Source of the DNA: a candidate division FCPU426 bacterium
Lineage (GTDB): Bacteria; Oederibacteriota; Muellerivitia; Muellerivitales; Muellerivitaceae
DNA length: 64,000 nucleotides
Assembly (NCBI GenBank): GCA_963719085.1
Contig: CAVRAL010000001.1
Span: forward strand, 736,001-800,000
Reading direction: 5' to 3'
Below the pieces are notes generated by a model, which ran no database searches, was not told the origin of the DNA, and saw only the letters and a program-made list of their open reading frames with translations. The position numbers were made by a program, and so were the translations under genes. Shown in pieces: positions 1-64,000 of this stretch. The stretch's first letter is position 1, and every line of letters begins with the position of its first letter.

Positions 1-1
1 A

Positions 2-412
2 CAACGTTTGGTGGAGCATTTGAAAAGCCAAGGCCACCAAGTCCAGGATTTTGGAACCAACTCGTCCGAACCCGCCGATTATCCTGAGTACGCCTTTCCG
101 GTCGCCGAATCGGTGGCTCACAAGCAAAATGAGCGGGGAATCCTCATTTGCGGAAACGGCATTGGAATGTCGATCGTGGCCAACAAGGTGCCGGGAATCC
201 GCGCGGCCTTGAGCGTAACGGAAAAAATGGCCAAGGCGACCCGGGAACATAACGACTCGAACATCCTGGTTTTGGCGGGCCGGGATTTACCCGCGGACAG
301 CAACCTTAAAATCACCGATGTTTGGATGACCACGCCTTTTTCGAACGCGGACCGGCATATTCGCCGGGTGGAAGAAATTAAGGCGATCGAGGATAAACTC
401 CATGAATCATGA
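2..412 (+). CDS. rpiB: Ribose-5-phosphate isomerase B (5' end outside window)
   Basis: Motifs DYP, GILICGNGIGMSIVANKVPGIRAA, REHNDSNIL and RHIRRV; frame is open to the window edge. Confidence 0.95.
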   Translation, partial: QRLVEHLKSQGHQVQDFGTNSSEPADYPEYAFPVAESVAHKQNERGILICGNGIGMSIVANKVPGIRAALSVTEKMAKATREHNDSNILVLAGRDLPADSNLKITDVWMTTPFSNADRHIRRVEEIKAIEDKLHES

Positions 413-419
413 GGGCCTG

Positions 420-830
420 ATGGGCGCGAAGGTGAAGCGGGCTTTTTTAATCTTAGGAGCGTTGGCCTTGCTGGCGGGTTGCGCGCTTTCGCCGGATGAG
501 AAGGTCAACCGGGTCCAGATCCTCAAACAACAAGTGCAAAGCTTCGTGAATTCGGCGGTTCAAAAGGATTGGGACGGGCTTTTTCGCTTAACCGATGGAA
601 GCTTTGATAACGTGGACCATTTCCAATCCTATATGACCCAGCCCTGGGACTCGACCGCGGTCTTAACGGGGGGCAATATCACCTCGTTGGCTTGGGTGAA
701 CGACACCACAACCAAGGTGAAGGTGAATTGGATTTTCCAGGACGGATCGATCTTAAGCTATTCCAGTGAGACCTTTATCTGGGTCTGGAGCGACGATAAC
801 TGGAAGCTAAAAGGCCGGAGTTTACGCTGA
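420..830 (+). CDS. Hypothetical lipoprotein (possibly NTF2-like fold)
   Basis: Basic N-region, hydrophobic stretch and lipobox LLAGC; start uncertain (402, 420 or 432). Confidence 0.65.
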   Translation: MGAKVKRAFLILGALALLAGCALSPDEKVNRVQILKQQVQSFVNSAVQKDWDGLFRLTDGSFDNVDHFQSYMTQPWDSTAVLTGGNITSLAWVNDTTTKVKVNWIFQDGSILSYSSETFIWVWSDDNWKLKGRSLR

Positions 831-1106
831 AACGGCCGCGCTAGCGGGGGCTGTGACGGCAGGAGCGCGGCGGGTAACCGGGCGCTTCTGGATCTTGCCG
901 GAGCGGATACAGCGGGTGCAAACCAAAACGCGCTTGTGCGTTCCGTTGATGACCACCCGGATGACCTGCAGGTTCGGCATTTGACGACGGGTATGAATCC
1001 CGGTCACGTTTAATCCGATACCACCCGACTTCTTCGCCTTACCACGACGGGTGATTTTCCGCGCCTTGATGGGTCCCTTGGAACAAATGTCGCAAACCTG
1101 AGCCAT
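822..1106 (-). CDS. rpmB: 50S ribosomal protein L28 (Zn-binding type with RRGKAKK insert and Ala/Pro tail)
   Basis: CDIC...RRGKAKKSGGIG...PNLQ...CTRCIRSG; AGGAG SD on the minus strand. Confidence 0.95.
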   Translation of the reverse strand: MAQVCDICSKGPIKARKITRRGKAKKSGGIGLNVTGIHTRRQMPNLQVIRVVINGTHKRVLVCTRCIRSGKIQKRPVTRRAPAVTAPASAAVSA

Positions 1107-1188
1107 GATGAATCTCTCCTGAAATCTGATCGTTAATTAAAGCCGCTGAAGGCCGGAACTCTTTTTCGTTTTGTCGAAAAGAGCGGTT

Positions 1189-1218
1189 ATTATAGACAAA
1201 GCATTTCAAATTAAACAA
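1189..1218 (-). promoter_or_regulatory. Putative sigma70 promoter for rpmB
   Basis: Minus strand TTGTTT-18nt-TATAAT. Confidence 0.5.
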
Positions 1219-1285
1219 GCTTTTTTAAGCCGTGAAGGGGTCAAAATGCCCCTTTTTCCCCGCTTAAACGGCCTTCGGAACCCTG

Positions 1286-3703
1286 ATGCCTTCGACCGAT
1301 CCCAAAATTCAAAATCTTTTAAAACCCCTGCGTCTGGAACAAAAAAAGAACTTCAATAATCGCGCGGTCTCCGGCGGGTTGGACCAGTATGTGATGCGGG
1401 GTTTGGATGAACTCTTAAAGCAATATGAAGCGAAGACGCGGGCCGGGCAGTGGCTTGAAAAAACAAAATCCGCCTTTGGCCAGTACATGGCCTTATCCCC
1501 TGAAGAAAGAAAAGAACTGGTCGCGACCACCTTGAGGCGGCTTGAGCAATTGCCCCCGCTGGAGGCGGACGCCAAGCCGGTACCGGTCCCGCCAAACTCG
1601 GTTCCCGCCATGGATTCCGTCCAGGCGCCCGCGGTAGTTTCCGCGCCGGCTTTGGACCAATCCCTCGCTTCTTTTGTGCCGGGGGAAAAGTCGCGGGCCT
1701 TTCAAAGAACAGGGTTAAAAACTGTCCGTGACCTTTTGTCTTACACCCCCAAGTGGGTCCTTCACCGCTCGGTTTTCACCCCCATCGCCCAATGCGTGCG
1801 CCGGGAAGAGCCCTATTTTATCCTGGCGAGGATCAACGGCATTTCCCAGGTCCGCCGGGGCCCCCGTGAAATATTGAAGGTGGCGCTGGAAGATGGCACG
1901 GGTACCTTGATCTGGATTTGGTTCAACAGGCCATACCTTAAAAAAGACCTGACCAACGGGCGGTGGGTGGTTTTGCACACGATGCCGGATGTGTCCAAAT
2001 GGGGAAAACAGGTCGTGGGCCAAGCGGATACTTTTGAGTTTCTGGATGACGAGGAAAAAGAGGCGCTGGAAGCCGGGAAGGTTTTACCGCTTTACTCCAC
2101 CACGCCGACCTTGACCCAGGATTTTTGGCGCGGGCTATTCAATAAGGTTTTGCCCAGGGCTTTGGAGTCGATTCCAAATTTAGTCCGGGAAGCCCAACCG
2201 GGGCAGGCCTTGAGGCTGAGGGATGCCTATGAAAAAATCCACCGGCCCGAAAGTTTGGAATCATTCGAGGCCGCGCGCAAGCGCTTGGCCTTCGAGGAGT
2301 TTTTGATCCTTCAAACCTATTTGATCTTAAAGAAAAATGAGACGGCCCGGCGTGAGAAAAGCCGACAATATGTTTTCGGGGGCGAACGCATTTTAAAGTT
2401 CAGGGAATCCATTCCCTACGAACTGACTAAGGCCCAGAAACGGGTCTTAAAAGAAATCCGCGAGGACTTGGCCAAACCCCATCCCATGAACCGGCTTTTA
2501 CAAGGCGATGTGGGAAGCGGAAAGACCCTGGTCGCGGCCATTACTTTTCTTTACGCCGCCGATTCGGGAATCCAAGGGGCCTTGATGGCGCCCACCGAAA
2601 TTTTGGCCCAACAGCATTTCGAAACGCTTCAAAAATTATTGGAACCGGTGGGTTTCAAGGCCGCGCTGTTAACCAGCGGGATGAAGGTGAAGGAAAAGCG
2701 GGAAGTGTTGGCGGCGATCGCCGAAGGCCGGGTTCATGTGGCGATCGGAACCCACGCGTTGCTTGAAAAAAACGTGGTCTTTAAGAATCTGGGGATTTTG
2801 GTCATCGATGAGCGGCATAAATTCGGGGTGCTTCAAAGGGCGGCCTTGGAAGAAAAAGGCAAGTGGCCCGATGCCCTGATGATGACCGCCACCCCTTTCC
2901 CCCGGGCCTTGATCCTGACCGATTACGGCGACACGGATTTGTCCCTTTTGGATGAGTTTCCCAAGGGCCGGAAGCCCATCGTGACCCAATGGAAGCCCGA
3001 GGCGAAAAAAGAAGAGGTGTATCAGTTCGCCAAGGCCCGAATGGCGAAAGGCGAGCAGGTTTTCTGGGTGTTTCCCGTGGTGGAAGAATCGAAAACCTTT
3101 TTAAAATCAGCGACCCAAATGTATCAGTATTTCGCCAAGGATATCTTTCATGGTTTCCGGGTGGGGCTTTTGCATGGCCGGATGAAAAAAGAGGAAAAGC
3201 AGGAAGTCATGCGGGCCTTTGCCGAACGAAAAATTCAAATTTTGGTCTCAACCACCGTAGTCGAGGTGGGTGTGGATGTGGCCAACGCCACTGTGATGGT
3301 GGTGGAACACGCCGAGCGCTTTGGGCTTGCCCAGCTTCATCAATTGCGTGGCCGGGTGGGCCGGGGCGCGGACCAAGCCTATTGTTTTTTAATGACCTCG
3401 CCTTTGATGTCGGCGGACGCCGTGCAACGGGTTAAAATCATGGTCGCGACCAACGACGGCTTCAAGCTTTCCGAATTTGACTTGAAAATGCGGGGCCCGG
3501 GTGAGATTTTTGGGCTCGCCCAATCCGGCCGCCGGGAAGGCGGCTTGGTGGACCTTAGGCGGGACGTGGAATTGGTCGAGCGGGCAAGGGATCAGGCGGG
3601 GGAAATCCTTCGACAAGATCCTTTGCTTAAAACTGTGGCTAATGAGGAACTGCGTAAAGCGTTGAAAACCCGGTATGATTTTCAACTGGCGCAGATTTCA
3701 TAG
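1286..3703 (+). CDS. recG: ATP-dependent DNA helicase RecG
   Basis: Wedge/OB region, RLAFEEF, RLLQGDVGSGKT, MAPTEILAQQH, ERFGLAQLHQLRGRVGRG, DLKMRGPGE. Confidence 0.97.
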   Translation: MPSTDPKIQNLLKPLRLEQKKNFNNRAVSGGLDQYVMRGLDELLKQYEAKTRAGQWLEKTKSAFGQYMALSPEERKELVATTLRRLEQLPPLEADAKPVPVPPNSVPAMDSVQAPAVVSAPALDQSLASFVPGEKSRAFQRTGLKTVRDLLSYTPKWVLHRSVFTPIAQCVRREEPYFILARINGISQVRRGPREILKVALEDGTGTLIWIWFNRPYLKKDLTNGRWVVLHTMPDVSKWGKQVVGQADTFEFLDDEEKEALEAGKVLPLYSTTPTLTQDFWRGLFNKVLPRALESIPNLVREAQPGQALRLRDAYEKIHRPESLESFEAARKRLAFEEFLILQTYLILKKNETARREKSRQYVFGGERILKFRESIPYELTKAQKRVLKEIREDLAKPHPMNRLLQGDVGSGKTLVAAITFLYAADSGIQGALMAPTEILAQQHFETLQKLLEPVGFKAALLTSGMKVKEKREVLAAIAEGRVHVAIGTHALLEKNVVFKNLGILVIDERHKFGVLQRAALEEKGKWPDALMMTATPFPRALILTDYGDTDLSLLDEFPKGRKPIVTQWKPEAKKEEVYQFAKARMAKGEQVFWVFPVVEESKTFLKSATQMYQYFAKDIFHGFRVGLLHGRMKKEEKQEVMRAFAERKIQILVSTTVVEVGVDVANATVMVVEHAERFGLAQLHQLRGRVGRGADQAYCFLMTSPLMSADAVQRVKIMVATNDGFKLSEFDLKMRGPGEIFGLAQSGRREGGLVDLRRDVELVERARDQAGEILRQDPLLKTVANEELRKALKTRYDFQLAQIS

Positions 3704-3712
3704 GAGTAGCGG

Positions 3713-4285
3713 ATGCGTGTGATCGCGGGAACCTATCGGAGCCGGGAAGTGAAGGCTCCCAAATCGATGAAGATCCGTCCCACCTCGGACAAGGTAAAGG
3801 GCGCGCTTTTTAATATGCTGGAGCCCCTTCGGGATTGTACGGTCGTGGATTTTTATTCCGGCACGGGGAACCTGGGGATTGAAGCGATCAGCCGGGGAGC
3901 CAAACAGGTGGTCTTTGTCGATAACGGCAAGGAGGGCTTGGATCTCATTCGGGAAAACTTGGAGAAACTGAAGATTCCGGTTTCGGGGCAAGGGCCGGCC
4001 CAGATTTTAGCCTTGGAAGCGGGCAAGGCCTTTTACAGCCTGCACCAGCAAAAGCGGACCTTTGATATCGTACTGGCGGACCCTCCTTACGAACCAGGCG
4101 CGCTCAAGCGGGTTCAAAAACTATTGGCCCAGTACCCGATTTTAGCCCCGGGCGGCATTTTGTCGGTGGAGCACGAGGCGCTCGATATGGAATTAGACCC
4201 GGAGTTTCCTTTTCCCTTGGTTCGCCAAAAGAAATACGGCGATACCTTTCTTTCGTTATTTAAAAGCCCGGACACGGTCGCTTGA
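3713..4285 (+). CDS. rsmD: 16S rRNA m2G966 methyltransferase RsmD
   Basis: MRVIAG, RPTSDKVKGALFN, DFYSGTGNLGIEAISRGA, DPPY, KKYGDT. Confidence 0.95.
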   Translation: MRVIAGTYRSREVKAPKSMKIRPTSDKVKGALFNMLEPLRDCTVVDFYSGTGNLGIEAISRGAKQVVFVDNGKEGLDLIRENLEKLKIPVSGQGPAQILALEAGKAFYSLHQQKRTFDIVLADPPYEPGALKRVQKLLAQYPILAPGGILSVEHEALDMELDPEFPFPLVRQKKYGDTFLSLFKSPDTVA

Positions 4286-4322
4286 ATGCTAAACTAACAA
4301 GTGACGAGGGCATTGGAACAAT

Positions 4323-4400
4323 GATGAACGCAGATGGACGCCGATTTAAGATATAAAAAAATATATGTTTCAATCAAATCTGCGGCCATCTGCGTTTATC
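4323..4400. repeat. Imperfect 25-bp inverted repeat with AT-rich spacer (REP/MITE-like)
   Basis: GATGAACGCAGATGGACGCCGATTT (4323-4347) versus AAATCTGCGGCCATCTGCGTTTATC (4376-4400), 22/25 complementary. Confidence 0.75.
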
Positions 4401-4449
4401 AATGTAAATAGCCTTGGCTGGAAGTTTTTAATGTTTTGTGAGGTGAAGT

Positions 4450-4968
4450 GTGAGCAAAAAAATAATCGGTCTTTATCCCGGGTCCTTTGACCCCATTACC
4501 AACGGCCATGTGGACATCGCCAAAAGGGCCATGCGGCTTTGCGACGAGTTGCATGTGGCGGTGGTGGGCAACCCTTCCAAAAAGAGCCTTTTCTCGGTTC
4601 AAGAGCGGGTGGAACTTTTAAAAAAGACCGTGGGTAAGATTCCCGGCGTCAAAATTTCATCCTTCAACGGTTTATTGGTCGATTACGCGCGCCAATTAAA
4701 GGCCCAGATCATCTTCCGCGGCTTACGGGCCGTTTCCGATTTCGAGTATGAGTTCCAAATGGCCTTAATCAACCGGGCGCTTCATCCTGAGATTGAAGTC
4801 ATGTTTTTGGTCCCCAGCGAGAAGTATATTTTCCTTTCTTCCAGTTCCATTAAGGAAGTCGCGAAGTTTGGGGGCGAATTGAAGGGGTTTGTTCCGCCGG
4901 AGGTTGAGAAGGCTTTGCGGTCGGCTTTCGGTGGTCCTTCCTTGAAACCCAAGCGCCGACGTTCCTAA
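4450..4968 (+). CDS. coaD: Phosphopantetheine adenylyltransferase
   Basis: YPGSFDPITNGH, RGLRAVSDFEYE, SSSSIKEVA; GAGGTG SD. Confidence 0.97.
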   Translation: MSKKIIGLYPGSFDPITNGHVDIAKRAMRLCDELHVAVVGNPSKKSLFSVQERVELLKKTVGKIPGVKISSFNGLLVDYARQLKAQIIFRGLRAVSDFEYEFQMALINRALHPEIEVMFLVPSEKYIFLSSSSIKEVAKFGGELKGFVPPEVEKALRSAFGGPSLKPKRRRS

Positions 4969-5023
4969 ATTACCCTGAATAGCTTTAAAGCACGCAACAA
5001 CAAGGCAAAACAGGGGTATTTTC

Positions 5024-5053
5024 TTGACACTTTTAGACGGGGCTCCCTATAAT
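5024..5053 (+). promoter_or_regulatory. Sigma70 promoter for the yceD-rpmF-plsX-fab operon
   Basis: TTGACA-18nt-TATAAT. Confidence 0.75.
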
Positions 5054-5106
5054 CCCCACTGTTTCAGGCCCGGAAATAAGGGCTTTTGTACGGAGGAAGC
5101 GCGTCT

Positions 5107-5628
5107 ATGCTGAAAGTTGAATTGCGCTCTCTTGAAAAAGAAGACCTCGTTTTGGAAGAAGTGGGGCCCGCGAATCAGCTGGGGGTGGAATTGACCCCGG
5201 AACTGTGCCCGGCCCCTTTAGCGATTTACTGCTCTATTTCCAAGACCGGGGATTACATCCTGGCCAAGGGCTGGGTTCAGGGGAAGATGCGTCTGTCTTG
5301 CGACAGGTGTTTGGTGGATTTCGAGAACGGCTACAAATCCTTTTTCGAGTTTCAATACCGCCGGTCGGAAGAGCAGAAGCCGGACGAAGACGAAGTGGAA
5401 CTGTCTTTCTCCGAGACCGAAACCATTTATTATGATGGGGAAATACTCGATATCGCCGACGCGGTCCGGCAGACCGTCCTCCTTTCGGAGCCCATGCGGG
5501 CTCTTTGCCGCGAGGACTGCCGGGGACTTTGCGGAGGATGCGGGGTTAATTTAAATATCGGGGCTTGTGGATGCGGGGAACCGCCGACGGACTCTCGTTG
5601 GGAAGCCCTGAAACAGTTGAAAGTGTAG
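5107..5628 (+). CDS. yceD: YceD/DUF177 family protein
   Basis: CDRC and PMRALCREDCRGLCGGCGVNLN...DSRWEALKQL; upstream of rpmF; GGAGG SD before ATG 5107. Confidence 0.9.
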   Translation: MLKVELRSLEKEDLVLEEVGPANQLGVELTPELCPAPLAIYCSISKTGDYILAKGWVQGKMRLSCDRCLVDFENGYKSFFEFQYRRSEEQKPDEDEVELSFSETETIYYDGEILDIADAVRQTVLLSEPMRALCREDCRGLCGGCGVNLNIGACGCGEPPTDSRWEALKQLKV

Positions 5629-5752
5629 GGAAGACAGTCAATAAGAGGCTGGCCGGTCCAAAACCCACGGCTCAACGGGTTGGTTGAAGTAAAATTTTGA
5701 ATTCAAGACCATCGGCTTTGGCCTTTTGTCTTTTTAAATCTGGAGGAAATTC

Positions 5753-5935
5753 ATGGCTAATCCTAAACGGCGGCATTCGCGCCAACGCCGGGATAAGCGT
5801 CGCACAAACTGGAAAATCAAAACCAAGTCCTTGTCCGTCTGCCCCCAATGTAAAAGCGCTAAATTGCCCCATCGTGTGTGTCCGACCTGCGGATATTACA
5901 AGGGACAAGAAGTTCTTCACGTTGACATCGCCTAA
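5753..5935 (+). CDS. rpmF: 50S ribosomal protein L32
   Basis: MANPKRRHS...CPQC...PHRVCPTCGYY. Confidence 0.97.
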   Translation: MANPKRRHSRQRRDKRRTNWKIKTKSLSVCPQCKSAKLPHRVCPTCGYYKGQEVLHVDIA

Positions 5936-5947
5936 AGCCACTCAAAA

Positions 5948-7018
5948 ATGACGATCAAAATCGCCCTGGACGCAATGGGTGGGGACGCGGCTCCTCGGGA
6001 AATCGTGAAAGGAGCCGTCATGGCCGTTCAGGACGCTGAAGTCCTGAAGATGGCCAACCACGACCTGGAGATCGTCTTGGTGGGCCGGCAAGAGGATATT
6101 GAACGGGAGCTTTCCAGTCTGGGAAGCTATCCGAAAAAATCCATCTCCATTATCAACGCGCGTGAAGTGGTCGAGATGGGCGAAAGCCCGGCCCAAGCCT
6201 GTAAGCAAAAACGGGATTCCTCAATCGTGCGGTGTTCCGAGCTGGTGAAGCGAAAAGAAGTCGCGGCCTGCGCTTCTGCGGGAAACTCCGGCGCCACCAT
6301 GGCGGCGGCGCTCATGACCTGCGGCCGCATTGACGGAGTTCTCCGGCCCGCGATCACGACGATGGTTCCCAGTATCCAAGGTGTCTCGGTTTTGGTCGAC
6401 GCCGGCGCCAATGTGGATTGCAAAGCCAAACATTTGCTTCAGTTCGCCCTCATGGGCGATGTTTTCGCCCGTACCGTTTTGGGTTTTAAAAATCCCCGGG
6501 TCGGCCTTCTTTCAATCGGCGAGGAAGAAACCAAGGGGAATGAGCTGGTTTTTGAGACCCAAAAATTATTGAAGACGGCGCCGCTGAATTACATCGGCAA
6601 CGTGGAAGGCCGAGATATCGTCAACGGCAATTGCGATGTCACGGTTTGCGACGGTTTTGTGGGCAATGTCACGCTGAAGGCCATCGAAGGCGTGGGCGAG
6701 CTCGTTTACAACTTATTGAAGAAAGAAATGCAGTCGAATCTTTTCTCGCTGGTGGGGGCGCTGTTGGCGTCTTCCGCTTTCCGCCGTTTTAAACGCAGCA
6801 TCGACTATAAAGAATACGGGGGAGCGCCGCTTTTGGGGATTGACGGGATCAGCATGATCAGCCACGGAAAATCAAACGCTTTCGCCATGAAAAACGCCAT
6901 CCGGGCCACCCTGCGGTGCAGCAACAACAACATGAACCAAATTCTTGAGGAGCGCATCCTGAAATACGGTCAAGTCAATGACAAGCCCGAACCCAAGGCG
7001 CCCGGGGCCGGCGCGTGA
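5948..7018 (+). CDS. plsX: Phosphate acyltransferase PlsX
   Basis: IALDAMGGD, SAGNSGA, DAGANVD, EEETKG, CDGFVGNVTLK, YGGAPLLG. Confidence 0.97.
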   Translation: MTIKIALDAMGGDAAPREIVKGAVMAVQDAEVLKMANHDLEIVLVGRQEDIERELSSLGSYPKKSISIINAREVVEMGESPAQACKQKRDSSIVRCSELVKRKEVAACASAGNSGATMAAALMTCGRIDGVLRPAITTMVPSIQGVSVLVDAGANVDCKAKHLLQFALMGDVFARTVLGFKNPRVGLLSIGEEETKGNELVFETQKLLKTAPLNYIGNVEGRDIVNGNCDVTVCDGFVGNVTLKAIEGVGELVYNLLKKEMQSNLFSLVGALLASSAFRRFKRSIDYKEYGGAPLLGIDGISMISHGKSNAFAMKNAIRATLRCSNNNMNQILEERILKYGQVNDKPEPKAPGAGA

Positions 7019-8007
7019 GCCAGAAAATCAGGGCCGGTTTTTTAGGAACGGGTTCCTATCTTCCCGAAAAAATCCTGACCAACAAGGACATGGAAAAAAT
7101 CGTCGACACCACCGATGAGTGGATCGTCACCCGTACCGGCATCCGGGAGCGTCACGTGGCCTCCGAAACCCAAGCCACCTCGGACCTGGCCACCGAAGCC
7201 GGCAAAAAAGCCCTGGCCGACGCCGGCCTAAAAGCTTCCGACATTGACCTGATTATCGTGGCCACCATTACCCCCGACATGCCCACGCCCTCCACCGCCT
7301 GCTTGGTTCAAAGCAAATTAGGCGCCACCAAAGCCGCGGCCTTTGACGTCTCGGCCGCCTGTTCGGGGTTTGTTTACGGCCTCTCCATCTCCAAAGCTTT
7401 CGTGGAAAGCGGGATGTATAAGAACATTCTTCTCATTGGCGCTGAAAAGCTGACGGCTTTCGTGGATTGGAAAGACCGGGCTTCCTGCGTTATTTTCGGC
7501 GACGGAGCCGGCGCCGCGGTGATTGGGCCTGTGGAAGCGGGAAAAAGGGAAATTTTATCCTCGTTCATGGTCGCCAACGGCAATGACGCCGATTTATTAA
7601 AAATTCCGGGCGGTGGAAGCCGAAACCCGTCCTCAACCAATTCGCTGGAACAGGGCATGCATTATTTGAAGATGCAGGGCAAAGAAACCTTCAAGGTGGC
7701 TGTGAAGGTCATGGAAGAGGCCACACTGGAAGCGCTTCGGCTGGCGAACTTAAATATGGACCAGATATCCCTAGTCATTCCACATCAGGCCAACCTTCGG
7801 ATTATCCAGTCGATCGGGGAGCGGATGCAGATTCCAGCGGAAAAAATGGTGGTGAACCTGGACCGGGTGGGCAATACTTCCGCCGCTTCGGTCATTGTGG
7901 CTTTGGACGAATGTGTGCGTACGGGCCGCCTGAAAAAAGGCGACGCGATTGTGCTGGTGGCTTTTGGCGCGGGAACAACCCTGGCTTCGGCCGTGGTTCA
8001 GTGGTAA
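7015..8007 (+). CDS. fabH: 3-oxoacyl-ACP synthase III
   Basis: WIVTRTGIRER, AACSGF, FGDGAGA, HQANLRI, GNTSAAS. Confidence 0.97.
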   Translation: MSQKIRAGFLGTGSYLPEKILTNKDMEKIVDTTDEWIVTRTGIRERHVASETQATSDLATEAGKKALADAGLKASDIDLIIVATITPDMPTPSTACLVQSKLGATKAAAFDVSAACSGFVYGLSISKAFVESGMYKNILLIGAEKLTAFVDWKDRASCVIFGDGAGAAVIGPVEAGKREILSSFMVANGNDADLLKIPGGGSRNPSSTNSLEQGMHYLKMQGKETFKVAVKVMEEATLEALRLANLNMDQISLVIPHQANLRIIQSIGERMQIPAEKMVVNLDRVGNTSAASVIVALDECVRTGRLKKGDAIVLVAFGAGTTLASAVVQW

Positions 8008-8011
8008 TCCC

Positions 8012-8938
8012 ATGACCCAGCGCGCGTTTGTTTTTCCGGGACAAGGATCGCAGGCGGTCGGCATGGGCAAGGACCTCTTTGAGGCTTTCGCCGAATGCCG
8101 GGAATTATTTGAGCGCGCCGATAAGGCGCTGGGTTTTTCGATCTCCAAGATTTGCTTTGAGGGTCCCGAAGACGACTTGAAAAAAACGGCCAATACCCAG
8201 CCGGCCCTTTTAGTGACTTCGATCGCGGCCCTGACCCAGCTTCAAAAAAAGGGAGTTGCCTTTAACGCCGTGGCGGGACATAGTCTGGGGGCTTATAGCG
8301 CTTTGGTCGCGGCGGAAGCGATTTCTTTTGAGGACGGCGTCAAGTTGGTTCGGCGCCGGGGTGAATTGATGGAGCAAGCGGGCGCGGGCAAAGGCACCAT
8401 GGCCGTGATCCTTAATTTGGATGAGGACAAGGTGCGCCAAGCGTGTGAAGAAGCCTCGTCCCTGGGCGTGGTGGAGCCGGCGAACGTGAATTGTCCGGGT
8501 CAAATTGTCATTTCCGGCGAGAAGGCCGCGGTTTTGGCGGCCTGTGAAAAAGCGAAAGCCCTGGGCGCCAAGCGGGCCATGGAGCTGGCCGTGAGCGGTC
8601 CTTTTCACAGCTCGCTCATGAAACAAGCGGCGGACGGATTAAAAGAAGCTTTAGGGTCGGTTCGATTGTCGGCGCCGAAAGTGACCTACTATTCGGATAT
8701 CGACGCCAAGACCATGCAAGACCCGGCCGTGATCGCCGAAAGCTTGGTGCGCCAGTTGGTGGCGCCGGTTCAATGGATCAAGACCATCGACGCCATGGGC
8801 CGGGAGGGCATCACGACTTTTGTGGAAGTGGGTTCGGGAAAAGTGTTGAATGGGCTCATCCGTAAGATCAACAAGGACGCCGTCATCTATAACGTCGGGG
8901 ACAGGCAAAGCCTCGCGGAAGCGGATCAATGGAAATGA
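8012..8938 (+). CDS. fabD: Malonyl-CoA-ACP transacylase
   Basis: FPGQGSQ, GHSLG, VSGPFHS; start taken as ATG 8012. Confidence 0.97.
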   Translation: MTQRAFVFPGQGSQAVGMGKDLFEAFAECRELFERADKALGFSISKICFEGPEDDLKKTANTQPALLVTSIAALTQLQKKGVAFNAVAGHSLGAYSALVAAEAISFEDGVKLVRRRGELMEQAGAGKGTMAVILNLDEDKVRQACEEASSLGVVEPANVNCPGQIVISGEKAAVLAACEKAKALGAKRAMELAVSGPFHSSLMKQAADGLKEALGSVRLSAPKVTYYSDIDAKTMQDPAVIAESLVRQLVAPVQWIKTIDAMGREGITTFVEVGSGKVLNGLIRKINKDAVIYNVGDRQSLAEADQWK

Positions 8939-9675
8939 AATTAAAAGATAAAGTCGCGGTCGTCACCGGCGGAAACCGGGGCATCGGAAAAGAAATCGCT
9001 TTGACCCTGGCGCGCGAAGGCGCCTCGGTGGCCCTCTGTGGAACCAATGAGGAAACGATCAAGGCGTCGGTGGCCGAGATCGAGGCTTTGGGCGTGAAGG
9101 CGTTGGGCGTCAAAGCCGATGTGTCGAAGGCCGCGGACGTTGAAAATTTCGTGACCCAGGTCATGACGGCTTTCGGCAAGATTGATATTTTGGTCAACAA
9201 CGCCGGAATCACCAAAGACAACCTTTTGCTTCGCATGGGCGAGGCCGAATGGGATGATGTGATCTCGATCAACCTCAAGAGCGCTTTTTTACTGACCAAA
9301 CTGATCGTGAAGCCCATGATGAAGGCCCGGCAGGGGCGGATCATCAATATGACCTCCATCGTGGGGGTGCGGGGCAACGCGGGCCAAGCCAATTACGCGG
9401 CCAGCAAGGCCGGGCTCATCGGCTTGACCAAGACGGTGGCGCGGGAATTCGCCAGCCGCAACATCACCTGCAACGCGGTGGCCCCCGGATTTATCCAGAC
9501 CGACATGACCCACGCTTTGGGCGATAAGGCGAAAGAAGAGTTGATGAAAGAAATTCCCCTGGGTTTTTTGGGGGAATCGAAAGATGTGGCAGCCGCCGTC
9601 TTGTTTTTGGCGTCGGAGGAGGCCCGGTATATCACGGGTCAAGTCCTTTGCGTCGACGGTGGAATGGTGATATAA
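8929..9675 (+). CDS. fabG: 3-oxoacyl-ACP reductase
   Basis: TGGNRGIG, NNAGITKD, NYAASKAG, VAPGFI. Confidence 0.97.
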   Translation: MEMKLKDKVAVVTGGNRGIGKEIALTLAREGASVALCGTNEETIKASVAEIEALGVKALGVKADVSKAADVENFVTQVMTAFGKIDILVNNAGITKDNLLLRMGEAEWDDVISINLKSAFLLTKLIVKPMMKARQGRIINMTSIVGVRGNAGQANYAASKAGLIGLTKTVAREFASRNITCNAVAPGFIQTDMTHALGDKAKEELMKEIPLGFLGESKDVAAAVLFLASEEARYITGQVLCVDGGMVI

Positions 9676-9739
9676 GAAGGTGGTTTGAGACGGGAAGCGC
9701 GGGGGCGATGGATCCCCGTAATTTTTTAGGAGGTGGAGA

Positions 9740-9973
9740 ATGGCGACTGAAGATAAGGTGAAAGAAATCATTGTGGACCAATTGGGTGTGGAAGCCGATC
9801 AAGTGAAGCCGGAAGCCTCGTTCATCGACGATTTGGGCGCGGATTCCTTGGATACGGTCGAGCTGGTCATGGCCTTTGAGGAAGAATTTGACTTGGAAAT
9901 CCCGGACGAGGACGCCGAAAAGATTAAGACCGTTGGAAACGCGATCGATTACATCAAGTCGAAAGCTTCTTAA
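9740..9973 (+). CDS. acpP: Acyl carrier protein
   Basis: [28 protein letters not shown]. Confidence 0.98.
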
Positions 9974-9999
9974 TCACTGACTGATTTTTGGAGGAAGCC

Positions 10000-11244
10000 T
10001 TGAAACGTGTGGTGGTCACCGGTTTGGGAGTGGTCGCGCCGACGGGAAATAACCCGGCCGATTTTTTCAAGAATATCTGCGACGGGGTCAGCGGGATTGG
10101 TTTAGTCACCCGCTTTGACGCGTCCCGGGTTGCCAGCAAGATCGGCGGCGAGGTCAAGCAATTTGACCCGGTCGCTTTTGGCATTGAGAAAAAAGACGTC
10201 AAGAAAACGGACTTATTCGTCCAGTTCGCCTTGGCGGCCAGCCTTCAAGCCATGAAAGATTCGGGATTGGATATGTCGAAGGAAGACTCGGCGCGGGTCG
10301 GTGTTTTAATCGGCTCGGGCATGGGTGGTCTTTCGACGTTGGAAAAGCAGCATACCCGGCTGGTTCAGGACGGACCGGATCGGGTGAGCCCTTTTCTCAT
10401 TCCCATGATGATCATCAATATGGCCTCCGGAATGGTTTCCATTTATTTGGGGGCCCGGGGACCCAACGTCTCCACGGTCTCCGCCTGCGCTTCCGGGGCC
10501 CACGCCATCGGGGAAGCCATGCGGTGGATTCAAAAAGGCGACGCGGATGTGGTGATCGCGGGCGGGGCCGAGGCTTGCATTACGGAGCTGGGTTACGCCG
10601 GTTTTTGCAACATGACCGCGCTTTGCATGGACTCGAATGAAAACCCGGCCAAGGGAAGCCGTCCCTTTGATAAAGCCCGTTCGGGCTTCGTCATGGGCGA
10701 AGGCGCCGGCATCGTGGTTTTGGAATCTTTGGAGCACGCGAAGTCCCGGGGCGCCAAGATTTACGCTGAGGCGGTCGGTTATGGCATGACCGCGGACGCT
10801 TATCACATGACCACGCCGGCGGAGAACGGAGAAGGGGCGGCCCGTTCCATGCAGTTGGCTTTGGACGACGCCAAACTGACCCCGAAGGACATCGGCTATA
10901 TCAACGCCCACGGAACGTCCACGCCTTATAACGATAAATTCGAGACGCTGGCGATCAAGACGGTTTTCAAGGAGCAGGCGGCGAAGGTTCCTGTTTCTTC
11001 CACCAAGTCGACCACGGGCCATTTGCTGGGCGCCGCGGGCGGCGTGGAGTTTATCGCCTGTACCCTGGCCATTCAAGAAGGCGTCCTTCCGCCGACGATC
11101 AACCAAGAAACACCGGATCCGGATTGTGATTTGGACTATATTCCCAACGTCAAACGGATGGCGCCGGTGGAGGTTTGCCTGTCGAACTCCCTGGGGTTTG
11201 GCGGCCATAATGTCTCGCTCATTGTTCGAAAATTTAATTCCTAA
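10000..11244 (+). CDS. fabF: 3-oxoacyl-ACP synthase II
   Basis: [38 protein letters not shown] 10000 follows a GGAGG SD. Confidence 0.97.
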
Positions 11245-11287
11245 AAAAAAGTCAAGGTCTCCCGCTCGACTGAAGCCCCAAGTCGAC

Positions 11288-12037
11288 ATGGACCCCGCGC
11301 GCCTGAAACAGCTGCGCCGGTTTTCCAAAACCCTGCGGATTCCGTTGGGCGACGGCAAGCTTTTAAATGACGCCCTGACCCATAAATCCTATACCCATGA
11401 GCGCAAGATGCACGCCAATCTCCACAATGAAAAATTGGAGTTTTTAGGCGACTCAGTTTTGGGCCTGGTCATCAGCGAGCATGTGTTTGAGGCCTATCCG
11501 GAAGCCACCGAAGGCGGACTTTCCAAGGTGAAAAGCGTGGTCGTGAGCGCCCAAGTCTTGGGGGAAAAAGCCAAACTGATCAACCTGGGGGATTACCTTT
11601 TGCTGGGCAAGGGCGAGGAAAAATCCGGTGGAAAAAACCGGGCTTCCTTGTTGGCGGACGCCCTGGAGGCGGTTCTGGGGGCGGTTTATCTTTTGGGGGG
11701 ATTGGCGCCCGCAAAAAAACTGATCCTCAGCCTTTTAAAAGACGACGTGGATAACGTGTTTACCGGCCGGATGGAAAAGGATTATAAAACGCTTTTGCAG
11801 GAACACTTTCAAAAAACCCAAAAGACCGCGCCCCGCTATGAAATCGTCAAAGAGTGGGGCCCGGACCATGACCGCAACTTTGAGTCGGCCTGCGTCGTCA
11901 ACGGAAAAACCATCGGGGTGGGTGTCGGTAAAAGCAAAAAAGAAGCCGAACAGTTGGCGGCGCATGAGGCCATCCAAAAACTTCAAATCGTGGTTTCGAT
12001 TCCCAGCGACCATAAGATCAACCCGGTGAACGGCTAG
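11288..12037 (+). CDS. rnc: Ribonuclease III
   Basis: ALTHKS, NEKLEFLGDSVL, ADALEA, dsRBD DYKTLLQE...SKKEAEQLAA; start uncertain. Confidence 0.95.
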   Translation: MDPARLKQLRRFSKTLRIPLGDGKLLNDALTHKSYTHERKMHANLHNEKLEFLGDSVLGLVISEHVFEAYPEATEGGLSKVKSVVVSAQVLGEKAKLINLGDYLLLGKGEEKSGGKNRASLLADALEAVLGAVYLLGGLAPAKKLILSLLKDDVDNVFTGRMEKDYKTLLQEHFQKTQKTAPRYEIVKEWGPDHDRNFESACVVNGKTIGVGVGKSKKEAEQLAAHEAIQKLQIVVSIPSDHKINPVNG

Positions 12038-12057
12038 ACGCAAGAAAAGGAAATGTC

Positions 12058-12312
12058 ATGGCGGCAAAGAACTTCGGCAGGGTCATTTTGTTGATCCTGG
12101 TGGGGGCCGTATTGGGAGGTTATGTGGGGGAGTTGCTGGGATTACTGATCCCTTCGGGCCTTTTCCACGACTTATTCACTAAAAGTTTTGACGTGGGATT
12201 GGACACGATGGTTTTAGACCTTCGCATCGTGGTTCTCACTTTTGGTTTTAAAATTTATATTAACCTCTGCAGTATCATTGGGATGGTCTCCGGGTTTATG
12301 GTTTCCCGTTGA
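12058..12312 (+). CDS. Small membrane protein (DUF4321-like)
   Basis: Two hydrophobic segments, GAVLGGYVGELLG and INLCSIIG; typical position upstream of maf. Confidence 0.7.
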   Translation: MAAKNFGRVILLILVGAVLGGYVGELLGLLIPSGLFHDLFTKSFDVGLDTMVLDLRIVVLTFGFKIYINLCSIIGMVSGFMVSR

Positions 12313-12887
12313 TGCGAAAGCTCATTCTGGCCTCCACCTCGCCGCGCCGCAAAAAAATCCTTAAATTCCTGGATGTTTCTTTTAAAAGCACGGCCCCCCG
12401 CGGTGTCACCGAAAATATGCGGATCGGGGAAGCGCCCCGCCGGTTGGTGGCGCGTTTGGCCTTGGAAAAAGCGCTTTCCGTTCATCGATTCCACAAAAAC
12501 CAATGGGTCTTAGGCGCGGATACCTTGGTGGTTCATCAGGAAAGGATCTATGGAAAACCTGGAAACGCGCGAGAAGCGCTCCGAAATTTACGCCGTTTCA
12601 GCGGCGCGGGGCATCAGGTTTTAACCGGAATGGCTTTAATCCCGCCGGGCGGCAAGGTTTGGATCGGCGTCGGAAAAAGCGTGGTTTATTTCAGGAAGCT
12701 TGGAAGAAACGAGCTGGCGGATTACGTCCGCACGTCCGAGCCTTACGATAAAGCCGGCGGTTATGATATCCGCGGCTCGGCGAGCCGGTGGATTCGTGGG
12801 TTGGAAGGGGATTATTTCAATGTGATGGGTTTGCCGGCCGCGATGCTTTTAAAAGCCTTGACCGAAACCGGATTCTTCAAAAAATAA
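12312..12887 (+). CDS. maf: Maf-family nucleoside triphosphate pyrophosphatase
   Basis: LILASTSPRR, GADT, GKP, KAGGY, NVMGLP. Confidence 0.93.
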   Translation: MRKLILASTSPRRKKILKFLDVSFKSTAPRGVTENMRIGEAPRRLVARLALEKALSVHRFHKNQWVLGADTLVVHQERIYGKPGNAREALRNLRRFSGAGHQVLTGMALIPPGGKVWIGVGKSVVYFRKLGRNELADYVRTSEPYDKAGGYDIRGSASRWIRGLEGDYFNVMGLPAAMLLKALTETGFFKK

Positions 12888-12965
12888 AAACCCATTTAGC
12901 CACAAATGATTATTTGAGATACATCTGTATTTATCCGCGGCCAAAAAAAGATTGGCTCTCTTATC

Positions 12966-14432
12966 TTAATTGAGGAAGGTTTTGACCTTCAGTTTTTGGC
13001 GTTGGTCATCCAAAAACGACTTCACCCATTGGTCTTGTTTGGCCGTAATCAATTGTTCTTGGGCTTGGGCCAGGTCCTTTTGCTTTTCCTTGTCCGAAAG
13101 AGGACGATCCTGGGCCTGCGTGATTTGGAAGAAACAATGGTCATCGCCCAAATCCAGTGGGCCCCGCCACTCACCCACATACAAGGCGGCCAAAGTCTGG
13201 CTGACGGCCGTCGAATCTTTGTATCCGGGAATGCCCGCGCCGGCGGTGAACCAGGCGGTGGTCTGGGTTTTCAGCTTTAACTCACCGGCGGCTTTGGCCA
13301 GGGGCTCTTTTTGCTCAAGCTTGATTGCCACTTGTTGGGCCAGGGCTGAAATTTCCTCCTGGGCCTTTTCCGATCGGTATTGGTCCAGCGCCTGGGAACG
13401 GACGCCCTCGAAAGTGCTGGTATAGGATTTTTCGTAATCCTCCAATTGCACGATGTGGTACCCGAATTGGGTTTTGAAGGGTTCGGAAATCTGGCCTTTT
13501 TTCAACTTGTCGAATATTTGATCCTCGAACTCTTTCACCATGGTTCCGCGGGTGGCCCAGCCTAGCTCGCCGCCTTGGGGCGCGGAGCCCGGGTCTTGGG
13601 AATACTTTTTAGCGGCGTCCGCAAAAGTTATTTTCCCCGACGAGATTTTTTCCCTTAAGTCCGAAAGCGTTTTTTGGACAGCCGCTTCCTCTTGCGGCGC
13701 GGCGCCGGCCTTCAAGGTGATCAGAATGTGGCGGGCTTTGGCCCTTTCAGGATGGTCGAATTGGGCTTTGTTGCTTTCGTAGTAGGACTTTAATTCGTCG
13801 ACGCTCGGCGTAATGGTTTTTTCATAGCTTTTCACGTTGAAGGACAGGATATCGGCCTTGAGGCTGCGGTTTAAAAGATCGGCGTAGTGGTCCACTTCCG
13901 CGGGGGAAAAGACAACGGCGTCCGCCAACACGGAGGTGATTTTTTGCGTGAGGAGCTGTTGTCTTTCGGATTGCTCATATATTTCGGGGGTGAGCTGATT
14001 TTTCTGGAGAATATCAAAGTAAATGTTTTTATCGAATTTACCGTTGCTTCCCATGAAATAAGGTTGGCGTTGGATCACGGCCGCGACTTCTTCCGTGGAT
14101 ACCGTAATGCGCAGTTTTTCGGCGGTTTGGTTCAAAATGGAAGTATTGATCAATTGGTCCAGAACTTCCTGGCGTAACTCGGTCATTTCCTCTGGGGAGG
14201 GAGCTTGGCCGGAGCTGCTGTAAAGCCGGTTGACCGCGGAGTCGTAAATCTGGTTGAGCTGATCAAAGGTGATTTTTTCTTTGCCCACCTTGGCCGCCAC
14301 ATTGGGATCGGTTTGATTGAGGCCCTGATATTTGGTTCCCACCGCGATAAAGACGAACCCCACCACAAAAGCGAAAATCAGTATCCAAAGAACGATGTGC
14401 ATGGTTTTCTTGTCGCGCAATGTCCGCATCAT
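12966..14432 (-). CDS. PpiD/SurA-like periplasmic chaperone with parvulin PPIase domain
   Basis: N-terminal TM, SurA_N-like region, ARHILI...FADAAKKYSQDPGSAPQGGELG...FKTQFGYHIV. Confidence 0.9.
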   Translation of the reverse strand: MMRTLRDKKTMHIVLWILIFAFVVGFVFIAVGTKYQGLNQTDPNVAAKVGKEKITFDQLNQIYDSAVNRLYSSSGQAPSPEEMTELRQEVLDQLINTSILNQTAEKLRITVSTEEVAAVIQRQPYFMGSNGKFDKNIYFDILQKNQLTPEIYEQSERQQLLTQKITSVLADAVVFSPAEVDHYADLLNRSLKADILSFNVKSYEKTITPSVDELKSYYESNKAQFDHPERAKARHILITLKAGAAPQEEAAVQKTLSDLREKISSGKITFADAAKKYSQDPGSAPQGGELGWATRGTMVKEFEDQIFDKLKKGQISEPFKTQFGYHIVQLEDYEKSYTSTFEGVRSQALDQYRSEKAQEEISALAQQVAIKLEQKEPLAKAAGELKLKTQTTAWFTAGAGIPGYKDSTAVSQTLAALYVGEWRGPLDLGDDHCFFQITQAQDRPLSDKEKQKDLAQAQEQLITAKQDQWVKSFLDDQRQKLKVKTFLN

Positions 14433-14507
14433 GAAAAGAGCCCTCCAATGGGGTTTGAATTAAATTTAAGCCGGTTTTAGGCCTTTTTTACCCTTTTAAG
14501 CTCGCGC

Positions 14508-14535
14508 ATTATATCAATTTGTTTAATGAAGACAA
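14508..14535 (-). promoter_or_regulatory. Putative promoter for the PpiD-like gene
   Basis: Minus strand TTGTCT-16nt-TATAAT with extended -10 TG. Confidence 0.5.
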
Positions 14536-14605
14536 CGTTAAGTTAGGCGGGGCCTTGGCCCGAAAAGCGCGGAATGATTCAAACCATGAGGGCGCCGGCG
14601 CTTCG

Positions 14606-14636
14606 TTGACAGTCAAAAGGTTTATCGTGATATAAT
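14606..14636 (+). promoter_or_regulatory. Promoter for the PorV-like/TPR operon
   Basis: TTGACA-19nt-TATAAT with TGn extended -10. Confidence 0.65.
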
Positions 14637-14662
14637 CGCAAAAATCATTCGCCCCGGGTTTC

Positions 14663-16438
14663 ATGATCCAAAACAAAACCTTTCTTTACTCGATCATTTT
14701 CTACTTCCTTGTTCTTTTGATGGGATGGTCCACCTATTCTTTTGCCGGCAGCACCAGCACCTCGGGCGTTCCTTTTTTACAAATACCGGCGGGAGTGCGC
14801 GGCGCGGGCATGGGGCAGGCCTTTTCGGCGATGGCGGATGATCTGGGGGCCGCTTATTGGAACGCGGCGGGGTTCGCCCAAATCACGGATCCTGAAATTT
14901 CCCTCTCGCATATTTCCTATTTTGAAGGCATCGATTACGAATTTATCGGAGCCGCATTGCCCCTGGCTTCCGGCAGCACTTTGGGAATCACCGCGAATCT
15001 GGATTCGGTCGGGGATTTTAATTCGACCGGGAACCCTTCCGCCACGCCGGGAAGCGCTTTGGATTGGGATTTGGGGGTGGAATTAGGGCAAAGTTTTGGC
15101 GAGAATTTTTCCTTGGGGCTGGGGGCCAAGTTTATCAACAGTACCTTGGTTTCTTACAGCGCCACGGGGCAGGCGATTGACGCCGGGCTTCTGGTCTATA
15201 CCTCCCATAAAGAACTGACCCTGGGGCTGTCGGTTCAAAACGTCGGGCAAATATCCGGTTTCAACCAATTCGGCACCCAGGAAAAGCTGCCCACCACTTA
15301 CCGAGCCGGTCTCGCCTATCGATTGAGCCCGGAAGACCCCACCCATCTGGCGTTGGATGTGGACATCGAAAAACCCATTGACGATGATCCCATCTTGCAC
15401 GCCGGCGGGGAAGTGTGGGTCGATTTTCAGGGAATTTCGGTGGCCTTTCGCGGAGGCTACAGCTTCAACCCGTTGAACAGCGATTTAGGGGGGACCACCG
15501 GCGCTTCCGTCGGCGCGGGCGTGAAAGTTTCCCAGTTTGAGTTTGAGTACGCGCTGGTTCCTTTCGGCCTGCTGGGGGACAGCAACGAGTTTTCGATCAC
15601 CTATCGGTTTGAGCCCCCGTCCCAAGAAGCGGCCGCCGCGGCCTCGGCTGAAAAACCGGCGGTTTTGGACATTAAACCCCAGCTGGCGGATTACAAAACC
15701 GGGGCTTTACAGCAGGCGACCTTTGAAATTAAACCGCAGGCCCGGACTGAGATTAAAAACTGGAGCCTCGAAATCAGGGACCCGAGCGGAAATCTGTTGA
15801 GAACTTATTCCGGCAAGGGTGTGCCGCCCAAGCAAATCGCGTGGGACGGTAAAGACGCTTATGGACATGTGGTCCCACAAGGTATTTTCGCCAATTACAA
15901 TTTTAAGACCGAGGACGTTCAGGGCCAGCAATTGGTTTCGAGCAACCCTCTGTTTAAAATCAGCGGAGTGACCGAAGGAACCATCACCCCGGGCGTGATG
16001 ACGCCCCAATTGGCGGCCATGCTGGCGCAGGCCCAACCCGAGCCCATCTATGTCCCCGTGTTGCCGGAGCGAATCGAGCCCATGGGGCCTTCGGGCCAAG
16101 TGAAGATGCCGTCGGTGGGTTTTGCCGAAAACTCCAGCCGCTTGGATCCGGGCTATCTTATCTTTTTGGACCAGGTGGCCCAATATATCCGCAAATACCC
16201 GAACGCCCGGGTGTATATCGAAGGGCACGCCTCGGCCGATGAGCCGGTTCGGGACGCCCTTCAGTTATCCCAAAATCGGGCGGATTCGGTTTTAAGATAC
16301 TTGGTGGAGAAGGGTAAGGTTTCGCCGGGGAATCTTTACGCCCGCGGCCACGGCCGGGCGACGGACTCAACGGAAAGTGATTCGGAAATCGCGCACTTCA
16401 GGACCCGAAGTGTGGATATCATCATATTGACCAAATAA
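14663..16438 (+). CDS. PorV/FadL-like OM beta-barrel + FlgD-like Ig domain + OmpA-like C-terminal domain
   Basis: Signal peptide; PAGVRGAGMGQAFSAMADD...YWNAAG; amphipathic strands; WSLEIRD...AWDGKD; IEGHAS...LSQNRADSV...RSVDI. Confidence 0.8.
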   Translation: MIQNKTFLYSIIFYFLVLLMGWSTYSFAGSTSTSGVPFLQIPAGVRGAGMGQAFSAMADDLGAAYWNAAGFAQITDPEISLSHISYFEGIDYEFIGAALPLASGSTLGITANLDSVGDFNSTGNPSATPGSALDWDLGVELGQSFGENFSLGLGAKFINSTLVSYSATGQAIDAGLLVYTSHKELTLGLSVQNVGQISGFNQFGTQEKLPTTYRAGLAYRLSPEDPTHLALDVDIEKPIDDDPILHAGGEVWVDFQGISVAFRGGYSFNPLNSDLGGTTGASVGAGVKVSQFEFEYALVPFGLLGDSNEFSITYRFEPPSQEAAAAASAEKPAVLDIKPQLADYKTGALQQATFEIKPQARTEIKNWSLEIRDPSGNLLRTYSGKGVPPKQIAWDGKDAYGHVVPQGIFANYNFKTEDVQGQQLVSSNPLFKISGVTEGTITPGVMTPQLAAMLAQAQPEPIYVPVLPERIEPMGPSGQVKMPSVGFAENSSRLDPGYLIFLDQVAQYIRKYPNARVYIEGHASADEPVRDALQLSQNRADSVLRYLVEKGKVSPGNLYARGHGRATDSTESDSEIAHFRTRSVDIIILTK

Positions 16439-16464
16439 ACTGTTCGAAGGCGAGGTGCAGCGTT

Positions 16465-17670
16465 TTGAAACAACTCATTCCCATTTCGTTAGCGGCTTTT
16501 TTGATGGTCGCGGTATTTGGCTGCCAGAGAAACAACCAACTGGAAACAGCGGCGGCCTTGGACAAGGCGGGCCAATATCCGGAGGCCATCAAGCTTTACC
16601 AGGATTACTTGAAACAATATCCAGCTTCGGCCCTGACCGCGCGGGTTTATTACCTCATGGCCAAGGATTACGGATCCGGTTCCGACTATACGAACGCGAT
16701 CCTTTGGTACGATAAAATTATCGCCCAATATCCACAAAGCCCCGAGGGGCTGCTGGCCTTGCTGGATGAGGCCGCCCTGTATAAAGACAAATTGAAAAAC
16801 ACCGCCAAGGCTTACGGGTATTCGGAAAAAGCCGTTGGACAATATTTCGCGAACAGCCAGGTCAAGGATGACATTCAATTTTTAGTGGACGCCCAATATC
16901 AAAGCGCCACGGCGTTTTACGCGAAAAAAGACTTCAAAACCTCGAATCAAGTGGCGTCCTCGATCTTTGCCGCTTATCCGGTTCTTTTCATCAATCCGGA
17001 TTCCCGGGCCAAAGTCGAGGCCCTTATTGACCAAACCCGGCGGGCGCTGGGCATGGCCCAGCTTGATTCCAGCGCGGTTTCCATTCGAAGCGAGGAACCG
17101 TTCAACAAAAGTTTTGAGGCGGATTTTGATTCCAATACTTCCACCGTGGAAGCCAAGGTGCTTTCCCCGCAGGGAGATTGGGTGGTTTCCCGCAAACAAG
17201 TGTCCCATTCTTATTATCTTTATCTGGCGAAAAACGATCCCAAGGCCGGCAAATTACGGTTTAACATTATTCCGCATACCTCCGGCGCCAATTTGCCGAA
17301 TTGGTCCCCGGATGAGGCCAATCTGGTGTATTTGCGCGTGACGGGCGCGGGACGGCGCTTAGACCGGATCGAGTTGAAGACCGACAAGACACAAACCCTC
17401 TTTCATTCGGAGGACGCGACCCTGGGGCTTTATCCGGTTTATCATCCGTCGGGTTCCAAAATCGCTTTTGTTTACGCGGGGAACGTGTGGTTGGTCAACG
17501 CGGACGGCACGGACAAAAGTTTATTGAAAACGAACGAACGGCTTGATTATACTGCGCACCTGACTTGGTCCGGCGACGGCACCATGCTTCGATGCGAACA
17601 AAATGGGAAAAAAGAAAAGACGGTCGACGAAGTGCTCATTTTGGACGCGGTGGGAACCTTCAATCCTTGA
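16465..17670 (+). CDS. Lipoprotein with TPR repeats and TolB-like (PD40) beta-propeller
   Basis: GAGGTG SD with TTG start; lipobox VFGC; TPR EAIKLYQDYLKQYP; PNWSPD, PVYHPSG, WLVNADG, LTWSGDG. Confidence 0.8.
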   Translation: MKQLIPISLAAFLMVAVFGCQRNNQLETAAALDKAGQYPEAIKLYQDYLKQYPASALTARVYYLMAKDYGSGSDYTNAILWYDKIIAQYPQSPEGLLALLDEAALYKDKLKNTAKAYGYSEKAVGQYFANSQVKDDIQFLVDAQYQSATAFYAKKDFKTSNQVASSIFAAYPVLFINPDSRAKVEALIDQTRRALGMAQLDSSAVSIRSEEPFNKSFEADFDSNTSTVEAKVLSPQGDWVVSRKQVSHSYYLYLAKNDPKAGKLRFNIIPHTSGANLPNWSPDEANLVYLRVTGAGRRLDRIELKTDKTQTLFHSEDATLGLYPVYHPSGSKIAFVYAGNVWLVNADGTDKSLLKTNERLDYTAHLTWSGDGTMLRCEQNGKKEKTVDEVLILDAVGTFNP

Positions 17671-17686
17671 AATTCAGGGGAAAATC

Positions 17687-19588
17687 TTGAAAAAATTAAT
17701 TCTTTTTATCGTCCTTTCGGTTTGGGGTTGCGCGGCCTCGCCGGCCGGGGCGCAAGACGCCACCATCGCGACCCTTATGAACGCGGTGAAGGCGAACCCC
17801 AATTCCTATGACGCCGAATTCAATCTGGGCGTCGCCTATTTCAACGCCCAACAATATGACTTGGCAGCCCCGGAATTTAAGCGCGCGCACGATTTGAAGT
17901 CCAGCGATACGACCTCCCAAGAAATGTACGAAAGCAGTTTGGGGATTTCGGCCTATCTCAAGGCGGATTATCCGACGGCGATTTCCCATCTGAAGGCCGT
18001 CTTGAGCGTAAACCCAAAAAATCCCAACGCCAACTTGCTTTTGGGAAACGCTTATATCCAGACCAATGACTATAAGGACGCTGAGGCTTTCCTTTTGGGC
18101 AACATCGCGTCCTCCCCGGATAAACCCCAGGTCCTGAAGGACGCACATGAGGGTTTGGCCAAGATTTATATGGATCAAAAAAATTACAAGGCGGCGGAGG
18201 ATCAGCTTACCGCTTTACTCGAGTTGCTTTCCAAGTCAAAAGAAGCGGACCGTTATTTCGGCGCCGCTCAAAATTTAGGCGTCGCTTACTTCCAGTCGGC
18301 GGAAGGCCAGCCGACCTCCATCCAAGCCGGCGATTACGCCAACGCGGTGAGCGCTTGGCAGAAGGCCCTGCAAATACATTCGGACGCCCAAATCGAGAAA
18401 TTTTTGGGTTTCTCCTATTACAACTTGGGCCAATTCCCTGAGGCCATCAATGATTACGAGCTGTCGTTAAAACAAAATCCCGACGACTCCGAGACCTATT
18501 ACAACTTGGCGGTGGCCTACAACGACAACGGCCTTTACGACGAGGCCGCGGCCAATTTCGCCCAAGCGTTTAAAATTGACCCGAAAGATTCCAACGCCGC
18601 AGTCGGCCAAGCCCAGGCCACCGAGGCGGCGATTAACGCGGATCTTGAGAAGGGAAGCAATTATTCCTTGAACAGCCAATATAGCGACGCCATTCAGGAG
18701 TGGGAGAAGGTCTTGGGTTACCAGCCGGACAATAAACAAGCCCAGGATTTTATCGCCGATGCGAAGTCCAAATTAGCGGTGGATGTGGAGAAGCATTATG
18801 AATTAGGTCAAACCGCTTATCACAACGGGAACAGCGTGGTCGCGTTAACCGAGTGGAACACGGCTTTGAAGATGGATCCCTCCAACGAAAAAGCGCAGGA
18901 GGCGTTGAATAAACTGAAGCTTAAAACCAGCGAGAAAATCAGCTCCCTGCTTTCCGACGGCGACGAGCTTTACGCCGAGAAGGACTACGCGGGCGCCATG
19001 GATAAATACCGGCAGGCGGCCAAAATCAATCCCGGCAGTTCGGCCGTTAAAAAGGCGATGAAAAAACTGAAATCCACCCAAGGAGACGCTTTCAATACTT
19101 ATTACGCGGCGGGAAAGTCGAGCGAGCAAAAAGGCGATTTGAAAAAGGCGCTGCTGGATTACGAGACGGCGTCGGGCATTGATCCTTCCAACGGCGACGT
19201 GAAGGACAGGCTGTTCGGGGTGCGGAAAAACTTGAGCAATAAAATCAGCCAGCTCTTGGACGAGGGATCGGTCTTGATGGACAGCGGTAATAAAGACCAG
19301 GCCAGCCAGAAGTTCCAGCAGGTGTTGACGCTGGACCCGGAAAACGTCCGGGCCAACGACTATATCACCAAGATGACGGGCCAAACCTCCGAGCAAAAGG
19401 CGAATTCGGAGAATGTGAAGACGCTTTATTATGAGGGTGTTAACCTATACCTGGATAATAAGATTCCCGACGCCATCGACAAGTGGAAACAGTGCTTAGT
19501 GCTTGATCCGGGTAATGTGAACGCGCAGCAAAACATTTCCAAGGCGCAGGCGAAATTGGAGTCGATCAAGAAGTTGAGCGGAGCCTAG
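17687..19588 (+). CDS. Exported multi-TPR protein
   Basis: Signal peptide ending AGA-Q; many TPR units (FNLGVAYF, YYNLAVAY, LKMDPSN, LTLDPEN, LVLDPGN). Confidence 0.85.
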   Translation: MKKLILFIVLSVWGCAASPAGAQDATIATLMNAVKANPNSYDAEFNLGVAYFNAQQYDLAAPEFKRAHDLKSSDTTSQEMYESSLGISAYLKADYPTAISHLKAVLSVNPKNPNANLLLGNAYIQTNDYKDAEAFLLGNIASSPDKPQVLKDAHEGLAKIYMDQKNYKAAEDQLTALLELLSKSKEADRYFGAAQNLGVAYFQSAEGQPTSIQAGDYANAVSAWQKALQIHSDAQIEKFLGFSYYNLGQFPEAINDYELSLKQNPDDSETYYNLAVAYNDNGLYDEAAANFAQAFKIDPKDSNAAVGQAQATEAAINADLEKGSNYSLNSQYSDAIQEWEKVLGYQPDNKQAQDFIADAKSKLAVDVEKHYELGQTAYHNGNSVVALTEWNTALKMDPSNEKAQEALNKLKLKTSEKISSLLSDGDELYAEKDYAGAMDKYRQAAKINPGSSAVKKAMKKLKSTQGDAFNTYYAAGKSSEQKGDLKKALLDYETASGIDPSNGDVKDRLFGVRKNLSNKISQLLDEGSVLMDSGNKDQASQKFQQVLTLDPENVRANDYITKMTGQTSEQKANSENVKTLYYEGVNLYLDNKIPDAIDKWKQCLVLDPGNVNAQQNISKAQAKLESIKKLSGA

Positions 19589-19607
19589 TTGGTTTTTTAA
19601 AAAAAGC

Positions 19608-19684
<77 letters not shown>

Positions 19685-19687
19685 TTT

Positions 19688-21295
19688 TTGTTTAAGCGAA
19701 GGTGTGGCCCTACGAATTTTTTCTCCCCCATTTTTTCAGTTTCCCCTCTCAAAAAAAACAGTTCGTTTTTTGTTTTGGTTTTATGGATATTTGTTTTAGG
19801 AAAACCCGCGGGCGCCCAGTCCTTGGCCCCGGCCGAAAGCCAGGACTTCGCCCAATCCGACACCGTTTTCCTTCCCGCCGGCACGGATGATTTGGGGTCG
19901 CTACCTTACCGGATCCAACTGGCGCCCTCACAGGATGGGTTCAACTCCGTGGCGGGGCTCTTGTCCGGGCAAGTGGGATGGGGGAATGATCTGGGCCAGG
20001 GCGCGGCGGGCCTGAGGGCTTTGCCGCCCGGTCTTTTATTTGAGGGGGTGGCTTATCCGCTCGCCAACCGGAATATTCTCAACTGGATGCCGGCTTTGGG
20101 TTCGATGGAACTTTTGAACTTTCCCGCGGAGGCTTGGTGGGGTCCGTCGGCCGCGGCGGGCGCGATCCAGGTTCGGGAACCGGAATTGGGTGATCACCCG
20201 GCCGGACAAATGACCCTTTGGGGCGGGACGGGACCCTTCGGCGATTTTTCGGGAAAATATTCGGATTCAAACTTGGCCGTTTTGGGTGATTACAGGCATG
20301 CGCCCGACAGCGATTTTGTAAATTTGACTCAGCAAACTTTCACCTTACAAGCCAAAGCCCAACTGATCAACGATGATGAATGGGATTTGCATGGCGGTTT
20401 TTTGGGCGCTCAAAATGACACAGGCGATCATTGGTATTCCTGGGTGGGCGATTTGCGGTGGTCGGATCAAAATTTTCAATCCCTCAGGCTGCGTCCTTAT
20501 TTTCAGTCCGCCAAGGCTCAAAATGAGCAGGCCGATGAGGCGGGAAGCCGCCTGGACTATGACGTCAATTTGGCGGGGGCGGTGGAAGGGAATGTGGCCC
20601 TGGGACTTAGCCGTCTTTATTCCAACGGCGGCGGCCCCTGGGGGAATCAAAACCAAGGCTATGTTCAAAACACGGATTTGATTGACGCCTTGGGGGATTT
20701 TACCCTCAACTTGGCTTTTCGGCTGGATTTTTCCAGCGTTCAAAATTCGAATTTCTCCTCTTTGATGGGTGTGCAATACAACCTGGGAATCGTCACTTGG
20801 CTTGGGGATTACGCCGCGGGATTGGATCCTCTGTCCGGGAATTCAGTTCAGCAGGAAGACTTGGGCGCCAAAATCAACCTCGAAACCGAGGACGAACTCG
20901 ATCTTTTATACGTCCATCAATACAACAGCCAGGTTGTTTTAAACGGCGGCACGGTGAAATTCTTGAAGGGTTTTGAGCGCTTGGATGGCCCGGTTTTGGA
21001 AGAGGCGTCTTTGGATCTCGAGGCCCAAGTATTGAGAACTATTTTCGGACAAAATTTGGGGGATGTGAGTTTAGGATTTACCGGCCGCCTGTTTCATTCG
21101 CTCCGGGTGCGGATCAGCGCGAGAGCGACGCAAGACGCGCCCTGGTACGGAACGGCCAGTTTGGCTTATCCCGTGGAACCCCGGCTGGTGTTTTTTGTCA
21201 CCGGTCAAAACTTGGGAAATAATCCGGTTTCTTGGCCCGAATCCGATTTTCAGCCGGGGTTTAACTTGATGGGGGGCATGACTTTGGGATTCTAA
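19688..21295 (+). CDS. Putative outer-membrane beta-barrel, divergent TonB-dependent-receptor-like
   Basis: Signal-peptide-like segment ending AGA-Q; plug-like AWWGPSAAAGAIQV; amphipathic strands; NLGN...PGFNLMGGMTLGF C-terminus; start uncertain. Confidence 0.6.
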   Translation: MFKRRCGPTNFFSPIFSVSPLKKNSSFFVLVLWIFVLGKPAGAQSLAPAESQDFAQSDTVFLPAGTDDLGSLPYRIQLAPSQDGFNSVAGLLSGQVGWGNDLGQGAAGLRALPPGLLFEGVAYPLANRNILNWMPALGSMELLNFPAEAWWGPSAAAGAIQVREPELGDHPAGQMTLWGGTGPFGDFSGKYSDSNLAVLGDYRHAPDSDFVNLTQQTFTLQAKAQLINDDEWDLHGGFLGAQNDTGDHWYSWVGDLRWSDQNFQSLRLRPYFQSAKAQNEQADEAGSRLDYDVNLAGAVEGNVALGLSRLYSNGGGPWGNQNQGYVQNTDLIDALGDFTLNLAFRLDFSSVQNSNFSSLMGVQYNLGIVTWLGDYAAGLDPLSGNSVQQEDLGAKINLETEDELDLLYVHQYNSQVVLNGGTVKFLKGFERLDGPVLEEASLDLEAQVLRTIFGQNLGDVSLGFTGRLFHSLRVRISARATQDAPWYGTASLAYPVEPRLVFFVTGQNLGNNPVSWPESDFQPGFNLMGGMTLGF

Positions 21296-21304
21296 AGGCC
21301 GTCC

Positions 21305-21333
21305 TTGACCCGCCCAAACCCGCGTGTTAGTTT
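21305..21333 (+). promoter_or_regulatory. Putative promoter (possibly leaderless transcript)
   Basis: TTGACC-17nt-TAGTTT with TG extension, 6 nt before ATG 21340. Confidence 0.45.
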
Positions 21334-21339
21334 TTACTT

Positions 21340-22278
21340 ATGAAAAAAAATGTCTCAGCCGCGCTTGTTCTTTTGGTTTTGGCCCTTTTCGGGGCGCGGG
21401 CTGTTTTCGCCCAAGACCCGGGAACCAGCGGAGCGGACATTCTTAAAAGCCCGATCGGCGTTCGGGCCGCGGCCATGGCGGGAACTTACGCCGCATTCGG
21501 GGACGATGTTTATGTGATCGGCTATAACCCGGCGGGTCTGGCCCGGATTTCAAAATATAGTTTGGGACTGGATCACATTGATGGAATCGCGGGGGTTGAA
21601 ACCGAGGCCCTGAGTGTGGCGATTCCGACCCGAAATTACGGTAATTTCGGGGGCCAAATCATCTACCGCCATTTGCCGGTCATTCAAAATACACTGGCCA
21701 CCGACCCGCCCGTTGAATCTTCCGATATCGTTTTGACCGTGGCCGACGCGCAGCAGTTTGGGGGGATCGCGGTGGGCGGGTCTTTGAAAACACTTTTTTC
21801 CAACCTCGGCGGCAAACAAGCTTTGGTGGAGGCGATTGATTTAGGGATAAAGTTCCAGTTGTTGCAGACTGACATGGCTTTTGTCCTCCAAAATATGGGG
21901 GCGGGAGTCCAGTACCAGCCCAATACCTCCGGTGCTTCCGATCCCTTGCCTTTTACCGTTCGTTTCGGATTGGCCCGGCCCTTGATTGTCTCGCCCATTT
22001 CCACCCTGTTGGCCGGCGCCGAGGGGCTTTATGTGAATGATGAGGGGCCCCAGGCGTCCTTTGCTTTGGAATATTGGTATCGCAGCATATTGGCTTTTCG
22101 GGCCGGGTACCGTTTTAGCGATCCCGGAAACTTATCGGGCGGCCTTTCGGCCGGCGCGGGATTTCGCTTTACCATTGGGGATCTGGAGGGGGAGGTAGGC
22201 TACGCTTGGCATCCCGCTTCGGTCGATTCAAATTTCATGGTGAATTCCAATAATTTCGGCTTGCTTTTGTGGTATTAA
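21340..22278 (+). CDS. Stand-alone PorV/PorQ-family (FadL-like) OM beta-barrel
   Basis: Signal peptide VFA-Q; PIGVRAAAMAG...YNPAGL; QNMG; LPFTVRFG; AFRAGY; C-terminal aromatic WY. Confidence 0.8.
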   Translation: MKKNVSAALVLLVLALFGARAVFAQDPGTSGADILKSPIGVRAAAMAGTYAAFGDDVYVIGYNPAGLARISKYSLGLDHIDGIAGVETEALSVAIPTRNYGNFGGQIIYRHLPVIQNTLATDPPVESSDIVLTVADAQQFGGIAVGGSLKTLFSNLGGKQALVEAIDLGIKFQLLQTDMAFVLQNMGAGVQYQPNTSGASDPLPFTVRFGLARPLIVSPISTLLAGAEGLYVNDEGPQASFALEYWYRSILAFRAGYRFSDPGNLSGGLSAGAGFRFTIGDLEGEVGYAWHPASVDSNFMVNSNNFGLLLWY

Positions 22279-22291
22279 GCCTAGGTTGCGC

Positions 22292-22320
22292 TTGACAAGG
22301 CGCCCCCAGGCCCATAAACT
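22292..22320 (+). promoter_or_regulatory. Sigma70 promoter for rplU-rpmA
   Basis: TTGACA-17nt-TAAACT. Confidence 0.7.
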
Positions 22321-22383
22321 CATACGTTCTTCGGCCTATTTCTCATTGAGATTAGGCGTTTTATTATTTTAGGGAGGCAGTTC

Positions 22384-22695
22384 ATGTACGCCGTGATTCA
22401 AACGGGTGGTAAACAATACCGCGTTTCTGAAGGGGATGTGATTACGGTTGATCGAGTTCAAGGCGATCCGGGCGATCCGATCGTTTTTAATAAGGTCATC
22501 CTTTTGGAAAACGCCGGCAAGCTTCAAGTCGTTTCGACGGAAATGAAAAACGCGAAAGTGACGGGAAAAATTCTCGCCAACATGCAGGGCAAGAAAATCC
22601 GCGTTTTCCGTTATCGCCGCCGTAAAAACACGATGAAAACCAAAGGTTCTCGTCCCAAATACACCTCGATCTCCATCGAGAAAATAACCGTTTAA
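22384..22695 (+). CDS. rplU: 50S ribosomal protein L21
   Basis: MYAVIQTGGKQYRVSEGD; GGAGG SD. Confidence 0.97.
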   Translation: MYAVIQTGGKQYRVSEGDVITVDRVQGDPGDPIVFNKVILLENAGKLQVVSTEMKNAKVTGKILANMQGKKIRVFRYRRRKNTMKTKGSRPKYTSISIEKITV

Positions 22696-22713
22696 TCATC
22701 CAGGAGGATAACC

Positions 22714-22974
22714 ATGGGTCAGCATAAAGCGGGTGGTTCCACCCGGAATGGTCGCGATAGCAATAGTCAGCGGTTGGGATTGAAAGCTTACGGCGGAAAC
22801 TACGTGACGGCCGGAAGCATTCTGGTCCGTCAAAGAGGGCTTCGTTATAAGCCGGGTACCAACGTGGGCGTCGGAAAAGACGACACCTTGTTCGCCACGG
22901 TTTCGGGCTTGGTTACTTTTCGCGAGTTTAAAAAAGGCGGGAAGATGATCAGTGTTGAACCGGCGCAAGCTTAA
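22714..22974 (+). CDS. rpmA: 50S ribosomal protein L27
   Basis: [33 protein letters not shown]. Confidence 0.97.
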
Positions 22975-22994
22975 CTCAAAAATTTTCTAATCTT

Positions 22995-23023
22995 AAAAAC
23001 CCCGCCTATGGCGGGGTTTTTTT
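22995..23023 (+). terminator. Intrinsic terminator after rpmA
   Basis: AAAAACCCCGCC-TAT-GGCGGGG followed by a T7 tract. Confidence 0.85.
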
Positions 23024-23065
23024 ATTTACGGGCAAATTTCTAAACAAATCGGATGGTTGAAGTTC

Positions 23066-24364
23066 ATGATTATCGACGAAGTGGTGCTAACTTTGGAGGC
23101 GGGAGCGGGCGGCGATGGATGCCTGAGCTTCCGGCGGGAAAAATTTATCCCCCGAGGCGGTCCCGACGGCGGCAACGGGGGCCGGGGCGGCAGTATTTAT
23201 TTTGAGGCCCGGCTGGACGCCCACACCTTGATCGATTTTACTTTCCGCCCGATTTTCGAGGCCCATCACGGACAGCATGGCAAGGGCAAGAATATGCATG
23301 GCCGCCACTCCGAAGACGTGGTGATTCCGGTTCCGGTGGGAACCATGGTTTTCAACGCGGACCGGGAATTGATCGTCGACATGGACCAAGCGGGAAAGCG
23401 GTTTCTCATCGCCAAGGGAGGCCGGGGCGGCCGGGGCAACACGACCTTTACCAATTCCACTCATCAAGCGCCAAAGATCGCCGAAAAAGGGGAACCGGGC
23501 GAGAAAAAAATAGTCCGCCTGGAGCTCAAACTCCTGGCGGATGTGGGTCTTTTGGGGTTTCCCAACGCGGGAAAATCCACCCTTTTGTCCCGGGTCACCA
23601 AGGCCACGCCCAAAATCGCCGATTATCCCTTTACCACTTTGGAACCGCATTTGGGGGTGGTCCAGTTGTCCGAGGGGCGAAGCTTCATTTTGGCCGATCT
23701 TCCCGGACTCATTGAGAATGCCAGTGAGGGAAAGGGATTGGGCATCAAGTTTTTGAAGCACTTGGAACGAACGAAGCTGCTTTTGCATTTGGTGGAGCTT
23801 AACGAAGCTGAGCCCTTGGCGAGCCTTGAGAAAAAAATCAAGACGATCCAAAAAGAATTGAAAAAGTACAGCGCCGGGTTGGCCAAACGGCCTTGGATTT
23901 TAGTTTTGACTAAGGCGGACGCTTTTTTTGACCGGGATAAGATCGCCAAATGGAAGATCCGCCTTGAAAAGAAATACGGACAGGTTTTTCTCATTTCCTC
24001 GGTGGCGGGACAGGGTTTGAAAGAGCTTTTGGAGGAAGTTTGGAAAAAGCTTTCCGTGATATGGGAAGAGGAAAAAAAGTTCGTGGCCGAGCCCGTGGAA
24101 GCGGTTTACGAGTCGAAGGAAAGATTCCATATTGAGAAAGAGGACGGAACCTATTTTGTGACCGGGCCCGAAATTGACAAGTGGGTGGCCATGACCAATT
24201 TTCACACCTGGGACGCGCTGGAGCGCTTTCAGAAAATTGTGGCGAGAATGGGCGTGGTGCGCGAATTGAAGAAAATGGGCGTGAAAGAGGGAGACCGTAT
24301 TTATTTCGCCGATCAAGAATTGACCTATGCCTCGAACAATCTGGGGGTCGACCGTGAATCGTGA
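23066..24364 (+). CDS. obgE: GTPase ObgE/CgtA with C-terminal OCT-like domain
   Basis: FRREKFIPRGGPDGGNGG, GFPNAGKSTL, DYPFTT, DLPG; C-terminal LKKMGVKEGD. Confidence 0.97.
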   Translation: MIIDEVVLTLEAGAGGDGCLSFRREKFIPRGGPDGGNGGRGGSIYFEARLDAHTLIDFTFRPIFEAHHGQHGKGKNMHGRHSEDVVIPVPVGTMVFNADRELIVDMDQAGKRFLIAKGGRGGRGNTTFTNSTHQAPKIAEKGEPGEKKIVRLELKLLADVGLLGFPNAGKSTLLSRVTKATPKIADYPFTTLEPHLGVVQLSEGRSFILADLPGLIENASEGKGLGIKFLKHLERTKLLLHLVELNEAEPLASLEKKIKTIQKELKKYSAGLAKRPWILVLTKADAFFDRDKIAKWKIRLEKKYGQVFLISSVAGQGLKELLEEVWKKLSVIWEEEKKFVAEPVEAVYESKERFHIEKEDGTYFVTGPEIDKWVAMTNFHTWDALERFQKIVARMGVVRELKKMGVKEGDRIYFADQELTYASNNLGVDRES

Positions 24365-25493
24365 CCGTTCGAAAAGCCTCGCGAAAGTCAAAAAAATCGT
24401 CATCAAGATCGGCAGCAGCTTGTTGACGGGCGATCAGTCCACCGGGATCCGAACCCGTTTTTTGGCCGCCATCGCTTCCCAAATCCAAAGGCTGCAGGCC
24501 CGCGGGTTGCAATGCACCGTGGTGTCCTCGGGCGCCATTTCGGCCGGCTTGTTCGAGCTCAAACTCAAAAAAAGGCCCAAGGCGATCCCCCAATTACAGG
24601 CCCTGGCGGCCGTCGGGCAAAGCAGCTTAATGCACGCTTATGAGAAGACCTTTCGGAAACGGAAGTTGAAAGTCGCCCAGGTTTTATTGACGAGGGAGGA
24701 TTTATCGGACCGGAGCCGGTACTCCAACGCGCGCAACACCTTTACCGAGCTGTTCAAGAACCGAATCGTCCCCATTGTGAATGAAAATGACACGGTGGCG
24801 GTCGAGGAAATTAAATTCGGCGACAACGACACCTTGGCAGTTTTGGTCTCCCATCTGACGGAGTCCGATCTTTTGGTTTTATTGACGGATACGGATGGGT
24901 TCTATGAGATGGATCCTAAATTAAACCCGAAAGCCAAGATCGTTTCGGACGTCAAAAGCTGGGATGTGGCCTATGAGAAGAGCGCCTCTTCCTCGCGCTC
25001 CCTGGTGGGAACGGGAGGCATGATCACCAAAATCCGCGCGGCGAAAAATATGATGGATTCGGGCGTTCCCATGGCCATTGTCAATGGAAACTCCAAAGAC
25101 ATATTGCTGAAACTGACCCAAGGGCAGGACGTCGGCACTTTTTTTCATTCGGCCGGTTCCAAAATGAAAAGCCGGGAGCGCTGGCTGGCCTGGAGCGTTA
25201 ACCCGAAGGGCGAGATTATGGTGGATGACGGCGCCCGAAAAGCGATAGCGGAAAACCATAAAAGTCTGCTTCCCAGCGGTGTCCAGAAGGTGTCGGGACA
25301 GTGGGGGTCGGGGGATGTGGTGAAAATTATGGACTCGCAAAAACGCGAGCTGGCGCGTGGAATCGCCAATTATTCCTCGGTGGAGCTGGATCAAGTGAAA
25401 GGATTGAGGACTCAGGACGCCCGCCAAGTCTTGGGCTATGCCGTAAGGGATGAAGTGGTGCATTGCGATAACATGGTCCGCACGGAAAATTAA
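24354..25493 (+). CDS. proB: Glutamate 5-kinase with PUA domain
   Basis: VIKIGSS, VSSGA, NENDTV, FGDND, GTGGMITK, SLLPSG. Confidence 0.96.
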   Translation: MNRDRSKSLAKVKKIVIKIGSSLLTGDQSTGIRTRFLAAIASQIQRLQARGLQCTVVSSGAISAGLFELKLKKRPKAIPQLQALAAVGQSSLMHAYEKTFRKRKLKVAQVLLTREDLSDRSRYSNARNTFTELFKNRIVPIVNENDTVAVEEIKFGDNDTLAVLVSHLTESDLLVLLTDTDGFYEMDPKLNPKAKIVSDVKSWDVAYEKSASSSRSLVGTGGMITKIRAAKNMMDSGVPMAIVNGNSKDILLKLTQGQDVGTFFHSAGSKMKSRERWLAWSVNPKGEIMVDDGARKAIAENHKSLLPSGVQKVSGQWGSGDVVKIMDSQKRELARGIANYSSVELDQVKGLRTQDARQVLGYAVRDEVVHCDNMVRTEN

Positions 25494-25497
25494 ACCT

Positions 25498-26742
25498 ATG
25501 CGAGACATTCTTCAACAACTGGAAAAGGCGAGAAAGGCTTGGAACGCTTTATCCATCGCCTCGACGGTGGAAAAAAACCGGGCTTTGAGCGAAATGGCGG
25601 CGGCGATCGACCGGGACCAAGCCAAGATTCTTGAGGCGAACCGGGTTGACCTTCAAGCCGCTCAAAAGTCGGGGATTACCGGAGCCATGCTGAGCCGGTT
25701 GGAACTCAACGATAAAAAACTGAAGTCCATGATCCAGGGAATTCGGGACATTGAAGCCTTAGAGGATCCGATCGGAAGATCCTTGTCCACGGTAACGCGG
25801 CCCAATGGGTTGCAAATCACCCAAATGAGCGTCCCCATCGGGGTGACCGCGGTCATTTATGAGTCGCGCCCTAACGTGACCTCGGATGTGGCGGCGCTGG
25901 CTTTAAAGTCTGGGAACGCGATCGTTTTACGCGGCGGAAAGGAGTCGATTCACAGCAACCGCGCGATTGTTGAAAGCCTGACCCAAGCCTTGGAAAAAAC
26001 CTCCATCCCAAAGGACTGCGTTCAATTCATTGACACGACTGATCGGGAGGCCGTGACGGCCCTTTTGAACGCCACCGGATTGTTGGACTTGATTATTCCC
26101 CGGGGCGGGGAATCGCTCATTAAAACCATTGTGGAACACTCCCGGGTTCCCGTCATTTATCAATCCACCGGGGTTTGCCATACCTTCGTGGACGCGGACG
26201 CCGACTTGAAAATGGCGTTGGAAGTGGCCGTGAACGCCAAAACCTCCAATCCCTCGGTTTGCAACGCCATGGAATGTCTTTTGGTGCATCGGTCGGTGGC
26301 CGAGGATTTTTTGCCGGATCTTTTCAAAAAAATGACTGAATTGAAGGTTGAGATCCGATCGGACGAAAAAGGGCGAAAGTTCATGCCCGAAGCCAAGCCG
26401 GCCGCGCCGGAAGATTTTGGCCGTGAATTTTTGGATTTGATTTTGGCGGTGAAAGTGGTTGAGAATTTGGAGGAGGCGATGGAGCATATCGGCCGCTATG
26501 GGTCCCGCCATTCGGAGGCGATCCTGACGAATAGCTACCCCAACGCCCAAGCCTTTTTGAAGCGAATCGACGCGGCTTGTGTTTACGTCAACGCTTCCAC
26601 GCGTTTTACGGATGGGGGCGAGTTTGGCTTTGGGGCGGAAGTCGGGATCAGCACCCAAAAGCTTCATGCCCGGGGACCGATGGGGCTTCATGAATTGACC
26701 ACCACCAAATATTTAATTTTGGGGTCGGGGCAGATTCGGTAA
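25498..26742 (+). CDS. proA: Gamma-glutamyl phosphate reductase
   Basis: IYESRPNVT, IPRGG, VCNAME, NASTRFTDG, ISTQKLHARGPMGL. Confidence 0.97.
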   Translation: MRDILQQLEKARKAWNALSIASTVEKNRALSEMAAAIDRDQAKILEANRVDLQAAQKSGITGAMLSRLELNDKKLKSMIQGIRDIEALEDPIGRSLSTVTRPNGLQITQMSVPIGVTAVIYESRPNVTSDVAALALKSGNAIVLRGGKESIHSNRAIVESLTQALEKTSIPKDCVQFIDTTDREAVTALLNATGLLDLIIPRGGESLIKTIVEHSRVPVIYQSTGVCHTFVDADADLKMALEVAVNAKTSNPSVCNAMECLLVHRSVAEDFLPDLFKKMTELKVEIRSDEKGRKFMPEAKPAAPEDFGREFLDLILAVKVVENLEEAMEHIGRYGSRHSEAILTNSYPNAQAFLKRIDAACVYVNASTRFTDGGEFGFGAEVGISTQKLHARGPMGLHELTTTKYLILGSGQIR

Positions 26743-26769
26743 CTGTAATCTTTTTTTACACTTTATGGC

Positions 26770-26798
26770 TTGTCAAAACGCGGTTTGGCAAGTTTAAT
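26770..26798 (+). promoter_or_regulatory. Possible promoter for the J-protein/Hsp70 pair
   Basis: TTGTCA-17nt-TTTAAT. Confidence 0.35.
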
Positions 26799-26848
26799 TG
26801 TATTCACGACAATTTAACCGACTCTGAAAAGTCAAAACGGGTCTAAAA

Positions 26849-27415
26849 ATGCCAATCAAAAACTACTACGAGATCTTTAAGCTCTACCCCCCTGTTGAGC
26901 CATCCCAACTGCAAGACGCCTATAAACAACTGATTTTTGAGTATCATCCGGACCGCAACGCCGATCGTCAGGATTGGGCCATTGAAAAGACCATGGAAAT
27001 TGTGGAGGCCTACAACATCCTCAGCGATCCCCAAAAGCGGGAAAACTACAATTTTCAAATTAAAAACGACATCCGTAAAGAGCCGGGTGAAATGTTCGGA
27101 GTTAAGCGCGGCCTTTTGAAAATGAAGAAATCCAAAGAGGAATTGGAAGCCGAAGAGCATTTTTTCAAGGGTGTCGAGTTTTTTGACAATAAAGACGATT
27201 GGGCCCAAGCCCAGCATGAGTGGGTTCAGGCGGTCAAAATCATCCCCGGATTCGTGAACGCTCATTTTAACCTGGGCATCCTGGTGGGTTCCCAAGGGAA
27301 CTTTAAGGACGCGGTGGCTTGTTTTGAGCGCGTGGTCAAACAAAACCCGGCGGATTATGACGCGAAAAAAGTTTTGAGTTCGGCGATGAGTTATGTTTAC
27401 GGCAAGAAAATTTAA
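26849..27415 (+). CDS. J-domain (DnaJ) protein with C-terminal TPR
   Basis: NYYEIF...YHPDRN...EAYNILSDPQKRENY; TPR AHFNLGIL...FERVVKQNP. Confidence 0.9.
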   Translation: MPIKNYYEIFKLYPPVEPSQLQDAYKQLIFEYHPDRNADRQDWAIEKTMEIVEAYNILSDPQKRENYNFQIKNDIRKEPGEMFGVKRGLLKMKKSKEELEAEEHFFKGVEFFDNKDDWAQAQHEWVQAVKIIPGFVNAHFNLGILVGSQGNFKDAVACFERVVKQNPADYDAKKVLSSAMSYVYGKKI

Positions 27416-27428
27416 GGGACTCTGAAAT

Positions 27429-29213
27429 ATGCCGGATAATCAAATCGCGGTTGGAATCGATCTGGGAACGACCAATTCCTGTGTGGCCTACCTGAATGAC
27501 GATATTCCCCAAGTTATTCCGAACGCCGATGGATACCGGACGACCCCCTCGGTAGTCGCTTTCACCTCCCAAAAGATATGGTTGGTGGGGCAGGACGCCA
27601 AACATCAAGCCGTCATCAATACCAAAGGAACCGTTTCCTCGATTAAGCGGTTTATCGGCCGGAAGATTACGGATGAGGATGTTCAACGGGATAAGTCGCT
27701 GGTTTCCTACGACCTGGAAGCCTCTGAAAATGGCGACATTCGGGTCCGGTTGGATGATCAGTTAAAATCCCCGGAGGAAATTTCAGCCATCATCCTTCAA
27801 AAAATCCGGCAGGATATTGAGGCGCGTTTGGGCGAGAAGGTCACCCAGGCGGTCATTACGGTTCCGGCTTATTTTAACGACTCGGAACGGCAAGCCACCA
27901 AAGACGCCGGCAGGATCGCCGGTTTTGATGTTTTGAGAATCGTGAATGAGCCGACGGCCGCGGCCCTGGCTTATGATTTTGACAGCAAAAAAAACCAGAA
28001 AATCGCGGTTTATGATTTGGGCGGCGGTACGTTGGATGTGACCGTCCTGGAGCTGCTCAACGGCCTTTATCGCGTTTTATCCACTTGCGGGGATACCCAT
28101 TTGGGCGGGGATGACTTTGACCAGACCCTGATGGAGTGGATCTTAGCCAAGTTCCAGGCTGAAACGGGGCTGGATTTACGCCAAGATCCGGTGGCGATCC
28201 AGCGCCTTCGGGAAGCGGCTGAAAAAGCCAAGTGCGACCTCTCCTCGGTCACGGCCACGGATATTAATCTTCCCTTTATCATGAAAAAAGACGACATCCC
28301 CCTGAATTTATCCTACACGGTCAGCCGCGAGGATTTTGAAAAGATGGTGGCTCAATTAGTGGAGAGGTCCTTGGACCCCTGTAAAAAAGCCCTTCGCGAC
28401 GCGAATTTGAACGTGAATGACTTAACCGAGATTATTTTGGTGGGCGGAATGTCCCGGATGCCGATGGTTCGCGAGGCGGTCAAAAAATTCTTCGCCAAAG
28501 AACCCAATACCAAAGTCAATCCGGATGAAGCGGTGGCGATGGGCGCGGCGATCCAAGCCGGGATCATCAACGGCAAGGTCAAAAACGCGCTTTTGTTGGA
28601 CGTGACCCCTCTTTCACTGGGGGTGGAGACCTTGGGCGGAAGCTTCAGCCCGATCATTCCCCGCAACACGACGGTTCCCACCAAGATGAGCAAGCTTTAT
28701 TCCACCGTGAAAGACATGCAATCTTCCGTGAATGTGAAGGTGCTGCAAGGCGAATCGAAAATTGCGGCCCAAAACAAAACGCTGGGATTCTTTTCGTTCG
28801 TGGGACTGCCCTTGGCGCCCGCCGGGACAGTTCAAATTGAGGTTACCTTCGCCATCGATTCCAATGGAATTGTGAGTGTGACGGCCAAAAACGTGGCGAC
28901 CGGTCAAACGCAGCAAATGAAGGTTTCCGCGACCAGCGGGTTGAACAAAGAAGAGCTGGATAAATTGGTCCAAGGCGCCAAGGGCCGGGTGATTTCAAGC
29001 GCCCCGCAAGAAGAAAAGCCTAAGCCGGTTCAGGAGGCGGCCTCCAAGGCGGCGGCCGGAGCGGGTAGCTTCTCATTTTTTCCCTCCTTTTCCTCGTCTT
29101 CGTCGGCCGAGAAAAAAGCCGTCGAGGAAAAGAAATCCGCTGATGGGGAATTTTTAACCGGCGACATGATCGACGATATGCTGAAAGGCGATGATGAAAA
29201 CACAGAGGCCTAA
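27429..29213 (+). CDS. Hsp70/DnaK-like chaperone with truncated, divergent C-terminal lid
   Basis: GIDLGTTNS, TVPAYFND, NEPTAAA, DLGGGT, LLLDVTPLSLG; low-complexity tail after SGLNKEELDKLV. Confidence 0.92.
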   Translation: MPDNQIAVGIDLGTTNSCVAYLNDDIPQVIPNADGYRTTPSVVAFTSQKIWLVGQDAKHQAVINTKGTVSSIKRFIGRKITDEDVQRDKSLVSYDLEASENGDIRVRLDDQLKSPEEISAIILQKIRQDIEARLGEKVTQAVITVPAYFNDSERQATKDAGRIAGFDVLRIVNEPTAAALAYDFDSKKNQKIAVYDLGGGTLDVTVLELLNGLYRVLSTCGDTHLGGDDFDQTLMEWILAKFQAETGLDLRQDPVAIQRLREAAEKAKCDLSSVTATDINLPFIMKKDDIPLNLSYTVSREDFEKMVAQLVERSLDPCKKALRDANLNVNDLTEIILVGGMSRMPMVREAVKKFFAKEPNTKVNPDEAVAMGAAIQAGIINGKVKNALLLDVTPLSLGVETLGGSFSPIIPRNTTVPTKMSKLYSTVKDMQSSVNVKVLQGESKIAAQNKTLGFFSFVGLPLAPAGTVQIEVTFAIDSNGIVSVTAKNVATGQTQQMKVSATSGLNKEELDKLVQGAKGRVISSAPQEEKPKPVQEAASKAAAGAGSFSFFPSFSSSSSAEKKAVEEKKSADGEFLTGDMIDDMLKGDDENTEA

Positions 29214-29222
29214 ACCCACCTT

Positions 29223-29846
29223 ATGAATTCCGTTGCCCTTTTCGGCGGCACCTTTAACCCCATTCATTACGGCCACTTGGCCATCGCGGAAGAGGTTCGA
29301 ACCAAGTTTAATTTGGACAAGGTTATTTTTCTTCCCGCTTTTTTACCGCCGCACAAAAAAAGCGAGGATCTGGCGGAGGCCAAAAACCGCTACTTGATGA
29401 CCCAATTGGCGACCGTCAGCAACCCTTGTTTTGAGGTTTCCTCTTTTGAGATCGATAAGGGCGGAAAGTCCTACTCGATTGACGCGGTGAACCACTTTCG
29501 ACAATTTTATGGGGAAAAGGTGCAACTTTACTTTATTGTGGGCGCCGATACGCTGCTGGAACTCTCCACATGGAAGAATGTCAATGAGTTGGTTAAAAAA
29601 TGCCGGTTCATTGTGGTGCCGAGGCCGGGCTATGATTTGGCGAAAATATTGAATTATCATTTTTTAGGCTCGGAAACCTATTCGCTGGCTTCCGAATTGT
29701 TGGAAAATGTTTTGATCGGGGAAACGGCCATGTTGGATATTAGCGCCACCGCCATCCGCAAACGAGTGGCCGAATGGAAGAGCATCAAATATCTCGTTCC
29801 CGAACCCGTGGAACAGTTTATTCACCATCAACAACTTTATGTTTGA
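29223..29846 (+). CDS. nadD: Nicotinate-nucleotide adenylyltransferase
   Basis: FGGTFNPIHYGH, PPHK, IVGAD, ISATAIR. Confidence 0.96.
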   Translation: MNSVALFGGTFNPIHYGHLAIAEEVRTKFNLDKVIFLPAFLPPHKKSEDLAEAKNRYLMTQLATVSNPCFEVSSFEIDKGGKSYSIDAVNHFRQFYGEKVQLYFIVGADTLLELSTWKNVNELVKKCRFIVVPRPGYDLAKILNYHFLGSETYSLASELLENVLIGETAMLDISATAIRKRVAEWKSIKYLVPEPVEQFIHHQQLYV

Positions 29847-29858
29847 AACGAGGCGGGC

Positions 29859-30126
29859 ATGAAACTATTGAATTACATGGAAGAAGCGGCACAGCGGACG
29901 CTGGAGGAACTTTTGCTGGAACCAGCGAACCAGCAGTCTGAATTTAAACGAGGTTCAAAAACTTGATATTTTGGCTTACGCGTTGAATCGTCTGCCGCCG
30001 CGTTATGTGGTCACCGACAAGGGCCATCTTTTTACCCGGGTGGATGAGCTGAAGCAGCAATTTAAGACCGACTTGATTGTTGAGTTGACCAAGGCGATTC
30101 ATTTCATTAACTCGAATCCTAGATGA
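29859..30126 (+). pseudogene. ComFB-family protein split by a +1 frameshift (not in ORF track)
   Basis: Frame 0 MKLLNYMEEAAQRTLEELL... stops at 29964; the +1 frame reads LNLNEVQKLDILAYALNRLPPRYVVTDKG...NSNPR* to 30126. Confidence 0.8.
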
Positions 30127-30464
30127 GCAAGGAACCCTTGATCCCGCCCCAGTTGACAACCATCGTCTCGGTCTTGAATGATAAAAAGGGAATTGACGTC
30201 CGGGTTTTGGATGTTCGGAATCTCGTTTCTTATACCGATTACCTCATCTTGTGCAGCGGATCCTCCACCACGCATGTTCGCGCTTTGGTTTCGGCCGTGG
30301 ATAAAGCCTCCGAAAAAACTGAGACAAGGGTCAACTCGTCGTTGGACGATAGCTGGTGGATTCTGGATCAGGTGGACTGGGTGGTCCACGTTTTTCGAGA
30401 GGATATTCGGGTCTTTTACGATTTGGAAGGTTTGTGGGCGGATGCCCGATCTTTAAAGGTCTAA
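30123..30464 (+). CDS. rsfS: Ribosome silencing factor RsfS (Iojap)
   Basis: DKKGIDVRVLDV, DYLILCSG, WWILD, VHVF, FYDLEGLW. Confidence 0.93.
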   Translation: MSKEPLIPPQLTTIVSVLNDKKGIDVRVLDVRNLVSYTDYLILCSGSSTTHVRALVSAVDKASEKTETRVNSSLDDSWWILDQVDWVVHVFREDIRVFYDLEGLWADARSLKV

Positions 30465-30524
30465 AAAGCCTTATATTTAAATGAATTTAGGCTTTGATGG
30501 GATTAGGGTAAACTTTTACCTTTA

Positions 30525-30557
30525 ACCTTTTAGATAATTTGATATTATCTAAAAGGT
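30525..30557. repeat. Perfect 14-5-14 inverted repeat in an AT-rich intergenic region
   Basis: ACCTTTTAGATAAT-TTGAT-ATTATCTAAAAGGT. Confidence 0.85.
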
Positions 30558-30758
30558 AGGCGTTTAACATTAAACTATGTGACTTTAGTTGAGAGAGGGT
30601 TTTCAACCAGTTTAATTGGGTAAATGTCGCGAATAAGTGCAAGTTTTTTGTCGTTTTTTGTTTTTTGATTTTGAGGTATCTCAAATGACGGGATTTAAGA
30701 ATAATCGTTAAAATCCTGCAGCTGATGGCCGAGGTTGAAAAAAGGGGATATGGGTCGC

Positions 30759-32183
30759 ATGAGAAAATTCAACAAAAACATAATTCTCTTTTTTTTAAGC
30801 CTGGCTTTTCTTTTGATCATCTCGTTTCCAAGAACGGCTTTCGCTATTTTTGAGCGCGAGGGCAATGTGGGGGTGGGCGCCCGCGCCATGGGCATGGGCG
30901 GGGCGTTCGTGGCCGTGGCGGATGATCCCAGCGCGGCCTATTGGAATCCGGCCGGCTTAACCCAACTACCGGTTCCGACTCTACTCTTCATGTACGGGTC
31001 CCTTTTCAATGACAAGACCCAGAACTTATACACCGCTTTTCAATATCCGCTGCCGAACGATATTCATTTGGCCTTGAGCCTGAATAACTCTTTTTTCTCG
31101 GCGACGGGCGGAGCCCAGCAAGGCCAGTACCAAGGTTCAGTGGCTTTTCCGCTTCAGTTTGTCCCCGAGAAAAGATTATCAGTCGGATTTAATTTTCGGT
31201 ATTTGAACGCCGGCTTGGGGTCGACTTTAGGGAGCGCCCAAGGGGTTGGCGTGGATCTTGGTTTTTTGTACCGGCAAAAGTTAGAAAATCAAATGGAGCT
31301 TAGCGCGGGACTGGTTTTTGACGACATCGCGACCACCGCCCGTTTTGACAGCGGGGTCGAGGAAAACCTGCCGACCATCATTACTCCCGGATTGGCTTTT
31401 CGATTTGATAAGGACACTTTGGTTTCCTTGGATTTGCCTTGGACGGTTTCGGATTACACGGATGGAACCTCGGATCTTGAATTTCGAAGCGGATTGGAAC
31501 ATTGGTTCTTTGACGGCAAGCTCGGGCTTCGGGTGGGCTATTTGAGCCTGCAAACCCTGCCGGGGGAGTTTACGGTGGGCGCCAGCTATCGGAATTATCA
31601 ATGGTTCGTGGATTACGCTTATATCAATCATTCCAACGATCTGGGAAACAGCCATCGAATTGAGGGAGGATGGTATTTCGACACGCAAAGTCCTGATTTC
31701 AAACCCGAAGCCAGGCCCTATGTGATTGAAACCTTTGTCTCGGATCAGAAGATTTATTTTAAGTGGGACGTTCCCCAAGGAAGCCAGGCGGACGGTTACT
31801 ATGTGTATATTAAGACTGACGCCGACAGCGCTTTTCAAAAAGCCAAACAAGAAGCGCTCGACACCAAATACTGCCTCTTGCGGGGCGCCGTGAACGGGAC
31901 CCGGTACCAGATCTACATTGTTTCGATCGTCGATGGAAAAGAAAAACTTTCCAGCAACGTTTTCATCGCCACTCCCAAACCGATGTCGGATGACGCGATG
32001 CATTATTATCAAGTGGGGGTTCAGTATTTTAATCAAAACAACCTGTCCGCCGCTCTTTATGCCGCCCGTAAAGCCGAGGAGTTGGACCCGGATAATTACG
32101 ACATTAAGGATCTTTTGAGAAAATTGGACACGACCCATAGCCAGGGCCTGGTTTCTCAAGACGAGGGAGCGAGTCTCAAATGA
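30759..32183 (+). CDS. PorV/FadL-like OM barrel + fibronectin-III-like domain + TPR
   Basis: Signal peptide AFA-I; GVGARAMGMGGAFVAVADDPSAAYWNPAG; KWD...GYYVY...NGTRYQIYIVSI...ATP; TPR YYQVGVQYF...ELDPDN. Confidence 0.8.
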   Translation: MRKFNKNIILFFLSLAFLLIISFPRTAFAIFEREGNVGVGARAMGMGGAFVAVADDPSAAYWNPAGLTQLPVPTLLFMYGSLFNDKTQNLYTAFQYPLPNDIHLALSLNNSFFSATGGAQQGQYQGSVAFPLQFVPEKRLSVGFNFRYLNAGLGSTLGSAQGVGVDLGFLYRQKLENQMELSAGLVFDDIATTARFDSGVEENLPTIITPGLAFRFDKDTLVSLDLPWTVSDYTDGTSDLEFRSGLEHWFFDGKLGLRVGYLSLQTLPGEFTVGASYRNYQWFVDYAYINHSNDLGNSHRIEGGWYFDTQSPDFKPEARPYVIETFVSDQKIYFKWDVPQGSQADGYYVYIKTDADSAFQKAKQEALDTKYCLLRGAVNGTRYQIYIVSIVDGKEKLSSNVFIATPKPMSDDAMHYYQVGVQYFNQNNLSAALYAARKAEELDPDNYDIKDLLRKLDTTHSQGLVSQDEGASLK

Positions 32184-32827
32184 AAATGAACCGGTTTTGT
32201 TTGATCCTTGTTTTTTCATTTTTCTTTTTCCCCGGGTTTGGGCGCTGTCAAACGCCCGCGTCCGAGCCGACCCCCGGAGCCGTGACAGGGGATTCCCTTT
32301 ATCAGCAGGCCTTGGACACTTATTTGAACGGGGATTATGACCAGGCGATTCTTTTGGCGGCCAAAGCGGTCCAAGCCGATCCTCAAAATCAAAAAGCCCA
32401 AAATCTTTTAACGCTTCTCACCAATGAAAAGAAGGACATCGGTAAATATGAAATTTGGTTGTCCGGCCAAGGCGGCAAGGCGGCGACGCCGATCGATGAC
32501 TCGGCGGGCGTGAACGCGGACGCGGGGATTCAGGACCAAATCCAGAAGGTTCAACAACACTTCAATTATTTTTATACGGCCCAGACCCGTGAAAATGGAC
32601 AGTTTCAGGGACAAATTCAAGCGGTTTCGGAATTGCTTCGGGAAAACTCCAACCACCAGTACGACGAATTGCGGAAATCACAAAACGATTTGATCGGTCA
32701 AGTTCAAGTGATCAGCCAGGGCCATGATCGAAGCTTATGGATCCTTTATTTTTTGTGTTTCATGAGCATGCTGCTGTCCTTCTGTGCGCTTTGGGCTATG
32801 CTCCGAGGCCCCCGGGGCCGTGCCTAA
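32180..32827 (+). CDS. Exported TPR/coiled-coil protein with C-terminal TM helix
   Basis: Hydrophobic N-terminus, TPR LYQQALDTYLNGDYDQAI, Gln-rich helical region, C-terminal hydrophobic segment followed by Arg residues; ATGA overlap with the upstream gene. Confidence 0.65.
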   Translation: MKMNRFCLILVFSFFFFPGFGRCQTPASEPTPGAVTGDSLYQQALDTYLNGDYDQAILLAAKAVQADPQNQKAQNLLTLLTNEKKDIGKYEIWLSGQGGKAATPIDDSAGVNADAGIQDQIQKVQQHFNYFYTAQTRENGQFQGQIQAVSELLRENSNHQYDELRKSQNDLIGQVQVISQGHDRSLWILYFLCFMSMLLSFCALWAMLRGPRGRA

Positions 32828-32902
32828 GCCTTCCCTTACGGATCTTTACTTCCTTGTTTTAACCCGACTCTTCGCTTAGAATGTGCCAGCTTATCGACTT
32901 TG

Positions 32903-34283
<1,381 letters not shown>

Positions 34284-34371
34284 CCGCCTCTTTTTGATTT
34301 TTTATAAAAAAGTATAATTCGGCGGTCGGTTGTCAGTATACTTTCGGTTCTTCTGTTGGAGGGTTTTGGGT

Positions 34372-34444
34372 GAGTCGTTAGCTCAGCTGGTAGAGCACCA
34401 CACTTTTAATGTGGGTGTCCCGGGTTCGATCCCCGGACGACTCA
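34372..34444 (+). tRNA. tRNA-Lys(UUU), CCA not encoded
   Basis: Acceptor GAGTCGT/ACGACTC, anticodon arm CCACA-CTTTTAA-TGTGG, TTCGATC T-loop; followed by CCG. Confidence 0.95.
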
Positions 34445-34524
34445 CCGAGAACCCTCTTGAAATTTCCCCTGCTGGATCCCGAAGCGCTAGCTTAGTTTTT
34501 GTAGGACCTGATCAAGGAGCTTCC

Positions 34525-35106
34525 ATGTCAGCGACCCAATCCACCATGCTGGCCCTGGGCACCCAGGCGCCCGATTTTTCGCTCCCGGATGTGCGCACCG
34601 GCGCTATGGTCTCGCCCAAGGATTTTTTGGGCAAGCGGGGATTGTTGGTCATGTTCATTTGCGCCCATTGCCCCTATGTGAAGCATATCCAGGAAGAAAT
34701 CGCCCGGGTGGGGAAGGACTTTGGCCCGAAGGGCATCGCCTTCATCGCGGTTGGCTCCAATGACGCGGTGAATTATCCCGACGATGGGCCCCTGGGACTC
34801 AGGGCCCAGGCCGAGCGCTTTGGTTTTGACTTTCCCTATGTTTTTGACGAGACCCAGAACGTCGCCAAGGCCTACCGGGCGGCCTGCACCCCGGAGTTTT
34901 ACCTCTTTGACGCTTCCCAAAAGCTTTATTACCGCGGCCAGCTGGACGATAGCCGGCCTAAAAACACCCTGCCCGTGACCGGCCAGGACCTTCGCGCGGC
35001 CTTGGACTCGCTCTTGACCGGTCAAACTGCCCCCGGCGACCAAAAACCAAGTATTGGCTGTAATATAAAATGGAAAAAGGGAAACGAGCCGGATTACTTC
35101 GGCTAA
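34525..35106 (+). CDS. Thioredoxin-fold redoxin (AhpC/TSA-like)
   Basis: APDFSLPD, FICAHCPYV, AACTPEFY, YRGQLDD, SIGCNIKW; start taken as ATG 34525. Confidence 0.9.
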   Translation: MSATQSTMLALGTQAPDFSLPDVRTGAMVSPKDFLGKRGLLVMFICAHCPYVKHIQEEIARVGKDFGPKGIAFIAVGSNDAVNYPDDGPLGLRAQAERFGFDFPYVFDETQNVAKAYRAACTPEFYLFDASQKLYYRGQLDDSRPKNTLPVTGQDLRAALDSLLTGQTAPGDQKPSIGCNIKWKKGNEPDYFG

Positions 35107-35195
35107 TGGCCCAAGACAGCCTTCCAATATCCCTGTTTTTATTTTTAACCAATTGGTTTATCATTAATCGATCAAATCAAAGTTAAGGTGTTCAT

Positions 35196-37673
35196 TTGAA
35201 CGTTCCACATAGGCTGAAAACCTTTTTGGACGATGTTTTGCTGAAAGCCATTGGGGACATCGGTGAGGGCATCCTTGTTTTAGAGGGTACCCGAATTGTC
35301 TATGCCAACGAGACTTTTCAGGAAATGACGGGCTATTCGGAAGCCCAACTCCTCGATAATTCCTCCTTCTTCGATCTTCTGGAAGACCTGAATAAAGAAA
35401 AACATCTTGAGAAGATCGCGGCCTTCCGAAAAAATCCAAAGGGTTTGCTCCGCTTCCAAGCTTCCATTCATGCCGATTCCATTCGAATGATTTCTGCTGA
35501 AATCACATTGACCGTTTTAAAAGATGATCCCCAAGACCGGATGGTGGCCCTGGTCCGTGATATTTCAGACCAGAAGCGGCTGCAAGAGGCGGTGAAGGAC
35601 CAAGAAGTTCAATATAAGCTTCTTTTTAAAAACAACCCGAATCCCATGTTCATTTACGACTTGGAGAACTTGAGGATTTTGTCGGTCAACGACGCCGCGA
35701 TTCAAAAATACGGTTATACGGAAAAAGAATTCCTCAAAATGACGTTGAAGGACCTTCGGCGCGAGGAGGATGTCCCGAAGCTTTTGGAGCTTTTAGACGG
35801 CCTGAAAACAGGCGTCAATGTTTTAAAAGACACCGTGATCCACCGCAAAAAAGACTCGAGCTTGATCGAGGTGGAGGTGATTTCCCATTCCACGCTTTTC
35901 GAGGGAAAGGCCGCGCGGGTCATGATGGCCTACGATATGACCGAAAGCCGGAAAGCTGAAAGCGCCCTGCGCGAGAGCGAGCAAAAATTTCGGGAGCTTT
36001 TTAATAACGCCAATGACGCGATTTTTTTATACACCCTGTCTGATGACGCGATCCCGGGTAAGTTTTTGGAAGTGAATGATATCGCCTGTCAAAAATTGGG
36101 ATACAGCCGCGCCGAGCTTCTGACCATGACTCCTTTAGATATCGTGGCGCCGGAAGACTTAAATGAAATGCCGAAGATTTACAAAAAGTCCCTCCGCCAA
36201 GAGCACATCACCTACGAGAAGATTCACGTCACCAAGACGGGGCTTAAAATCCCGGTGGAAGTGAACTCGCATACCTTTCTTCGCAACGGGCAAAAGGCCG
36301 TGCTTTCCATCGCCCGGGATGTCACCGACCGCAAGCGGGCCGAGGAAACCATCCGCCGGCAGGCCTATTACGACCCCTTAACCAATCTGCCCAATCGGAC
36401 CCTTTTTAAAGACCGCCTGGAACAGGCCATGAGCCACGCCCATCGAAACAAGCAGTCCCTGGGCGTGATCATTCTCGACTTGGACCGCTTCAAAAATATC
36501 AACGAGACCTTGGGGCATATTTTGGGGGACCGGCTTTTAGTGGCGGTGGCCGAAAGATTGATCGGATCCATGCAGGAAGGGGAAACCATCGCCCGTTTTG
36601 GCGGGGACGAGTTCACTTTGCTTTTGCCCCAAGTCAATCAAGTGGATGAAACCACCCAACATGCCCAGAAGATTCTTGAGATTCTGGCCGAGCCTTTTCG
36701 AATCAACGATCATGAACTGCACTTGACGACCAGTATGGGAGTCGCTTTTTACCCCGATGACGGTGAAAACGCTGAAATCTTGCTGAAAAACGCCGAGACC
36801 GCCATGTACCGGGCCAAGGAGCAAGGCCGCAATAACTTCCAGCTTTACGCCTCCGTCATGAATGTGAGCGCCTTTAAACAGCTGCTAATGGAAAACAGCC
36901 TTCGCCGGGCTTTGGAAAAAGAGGAGTTCGTCGTTCATTATCAACCGCAGATTGATTTGGTCAGCCGCCAGATGGTGGGGGTAGAGGCTTTGGTGCGTTG
37001 GCAGCATCCGGATTTAGGATTGGTTTTTCCGACCGAATTTATCGGGTTGGCCGAGGACACCGGTTTGATTGTCCCCATCGGGGAATGGATGATTAAAAAA
37101 GTCTGCCAGCAAAATAAAAAATGGCAGGACATGGGGCTTCCCAAAGTCTGCATTTCGGTCAACTTGTCCGCTCGGCAGTTCCAACAGCGCAATTTGGTGA
37201 CCTCGATCGCCAAGGTCATCGCCGAGACGGGCCTGGACGCCCAATATGTGGGTTTTGAGATTACTGAGAGCATCGCCATGAAGAACGCCGATTTCACCAT
37301 TTCGGCCTTGAATGAGCTTCAAAAAATGAAGATTCATCTTTCACTGGATGATTTTGGAACGGGTTATTCCTCGTTGAGCTACCTCAAAAGGTTTCCGTTG
37401 GAGACCCTGAAAATCGACCGCTCGTTTGTGCGGGATATCGCCACCGACCCCAATGACGCGGCCATCGTGACCGCGGTCATCGCTTTGGCCCACAGCTTAA
37501 AGCTGAGCGTGGTGGCCGAGGGCGTGGAGACGGAGGGTCAACTGGCGTTTCTCAAGAGCCATCAATGCGACCAGGTTCAGGGCTATTACTTCAGCCATCC
37601 CTTGTCCGAAGAACAGTTTTTCAGGATGTTGAAAGAGATGAAGAACAGCCAGGTGCCGCAGGCAAAGGCCTGA
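35196..37673 (+). CDS. Cytoplasmic PAS-PAS-PAS-GGDEF-EAL diguanylate cyclase/phosphodiesterase
   Basis: Three PAS-like repeats; YDPLTNLPNR, FGGDEF, VEALVRW, LDDFGTGYSSLSYL, VAEGVE. Confidence 0.93.
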   Translation: MNVPHRLKTFLDDVLLKAIGDIGEGILVLEGTRIVYANETFQEMTGYSEAQLLDNSSFFDLLEDLNKEKHLEKIAAFRKNPKGLLRFQASIHADSIRMISAEITLTVLKDDPQDRMVALVRDISDQKRLQEAVKDQEVQYKLLFKNNPNPMFIYDLENLRILSVNDAAIQKYGYTEKEFLKMTLKDLRREEDVPKLLELLDGLKTGVNVLKDTVIHRKKDSSLIEVEVISHSTLFEGKAARVMMAYDMTESRKAESALRESEQKFRELFNNANDAIFLYTLSDDAIPGKFLEVNDIACQKLGYSRAELLTMTPLDIVAPEDLNEMPKIYKKSLRQEHITYEKIHVTKTGLKIPVEVNSHTFLRNGQKAVLSIARDVTDRKRAEETIRRQAYYDPLTNLPNRTLFKDRLEQAMSHAHRNKQSLGVIILDLDRFKNINETLGHILGDRLLVAVAERLIGSMQEGETIARFGGDEFTLLLPQVNQVDETTQHAQKILEILAEPFRINDHELHLTTSMGVAFYPDDGENAEILLKNAETAMYRAKEQGRNNFQLYASVMNVSAFKQLLMENSLRRALEKEEFVVHYQPQIDLVSRQMVGVEALVRWQHPDLGLVFPTEFIGLAEDTGLIVPIGEWMIKKVCQQNKKWQDMGLPKVCISVNLSARQFQQRNLVTSIAKVIAETGLDAQYVGFEITESIAMKNADFTISALNELQKMKIHLSLDDFGTGYSSLSYLKRFPLETLKIDRSFVRDIATDPNDAAIVTAVIALAHSLKLSVVAEGVETEGQLAFLKSHQCDQVQGYYFSHPLSEEQFFRMLKEMKNSQVPQAKA

Positions 37674-37734
37674 GGTTTAGCGGAACTTTCGCCCCATCTC
37701 CAACTCGTTCACGATGGGAAATTACCTTAAACAA

Positions 37735-38196
37735 TTAACGCCGGGAGCGGTTTTTGAGGGCCCGGTCGATATCGCGGTTGGCTTCTTTTTCCTTCAGCTT
37801 GTCCCGCTTGTCTTTGACGTTCTTACCCTTGGCGACCGACAATTGAATCTTTACTCGCCCGTCTTTGAAGTAAAGCTTCACCGGCACCAGGGTGAGGCCC
37901 TTTTCTTGAACCTTGCTGGTGAGATGTTCGATTTGAGAGCGGTTGAGTAATAGTTTTCGGGCCCGCGTGGGATCGGGATTGTAGCGGTTGCCCTGCGCGT
38001 AGGGGGTGACGTGCATCCCATAGAGGAAGATTTCGCCGTTTTCCACCCGGGCAAAACTGTCCTGGAGGTTGGCTTTTCCCAGGCGGATGGATTTCACCTC
38101 ACAGCCCACCAGGGCAATGCCGGCTTCCAGGCTTTCCAGGATGAAATAATCGTGGAAAGCCTTTCGGTTTTGCTGACTGGGCGCGCGTTCAGGCAT
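37735..38196 (-). CDS. smpB: SsrA-binding protein
   Basis: NRKAFHDY, EAGIALVGCEVKS, RKLLL, DKR. Confidence 0.97.
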   Translation of the reverse strand: MPERAPSQQNRKAFHDYFILESLEAGIALVGCEVKSIRLGKANLQDSFARVENGEIFLYGMHVTPYAQGNRYNPDPTRARKLLLNRSQIEHLTSKVQEKGLTLVPVKLYFKDGRVKIQLSVAKGKNVKDKRDKLKEKEANRDIDRALKNRSRR

Positions 38197-40216
38197 ATTC
38201 TTTGGACAGGGTCAACCTTTGAAGGATGGGATCCACGGACACGACTCGGGTTTTCATTCTTTCGCCGTAGCGGACAAAAGAACCCCGTTGGCCGCGTAAG
38301 ACCATGGATTTCTCATCAAATTGATAATCATCATCGGTTAAATTTTCAATGGGCACAAAGCCTTCCAAACCGTAGGGCTCCATATCCACATAAACCCCGT
38401 GGGCGGTCATGTGGCGGACCAAGCCGGTGAAGATTTGGCCGACCTTGTCTTCCATGAACTTCAATTGCTTGATGCGCTGGCTTTCGCGCTCGGCCTTTTC
38501 GGCTTGGCGCTCTTGCAGGGAACAGTGGTGGGCCAATTTTTCATAGTGATGGATGTCGCCCTTGATCTTGGCCTTATCGAAAGACTTTTTAAGCGCCCGA
38601 TGGACCACCAGGTCCGGATAACGGCGGATGGGGGAAGTAAAATGACAATAGGACTTCAGGCCCAATCCGAAATGGCCCGCGTTATTGGAGGAGTAAACCG
38701 CCAATTTGAGGGATCTCAGCGACAAAATGGAGATGACCGGTTCCAGCGGGTGGCCCTTGACCGATTCCATCAAATGCCGCAAGCCGATCGGCGTGGTGAG
38801 GTCCTTTTTCTCGAAGGGAATCCGGTAAGCCTGCATCAAGGCGATGATTTCTTCCAAATCCTTCATGTCCGGAGGCTCGTGGATGCGGTACATGGCCGGA
38901 AGATGGTTTTCGCTTAAGTAGGTGGCGACGGCTTCATTGGCGGCCACCATGAAATCCTCGATTAACTTATGGGTTTCCAAACGTTCGGTTTTTTTGACAT
39001 CAATCGGGTTTCCGGCGGCGTCTAAAACCACCCGAATTTCCGGGAAATCAAAATCAAGGGCGCCGGCGGTTTCCCGGCCCTTTCGGATTAAATGGGATAA
39101 CTTCAACATTTCCCGCAGCATCGGTTCTAAGTCGGAATACTTCTGTTTGACTTGATCTGTGGCGGTTTTATTCAAAACGTCTTGGACTTCCTGATAGGTG
39201 CCCCGGCGGAAACTTTGAATCACGGAAGCGCAAAATTCTGTTTTTAACTGCTTGCCCGAAGGCGAATAAATTAAAAAGGCGCTGAGGGTCAAGCGGGGGA
39301 CGCCTTCGCGCAAAGAGCAAAGTCCATCCGATAGTTCGTGGGGAAGCATGGGCAAAACCCGGTCGGCTAAATAAAGGCTGGTCGACCTGGCTTGGGCATC
39401 GACGTCCAAGGGGCTGGTTTCGCGCACATAATGGGACACGTCGGCGATGTGAACCCCTAAGCGGTAATTGCCCTCGGGTGTGGTTTCCAGCGAGATGGCG
39501 TCGTCAAAATCCTTCGCGTCGGCGCCGTCAATGGTGAGGATGGGTGTTTTTCGAAGATCCAAACGGCCTTCCCAGTCTTTTGGCTGAGGATCCGGGGGCA
39601 GGGCCAGGGTTTCGGACATCGCGCCTTTCGAGAAGGAAGTCGGCCATTGATATTTGAAGATGACCGTTTTCATATCAACGCCCGGCTCATTGGGAAAGCC
39701 GAGGATTTCGGTCACGGTGCCTTGAAGAATCTCGGTGGCGCTGGGCCAATGGGTGATTTGGGCGACGGCCTTTTGGCCTTCTTTTCCATGGGCCGGCCAG
39801 CTTTTGAGGGCGACCATATCGGTCAGGCGCGCGTCATCCGGCTTTAAAAAAGCCCGGCCTTGCTCTTTGACCAGGGTTCCCACCAAGCTTTGATAGGCCC
39901 TTTTTTCAATGGAGAGGGTTTCGGCGATGAATTTACCGGCCTTGCGGGGATCGTTCATGACCCGGGCCTTGATGGTGTCGCCATTCATAATATCCCGCAT
40001 TTGATGGGGAGGGATGAAGGCGTCCGGTGAGCCGTCTTGGGGGATTAAGAACCCGAATCCCTTTTCATTGGCTTGAACAATGCCCAATACCTCATAGCCG
40101 CCGGAGGGTTTGTCTTTATGTGAGCGGTTTTCGTGGGAAGAATGTCCCGGGGCCTTGCCTCTGCGTCCGGAGCCTGAGGAAGAAGAGCGGTTTCTTGATC
40201 TGTTTTTTTTCGGCAT
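38189..40216 (-). CDS. rnr: Ribonuclease R
   Basis: GFGFL, TIDGADAKDFDDA, VHIADVS, HFTSPIRRYPDL, S1 domain. Confidence 0.95.
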   Translation of the reverse strand: MPKKNRSRNRSSSSGSGRRGKAPGHSSHENRSHKDKPSGGYEVLGIVQANEKGFGFLIPQDGSPDAFIPPHQMRDIMNGDTIKARVMNDPRKAGKFIAETLSIEKRAYQSLVGTLVKEQGRAFLKPDDARLTDMVALKSWPAHGKEGQKAVAQITHWPSATEILQGTVTEILGFPNEPGVDMKTVIFKYQWPTSFSKGAMSETLALPPDPQPKDWEGRLDLRKTPILTIDGADAKDFDDAISLETTPEGNYRLGVHIADVSHYVRETSPLDVDAQARSTSLYLADRVLPMLPHELSDGLCSLREGVPRLTLSAFLIYSPSGKQLKTEFCASVIQSFRRGTYQEVQDVLNKTATDQVKQKYSDLEPMLREMLKLSHLIRKGRETAGALDFDFPEIRVVLDAAGNPIDVKKTERLETHKLIEDFMVAANEAVATYLSENHLPAMYRIHEPPDMKDLEEIIALMQAYRIPFEKKDLTTPIGLRHLMESVKGHPLEPVISILSLRSLKLAVYSSNNAGHFGLGLKSYCHFTSPIRRYPDLVVHRALKKSFDKAKIKGDIHHYEKLAHHCSLQERQAEKAERESQRIKQLKFMEDKVGQIFTGLVRHMTAHGVYVDMEPYGLEGFVPIENLTDDDYQFDEKSMVLRGQRGSFVRYGERMKTRVVSVDPILQRLTLSKEYA

Positions 40217-40348
40217 GTCTTTTTTAATCCTGTTCGTGTGTTTGATAGTTCTTTATTTTAAAGAGAGCGTCCAAAACAAGGTAAGAACGACTTGCGTTTC
40301 TCGGAAGAAGAGCAGTTTGTCTTGAATTTGACGTGCGGGGCCCATTGC

Positions 40349-40377
40349 TTGACACCCATCGGACGCTACTTTATACT
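40349..40377 (+). promoter_or_regulatory. Sigma70 promoter for tRNA-Leu
   Basis: TTGACA-17nt-TATACT. Confidence 0.75.
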
Positions 40378-40432
40378 ACGGCCTCTTTTTACACAAGGTT
40401 CCCTCAGTTTGAAAAGTTGAACGGTTCACCAG

Positions 40433-40519
40433 GCGGAAGTGGCGAAATTGGCAGACGCACTAGATTCAGGTTCTAGCGGGGGCAACCCCATGGGGGTTCA
40501 ACTCCCCCCTTCCGCACCA
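40433..40519 (+). tRNA. tRNA-Leu(CAG)
   Basis: Acceptor GCGGAAG/CTTCCGC, anticodon arm CTAGA-TTCAGGT-TCTAG, long variable arm, encoded CCA. Confidence 0.96.
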
Positions 40520-40575
40520 GTTTCTGGTGCTTCCAGCCCCGTCTTTTTCAAAAAGTACGATTTTGGACAATCCCT

Positions 40576-43182
40576 TTGAAATCTGATTTAAATTCTCCGG
40601 TCCTTTCCACTGTTCATCAAGTCCGTTTGTCCAATGGCGCCACCCTTCTCATTAAAAAAGACACTTCGGTTCCCGTGGTCTCGCTCAATCTTTGGGTCGA
40701 GGCCGGTTCCATCGACGAAATGCCGACGGAACGGGGAATGGCGCACCTGATTGAGCACATGATCTTCAAAGGCACTCAAAAACGGGGCGTGGGGGAGATC
40801 TCCCGGGATGTGGAAGCGGCGGGCGGCTATCTCAACGCCTTCACCAGTTTCGAGCACACTTGCTTTTATATCGTTCTTCCCAGCGCGCAAATTTTTAAGG
40901 CACTGGATATCCAGTTCGACGCTTTTTTAAATTCCACCTTTGACGCGGGCGAGCTGGAAAAGGAAAAGGAAGTTGTTTTTGAGGAAATGAAGATGCGCAA
41001 AGATGATCCTTGGAGCTGGTCCTGGGAATTATTGTTCAAGGCCGTGTTTAAAAAAAATCCCTATCATTGGCCCGTCATCGGGGATGAGAAAGTTTTAAAA
41101 GCCGTGCCCCGCCAAAATCTCCAAGACTATTACAAGCGCCATTATGTCCCGGAGAAAACGGTCATTTGCGTGGTGGGGGACGTCTCCATTGAGGAGACCG
41201 AAAAATGGGTTCGGGACCATTTTGAAAATGTCTCGCGGCCGGCTCCGCACGGACGCGGCTTTGAGATGGACCAGGAGCCCCGGGCGCTTCAGTTTTTGGA
41301 CCAGCCGGGGGATGTTCAACAATATTATGTCTCGCTGGCTTTTCCCACCGTGTCCATCGACCATCCGGACGCCGCGGCCCTGGAAATATTGGAATCCATC
41401 CTTTCCGACGGCGGCTCCAGCCGCTTAAGCCTTTCGATTCGGGAAGGCAGCCGGTCGGCCGATGAGGTGGGCGCCGATCATTTCACGGGAAAATACGGCG
41501 GGTCCTTTGTCTTTCAGGCCGCGACCGATCGAAAAAGAGTGGAGCGCTTTTTGACCGAAGTGATGGGGCAGGTGGCCAAGCTCAATGAAGCGGACGCGGC
41601 CCCGGATGAGCTTCATAAAATAAAAACACGCATCAAGGCTTCCAAAATATACGAGAAGCAAAGCGTGGATGGACAGGCGAAATCCTTGGGCTATTGGCAG
41701 TTGCAGGGGGATTACCGGCTGGAGGAAAAGTTTTTGGCCGCCTTGGACGCCGTGACGGCTTCCGACCTAAAGCGGGTTTCCCAAAAGTATTTACGGCCCC
41801 ACCGGGCCACGCTTCTTTTTTACCGTCCGGCGTCGGATAAGGCCTTTGCCCCGGGCACTTCTTGGCAAAGCTTACTTCAGGACGCTTTGTCTCCCGCCGC
41901 GCCGCCGGCCTCATCGCCCGTTCAAAAACGCGAATCGCTTCAAAGGTTTCGCCTTTCGAACGGATCAAAACTTTTGATCCGGGAGAGGCATGAGGTTCCT
42001 TTGGTTTCCTTGGGGGTTTATCTGAAGGGCGGATTCCGGGACGAACCCGCGCGGCAAAGCGGTTTGACCGCCTTGATGACCAAGGCATTGCTCAAGGGAA
42101 CCGAGAAAAAATCTTACGGCGAATATTCCCGGGCCGTGGAGCGGCTGGCGGCGCATGTGGACCCCATACTGGAAAAAGATTATTGGGGCCTGACGGTTGA
42201 GAGCTTGAGCGATCAGTTCGCCGAATCCTTCGCCTTGATGACGGAAACGCTTTTAACGCCCGCTTTTTTAAAAGCGGAAGTGGAGAAGGAAAAGCAAATG
42301 CAATTGGCCGCCCTCAAGCGGCTCAAGGACGATCCGGCCGAATACGCGCTTTTGCAATCCGATGTCTTGTCTTTCGCGGGAACTTGTTACGCCCATCCGC
42401 CTCAAGGAACCCCGGAGTCGGTTGTCCGATTGACCAGGGATCATGTCATTCATTGGTATAAGAAGTTTTTATTCGCGTCGAACATGACCTGGGTGGTGGT
42501 GGGGGATGTGGATCCGTTGAAGGTTAAAAAAATGATCGAGGATTCATTTGCCCGGGTTCCGAAAAAGATGACGGAAAAGTCCCGGGGCCCGATCCGGCCG
42601 GTGTCGTCAAAATTAAAGTCCTCATTTGAGAAAAGCAAGAGCCAGCAGTCGAACATGGTTTTGGGTTTCCGCGCGCCGCACTTTAACCAGGAGGATTATT
42701 TTGTCTTCCGGGTCCTGAATACTTTATTGAATGGAATGGGGGGGCGGCTTTTCGTTGAGTTGCGCGAAAAGAACAGTTTGGCTTACAGCGTCTTCGCCGC
42801 TCATGAAGCCTTGGAGTACGCCGGCATCTATCAAATTTATATTGGATGCGCCCCGGGGAAACAAGAAATGGTGAAAAGGGAAATGGCTCGAGTCTTGACG
42901 CGGATCATTGAGGAACCGATCCCGGCCGATGAGCTGAAACGGGCGAAGACTTATATGATCGGTCTTTACCAATTAGGTTTGCAGGCGAACCGTTCCCAGG
43001 CGGGTTCCTTCGCTCGGTATGAGTTGATCGGGCCCGGCGCCGAAGTGGTGCAGGATTTTTCGAAGCGGGTGGAGCGGGTGAGCGCGGATCAGATTAAAAA
43101 AGCCGCCCGTCAATACTTAAAACTCAAAGAGTCCAATTGGGTGATCTTATCGCCCGATTCTTCTCGAAAGGCGAAAGGCTGA
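40576..43182 (+). CDS. M16 (pitrilysin-family) zinc metallopeptidase, two-half single chain
   Basis: AHLIEHMIFKGT (HxxEH), NAFTSFEHT; second half has RLFVELREKNSLAY. Confidence 0.93.
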   Translation: MKSDLNSPVLSTVHQVRLSNGATLLIKKDTSVPVVSLNLWVEAGSIDEMPTERGMAHLIEHMIFKGTQKRGVGEISRDVEAAGGYLNAFTSFEHTCFYIVLPSAQIFKALDIQFDAFLNSTFDAGELEKEKEVVFEEMKMRKDDPWSWSWELLFKAVFKKNPYHWPVIGDEKVLKAVPRQNLQDYYKRHYVPEKTVICVVGDVSIEETEKWVRDHFENVSRPAPHGRGFEMDQEPRALQFLDQPGDVQQYYVSLAFPTVSIDHPDAAALEILESILSDGGSSRLSLSIREGSRSADEVGADHFTGKYGGSFVFQAATDRKRVERFLTEVMGQVAKLNEADAAPDELHKIKTRIKASKIYEKQSVDGQAKSLGYWQLQGDYRLEEKFLAALDAVTASDLKRVSQKYLRPHRATLLFYRPASDKAFAPGTSWQSLLQDALSPAAPPASSPVQKRESLQRFRLSNGSKLLIRERHEVPLVSLGVYLKGGFRDEPARQSGLTALMTKALLKGTEKKSYGEYSRAVERLAAHVDPILEKDYWGLTVESLSDQFAESFALMTETLLTPAFLKAEVEKEKQMQLAALKRLKDDPAEYALLQSDVLSFAGTCYAHPPQGTPESVVRLTRDHVIHWYKKFLFASNMTWVVVGDVDPLKVKKMIEDSFARVPKKMTEKSRGPIRPVSSKLKSSFEKSKSQQSNMVLGFRAPHFNQEDYFVFRVLNTLLNGMGGRLFVELREKNSLAYSVFAAHEALEYAGIYQIYIGCAPGKQEMVKREMARVLTRIIEEPIPADELKRAKTYMIGLYQLGLQANRSQAGSFARYELIGPGAEVVQDFSKRVERVSADQIKKAARQYLKLKESNWVILSPDSSRKAKG

Positions 43183-43183
43183 C

Positions 43184-43486
43184 ATGTTCATTCTGGCGAA
43201 TTTATTGACGGCGCTGGCTAAATTGTTGGACACCCTTTTGGACTTGGCGCTGATTGTGATCCTGGTTCGGGTGGTTTTATCCTGGGCTAACGCCGACCCC
43301 TACAATGCCTTGGTTCGGGCTGTTTTGGCCCTTACAGAGCCGATTTTGGCCCCATTTAGGCGCCTGGTGCCGCCTTGGAAGCTGGGAGGCGTGGATTTGT
43401 CCCCTCTTTTTGCCGCCCTCACTATAGAATTATTACAATGGTTTCTTGTGCCAACGCTCTATGAGCTGGCTTCGCGAATCCAGTAA
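43184..43486 (+). CDS. yggT: YggT family membrane protein
   Basis: VLSW...DPYN...LTEPILAPFRRLVP...DLSPL. Confidence 0.92.
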   Translation: MFILANLLTALAKLLDTLLDLALIVILVRVVLSWANADPYNALVRAVLALTEPILAPFRRLVPPWKLGGVDLSPLFAALTIELLQWFLVPTLYELASRIQ

Positions 43487-43529
43487 ATTCCTTTTAAAAA
43501 ACGCATTGATTGGCAGGAGATTTTAAATT

Positions 43530-45887
43530 TTGAATTCATCGCTTATACCACGCACGATTACCTTTTTGTTTTTACTGGGATTTATCGTTGAACCTTCTTG
43601 GGCCATCGATCCGCTTCCCGTCCAAGACGCTTATGGAATTGGAATGGGGGGAGCGGACAGCGCCATCGTGGGCGGAACCCACTCGATTGAAGTCAATCCG
43701 GCCGGATTGGCCCAAGCCACGGTTCCCATGGGACAAATCGGGCTGGGGCTTGCTCCTCAAGGAACTTTTGATTTAAACAACGTTGTTCTTTATCCGCTTC
43801 AAGATGGGACGGTTTTCGCGCTCTCCCAATTCACCGGGTTTTACAGCGGTTATTCCAACACGGCCATTGTGGGATCCGTCGGCCTGCCGCTGGACTCGTC
43901 CCGGGATCTGTCTTTGGGATTGAACCTCAAATATCTGCTTCTTTCCAATCCGGCGAATTCGGTGGAAGGCCCTGGCCGCGGATTTGGAATGGATTTAGGT
44001 TTTACCTATAACCTCAGGGATTCCAAGGGAACCTTGGCCTCCTTTGGATTAACGATTAAGGATTTAAGCTCCGAGATTCGCTTTTCAAATACGGGCGAGG
44101 AATCCGTGACCCGCACCTTCTCCCTGGGCGCGGCCTATGACGCGATCCAAGACACGCGGATTGAAATGGACGCTGATTTTGTGGATAAGACTTTGGGGCC
44201 CACTTTGTTGCACGACCAGTTTGATTTGGGCGCGGAGCGGTTTTTTCAAGACCGGAATTTTTCGGCCCGGGTCGGTTATAACGACATGTTTCAAAACGAT
44301 GGGGCCTTCACGCTGGGCGGCGGCTATCATCCCGCCCAACCTTTTGAGATCACTTACGCCTTCGAGGTCTCGACCGATTTCAAGCAAGTTTCCAATTTTT
44401 TAACTTTTGTTTACCGGTTGGATGATTGGAATAAAAACAAGACCGAGCAAACCGATAGCAACGGCGAAATTACGCTGGGGCATTCCACGGAGCCTGAGGA
44501 ACAGGCCGCGCAAGAGCCGTCCGCGTCGATCTCCCATACCGGAAGGCCGGTTTCGGGAGTTCCTTTACGAAAAATGCAGGTTTCGGCGCAGCCTAGTTTG
44601 ATTTCGGAGTCCGGCGCCCAAAAAACAACTCAGATCACCTTCCCGGGTGAAAAGCCGGACGATATCGCGGGCTGGGAAATTTTGATTAAAAACTCGACCG
44701 GAAAAATTTACCGGAAAATCGACGGAACGGGCAAGCCTTTTTCGGCCCTGGCATGGGATGGAACGGATGACTCCGGAAAAACGCTTCCCGAAGGCGTTTA
44801 TCAAATCAATCTTCGAACCTTCAACGCTTCCAATGATTTGCTGTCCGACGATTTCACCGACTTGCAAATTGTTCCGGCCCGGTCGCGTTTTGGAATGACG
44901 GTCAACTCGCCTTATTTGTCCATGGCGAAGACGAACAAGACGCCCGGACTTTTATTCACGCCGGACCCGGGCGGTTCCTATGACGCTCCGACTTGGGAAT
45001 TGAAAGTGGAAAACGCCGTCACCCATGAGGTGGTTTATGAACATAAAGGCAAGGTTCGAATCCCGAAGACCCTCAAATGGAACGGACGGGGATTGAAAGG
45101 GTTGCCGGTCCCCGATGGAACTTATGAGTGCACTTTGAGCGCGGTGGATAAATTAGGGGACCAGTTAAGCACGGAGCCGGTTGAAATTATCGTCCGCAGC
45201 GCGCCGCCGGCGGCCGCTTTAAAAGGAGACGATCATTGGGTTGATTTTTCCAAAACGGAAAAATTGAGCCTTCATTTGAGCGCCGAGGATTCGGCGGGAA
45301 TTCAAAACTGGTCAGTGAAGTTATTGGATGAGGATGACAATGTTTTGAAGACTTTCCTGGGGCAAGACGCCCCGCCGGAAGAGGTGGCTTGGAACGGCAA
45401 ATTGGACTCTGCGGAGACCATTCCGGACGGAAGCTTTGTGCGGGCCGAGTTTTGGGTCCAAGATAAAGCCGGTAACATAACCCAAACCGACGATTTTCCC
45501 ATTCAAGTTTTAGTCAAGGCTCCCGCGGGCCAGGCCAGTCTTTCGCTTAACTTAACGACGGTCTATTTCGCCGATGAAGCGGATACCCTGAGCCCGGAAG
45601 CTAAAAAGGAAATACAACAAGCCGCCATTTCCATTAAACCTTACCTGGATAAAAGTATTTTTGTGATCGAGGGCTACGCGGACTCCGCTGAAAACGATGA
45701 TTTGGTGACGCTTTCGCATGACCGGGCCGACAGTGTCCGGGAGTATTTGATGAAGACCTTCTCGGTTTCGGCGGATAAGGTTTTCGCCTTGGGTTATGCC
45801 GCCCGTGAAACGCTGAAGGACGCGGCTGGGGCCGAGCCCGCCGATAAGCAGCGCCGCGCCACGATTACGCTTTATACCCAGCCTTAG
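43530..45887 (+). CDS. Divergent PorV/FadL-like barrel + three FlgD-like Ig repeats + OmpA-like domain
   Basis: GIGMGGA...NPAGLA; three W-x-L...W[DN]G...P[DE]G repeats; IEGYAD...LSHDRADSV...RRATI. Confidence 0.78.
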   Translation: MNSSLIPRTITFLFLLGFIVEPSWAIDPLPVQDAYGIGMGGADSAIVGGTHSIEVNPAGLAQATVPMGQIGLGLAPQGTFDLNNVVLYPLQDGTVFALSQFTGFYSGYSNTAIVGSVGLPLDSSRDLSLGLNLKYLLLSNPANSVEGPGRGFGMDLGFTYNLRDSKGTLASFGLTIKDLSSEIRFSNTGEESVTRTFSLGAAYDAIQDTRIEMDADFVDKTLGPTLLHDQFDLGAERFFQDRNFSARVGYNDMFQNDGAFTLGGGYHPAQPFEITYAFEVSTDFKQVSNFLTFVYRLDDWNKNKTEQTDSNGEITLGHSTEPEEQAAQEPSASISHTGRPVSGVPLRKMQVSAQPSLISESGAQKTTQITFPGEKPDDIAGWEILIKNSTGKIYRKIDGTGKPFSALAWDGTDDSGKTLPEGVYQINLRTFNASNDLLSDDFTDLQIVPARSRFGMTVNSPYLSMAKTNKTPGLLFTPDPGGSYDAPTWELKVENAVTHEVVYEHKGKVRIPKTLKWNGRGLKGLPVPDGTYECTLSAVDKLGDQLSTEPVEIIVRSAPPAAALKGDDHWVDFSKTEKLSLHLSAEDSAGIQNWSVKLLDEDDNVLKTFLGQDAPPEEVAWNGKLDSAETIPDGSFVRAEFWVQDKAGNITQTDDFPIQVLVKAPAGQASLSLNLTTVYFADEADTLSPEAKKEIQQAAISIKPYLDKSIFVIEGYADSAENDDLVTLSHDRADSVREYLMKTFSVSADKVFALGYAARETLKDAAGAEPADKQRRATITLYTQP

Positions 45888-45975
45888 ACGGGTTGAGCCG
45901 AGTCATTCCAACCGACAAAATCCCGAAAATTTGTTAAAATAACAGCCTTACTTCCCAAGAAAGGCTTTCCTTTTA

Positions 45976-47277
45976 ATGAGAAAACTCTTAGGTCTTCTCG
46001 TTGTCGCCGGACTGGCGCTTGGACTGAGCCAGTTTCTCATCCAGGAAAACCGAAAAACCCTTCAAGATCAAACCGTGACCCATCTGGTGTTATGGGATCG
46101 TCCCCCGAAGTCCTTGCCCTTGGACCGGCAGATTTGGGATGAGACGGTCGATCGTTTTGAGGAAGCCAACCCGGACATCAAAGTGGAGAGCTATGAAAGG
46201 ACCTACCAGCCCGAAGAATTCATCACGGTGATGGCCGGCGGCAAGGGGCCGGATTTGGTGAAGGTATGGGTCGGCGCCGTCCAAACCTTGGCCAACATGG
46301 GTTTTTTAAAACCGGTGGATGACTACATCCAAACCTGGAGTCAAAAGGACTACATCAAACCTGTGTTATGGGAAAGCACCCAGGTGGGAGACCATACCTA
46401 TGGAGTTCCCGCGGACACTTATTTTTTATTTTTACTTTACCGCAAGGACCTTTTTGTTCAGGCGGGGCTTAATCCGGATACGCCTCCCGCCAATTGGGAC
46501 CAGTTGGCCGCCGCCGCGAAAATATTGACCCGAAGGGACCAGGGGCAATATGGGTTAGGGCTGGTGCCCAAAACCTGGTATTTTCAGGATTTTGTCTGGC
46601 AGGCCGGCGGGGACATGACAAAAATCGAGAATAATAAAGTGGTTTCGGCTTTCGCCGATCCGCCGGCGGTTCAGGCTCTTAATTTTTGGAAGGATCTTCG
46701 GTGGAAGTATGACGTGCTTCAACCGGATGTTTTAAATAATGAGACCGAGCTCCTTCATCTTTTCGCTTTGGGAAAAGTCGCCATGCTTTTTGGGGTGGCG
46801 GATGAATTACCGGCTTTGATCACCCGCTATAAAATTAAAGCGGATTCTTTTGGAATCGCACCTTTGCCGGCGGGCCCCGCGGGCCCCGCGGCCCATCTGG
46901 GCGGGCAAATTTACATCATTAATTCCACTTCCTCCAAGGACAAGCAGGACGCGGCCTGGAAATGGATCGAATTTGAGCTTTCACCGGCCAATCAGCTTTG
47001 GAAATGGAAGCGAATGCATGATTTAAATATGGTCATATTTCCGGGCGCGTTCAGCTCGGCCACCGATTTGTTAAACCAACCCGAGTTTAAAATGGTCCAG
47101 GACGCCATCACCACGGCTCACTTTGAGCCCCATGTCAATGGCTGGCCTGAAGTCCGGGATTTGCTGGACGAGGACCCGCTTCAAGAGGTTTTACTGGACC
47201 CGGACGCGGATCCGGCCCAACTGCTGCTGGATTACGCTAAAAAAGCCGACCGGGATATTTTTTCTAAATTGAATTAG
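45976..47277 (+). CDS. Carbohydrate ABC transporter substrate-binding protein
   Basis: FEEANPDIKV, GPDL, YGVP, LLYRKDLF...PPANWDQL, DAAWKWIEF. Confidence 0.9.
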   Translation: MRKLLGLLVVAGLALGLSQFLIQENRKTLQDQTVTHLVLWDRPPKSLPLDRQIWDETVDRFEEANPDIKVESYERTYQPEEFITVMAGGKGPDLVKVWVGAVQTLANMGFLKPVDDYIQTWSQKDYIKPVLWESTQVGDHTYGVPADTYFLFLLYRKDLFVQAGLNPDTPPANWDQLAAAAKILTRRDQGQYGLGLVPKTWYFQDFVWQAGGDMTKIENNKVVSAFADPPAVQALNFWKDLRWKYDVLQPDVLNNETELLHLFALGKVAMLFGVADELPALITRYKIKADSFGIAPLPAGPAGPAAHLGGQIYIINSTSSKDKQDAAWKWIEFELSPANQLWKWKRMHDLNMVIFPGAFSSATDLLNQPEFKMVQDAITTAHFEPHVNGWPEVRDLLDEDPLQEVLLDPDADPAQLLLDYAKKADRDIFSKLN

Positions 47278-47287
47278 GAGCCGCCGC

Positions 47288-48574
47288 TTGCCGAAAGACT
47301 TTAAACCCTTTTCCATTTATGACGACGACGAAGAGCACAAGCCCGTTCAGATGCCCTCGGATTTGGGGAAAGAACCTGAGGGTGATTTGGGTTTGGAGAT
47401 CGAGGACGGTCCCGAGCCCGAATATATCAAGGCGCGGGAAGATCTTTTGAAACAACTGGGCTTGGATGGATCCTCCGAGGCGTCGAAAATTCCGGCGGCT
47501 TCTTCCGCGCCGGCTTCCGAGAATCTGGAAAACGCCCCTTTTTTACAAGGCCAAGTGGATCAGTCCGTGGAAGACCGGGCGAAATCCATTATTCAAAACC
47601 GGAAAGAAACGGGGAAAATACGCGACCGGCGGAAAGTCGCCTCGATTTTTGATAAGCCGATTGAGCCGGACAAACCGATCACACCGGGAAAGGCGAGTTG
47701 GCATCCCTTAAGCCATCGGGCCCAGGCCTTTTGGTTTTTGTTCCCAGCGCTTTTATTATTTTGTGTTTTTTATCTTTATCCCATGATCAAAGGTTTTCAG
47801 ATCAGCTTGACCCACTATAGTCCGCTGGGAACGAGCGATCCGGCGGGCTGGGATAATTACGAAAAGGCCTTCGGCGACTCTTTTTTCTGGCAAACGGTGG
47901 TGAACGCGGTCGCTTTCACCTTGGCGTCCCTCGTGATCGGGTTTTGGCCGCCAATTTTTTTAGCGATATTATTGAACGAGGTTACCCGGGGAAAGGGCAT
48001 GATGAAGGTGATGTATTTACTGCCTTTCGTGATTCCAGTGGTGCCCGCCGCCAATTTGTGGCGGTGGATGTTTGACGATGGGTTCGGGGTCTTTAACTCG
48101 ATCTTGCAAACGCTGACGGGCGACCCCCATTCTAGGATCGGCTGGTTGAGCGATCCCCGTTGGGCGCTGCTTTCCATTGTGGTGATGTTTGTCTGGAAGA
48201 ACATGGGCTGGTTTATGCTGATCTATTACGCGTCCTTGCAAAATCTGCCGGATGAGCTTTATGAGGCGGCGGAGCTGGACGGAGCGTCCATTCGAAAAAA
48301 GCTGGTCAGTATCACGTTGCCGTACCTTTTGCCGGTGATTCAAATTTTGCTCATTATACAGGTTTTGACGACCTTTCAAATTTTTACCGAAGTGTATGTG
48401 ATGACCAACGGCGGTCCCATGCATTCGACGGAGGTCATCGGCACCTATATCTATAAAACCGCCTTCGGAAACATGGATTTGGGCTACGCTTCGGCGATGG
48501 CCATGCTCATGTTTGGGGTATTGCTTATTTTTTCGATGATTCGTTTGTATCAGTTAAAACAAGTTTCCCGATAG
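47288..48574 (+). CDS. Carbohydrate ABC transporter permease (MalF/UgpA-like) with long acidic N-terminal extension
   Basis: EAA loop ELYEAAELDGAS, TNGGP; AGGAG SD before TTG 47288. Confidence 0.9.
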   Translation: MPKDFKPFSIYDDDEEHKPVQMPSDLGKEPEGDLGLEIEDGPEPEYIKAREDLLKQLGLDGSSEASKIPAASSAPASENLENAPFLQGQVDQSVEDRAKSIIQNRKETGKIRDRRKVASIFDKPIEPDKPITPGKASWHPLSHRAQAFWFLFPALLLFCVFYLYPMIKGFQISLTHYSPLGTSDPAGWDNYEKAFGDSFFWQTVVNAVAFTLASLVIGFWPPIFLAILLNEVTRGKGMMKVMYLLPFVIPVVPAANLWRWMFDDGFGVFNSILQTLTGDPHSRIGWLSDPRWALLSIVVMFVWKNMGWFMLIYYASLQNLPDELYEAAELDGASIRKKLVSITLPYLLPVIQILLIIQVLTTFQIFTEVYVMTNGGPMHSTEVIGTYIYKTAFGNMDLGYASAMAMLMFGVLLIFSMIRLYQLKQVSR

Positions 48575-48578
48575 GAAA

Positions 48579-49517
48579 ATGGGAATGGAAAAAAATCAAA
48601 AAATAAAAAAGATCCCGGCGGCGCCCGCTCCCAAGATCCGCGGGCTTTTTTCCCCACAGGACCGGCGGAGCGCCTCAGTGAGGCTGTTTCTGGCGCTGGG
48701 AAATCTGGGCCTGTTTCTGGGCGCGCTCGTTATCATCTCCCCGATTTTATGGATGGTTTTAGGGTCGTTTAAGACTCCGGAAGAGCTTTACGCCGTTCCG
48801 CAAAGTTACTTGCCCCAATCCATTCAACTGGATAATTATTTCCAAGCTTTTCAATTGGTCCCTTTGGTGCGCTATCTTTTGAACAGCTTGTTCATTTGCT
48901 CGGCGGTGGTCGCGGGGCAACTGCTCTTTTGCTCCATGGCCGCCTATTCCATCTCCAAATTGCGGGTGAAGTTCGCCGGGGGGATTCTTCTTCTTTTCAT
49001 GACGAGTTTGATGGTTCCTTTTGAGGTTTTAATCATTCCGCTTTACTTGATCACTAAAAACTTCCCCTTGGGGCCCGGTTTCCCCGGCGTCAATATGCTG
49101 GATAGCTACTGGGCCATTATTTTGCCGTCCATTTTCAGCGCTTTTGGAATTTTACTTTTGAAGGATTTTTACGACTCAATTCCCAACGAAATTCTTTACG
49201 CGGCCAGAATCGACGGATGCGGCGAGCTGAAGGTTTTCTTTGGCTTCATCATCCCGATGACCAGGCCCATTATGGCTATTTTGGCCATTTTTTCCTTTGT
49301 AACGACTTGGAATAGTTTCTTTTGGCCTTTGGTGGTATTGAACAATCCGGATTTTTACCCCTTGGTTTTAGGGGTTCAAAAATTAATTGATATGGGCGAG
49401 CCATGGAACATTGTTTTGGCGGCGTTGGTCCTCACGACCTTGCCGTCTGTTTTGCTTTTAATCGCTTTCCAAAAAACGATTATCCGCGGAATCGCCTACA
49501 CGGGTGTTTACGGTTGA
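48579..49517 (+). CDS. Carbohydrate ABC transporter permease (MalG/UgpE-like)
   Basis: SFKT, NSLF, IPNEILYAARIDG, WNSFFWPL. Confidence 0.92.
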   Translation: MGMEKNQKIKKIPAAPAPKIRGLFSPQDRRSASVRLFLALGNLGLFLGALVIISPILWMVLGSFKTPEELYAVPQSYLPQSIQLDNYFQAFQLVPLVRYLLNSLFICSAVVAGQLLFCSMAAYSISKLRVKFAGGILLLFMTSLMVPFEVLIIPLYLITKNFPLGPGFPGVNMLDSYWAIILPSIFSAFGILLLKDFYDSIPNEILYAARIDGCGELKVFFGFIIPMTRPIMAILAIFSFVTTWNSFFWPLVVLNNPDFYPLVLGVQKLIDMGEPWNIVLAALVLTTLPSVLLLIAFQKTIIRGIAYTGVYG

Positions 49518-50089
49518 TTCGGGAAAATGAAAAACTAAAAGCCTGGGTGAAAAGCCAGGTCAGTCCCCGGCGGTTTAAGCATATCCAAGGGGTGGTCAAG
49601 ACTTCCGGCGATTTAGCGGGGCGATTCGGTCAATCGGCCTCGAAGGCTAGGCTGGCGGCATGGTTTCATGATTGCGCCAAGGAAATGACACGCGCACAAA
49701 TGTTAAGCTGGCTGAGGGGAACGCCTTTTCGATTGGACCGGCTCGAGAAACGGATGCCCGGGCTTTGGCACCCCCACGCGGGGGCGGCCATCGCGCTCAA
49801 AAAATGGAAATTAAAGGACGCGGCGGTTTTGGAAGCCATTCGATCGCATACGTTAGGCGGGGAAAGAATGGGGCCCTTGGCGCAAGTCGTGTTTGTGGCG
49901 GATTTCATTGAGCCGGGCCGGGTTTTTGAGGGAGTGGGGCTAGCCCGCGCCGCGGCCCGGCGTGGATTAGCTGAAGGGGTTCGAGTGAAAACAGTCCTCA
50001 CCTTGGAACAGCTTTTAAAGAACGGCGAGATGGTTCACCCCCGGCTGCTATTGACATGGAACGCTTTTTTATCAAAGGACGGAAAATGA
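49514..50089 (+). CDS. yqeK: YqeK-family HD-domain Ap4A hydrolase
   Basis: RFKHIQGV, HDCAKE, WHPHAGA, AIRSHT, ADFIEPGR; TTG overlaps the upstream stop. Confidence 0.88.
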   Translation: MIRENEKLKAWVKSQVSPRRFKHIQGVVKTSGDLAGRFGQSASKARLAAWFHDCAKEMTRAQMLSWLRGTPFRLDRLEKRMPGLWHPHAGAAIALKKWKLKDAAVLEAIRSHTLGGERMGPLAQVVFVADFIEPGRVFEGVGLARAAARRGLAEGVRVKTVLTLEQLLKNGEMVHPRLLLTWNAFLSKDGK

Positions 50090-50937
50090 AGGCCTTGATC
50101 GGATGGTTAATGGGTTTCGCCCTTGTTTTGTTTTTGAGCTGGACAAGCTATCAGGCTTTGTCCCGCTCGCCGCTGAGCGTCTTTTGGGTTGAGAGGTCCT
50201 CGGAAGGGGTGGACGCCTTTCGAGTTAATTTATTTTTATCCGGGGCCCGGGGGCAAATGGCTCCGATCAGTTTGACCGACGCGCAAAAAAAAATATTACA
50301 AGACGCCTTTGATCAAAAAAACGTCAGCGCGATCGAGTCGCTGGGACAAGAAGTAAACGGGGGACAATGGTTGGTCGGCGTTTCCGGATCGCCGGGGGAT
50401 TGGCCTTGGTTTATCGGCGGGGGGCTGAAAAGCCTTTGGGGCGTCGACAACAACGTGGCTTTTGATAATCTGACGGCCCTGGACCGGATTTACCTGTGTT
50501 TGGCGACCCGGCCGCCCGCCGGTCTTCCGATCGAAGGTGTGCCGGCCGCCCAAACCACCAGCGCGCCGGCCCCCCATTCAACTCCCGTTCCCCCGACCGC
50601 GCAAACAACCGAAGCGGTGGTGCGAGTTAAAATTTTGAACGGATGTGGTATAACAAATGCCGCGGATTGGGTGGCGGGCCGTTTAAAGGGGCCGGGAATC
50701 GTCATTTCGGAAGTGACCAACGCGGATCAATTTCACTATCCCAAAACCCTTGTCCAATCCTCCATCGGCGTCCCGGTGGCGCTGGCCGAAGCGTTGGAGC
50801 GGCTCGGCGTGGGCCAAGAGGATGTGGATCAGACTGGGGCCGCGGAAGCGGACGCCGATGTGGTGGTGACCGTGGGAAAAGACTATCTGAATTTACGGGG
50901 AAAAGCGCGTGAGCGAGCTCATAACAGAAAAAAATAA
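50086..50937 (+). CDS. Membrane-anchored protein with LytR C-terminal domain
   Basis: N-terminal TM; Pro/Thr linker; VKILNGCGITNAA...NAD...DVVVTVGKDY. Confidence 0.8.
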   Translation: MKALIGWLMGFALVLFLSWTSYQALSRSPLSVFWVERSSEGVDAFRVNLFLSGARGQMAPISLTDAQKKILQDAFDQKNVSAIESLGQEVNGGQWLVGVSGSPGDWPWFIGGGLKSLWGVDNNVAFDNLTALDRIYLCLATRPPAGLPIEGVPAAQTTSAPAPHSTPVPPTAQTTEAVVRVKILNGCGITNAADWVAGRLKGPGIVISEVTNADQFHYPKTLVQSSIGVPVALAEALERLGVGQEDVDQTGAAEADADVVVTVGKDYLNLRGKARERAHNRKK

Positions 50938-51274
50938 GATCAAGCAGCTTTTTTCAAACCCCACTTCCCGAACCTTGATGGGAATTTGGGTTTTGTTGAA
51001 AGGCTCCCATTTTTCATTGAAGGCGGTGTCCGAGCTTTTGTCCGTCTCCGAAGAAGGACTGGACGCGAAGTTCCAAACTTTCGCCGGCTTGGGGCTCATT
51101 CATGTCAGCGCGGATTTTCAAGGGGAACGCCAAGTGGAGTTTTTGTCCGGCTCAAATCCCGATTTGGAAAGATCTATCGTGGAATTTTTCGAGGGGCGCA
51201 AAAATGATTTTGAGATGGTGGAGTTAAAGGTTCGTTCGCTCATTTATAAAACCATTTTGACCACGTTAGTTTAA
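50909..51274 (+). CDS. Hypothetical protein, possible winged helix
   Basis: LFSNPTSR...SLKAVSELLSVS...GLGLIHV resembles an ArsR-like wHTH; operon position before argS. Confidence 0.55.
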   Translation: MSELITEKNKIKQLFSNPTSRTLMGIWVLLKGSHFSLKAVSELLSVSEEGLDAKFQTFAGLGLIHVSADFQGERQVEFLSGSNPDLERSIVEFFEGRKNDFEMVELKVRSLIYKTILTTLV

Positions 51275-51279
51275 CCCCC

Positions 51280-52947
51280 ATGATTGACATTTTTTGGATT
51301 AAAAAAACACTGACCGACGCGTTTGAAAAGGCGCTGGGGGAGCTGGGCTTTTCCGACGTGGCGGCTTCCATCGAAATACCCAAAGAAAAGGGGCACGGGG
51401 ACTTTTCCTCGCCGGTCGCCATGTTCTTAGCTAAAAAAATGAAAAAGGCCCCCCTGGCGATCGCCCAAGAAATCGTCCAACATTTAAGCTTTTCCAAGGA
51501 TTTTTTGCTAAAGCTCGAGATCGCCCCGCCCGGATTCATCAACTTAACTTTAAACCCGCGGGTTTATCACGAAGCCCTTCTCTTCGCCATTCAACAAGAT
51601 CGGCAATTTGGGGAAAACAACCGCTCCAAAGGATCAAAAATTCTTTTGGAATTCGTGAGCGCGAATCCGACGGGTCCCTTGAATGTGGTGAACGCCCGGG
51701 CGGCCGCGCTGGGAGACTCGATTGGGAATCTTCTCGCGGCCTCAGGTTGGAAGGTGGAACGGGAATATTATGTGAATGACGCCGGGGTTCAATCCAAACT
51801 TTTTGGGGAGTCGCTTTGGGCGGCTTTTCAAAGGATCAACGGAAGCCCGGTGGAGGCGCCCGAAGGCGGTTATCAAGGCGCTTACATGGAGGATTTGGCC
51901 CAAACGCTTAAAGCCAATCCCGAGTTTAACGCGTTGTCCAAGACAATTTCCAAGGAAGAAATTTGTGATTGGATGGGAAAATGGGGAATGGACCAAGTCG
52001 TGGCTTGGCACCGCGCGGCCATGGAAAAATACGGGGTGCGTTTTGACCGCTGGTTCAGCGAAAATAAAAATTTGCATCAAACCGGGGAAGTTGAAAAAAT
52101 CGTCGAAACGCTAAAGAAAAAAGACTTGGTTTATGAAAAAGAAGGCGCGCTTTGGATCAAAACCGCCGAGTTTGGATCGCCCAAGGACGAGGTGATTGTC
52201 AAAGGAAACGGACTTCCCGCCTATTTTACCGCCGATATCGCCTATCATTCGGGAAAGTTCAACCGGGGTTTTGACCGGCTGGTCGATATTTGGGGGCCCG
52301 ATCACCATGGCCATATTCAACGGATGAAATCGGCGCTGTTGGCTTTAGGCTACCCGGTGGATCACTTCAGTGTTTTAATCGCCCAGCAGGTCAATCTGCT
52401 TCAAGACGGGGAAAAAGTGAAGATGTCGAAACGGGAAGGGAAATTCGTGACCATGGAGGAACTGCTCGACCAAGTCGGAAAAGACGCCGCTCGGTTTTTT
52501 TTCGTGATGCGAAGCGCCAATAGCCATCTAGATTTTGATATCGCGGTCGCGCAAAAGCAAACCGACGAAAATCCGGTTTATTACATCCAATACGCGCACG
52601 CGCGGATTTGCAGTTTGCTTAAAAAAGCCGTGGACGCCGGCTTTAAGGTCGCCTCCGATTTGGAGGATTTGAGCCAATTGGGGGCGGTCGAGGAGATGGG
52701 ACTTCTTAAGGAAATCCTGGAGTACCCTCAATGGGTGGAAGAAAGCGGCCGTAGTTATGAGCCCCATCGTATTGTCGCCTATCTTCAAAATCTGGCGGCT
52801 CAGTTCCATCTTTTTTACGCCAAACACCGGATTTTGGACTCCCCGCCCGCGCTGGGGAACGCCCGGTTAGCCCTCGCTTTTGGGGTCAAAAACGTGATTC
52901 GAAACGCCTTGGATTTGTTGGGAGTTTCGGCTCCCGAAACCATGTAA
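51280..52947 (+). CDS. argS: Arginine--tRNA ligase
   Basis: HGDF, GFIN, EFVSANPTGPL, YYVNDAG, WGPDHHGH, KMSKREG, YYIQYAHAR. Confidence 0.97.
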   Translation: MIDIFWIKKTLTDAFEKALGELGFSDVAASIEIPKEKGHGDFSSPVAMFLAKKMKKAPLAIAQEIVQHLSFSKDFLLKLEIAPPGFINLTLNPRVYHEALLFAIQQDRQFGENNRSKGSKILLEFVSANPTGPLNVVNARAAALGDSIGNLLAASGWKVEREYYVNDAGVQSKLFGESLWAAFQRINGSPVEAPEGGYQGAYMEDLAQTLKANPEFNALSKTISKEEICDWMGKWGMDQVVAWHRAAMEKYGVRFDRWFSENKNLHQTGEVEKIVETLKKKDLVYEKEGALWIKTAEFGSPKDEVIVKGNGLPAYFTADIAYHSGKFNRGFDRLVDIWGPDHHGHIQRMKSALLALGYPVDHFSVLIAQQVNLLQDGEKVKMSKREGKFVTMEELLDQVGKDAARFFFVMRSANSHLDFDIAVAQKQTDENPVYYIQYAHARICSLLKKAVDAGFKVASDLEDLSQLGAVEEMGLLKEILEYPQWVEESGRSYEPHRIVAYLQNLAAQFHLFYAKHRILDSPPALGNARLALAFGVKNVIRNALDLLGVSAPETM

Positions 52948-52971
52948 ACTTGCGGGAAATGGGAGGGTGGT

Positions 52972-53682
52972 TTGATTCGATTATTCGCCGCTTATCTAAT
53001 GGTGGGGATGAGTTGTCTTGGATGTTCCCGGCATGAGACGGCCGGAATTTCAAGCGATCCCAAACTCGCGCAAGCGCAAAAATCGATAGCGGATGGAAAC
53101 TACGACGCGGCGGTAAGCCAGACAAAAGAAATCGTTTCTCAAGCCCCGGCCTCCACTTTAACGTCGCAAGCGCTTTATTTGGAAGCCTATTCCATGGTTT
53201 ACGGATGGGGCGATTTTCATCAAGCCGCTCGGGCGCTCCGTCAGCTCTTGCAGTCTGATCCGAAGGGTTCGTTGGCCTCGCCGGCCCAAAGACTACTCGC
53301 CGATTGCGACTATTGGCAAGGCAACTATTCCAGGGCGATCCGTGAGTATGGCCCATTGGCGGCCTCGGGGGAAACCGACCCGCGCGAGGACGCCAATTTA
53401 CAGATCGCCAACTGCCTTCTGCTGAAAAACAAGGTCGGGGACGCGATCACCGCTTATCGCGCCATCGTGGACAGGGTCCCCGCCAGTTCAAGCGCGGATA
53501 AGGCTCAAATGATGATCGCGAATATTTACCTGAAGATACAAAACCCAACCCAAGCGAAGACCGAGTTTCAAAAATTATTGTCTTTCACGAAGAACAAAAC
53601 CTTCGAAGAAGACGCCCGAAATTGTGTGCGTCAAATTGACTCGCAGGCGCCTTTTCAAAAATCAAACGGGGACAAGGAATGA
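52972..53682 (+). CDS. TPR lipoprotein
   Basis: Lipobox-like CLGC; several TPR units (ADCDYWQGNYSRAIREY, AQMMIANIY). Confidence 0.75.
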   Translation: MIRLFAAYLMVGMSCLGCSRHETAGISSDPKLAQAQKSIADGNYDAAVSQTKEIVSQAPASTLTSQALYLEAYSMVYGWGDFHQAARALRQLLQSDPKGSLASPAQRLLADCDYWQGNYSRAIREYGPLAASGETDPREDANLQIANCLLLKNKVGDAITAYRAIVDRVPASSSADKAQMMIANIYLKIQNPTQAKTEFQKLLSFTKNKTFEEDARNCVRQIDSQAPFQKSNGDKE

Positions 53683-54521
53683 GTTCGTTCTTTTGGATGT
53701 ATGGGATCGCTTTTGTCTCGGCGGCGGCCGTGGGTTTGCTTGTATTCTTTTTGTTCCGTCTCACTCGGGGTGACCGGATCCCGTCCTTTGGTTTTGGCCA
53801 GCGGTTCGCGGGTAAAAAAATGAAGGCGCCGCCGAAGGTTTACCTTTTTGGGGCGCTGGGTCTTCTCACGATCGGCTTGGGCTTTGTTTATTTTTTCGTT
53901 TTTTTGACCATGGGTTTGGCCTGGGGGACTTGGCGTTTTTATCCCGTTTTTTTAGCGCGGCAACGGTTGAAAAAGAGGATCGATAAAATGAACGATCTTT
54001 TTCCACAAACCTTGGGTATGGCCATTCAAGCCTTGAAAGCGGGGCAAACCATTCCGCAGGTTTTGGAATATCTTTCAAAGGAAAGCCCGGCACCGCTCCG
54101 GGATGAATGGAAACAAGTTTGCGCTGAAATTGATTTGGGAGCCTCCTCGGAGCAGGCCCTGATTAAAATGGGGGAACGCTATCCCGCTTTCGCCGATTTC
54201 CACCAATTTCTGCAGTCCTATAAGATATCCCGGCGCACGGGCGCGAACTTGACTCATTTATTGGAGGTTTTGCTCGAAGGAACGGAAACCAGAAGCCGTT
54301 TATTAAGAAAAATGGACTCCATGACCGCCCAAGCCCGGTTGTCGGGGCTTTTGATGGGGCTTCTCCCCTTCATTCTCGCCCTCGTTTTTTTTACCATGGA
54401 CCCGACCATCCTCAAGCCCTTGGTGACTCAAAAAGCGGGTTGGGGAATATTGGTTCTATCCGCTCTCATGGAAACCATTGGTTTTTTGTGGATCCGACAA
54501 CTGTTGCGGATTGAGGTTTAA
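53679..54521 (+). CDS. tadB: Tad pilus inner-membrane platform protein TadB (T2SSF fold)
   Basis: ALKAGQTI...PLRDEW...TGANL...MTAQARLSG...LP. Confidence 0.85.
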   Translation: MSSFFWMYGIAFVSAAAVGLLVFFLFRLTRGDRIPSFGFGQRFAGKKMKAPPKVYLFGALGLLTIGLGFVYFFVFLTMGLAWGTWRFYPVFLARQRLKKRIDKMNDLFPQTLGMAIQALKAGQTIPQVLEYLSKESPAPLRDEWKQVCAEIDLGASSEQALIKMGERYPAFADFHQFLQSYKISRRTGANLTHLLEVLLEGTETRSRLLRKMDSMTAQARLSGLLMGLLPFILALVFFTMDPTILKPLVTQKAGWGILVLSALMETIGFLWIRQLLRIEV

Positions 54522-55387
54522 TGATTTATTTATTATGCCTTATCATTTCCGGTTCGATCGGATTCATAGTTTTTCAAACGACTTCCACTTTGGTGCGCCG
54601 GGTGGATCTTTACCAAGAAAATTTGCAAATCAAAATACTAACCGGTCTTTCTCAACGCAAGGTGCCTTTGCGATTTTACGTGGAGCGCGTTGAGGCGTTT
54701 GTCGGAAGCCTGAAAAAATCCCGATTTTTATCGCGATATCTCGGCGCGCTGGGTGCCTGGATTGACCGCGCCTGCCGGCCGGAACTTAAGCCGACCCAGT
54801 TATTTTCTTATCAAATATTTTTGTTTTTCGCCGCGTTTTTCCTATTCCAGTTTTTGGTTCAAAATGTTCTTATCTCATTGGGAGCGGGGGTCCTGGGAAC
54901 TTTTTTGCCCTTTAGTTGGATCCGGGACAAAGCGCTTCGGCGCGAGGGGGAAATTTTAAGGGAGCTGCCCAACGCGCTGGAAATTCTGTCATTGTGCGCG
55001 GAAGCGGGATTGAGCTTGGAGCAGGGGTTGGTTCACTATTTGGAAAACGCTGCGGCCCAACCCCTGGTCGATGAGTTCTCGAAGGTTTTGGAACAGACCC
55101 GGATGGGCTCGAGCCGAAAAGAGGCCTTGCAAGCCATGGGCCGCCGGGTTAATTTGACGGATGTTTCCCTCTTGGTATCGAGCGTTGTTCACGCTGAAAA
55201 ATTCGGGACCGGGATCGCCAAAACGTTGCGCCAGCTATCCTCCTCATTGCGGGATAAACAAGCCCAACGGATTGAAAAAAAGGTAAATGAATTGCCGGTG
55301 AAAATGCTGCTTCCTTTATTACTTTTTATTATGCCGGTGACGTTCCTCATTATTTTCGGCCCCATCTTATTAAGTCTTTTAAATTAA
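54521..55387 (+). CDS. tadC: Tad pilus inner-membrane platform protein TadC (T2SSF fold)
   Basis: ELPNALEIL...EAGLSLEQ...GSSRKEAL...AEKFGTGI...VKMLLPLLLFIMP. Confidence 0.88.
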   Translation: MIYLLCLIISGSIGFIVFQTTSTLVRRVDLYQENLQIKILTGLSQRKVPLRFYVERVEAFVGSLKKSRFLSRYLGALGAWIDRACRPELKPTQLFSYQIFLFFAAFFLFQFLVQNVLISLGAGVLGTFLPFSWIRDKALRREGEILRELPNALEILSLCAEAGLSLEQGLVHYLENAAAQPLVDEFSKVLEQTRMGSSRKEALQAMGRRVNLTDVSLLVSSVVHAEKFGTGIAKTLRQLSSSLRDKQAQRIEKKVNELPVKMLLPLLLFIMPVTFLIIFGPILLSLLN

Positions 55388-55389
55388 AA

Positions 55390-55713
55390 ATGAAGAGCCA
55401 TTTGATTAAAAAGATGCGGGCGGCGGATAACTTTTGGCTGCGGTTGATTGGTTTGATGGGCCGGCTCCGCTGGCCGTCCGGGTATGATGTTCTGATGTTT
55501 CGGAATTGCCGGTATCTGCACACTTTTTTCACTTTTCTTCGGCCTGATTTGATTTTTACATCGAAAGATGGAAAAATCATCTCGGTTTTTCGTGCGGCGG
55601 GTCCTTGGAAATTTTGGGGGAGCTTTTCGGCCCGGCATAGTTTTGAAGCGCGCCCGGGATTCATCGACCGCCATCAAATGAAGGTCGGTGATCGGTTAAG
55701 ATTCGAAGATTAA
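55390..55713 (+). CDS. DUF192 family protein
   Basis: [24 protein letters not shown]...VGDRL. Confidence 0.75.
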
Positions 55714-55759
55714 CCAAGTTTGTGCTGGAATAGGCAACACTTCAATTCAAGGAGCGGAC

Positions 55760-57070
55760 ATGTTCTCTGATTTTTTAAAATCGGATCCCGAGGTATACAG
55801 CGCGAACGTAAATGAAATCAAACGGCAAAATGAGAAGCTGGAGTTGATCGCGTCTGAAAATTTCACCAGCCTAGCGGTGATGGCGGCCCAGGGCGGCGTG
55901 ATGACCAATAAATACGCGGAGGGTTATCCGGGGAATCGTTATTATGGCGGGTGTGAAAATGTGGATCGGGTTGAGAATTTGGCCCGGGAAAGGGCCAGCC
56001 GTCTCTTTTTTGACGCCGAATATGTGAATGTTCAGCCCCATTCGGGGAGCCAGGCCAATATGGCTGTTTATTTCACTTTTGTCCAACCGGGCGATGTGGT
56101 TTTAGGGTTGGATCTTTCCCATGGCGGTCACTTGACCCACGGCAGCAAGGTGAATTTCTCGGGGAAAATGTATAACTTTTTTCCTTATCAAACCCGCAAA
56201 GAAGATGGAAGGGTTGATTTGGATCAGGTTCGGGATTTGGCCCTCCAACATAAACCCAAGATGATCAGCATTGGCGCCTCGGCTTATTCACGGGACTGGG
56301 ATTACGCCGCCTTTCGAAAGATCGCCGATGAGGTGGGCGCTTTTTTATGGGCGGACATCGCCCATACGGCGGGTCTCATCGTGGCCGGGGAGCTGAATAA
56401 TCCCATGGCCTACTGCCATGTGGTTACCACGACTACTCACAAGACGCTGCGGGGACCCCGCGGCGGGTTGATTTTGATGGGGAAAGATTTTGAGAACCCC
56501 TTTGGAATTACGGCGCCTAAAAGCGGGCGGGTGAAAAAAATGAGCGAGTTGATCGACAGTCAAATTATCCCGGGAATCCAAGGAGGGCCTTTGATGCACG
56601 TGGTGGCCGCCAAAGCGGTCGGGTTCCGGGAAGCCCTGGATCCTTCCTTCAAAACTTACGCCAAGCAAATCAAGCAGAACGCCAAAGCACTTTGCGAGGC
56701 TTTGATTGAAAAGGGGTTTCAGATCGTTTCAGGTGGCACGGACAATCATTTAATGCTGATCGATCTTCGCAACAAGAAGGTCAATGGAAAACAGGCCCAA
56801 CTGGCTTTGGATGAGGCGGGATTGACCACCAACAAAAATGCGGTTCCTTTTGACACCGAGTCGCCGCTCTTAACGAGTGGCTTGCGGTTGGGAACACCGG
56901 CCTTAACCACCCGCGGGTTCAGGGAAAAAGAGATGAAACAAGTGGCTCAATGGATTAACGCCATTATTGAAAGCCCCGAGGACCCGGCGGTCCGACAAAA
57001 GGTTTTGGGCGAAATTAAGGAACTGACGCCGAAATTCCCGCTTTATCCGGAGCTTTTAAAGGAGATTTAG
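55760..57070 (+). CDS. glyA: Serine hydroxymethyltransferase
   Basis: [42 protein letters not shown]. Confidence 0.98.
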
Positions 57071-57105
57071 ACAAGCGGCTTGGCGAAGAAGACTAAGGCG
57101 GCGGT

Positions 57106-58104
57106 TTATTTCCCGATGGGGGTGGGAAGCGAAACGGCCGCTTGGATCCCGGGAGCCCAAGAAGGCGAAGTGCCTCCGTCGGAAGTCAGCGCCTTGATGT
57201 TGGCGCCGCTTTGATCGGCTATGTCGATGTTTAAGGTATCATCCTCACTGGTGGCAGAACAATAAACTATTTTTTTGTCGTTTTGCGCGAAGTGGGGACA
57301 GAGGCTGTGGGTATTGGTGGTGAAATTGACGGGGTTGGTTCCATCGCTATCCACCGTGTAAATTTGGGTCATATTGGCCCGGTAAAGATTGAAAAGAATT
57401 TTTCGGCCGTCGCTGGAATAGGAGGGGGAGCCTACATTCCAATCGGTGTAGTTGGTCAATTTGGTGACGGACTTATCGGAAATGTTCAACAACCACAAGT
57501 TGTAAACGCTGTCGCTGGCGCTGGAAAGAAAGAGGACATTCTTTCCGTCCGGGGATAGGACGGGACAGATCGCCGAATGGTCGGTGAGCAATGTCTCGGG
57601 ATTGTAGCCGTCGGCGTCCATCATCCAGATGTCTCCCTCAATCGCGTAAACAATTTTTTCCCCATCCGCCGACCAAGAGGGGGAGTCGTTGATCAGTAAA
57701 TTCTCGTCGTTGGTCTTTAATGAGTTAGTTTCGTCGAAGGTCAGTTGTTCCCGGTGATGGGACCCGCCCAGATCGATTTTCCACAATTGATAAATTCCAC
57801 CTTCGGCGTTTGACCAATAGACGGCCGCGTCGCCTTTGGGCGAGCAAGCCGGAAACCATTCGGTGCTGGTTCCACTGGTCAGGGGGGTGATCTCACTCGT
57901 CACGAGATCCATCATGGCCAGATGTCCCCTTTGAACAAAAACAACCAGCCCCGCGGGCGCGGCGGGAAGGGGTGTGGGCGCGGGCGGGGGAGCCACGATT
58001 TCTTTTTTCTTACAAGAAAGAGCGGAAAGGCCGGCGAATGAGGCCAGTGTTAAAAAGGCGGCTAAACATAAAAAATAATGTTTTTTCATTTTAGGTTGGC
58101 TCAT
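57106..58104 (-). CDS. TolB-like (PD40 beta-propeller) lipoprotein
   Basis: LSALSC lipobox-like, Pro-rich linker, repeats SPSWSADG, PVLSPDG, SPSYSSDG, SPSW. Confidence 0.8.
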   Translation of the reverse strand: MSQPKMKKHYFLCLAAFLTLASFAGLSALSCKKKEIVAPPPAPTPLPAAPAGLVVFVQRGHLAMMDLVTSEITPLTSGTSTEWFPACSPKGDAAVYWSNAEGGIYQLWKIDLGGSHHREQLTFDETNSLKTNDENLLINDSPSWSADGEKIVYAIEGDIWMMDADGYNPETLLTDHSAICPVLSPDGKNVLFLSSASDSVYNLWLLNISDKSVTKLTNYTDWNVGSPSYSSDGRKILFNLYRANMTQIYTVDSDGTNPVNFTTNTHSLCPHFAQNDKKIVYCSATSEDDTLNIDIADQSGANIKALTSDGGTSPSWAPGIQAAVSLPTPIGK

Positions 58105-59423
58105 TTTCTCGACCAATCAGGAAATTGAATGCCGGCGACGGAAACTTCGGTTTTGTTCGATCCGTCGGCGTTCATCACCCAGAGATCACCCGATTGAAGA
58201 TAGGCTATTTTGGTTCCGTCCGGCGACCATAAAGCGTCGGTGACGCCGGGCTCGGTTAAATACTTGAGGGTTCCCGTATCGGTCAGGTCTTTACTCTTTT
58301 GATCCACCAAGGCCACCCGATAATCCGTCTCCGATAAGTCTTTTTTGGCCAGTAAAAGCAAATTGGCGGTTCCGGTTTCCGACGGGGAATAGCGAATCAG
58401 AGGGCCTAATTGGGGGCTCGCGTTTTGAATCACGGGTTGGGGAAGCGAGGTCTCCGCCGAAGCCGTGTAAATGAAATTAGAGTTATAGAGATAAGCCACG
58501 TGATCGGTATCGGCCGACCAGGACAAATCTTGCGCCGCATAGGGTATTTCAACCAATTCTAAACGGTCGAGCAAGCGGGGGTTCGCCAGCCAAAGCGCGA
58601 AGGCGCGTTGACCCTTTTGCACGAAAAAGGCGATCGATTTATTGTCGCGGTAAGGCGCCCAGTCAATATCGGTCACTGAAAAGCTGGGATCGCTCGGAGT
58701 AAACAACGAATTGCTGGATTGGGACTCAAGGTCCACTTGCCATATTTGATGATGGTAAATGTAGGCGATTTTATCGCTTTTGGGAGACCAGGAAATAGGC
58801 GGCTTGATCGTACCGGGGATTGGCAGATCCATGTCATCATAAAAGGTCAGTTGATGAGCTGTTTTTTCGCCCTTTTTCAGGAAGAATAGATTCACTTTTC
58901 CCGTTTCACCCTGGTTGGACAAAAAGGCTAAAAGCTTACCATTCGAGGACCAGAGAGGGTACCAAGCGCTGGTTCCCGGGGGGCTTAATCGAGTGGAGTT
59001 GGATCCATCGGTATTCATAGTCCATAAGGTTGGGTTTTGATTTTCAACCACGGTATAGGCGAATTCTTCCATATCCTCGGGGGTGGGAGTGGGGGTCGGC
59101 GGAACAGGAGCGGCGGAGGTAGTTTCAGACCCCAGGGATATTTCCATTTGGCTCTGGTCTTTAGGATGGGAGGCTCCGGGAGTCGAGAGCGCGCCGGGTT
59201 TGGCCGATCCCAAGGCGATCGGATTGGAAGAAACCGTGTTCACGGGGATAGCGCTCGTGGAAGAGGATTGGGGCGGCATCGGAAGGGAAGTATTGGTTGT
59301 TTTAAAGAAAGGAAGAGTTCTTTTTCCGCAACCTGGAATGTTAACAACGCATCCGGATGAAATCAGCAATAAGACCAAGAGCATTGCTGAAAAAATGGAG
59401 AGACTTTTAAAGGTTTCGCGCAA
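58101..59423 (-). CDS. TolB-like (PD40 beta-propeller) lipoprotein with long Ser/Pro/Thr linker
   Basis: ISSGC lipobox-like; PTPTPTP; PLWSSNG, ISWSPKS, WSPDGTKIAY, FPDW. Confidence 0.8.
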   Translation of the reverse strand: MRETFKSLSIFSAMLLVLLLISSGCVVNIPGCGKRTLPFFKTTNTSLPMPPQSSSTSAIPVNTVSSNPIALGSAKPGALSTPGASHPKDQSQMEISLGSETTSAAPVPPTPTPTPEDMEEFAYTVVENQNPTLWTMNTDGSNSTRLSPPGTSAWYPLWSSNGKLLAFLSNQGETGKVNLFFLKKGEKTAHQLTFYDDMDLPIPGTIKPPISWSPKSDKIAYIYHHQIWQVDLESQSSNSLFTPSDPSFSVTDIDWAPYRDNKSIAFFVQKGQRAFALWLANPRLLDRLELVEIPYAAQDLSWSADTDHVAYLYNSNFIYTASAETSLPQPVIQNASPQLGPLIRYSPSETGTANLLLLAKKDLSETDYRVALVDQKSKDLTDTGTLKYLTEPGVTDALWSPDGTKIAYLQSGDLWVMNADGSNKTEVSVAGIQFPDWSRK

Positions 59424-59505
59424 TCGGATGACCTTGGTGATAACGTGATAAAAACCTTCTATTTGCAGGCAGTTTATGGCCTTGTGGATAAAAAGTCAAC
59501 AAAAC

Positions 59506-60366
59506 TCAATGCTTTTGGCCATTTTCCGCTTTCTCAAGCACAATAAGCCATCCGGCTTCCTCGTTAATGACTTCAGCCCTTATCGCGGTTGGCGTCAAAA
59601 AGGCGTTTTGGATTTTGCCGTTTCGCCCCTGTTTGAAAATTTCGAGTAAAGCGGGATGGGGTGATAGATCCAAAATATGATGCCCTAAAATCTGGTTTGG
59701 TTTTTTTTCGAGAAGGACCGCGGCTGTTTCCGAGGCGAACTTCACCAAATAGCCCTTATCCACCCTCAAGTGAGGGGGCTGGGTAGCCGAGAAGGCTCGG
59801 CTCGCTGTTTCCTCAATATTAGAAAAGGACAAGGGCGAGTCTGGTGCTTCGAATTCCTTTGAAAGGCTGTTCTCTTTATTGAAAAACAGAATCTTGATTC
59901 CTACCCCCATCAAAAGACAAAGAAGGCTGTTGAGGATCGCCCAAACCCAAGGATTGGGGACCAAAGGAAGACGAAGGCAGAGATCCAATTGAGAACCGGA
60001 CGATTCGGGGAGGGGTGTGATGGAATGGAAAATCCAATGGCCTGGAAATTCAAAATAAAACCCCGGAGAATTGTAACGCCGCGCCGGCGCGTGGTTAAGA
60101 TCGCCCAGTGAAATCGTGGTTTTTCCGCTCGAGGAGGCGTTGAGGGCTAAAAAAGGATTTGAATTTTTTAAAAAATTTCCAAAATCGATTAATTCCATGT
60201 CATCTTTTTCAGACAAGATATAAATTAATTGGGTTTGGATCAGCTGGGCGGTTTGGAGGGCGGACTTGGCGCTGGATTGATAAAGCGTGTAAAAAATCAA
60301 AAAACCGGAAAAACAGGCCGGAAGGCTGATCGTCCAAAGCCACTTGAGGCTATCAATCTTTTTCAT
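59506..60366 (-). CDS. Two-TM membrane protein with C-terminal PAS-like domain
   Basis: Two hydrophobic segments flanking an extracytoplasmic region; C-terminal VDKGYLVKFASETAAVLL...ILGHHILDL...GWLIVLE. Confidence 0.55.
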   Translation of the reverse strand: MKKIDSLKWLWTISLPACFSGFLIFYTLYQSSAKSALQTAQLIQTQLIYILSEKDDMELIDFGNFLKNSNPFLALNASSSGKTTISLGDLNHAPARRYNSPGFYFEFPGHWIFHSITPLPESSGSQLDLCLRLPLVPNPWVWAILNSLLCLLMGVGIKILFFNKENSLSKEFEAPDSPLSFSNIEETASRAFSATQPPHLRVDKGYLVKFASETAAVLLEKKPNQILGHHILDLSPHPALLEIFKQGRNGKIQNAFLTPTAIRAEVINEEAGWLIVLEKAENGQKH

Positions 60367-60442
60367 CTTTATTTACCGGCGTTCCCCTAAACTAAATATA
60401 ATTAACGCTCAAATCATATTAATCCCGTTTTGAGGTTTTCGA

Positions 60443-61525
60443 GTGAAAAAAGAAGATCAACGGTTAAAAAGACTACGAAATGTCATTGACGGCGTGGACG
60501 GGAAAATTGTCCGCCTTTTAAATGAACGGGCGCGGTCTGTGCTTCAAATTAAAACGATCAAAAGCGCCGGTTCTAAACAGTTTTACGCGCCCCATCGGGA
60601 GATGGAGGTTTATCGAAAGGTGACCCAGGCGAATCGAGGACCGTTTCCGGCCGAAGCGATTAAAGCCGTTTTCCGGGAAATCATGTCAGGCTCTTTGGCT
60701 TTGGAGAGCCCGCTGAAAATCGCCTATTTTGGTCCGCCGGGCAGCAACACCCACATTGCGGCGGTTCAAAAATTCGGCCATTCCTCGGTTTTCGCGCCGG
60801 TGCCGGCGATTAAAGACGTTTTTCAAGAGGTGGAGCGGGAACGGGTTCAATATGGCGTGGTTCCGGTTGAAAATTCCACCGAAGGAATTGTGAACCATAC
60901 CTTGGATTTATTCGTGGATTCGGATTTGAAAATTTGCTCTGAAATTTCCATTCCCATTACCTATATGTTGATGTCGCTTTCGGGTGATCCGTCAAAAGTG
61001 AAAGTGATTTACAGCCATCCGCAGGCTTTGGCGCAAACGAGGATGTGGGTGGAAACCCATTTGCCCGAGGTGAAAACTGTGGAGGTCGCGAACACGGCCA
61101 AGGCGGCCCAGATGGCCTCGAAAAATGGAAACGCGGCGGCCATCGCCACCGAATTGGCGGCGCGCTTGTATCATTTGAAATCGATCGCGAATCGAATTGA
61201 GGATTTAAGCGATAACCGCACGCGGTTTCTCATTATTGGAAGAACCCAAGCCAAGCCGACGGCCAACGACCGCACCTCCATTATGGTTTCCATTAAGGAT
61301 AAAGTGGGCGCGCTCTTTTCTTTATTGTATCCTTTCGAAAAAAGGGGGATCAGCTTAACCAATATTGAATCCAGGCCTTCCCGTAAAAAAGCCTGGGATT
61401 ATTATTTTTTCATCGATTTTTCAGGTCATATCAGTGATCCTTCAGTTCAAAAGGCCTTGGCCGAAATCGAAAAGGCGGCCTTGACCGTTAAAGTTTTAGG
61501 GTCCTATCCCCGCGGAGAAAATTAA
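60443..61525 (+). CDS. pheA: Chorismate mutase/prephenate dehydratase
   Basis: LRNVIDGVD, VPVENSTEG, SHPQALAQ, NRTRF, IESRPS. Confidence 0.97.
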   Translation: MKKEDQRLKRLRNVIDGVDGKIVRLLNERARSVLQIKTIKSAGSKQFYAPHREMEVYRKVTQANRGPFPAEAIKAVFREIMSGSLALESPLKIAYFGPPGSNTHIAAVQKFGHSSVFAPVPAIKDVFQEVERERVQYGVVPVENSTEGIVNHTLDLFVDSDLKICSEISIPITYMLMSLSGDPSKVKVIYSHPQALAQTRMWVETHLPEVKTVEVANTAKAAQMASKNGNAAAIATELAARLYHLKSIANRIEDLSDNRTRFLIIGRTQAKPTANDRTSIMVSIKDKVGALFSLLYPFEKRGISLTNIESRPSRKKAWDYYFFIDFSGHISDPSVQKALAEIEKAALTVKVLGSYPRGEN

Positions 61526-61530
61526 GTTCC

Positions 61531-62619
61531 ATGACGTTTCAAGTGCCTATTCGCCCCCATATTCAACGGATGACCCCTTATGTTCCCGGCAAACCCATCG
61601 AGGAAGTGGAACGGGAATTGGGGATTTCCGGAGTCTCCAAGCTGGCCTCCAATGAGAATCCGCTGGGCCCCTCGCCGTTAGCCTTGGCGGCGGTCAAAGA
61701 AGGCGTGGGTCAAATTCACCGTTATCCGGACGGCTCAGCTTTTTATTTAAAACAAGCTTTGTCCGAGCATTTAAACCTCAGCGCGGACCGGTTTTTAATC
61801 GGAAATGGATCCAATGAGCTGTTGGTTTTACTGGCCCAATTGGTGTTGAACCCGGGCGAGGAAGTGCTCTTCGCCGATCCGAGTTTTGTGGTTTATCCCA
61901 TTGTGACCCAATTATTTGAAGGCTCGGCGAAACCCATTCCATTGCGCGAGGCCGCGCATGACATGAAGGCTTTTGCCGAGGCGTTGAGCCCCCAAACCCG
62001 TCTGGTTTATCTTTGCAATCCGAATAATCCGACGGGCACCATGGTGCCCTTGCTGGCGATCGAGGCTTTTTTGAAGATTTGTCCCCCGCGGGTTTTAGTG
62101 GTGTTGGACGAGGCCTATTATGAATATGTGGATGAAAAAAATTACTTTGAGTCCACCCGATTATTGGAAAAATACCCCAACCTGGTTATTTTACGGACCT
62201 TCTCGAAAGTATTTGGTTTGGCCGGATTGCGGGTGGGGTATGGCATGGCGGACCCCGCTTTGGTGGACGCCGCCCAACGCGGCCGACAACCCTTTAACGT
62301 CAATAGTCTGGCCATGCTGGGGGCCCAGGCGGCGCTTCGGGATAAATCCCATGTGGAGCGGGTTAAAGATTTAAACCGGGCCATGCGGGAAAAAATTCAA
62401 ATCGGGCTTAAAAAAATGGGGCTGGCTTACGCGCCCAGCCACACCAATTTTATTTACTTTAATATTTCCGGCGCGGCCGCCGTTTACGAAAAATTATTGC
62501 GCGGAGGCATCATTGTCCGTCCCATGGGACCGGACGCGTTAAGAGTCACGACAGGCACCGAGGCCGAGACGGAAAAATTCTTGCGATCTTTGGAATCGAT
62601 TGTGGGGGACAAGGTTTAA
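61531..62619 (+). CDS. hisC: Histidinol-phosphate/aromatic aminotransferase
   Basis: KLASNENP, GNGSNE, CNPNNPTG, DEAY, RTFSKVFGLAGLRVGY. Confidence 0.95.
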   Translation: MTFQVPIRPHIQRMTPYVPGKPIEEVERELGISGVSKLASNENPLGPSPLALAAVKEGVGQIHRYPDGSAFYLKQALSEHLNLSADRFLIGNGSNELLVLLAQLVLNPGEEVLFADPSFVVYPIVTQLFEGSAKPIPLREAAHDMKAFAEALSPQTRLVYLCNPNNPTGTMVPLLAIEAFLKICPPRVLVVLDEAYYEYVDEKNYFESTRLLEKYPNLVILRTFSKVFGLAGLRVGYGMADPALVDAAQRGRQPFNVNSLAMLGAQAALRDKSHVERVKDLNRAMREKIQIGLKKMGLAYAPSHTNFIYFNISGAAAVYEKLLRGGIIVRPMGPDALRVTTGTEAETEKFLRSLESIVGDKV

Positions 62620-62620
62620 A

Positions 62621-63478
62621 ATGAAACACTCCCCGAAAAAACAAAAAAAAGTCGCCATCATTGGGGTGGGCTTATTGGGCGGGTCCCTGGCTTTGGCGCT
62701 GCGCAAACAAAAAAATTTTTCTTTGGTGGGTTGGAATCATCGGCCGTCTTCCCGCAAAAGGGGATCCCGGCTTTTAAAAATGGCCCCCGACCTCAACTCG
62801 GCGGTTCAAGACGCCGACCTCGTTTTGCTTTGCGCGCATTCCAGCGAGGTGGTTTCGTTGCTGCCGAAGATCTCACAATGGGCGTCCCCGGACGCGCTGA
62901 TTTTGGATGTTTCCAGCGTTAAAGGCGAGATCGTCCAAGGCGCGTCCCGCTTTTCGTGGGCCCCCGGGCATTTTGTTCCCAGCCATCCCATGGCGGGCCG
63001 GGAAAAGTCGGGGCCTGAGAACGCGGATGCGGATCTTTACTCGGGAAAGATTATTTTCATTACGCCGCTGCCCAAGACCCCCCCGCGTGTTTTAAAACGA
63101 GCGATAAGCTTTTGGCGGAGGGTGGGCGGAAAGCCGGTTGTTCTTTCGCCCGAACGCCACGACCAGTACGTGGCCCTGACGAGCCACCTGCCTCATTTAT
63201 TGGCGTCCGCATTGGTGGAGGTTTACGGAAAATACGCGAAATCCCATCCGGCGGTCCTGCAGGCGGTCGGAACGGGATTTCGCGACACGACTCGGGTGGC
63301 CGCGGGAAATCCGGCCATGTGGGCCGATATTTTGAGGTTGAACAGCCGTGAAATCGGTTTTTTCCTTTCGGCGTACCGGAAGAATTTATTGGAGTTGGAA
63401 AAAAAAGTGAGGCTGAAAGATTTTAAGCGTTGGCATGACTATTTTGAAAAAGCGAAAAAAACCCGAAATCATTTATGA
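62621..63478 (+). CDS. tyrA: Prephenate/arogenate dehydrogenase
   Basis: GVGLLGGS, DVSSVK, HPMAGREKSG, HD...SHLPH, GFRDTTRVA. Confidence 0.94.
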   Translation: MKHSPKKQKKVAIIGVGLLGGSLALALRKQKNFSLVGWNHRPSSRKRGSRLLKMAPDLNSAVQDADLVLLCAHSSEVVSLLPKISQWASPDALILDVSSVKGEIVQGASRFSWAPGHFVPSHPMAGREKSGPENADADLYSGKIIFITPLPKTPPRVLKRAISFWRRVGGKPVVLSPERHDQYVALTSHLPHLLASALVEVYGKYAKSHPAVLQAVGTGFRDTTRVAAGNPAMWADILRLNSREIGFFLSAYRKNLLELEKKVRLKDFKRWHDYFEKAKKTRNHL

Positions 63479-64000
63479 AAAAACTAACTGTCTCACAAGC
63501 GACGGCTCTTCAGGGAACGGTGGAAGTGCCCGGCGATAAATCCATCTCCCATCGATCGATTATGTTGGGCGCTTTGGCCGCTGGAGTGACGGAGATCACT
63601 CATTTTCTTCCATCGGCCGATTGTTTATCCACGATTAATATCTTTAAAAAGATGGGCGTTTCCATTAAACGCCAAGGCGAAAGGGTTTGGGTTCAAGGAA
63701 AAGGGCTGAATGGACTCACGCCTCCCCGAGGTGTTCTGAACGCCGGAAATTCCGGGACGACGTCCCGGATTTTACTGGGTCTTTTATCCGGACAGGCTTT
63801 TACCACACGGGTGACCGGGGATAAATATCTCAGGCGCCGGCCGATGAAACGCGTGGTGACGCCGCTGACGCTCATGGGCGCCCGGATCACGGGTCCGAGC
63901 GGTTCAGACTACCTTCCGCTGACCTTGACCCCGCGGAAATTGAAGGGCATTTCTTATCAACTGCCGATCGCCAGCGCCCAAGTGAAAAGCGCGATCCTGA
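63475..64000 (+). CDS. aroA: EPSP synthase (3' end outside window; not in ORF track)
   Basis: From ATG 63475: MKKLTVSQ...VPGDKSISHRS...NAGNSGTTSR...GDKYLRRRPMKRV...IASAQVKSA. Confidence 0.95.
   Translation, partial: MKKLTVSQATALQGTVEVPGDKSISHRSIMLGALAAGVTEITHFLPSADCLSTINIFKKMGVSIKRQGERVWVQGKGLNGLTPPRGVLNAGNSGTTSRILLGLLSGQAFTTRVTGDKYLRRRPMKRVVTPLTLMGARITGPSGSDYLPLTLTPRKLKGISYQLPIASAQVKSAIL

Follow-up and report, generated by a model that had tools for sequence, protein, structure and literature searches.

The DNA that we analyzed (the window) is a stretch of 64,000 nucleotides from a candidate division FCPU426 bacterium. Its relevant features, with five genes that we call g1 to g5, are:

12966..14432 (-): PpiD/SurA-like periplasmic chaperone with an N-terminal membrane anchor, the divergent neighbour of g1
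14606..14636 (+): promoter-like site (a sequence reading): TTGACA, 19-nt spacer, TGn-TATAAT
14663..16438 (+): g1, PorV/FadL-family barrel with Ig-like and OmpA domains, 591 aa
14747..15610 (+): barrel domain of g1, including the hatch motif W-N-x-A-G (residues ~29-316)
15665..15949 (+): Ig-like (FlgD_ig-type) beta-sandwich of g1, periplasmic (residues 335-429)
16097..16429 (+): predicted OmpA_C-type peptidoglycan-binding domain of g1 (residues 479-589)
16465..17670 (+): g2, outer-membrane lipoprotein with a CpoB/YbgF-like TPR part and a TolB-like beta-propeller
17687..19588 (+): g3, exported soluble TPR protein, ~633 aa (likely TTG start at 17687)
19608..19682 (+): tRNA-Gly(CCC)
19751..21295 (+; start approximate): g4, compact barrel with the TonB-dependent-transporter fold, plug and 22 strands
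21340..22278 (+): g5, stand-alone PorV/PorQ-family barrel
30735..32183 (+): paralogue, a PorV-family barrel followed by a TPR tail at the C-terminus
43530..45887 (+): paralogue, diverged PorV-family barrel with FlgD_ig, Ig-like repeats and OmpA

An earlier note had given the order g1-g2-g3-tRNA-Gly-g4-g5, and the ORFs and the tRNA are indeed found at these positions. Its descriptions of the products (a PorV/FadL-like barrel fused to Ig and OmpA domains, a TPR-propeller lipoprotein, an exported TPR protein of about 630 aa, a TonB-receptor-like barrel, a stand-alone PorV-like barrel and a divergent PpiD/SurA-like chaperone) also hold up, on the evidence below. For the chaperone, this is a hydrophobic N-terminus with matches to SurA_N_3 (131 bits) and Rotamase (98 bits). 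The near-consensus promoter that the note had seen stands as to its hexamers, which are both perfect (TTGACA at 14606-14611 and TATAAT at 14631-14636, with TGn before the second), with the caveat of a 19-nt spacing. A consensus promoter scan that allowed spacers of 16-18 nt did not list this site because the spacer exceeds 18 nt.

The g1 protein begins with a signal peptide, followed by the hatch motif. Residues 33-316 match the NCBIfam family PorV_fam (NF033709; 148.7 bits, cut-off 90) and residues 487-578 match Pfam's OmpA (63 bits, cut-off 27.2), while the Ig-like domain scores 26.5 bits with FlgD_ig, marginally below the cut-off of 27. The AF2 model has 14 barrel strands, an Ig sandwich of seven strands, a linker and an OmpA fold. 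The closest solved folds are PorV (8gl6_F, E 1.7e-11, and 6h3i_F) and then FadL (2.3e-8). When the g1 profile was compared to solved structures, PorV (6h3i_F, E 3.6e-12) was the sole barrel among the best 60 rows. So, g1's barrel is closer to PorV than to FadL in both sequence and fold. The OmpA domain resembles those of Pal, OmpA and OprF, again in fold and sequence.

PorV from Flavobacterium johnsoniae (PDB 6H3I, 8GL6) is thus the best match for the g1 barrel, and it has a hatch of the same type (WNPA at the aligned position). Along with g1, g5 and the paralogue at 30735 score above the cut-off for the PorV/PorQ family. However, the scores are far under the equivalog cut-offs for PorV, PorQ and PorV2. 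At about 290 aa, the barrels are far more compact than PorV, and g1 additionally bears periplasmic Ig and OmpA domains.

This PorV-like family is expanded, with ~20 loci across the genome. The N-terminal motif that the earlier note had seen in the barrels is real (a regular expression matches 17 of 20 paralogues) and is the hatch signature of the family. The A1 invariants of the g1 hatch are W66, N67, A69 and G70. In the window, the paralogue at 30735-32183 has 94 bits with PorV_fam and a TPR at residues 424-454. The one at 43530-45887 falls below the PorV_fam cut-off (63.5 bits) and matches FlgD_ig (56.2 bits) and OmpA (47.9 bits).

The g2 protein has a lipobox (..AVFGC), which is present in all 12 close orthologues and in 5 of 6 distant ones. 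It combines a YbgF-like TPR part (residues 26-132) with a weak match to the TolB propeller (residues ~242-374). The ORF of g3 spans 17603-19588, but translation likely starts at the TTG at 17687, which leaves a protein with a signal peptide. It matches 22 TPR families, and its orthologues have SPase-I type signals and share no conserved Cys.

Since the g4 ORF (19655-21295) overlaps the tRNA, its true start is further downstream. No family in Pfam or NCBIfam matches g4, and none of 31 members of its family match a TBDT or Plug family. Nevertheless, the AF2 model (pLDDT 86.9) has a plug and 22 strands and is similar to BtuB (Foldseek E 2.5e-15, TM-score 0.74 normalised to the query). Compared to BtuB and other TonB-dependent transporters, g4 is small: the mature protein is just ~480 residues long, has minimal loops and ends in ..GGMTLGF. 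As for g5, it has 108.4 bits with PorV_fam and 26.4 bits with UPF0164 (cut-off 21.4), and its sole barrel match in the PDB is PorV (6h3i_F).

Conservation of the gene order separates these genes into two groups. Among related loci, g2 follows g1 in 15 of 15, g3 is next in all 12 loci that reach that far, and the tRNA-Gly is retained 3' of g3 in 8 of 9. In contrast, the g4 family is restricted to one order (47 representatives among 1.84 billion) and was absent from all 68 genomes of the 21 other families. The trio g1-g2-g3 is the conserved core unit of the locus. g4 and g5 are probably an add-on restricted to this order, likely an uptake pair outside of the core.

The earlier note had placed the locus "outside the classical T9SS context," and two results contradict this. 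First, the genome encodes a SprA of 1948 aa (231.8 bits, curated cut-off 200), and 14 of 18 matches to the CTD tail are above the cut-off. (GldK, GldL, GldM, GldN and the body of PorU were sought in this genome and not found.) Second, in 13 of 24 genomes examined, from five other families of the phylum (f15, f18, f21, f22 and f23), the trio shares its strand with SprA and lies upstream of it by at most 9 kb. The best matches of these distant genes in our genome are g1, g2 and g3. The four genes in between are those of a LacI regulator, O-antigen ligase and GT9 heptosyltransferase and an ORF of ~220 aa. A caveat is that the shared order may reflect kinship rather than function. Also, a quick tree of the barrels did not join the f1 clade of g1 with the distant g1-like clade (this node has no resolution).

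Across the phylum, SprA-like ORFs are found in 92 of 99 genomes and matches to the g1 profile in all 99, with the barrel part alone in many families. In two SprA-bearing families, the OmpA domain was found in 0 of 5 genomes (f4) and 2 of 6 genomes (f5), which means that SprA can occur without an OmpA-bearing anchor.

The closest known system is PorP-PorE of the Bacteroidota T9SS (Porphyromonas gingivalis, with SprF and PorE-like pairs in F. johnsoniae; PMC9143113). As described there, PorE is a lipoprotein with TPR, beta-propeller, CRD sandwich and OmpA_C domains. It binds PorP, a 14-strand barrel of the FadL family, and links it to peptidoglycan, and six porP-like genes of F. johnsoniae adjoin porE-like genes (PMC9143113). 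Here, too, the genes predict a 14-strand FadL-family barrel, a sandwich and OmpA_C directed toward peptidoglycan, and a lipid-anchored TPR and propeller protein encoded adjacently, in a genome with SprA and CTD cargo. Relative to PorE as that source describes it, the sandwich and OmpA domains are fused to the barrel (g1), the TPR and propeller form a separate lipoprotein (g2), and the sandwich is of the FlgD_ig type instead of a CRD. Further differences are the extra TPR protein (g3) and that neither the PorK/N ring, the PorL/M motor nor a type B CTD partner was identified in our searches of the genome.

Because g1 and g2 carry the domain types of PorE and PorP (the sandwich excepted), and because of SprA, the CTD cargo and the synteny with SprA, we tentatively favor the view that the trio is a PorP-PorE-like peptidoglycan anchor of a reduced, motor-less SprA system, with the gene boundary shifted. 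We give this somewhat less than an even chance. The C-terminal half of PorE (sandwich and OmpA_C) would have its counterpart fused to the g1 barrel, and the N-terminal half (lipid anchor, TPR and propeller) would correspond to g2. The g1 barrel would sit in the outer membrane with its C-terminus hanging into the periplasm, the Ig-like part serving as a spacer and the OmpA-type domain gripping peptidoglycan. At the periplasmic face of this membrane, g2 would offer its TPR and propeller as docking surfaces, and g3 would be a long soluble TPR scaffold. We infer that the three proteins contact each other, and perhaps SprA, so that they would form the module that anchors this lineage's SprA-type secretion apparatus to the wall and serves as its scaffold.

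Several observations argue against the anchor. A distance of 195 kb separates the trio from SprA in this genome and its family, and there is no PorK/N ring to anchor. Nor did we find similarity specific to PorE or PorP in the trio. On the PorE model (cut-off 600), g1 has 21.4 bits, from the OmpA part only, and just 1 of 18 g2 relatives touches this model. A search for longer relatives of g2 gave 88 matches, none of them fused to OmpA.

The main rival, which is possible but on balance doubtful, is a general tether of the envelope with no special tie to secretion. g1 would be the equivalent of OmpA or Pal, on a PorV-family barrel in place of 8 strands or a lipid anchor, and g2 would act on its OmpA domain as TolB and CpoB do, holding the outer membrane to the wall. 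The domain types of the outer parts of Tol-Pal (TolB propeller, OmpA-like lipoprotein Pal and CpoB/YbgF TPR) are all adjacent here, and they all indicate a link between outer membrane and peptidoglycan. All 18 g2 family members match the tol_pal_ybgF and propeller_TolB models, below cut-off. Three of the genome's four OmpA domains are on PorV-family barrels (g1, the 43530 paralogue and the ORF at C4:42078; the fourth is MotB), and we found no stand-alone Pal or OmpA in this genome. The locus lies amid housekeeping genes (fab genes, rnc, maf, rplU and obg) beside the PpiD-like gene, g1 is strongly conserved (mean column identity of 62% across 24 sequences), and its subfamily has lost the proline of the hatch NPA. 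On the other hand, the scores for Tol-Pal are far under the cut-offs (YbgF 45.9 of 90.1, TolB 26.7 of 343, Pal 28.8 of 125), and tolQRA are not beside the locus. Also unlike Tol-Pal, the OmpA domain is on an integral barrel instead of a lipid anchor, and a single protein holds both TPR and propeller. Small, Pal-sized OmpA ORFs (about 200 aa) do occur in other genomes of this family, so the restriction to fused forms is a peculiarity of this genome. And a general tether leaves the trio's position upstream of SprA in five families without explanation.

It is unlikely that the locus is for nutrient uptake, with g1 and g5 as FadL-type channels for hydrophobic compounds, g4 as a TonB-dependent importer, and the TPR and propeller proteins passing substrates on within the periplasm. 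The barrels do have the FadL fold and a hatch motif, g4 has the transporter fold, and the genome has 5 TonB_C loci and 6 ExbB/MotA loci. The FadL-like proteins of Treponema pallidum (UPF0164; TP0856, TP0858 and relatives), which were interpreted as nutrient importers (PMC8407342), also have NPA or NAA hatch variants and periplasmic TPR-like tails like that of the 30735 paralogue. Of the proteins here, g5 passes the UPF0164 cut-off. Unlike g1, none of the treponemal proteins is described as having an OmpA domain. But NPA is essential for the gating of FadL (PMC8407342), and the g1 subfamily lacks its proline. The greater similarity of g1 to PorV than to FadL and the lack of a Toluene_X match in Pfam argue against uptake as well, as does the absence of g4 and g5 from beside the trio outside of one order. 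We know of no FadL transporter with a wall-binding domain, which we also count against uptake.

The earlier note's own proposal, a variant secretion or surface-display system based on PorV-like barrels and apart from type IX, seems quite improbable. The expanded family stands, as do the TPR and propeller partners in conserved synteny, and the lack of matches to GldK/L/M/N and the PorU body would fit with an independent system. The separateness does not stand, given the SprA translocon and CTD cargo; SprA is the only pore linked to the locus. Furthermore, five PorV-family genes begin no more than 4 nt from where a CTD cargo gene stops, but neither g1 nor g5 sits behind a CTD gene or adjoins any cargo gene, so there is no support for either of them carrying cargo.

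Finally, a role alongside BAM, aided by the PpiD/SurA-like chaperone, is very improbable: BamG is an essential FadL-family BAM subunit in Bacteroidota, conserved in six of seven other FCB phyla (PMC12611786), and g1 is divergent to the PpiD-like gene in 9 of 15 loci, but the BamG model (NF053685) had no hit in this genome above the cut-off that the Bacteroides thetaiotaomicron control exceeded, was touched by the 30735 paralogue alone (E 0.0035), and BamG as described in PMC12611786 has no OmpA domain.

Since the genome has SprA and CTD cargo, and the trio lies upstream of SprA in other families, the locus resembles either an accessory to a reduced type IX-like system or a general wall tether, and not a separate secretion system. 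What the trio probably fastens to the cell wall is a motor-less type IX-like pore for protein export, or else the outer membrane itself.

The locus appears to encode an anchor, either PorP/PorE-like or OmpA/Pal-like, that is built on a PorV-family barrel. It lies in a housekeeping stretch of the window (plsX-fabHDG-fabF, rnc and maf on one side; rplU, obg and proBA on the other) of an uncultured bacterium whose 3.04 Mb genome is 99% complete. The earlier note's account of the genes was confirmed:

12966-14432, minus strand, divergent from g1: PpiD-like chaperone gene (SurA_N and rotamase domains, N-terminal membrane anchor)
14663-16438, plus strand: g1, PorV/FadL-family barrel with Ig-like and OmpA domains
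16465-17670, plus strand: g2, lipoprotein with TPRs and a TolB-like propeller
17603-19588 (ORF; likely TTG start at 17687), plus strand: g3, periplasmic TPR protein
19608-19682, plus strand: tRNA-Gly(CCC)
19655-21295 (ORF; start codon uncertain), plus strand: g4, barrel with the fold of a TonB-dependent transporter
21340-22278, plus strand: g5, plain PorV-family barrel

Intergenic gaps at the locus are 13-68 nt. Ahead of g1, the near-consensus promoter that the note had described does have a perfect TTGACA and TATAAT, with TGn before the TATAAT, but its spacer is 19 nt and it is absent from the list from a consensus promoter scan. Rfam found no riboswitch or other RNA leader in the window, only three tRNAs. 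In the g4 ORF, the first start codon falls within the tRNA-Gly, and since the ORF overlaps the tRNA, the true start should be further downstream. (Within 19655-19820 in the window, the part from 19736 to the signal peptide's hydrophobic core has neither ATG nor GTG and a single TTG, at 19775.)

The barrel protein g1 (591 amino acids) scores 148.7 bits on the PorV/PorQ family model NF033709 (cut-off 90). It is below the cut-offs of the equivalogs for PorV (NF033710, 60 bits vs. 250), PorQ (NF033711, 106.2 vs. 220), and PorV2 (NF052325, 60.8 vs. 325), and neither g1 nor g5 matches PorP/SprF (PF11751) at E of 0.01 or better. In the AF2 model of g1 (mean pLDDT 70.9), residues 78-315 form 14 strands of a FadL-like barrel, with a hatch region of low confidence; g1 is the only PorV-family member that we modelled. 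After the barrel, seven strands form a sandwich (335-429), and a disordered linker leads to an OmpA fold (479-589). The closest solved folds are PorV (8gl6_F, E = 1.7e-11, and 6h3i_F), then FadL (E = 2.3e-8) and TodX. A profile search bears out the note's view that the barrel is PorV-like, as PorV was the sole barrel among the 60 best PDB matches (E = 3.6e-12). A FlgD_ig-type domain scores 26.5 bits (cut-off 27). The OmpA_C domain (PF00691) scores 63 bits (Pfam cut-off 27.2), and this region has fold matches to the C-terminal domains of OprF, Pal, and OmpA. The C-terminal domain is of the OmpA_C type and, from its sequence and modelled fold, is predicted to bind peptidoglycan.

The second protein, g2 (401 amino acids), has a lipobox that is kept in 12/12 close and 5/6 distant orthologues. 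All 18 members of its family match the models for the YbgF/CpoB TPRs and the TolB propeller, always far below the cut-offs. The PorE model (NF052230) is matched by one of the 18 relatives of g2 (E = 8.6e-4). On the same model (cut-off 600), g1 scores 21.4 bits, by its OmpA part only; the domains are split over two chains. We also considered a fused, PorE-like form of g2, and rejected it: the 88 longer relatives are TPR or PD40 proteins of a generic kind, none with OmpA. (Elsewhere in the genome, the g2 propeller is matched best by proteins from further along the window: a YbgF/BamD-like TPR protein of 236 amino acids at 52972-53682, and two adjoining TolB-like propeller proteins of 336 and 440 amino acids at 57106-59423, minus strand.) The third protein, g3, is an exported all-TPR protein with no conserved lipobox. 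A complex prediction for g1 (residues 29-591) with g2 (20-401) gave a score of 0.00, or "no answer," which is neither for nor against binding.

These three genes, which we call the trio, stay together in related genomes. At the cluster level there are about 68 relatives of g1 (45-86% identity), all from uncultured bacteria. We counted synteny in the closest 15 genome loci (L030-L044) of 75 related loci, and it is conserved: g2 follows g1 in 15/15, and g3 is next in all 12 loci that reach that far. The tRNA-Gly comes after g3 in 8 of 9 loci, g4 is next in 7 of 9, and g5-rplU-obg is found in 6; the PpiD-like gene is upstream in 9 of the 15. Beside relatives with barrel and Ig domains (Eisenbacteria, Krumholzibacteriia, Latescibacterota), g2 and g3 had matches in just one of 61 loci (L044, among L044-L104). 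Across the phylum, all 99 genomes have matches to the g1 profile, with the barrel part alone in many families.

The genome also encodes parts of a type IX secretion system. On contig C1, beyond the window, a 1,948-amino-acid ORF matches the SprA/Sov translocon (TIGR04189) at 231.8 bits (cut-off 200), and 14 of 18 matches to the type A cargo C-terminal domain (CTD; TIGR04183) are above the cut-off. SprA-like ORFs of about 2,000 amino acids are present in 92/99 genomes of the phylum and in 58/60 high-quality genomes. For the PorU sortase there are 13 matches, all to the tail only (model positions 961 and above) and none above the cut-off. (A second, half-size SprA-like ORF of 1,103 amino acids, at L106:4282-9744 on contig C5, matches one SprA segment weakly; its neighbours are a protein with NHL repeats and a barrel that matches the PorV family weakly.)

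We surveyed the neighbourhood of SprA in 24 genomes of other families (7 + 17). In 13 of these (from f15, f18, f21, f22, and f23), the trio and SprA lie in one co-directional block, in the order g1-like, g2-like, g3-like, LacI regulator, O-antigen ligase, GT9 heptosyltransferase, an ORF of about 220 amino acids, and SprA. The genes in between are:

L119:6755-11262 and the matching stretches of L120-L131 and L134: LacI-type regulator, Wzy_C ligase, GT9, and the ~220-amino-acid ORF

The ligase had no match in one of the 13 (G087), and the ~220-amino-acid ORF has no homologue in our genome. Two further genomes are consistent with the block but are cut by contig ends, and G097 keeps g2 alone. The other 8 genomes (f2, f3, f4, f5, f8, f9, f10, f13) have no block; one of these regions is just 5.4 kb. 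The best matches in our genome of the distant trio genes are g1, g2, and g3. In the family of our genome, the trio is 195 kb from SprA. A link of the intervening genes to LPS would be of interest, since type A cargo is attached to LPS in Bacteroidota. Among the first seven loci, those that extend past SprA often have a Fn3-rich protein after it, which is a homologue of the ORF that immediately follows SprA here. (These proteins of 818-1499 amino acids directly follow SprA at L105:2019-6518 in our genome and, in diverged form, at L120:17379-19835 and L122:16343-19468.)

As set out in PMC9143113, the PorE of Bacteroidota is a lipoprotein with TPR, propeller, CRD sandwich, and OmpA_C domains; it binds PorP, a 14-strand barrel of the FadL family, and connects it with peptidoglycan. 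Next to PorP-like genes there are often PorE-like ones. Between them, g1 and g2 carry domains of these kinds, with the boundary between the chains shifted, and SprA and CTD cargo are encoded in the same genome. But the sandwich of g1 is of the FlgD_ig type, not a CRD, and we looked for PorE- or PorP-specific homology of g1 and g2, with family models and among the longer relatives of g2, and found none. Because of the shared kinds of domains, the SprA and CTD cargo in the genome, and the trio's position beside SprA in five families, we tentatively favour the reading that the trio may be a PorP-PorE-like wall anchor and scaffold of a reduced type IX-like apparatus. This reading rests on domain logic and synteny, and we give it somewhat less than an even chance.

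The main rival is that the trio is a general tether like OmpA or TolB-Pal, which we consider possible if rather unlikely. In its favour are the housekeeping gene context and the lack of another OmpA carrier in this genome: the four OmpA domains that Pfam finds are in g1, in a PorV-family paralogue at 43530-45887 in the window, in a barrel fusion at C4:42078, and in MotB. (Other genomes of the same family carry small OmpA ORFs.) Across the phylum, genomes differ widely in how many OmpA domains they have, from none in f4 (0/5 genomes) through 3-8 in f1 to 12-21 in f8 and f9, and SprA is nearly everywhere. As for Tol-Pal itself, scores are far below the cut-offs for TolB (26.7 vs. 343), Pal (28.8 vs. 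125), and YbgF (45.9 vs. 90.1), and the neighbours at the locus are the PpiD-like, maf, and rnc genes instead of the tolQRA expected for Tol-Pal.

A more specific idea is that the trio couples a motor-less type IX-like pore to an energy source: g1, g2, and g3 would hold SprA and link it to one of five TonB/ExbB-type proton-driven systems that replace PorKLMN. We think this is unlikely. The genome has five TonB_C loci and six ExbB/MotA loci. The ring and motor proteins GldK/L/M/N (PorK/L/M/N; TIGR03525, TIGR03513, TIGR03517, TIGR03523) had no match in this 99%-complete genome, although the GldL, GldM, and GldN models matched no control genome either, so diverged forms could be present.

It is quite unlikely that this is an uptake locus. 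The AF2 model of g4 (pLDDT 86.9, pTM 0.85) has a plug and a 22-strand barrel, as in TonB-dependent transporters, and resembles BtuB (E = 2.5e-15), Cir, and FpvA. (The ESM Atlas gave Plug family as a lead, which we then checked by folding.) Near the mature N-terminus is a conserved hydrophobic ..LLPG.. segment, a candidate Ton box with no clear match. At the sequence level, g4 has no match in Pfam or NCBIfam, and none of 31 relatives matches a family of TonB-dependent transporters (Pfam Plug/TonB_dep_Rec). The g4 family has 47 representatives among 1.84 billion proteins and is restricted to one order (26/30 genomes of f1, 1/1 of f2, and 0/68 genomes from 21 other families). Its neighbour g5 (312 amino acids) consists of a PorV-family barrel only (108.4 bits on NF033709, cut-off 90); it is also above the cut-off for treponemal UPF0164 and is below those of the equivalogs NF033710 (27 vs. 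250), NF033711 (67.9 vs. 220), and NF052325 (20.4 vs. 325).

The earlier note had proposed that an expanded PorV-like family, with TPR and propeller partners, forms a variant secretion or surface-display system outside the classical type IX context. The expanded family and its partners hold up, but SprA and CTD cargo do exist in the genome, beyond the window, and we consider an independent secretion system very unlikely. Genome-wide there are 22 PorV-family matches in about 20 loci. The two further paralogues reported in the window are both real: the one at 30735-32183 scores 94 bits on NF033709, above the cut-off of 90, and the one at 43530-45887 scores 63.5 bits, below it. (The latter is also the only match to PF11751, at 16.7 bits vs. 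a cut-off of 22.3.) None of the genome's paralogues that we examined reached the PorV, PorQ, or PorV2 equivalog cut-offs. The shared N-terminal motif that the note pointed out is in 17 of 20 paralogues by regular expression; it is the signature of the hatch in the FadL/PorV family, lines up with the WNPA in PorV of F. johnsoniae, and is the counterpart of the NPA motif of FadL (PMC8407342). In the g1 subfamily it is W-N-x-A-G, with no proline. A quick tree of the barrels, which asked if the OmpA-fused barrels have a single origin, did not join the g1 clade of f1 (support 100) with the distant g1-like clade (support 100), and its deep nodes had no resolution.

Five PorV-family genes, all outside the window, begin no more than 4 nt from the stop codon of a gene for a CTD protein:

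L110:4673-8430: CTD gene and PorV-family barrel
L114:5469-11380: CTD gene and PorV-family barrel
L111:2394-5671: CTD gene and PorV-family barrel
L112:7922-10854: CTD gene and PorV-family barrel
L115:2733-5407: CTD gene and PorV-family barrel

Among the cargo proteins of these pairs are an S8 protease and some that have glycosidase-like regions. Cognate pairs of the SprB/SprF type are known for type B CTD cargo, and our five pairs, whose cargo genes have type A tails, recall them. In a sixth pair (L108:7079-11664), a protein with a PorZ-like tail precedes a fusion of a PorV-family barrel to OmpA. Four other PorV-family barrels (705, 548, 323, and 335 amino acids) lie within flagellar clusters on contig C1 (L113:3218-6971 and L109:5335-7326), between a flhB-like gene and flgF/flgG/flgA and after flgE; one of them pairs with g5 in the quick tree (support 98). 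Further paralogues are near lptF/lptD-like genes. Also, at 30735-32827 in the window, the barrel-plus-TPR paralogue (30735-32183) is followed by a 215-amino-acid protein with a TPR and a C-terminal hydrophobic segment.

Finally, an accessory of BAM like BamG (described in PMC12611786) is the least probable reading, since the BamG model (NF053685, cut-off 250) matches nothing in the genome but does score the B. thetaiotaomicron control above the cut-off.

In our literature searches, limited to main texts, we found no paper that describes an OmpA fusion of a PorV-family barrel, or the trio. A 2024 paper (PMC11285876) states that no type IX secretion genes occur outside the FCB phyla. In contrast, this uncultured phylum has a SprA-like pore in 92 of 99 genomes and PorV-like barrels in all genomes examined. 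The conserved trio beside SprA in five families, with the domain logic of PorP and PorE, provides concrete candidates for accessory parts of reduced systems. If the trio does couple the pore to a proton-driven system, then a type IX translocon can take its power or its gating from a Tol/Ton-like module. If the trio is instead a general tether, it would be a third tie between the outer membrane and the wall, besides OmpA and Pal/Lpp. The FadL/PorV barrel seems to be a general chassis here, used for wall anchors, with TPR tails, in pairs with cargo genes, and in flagellar clusters.
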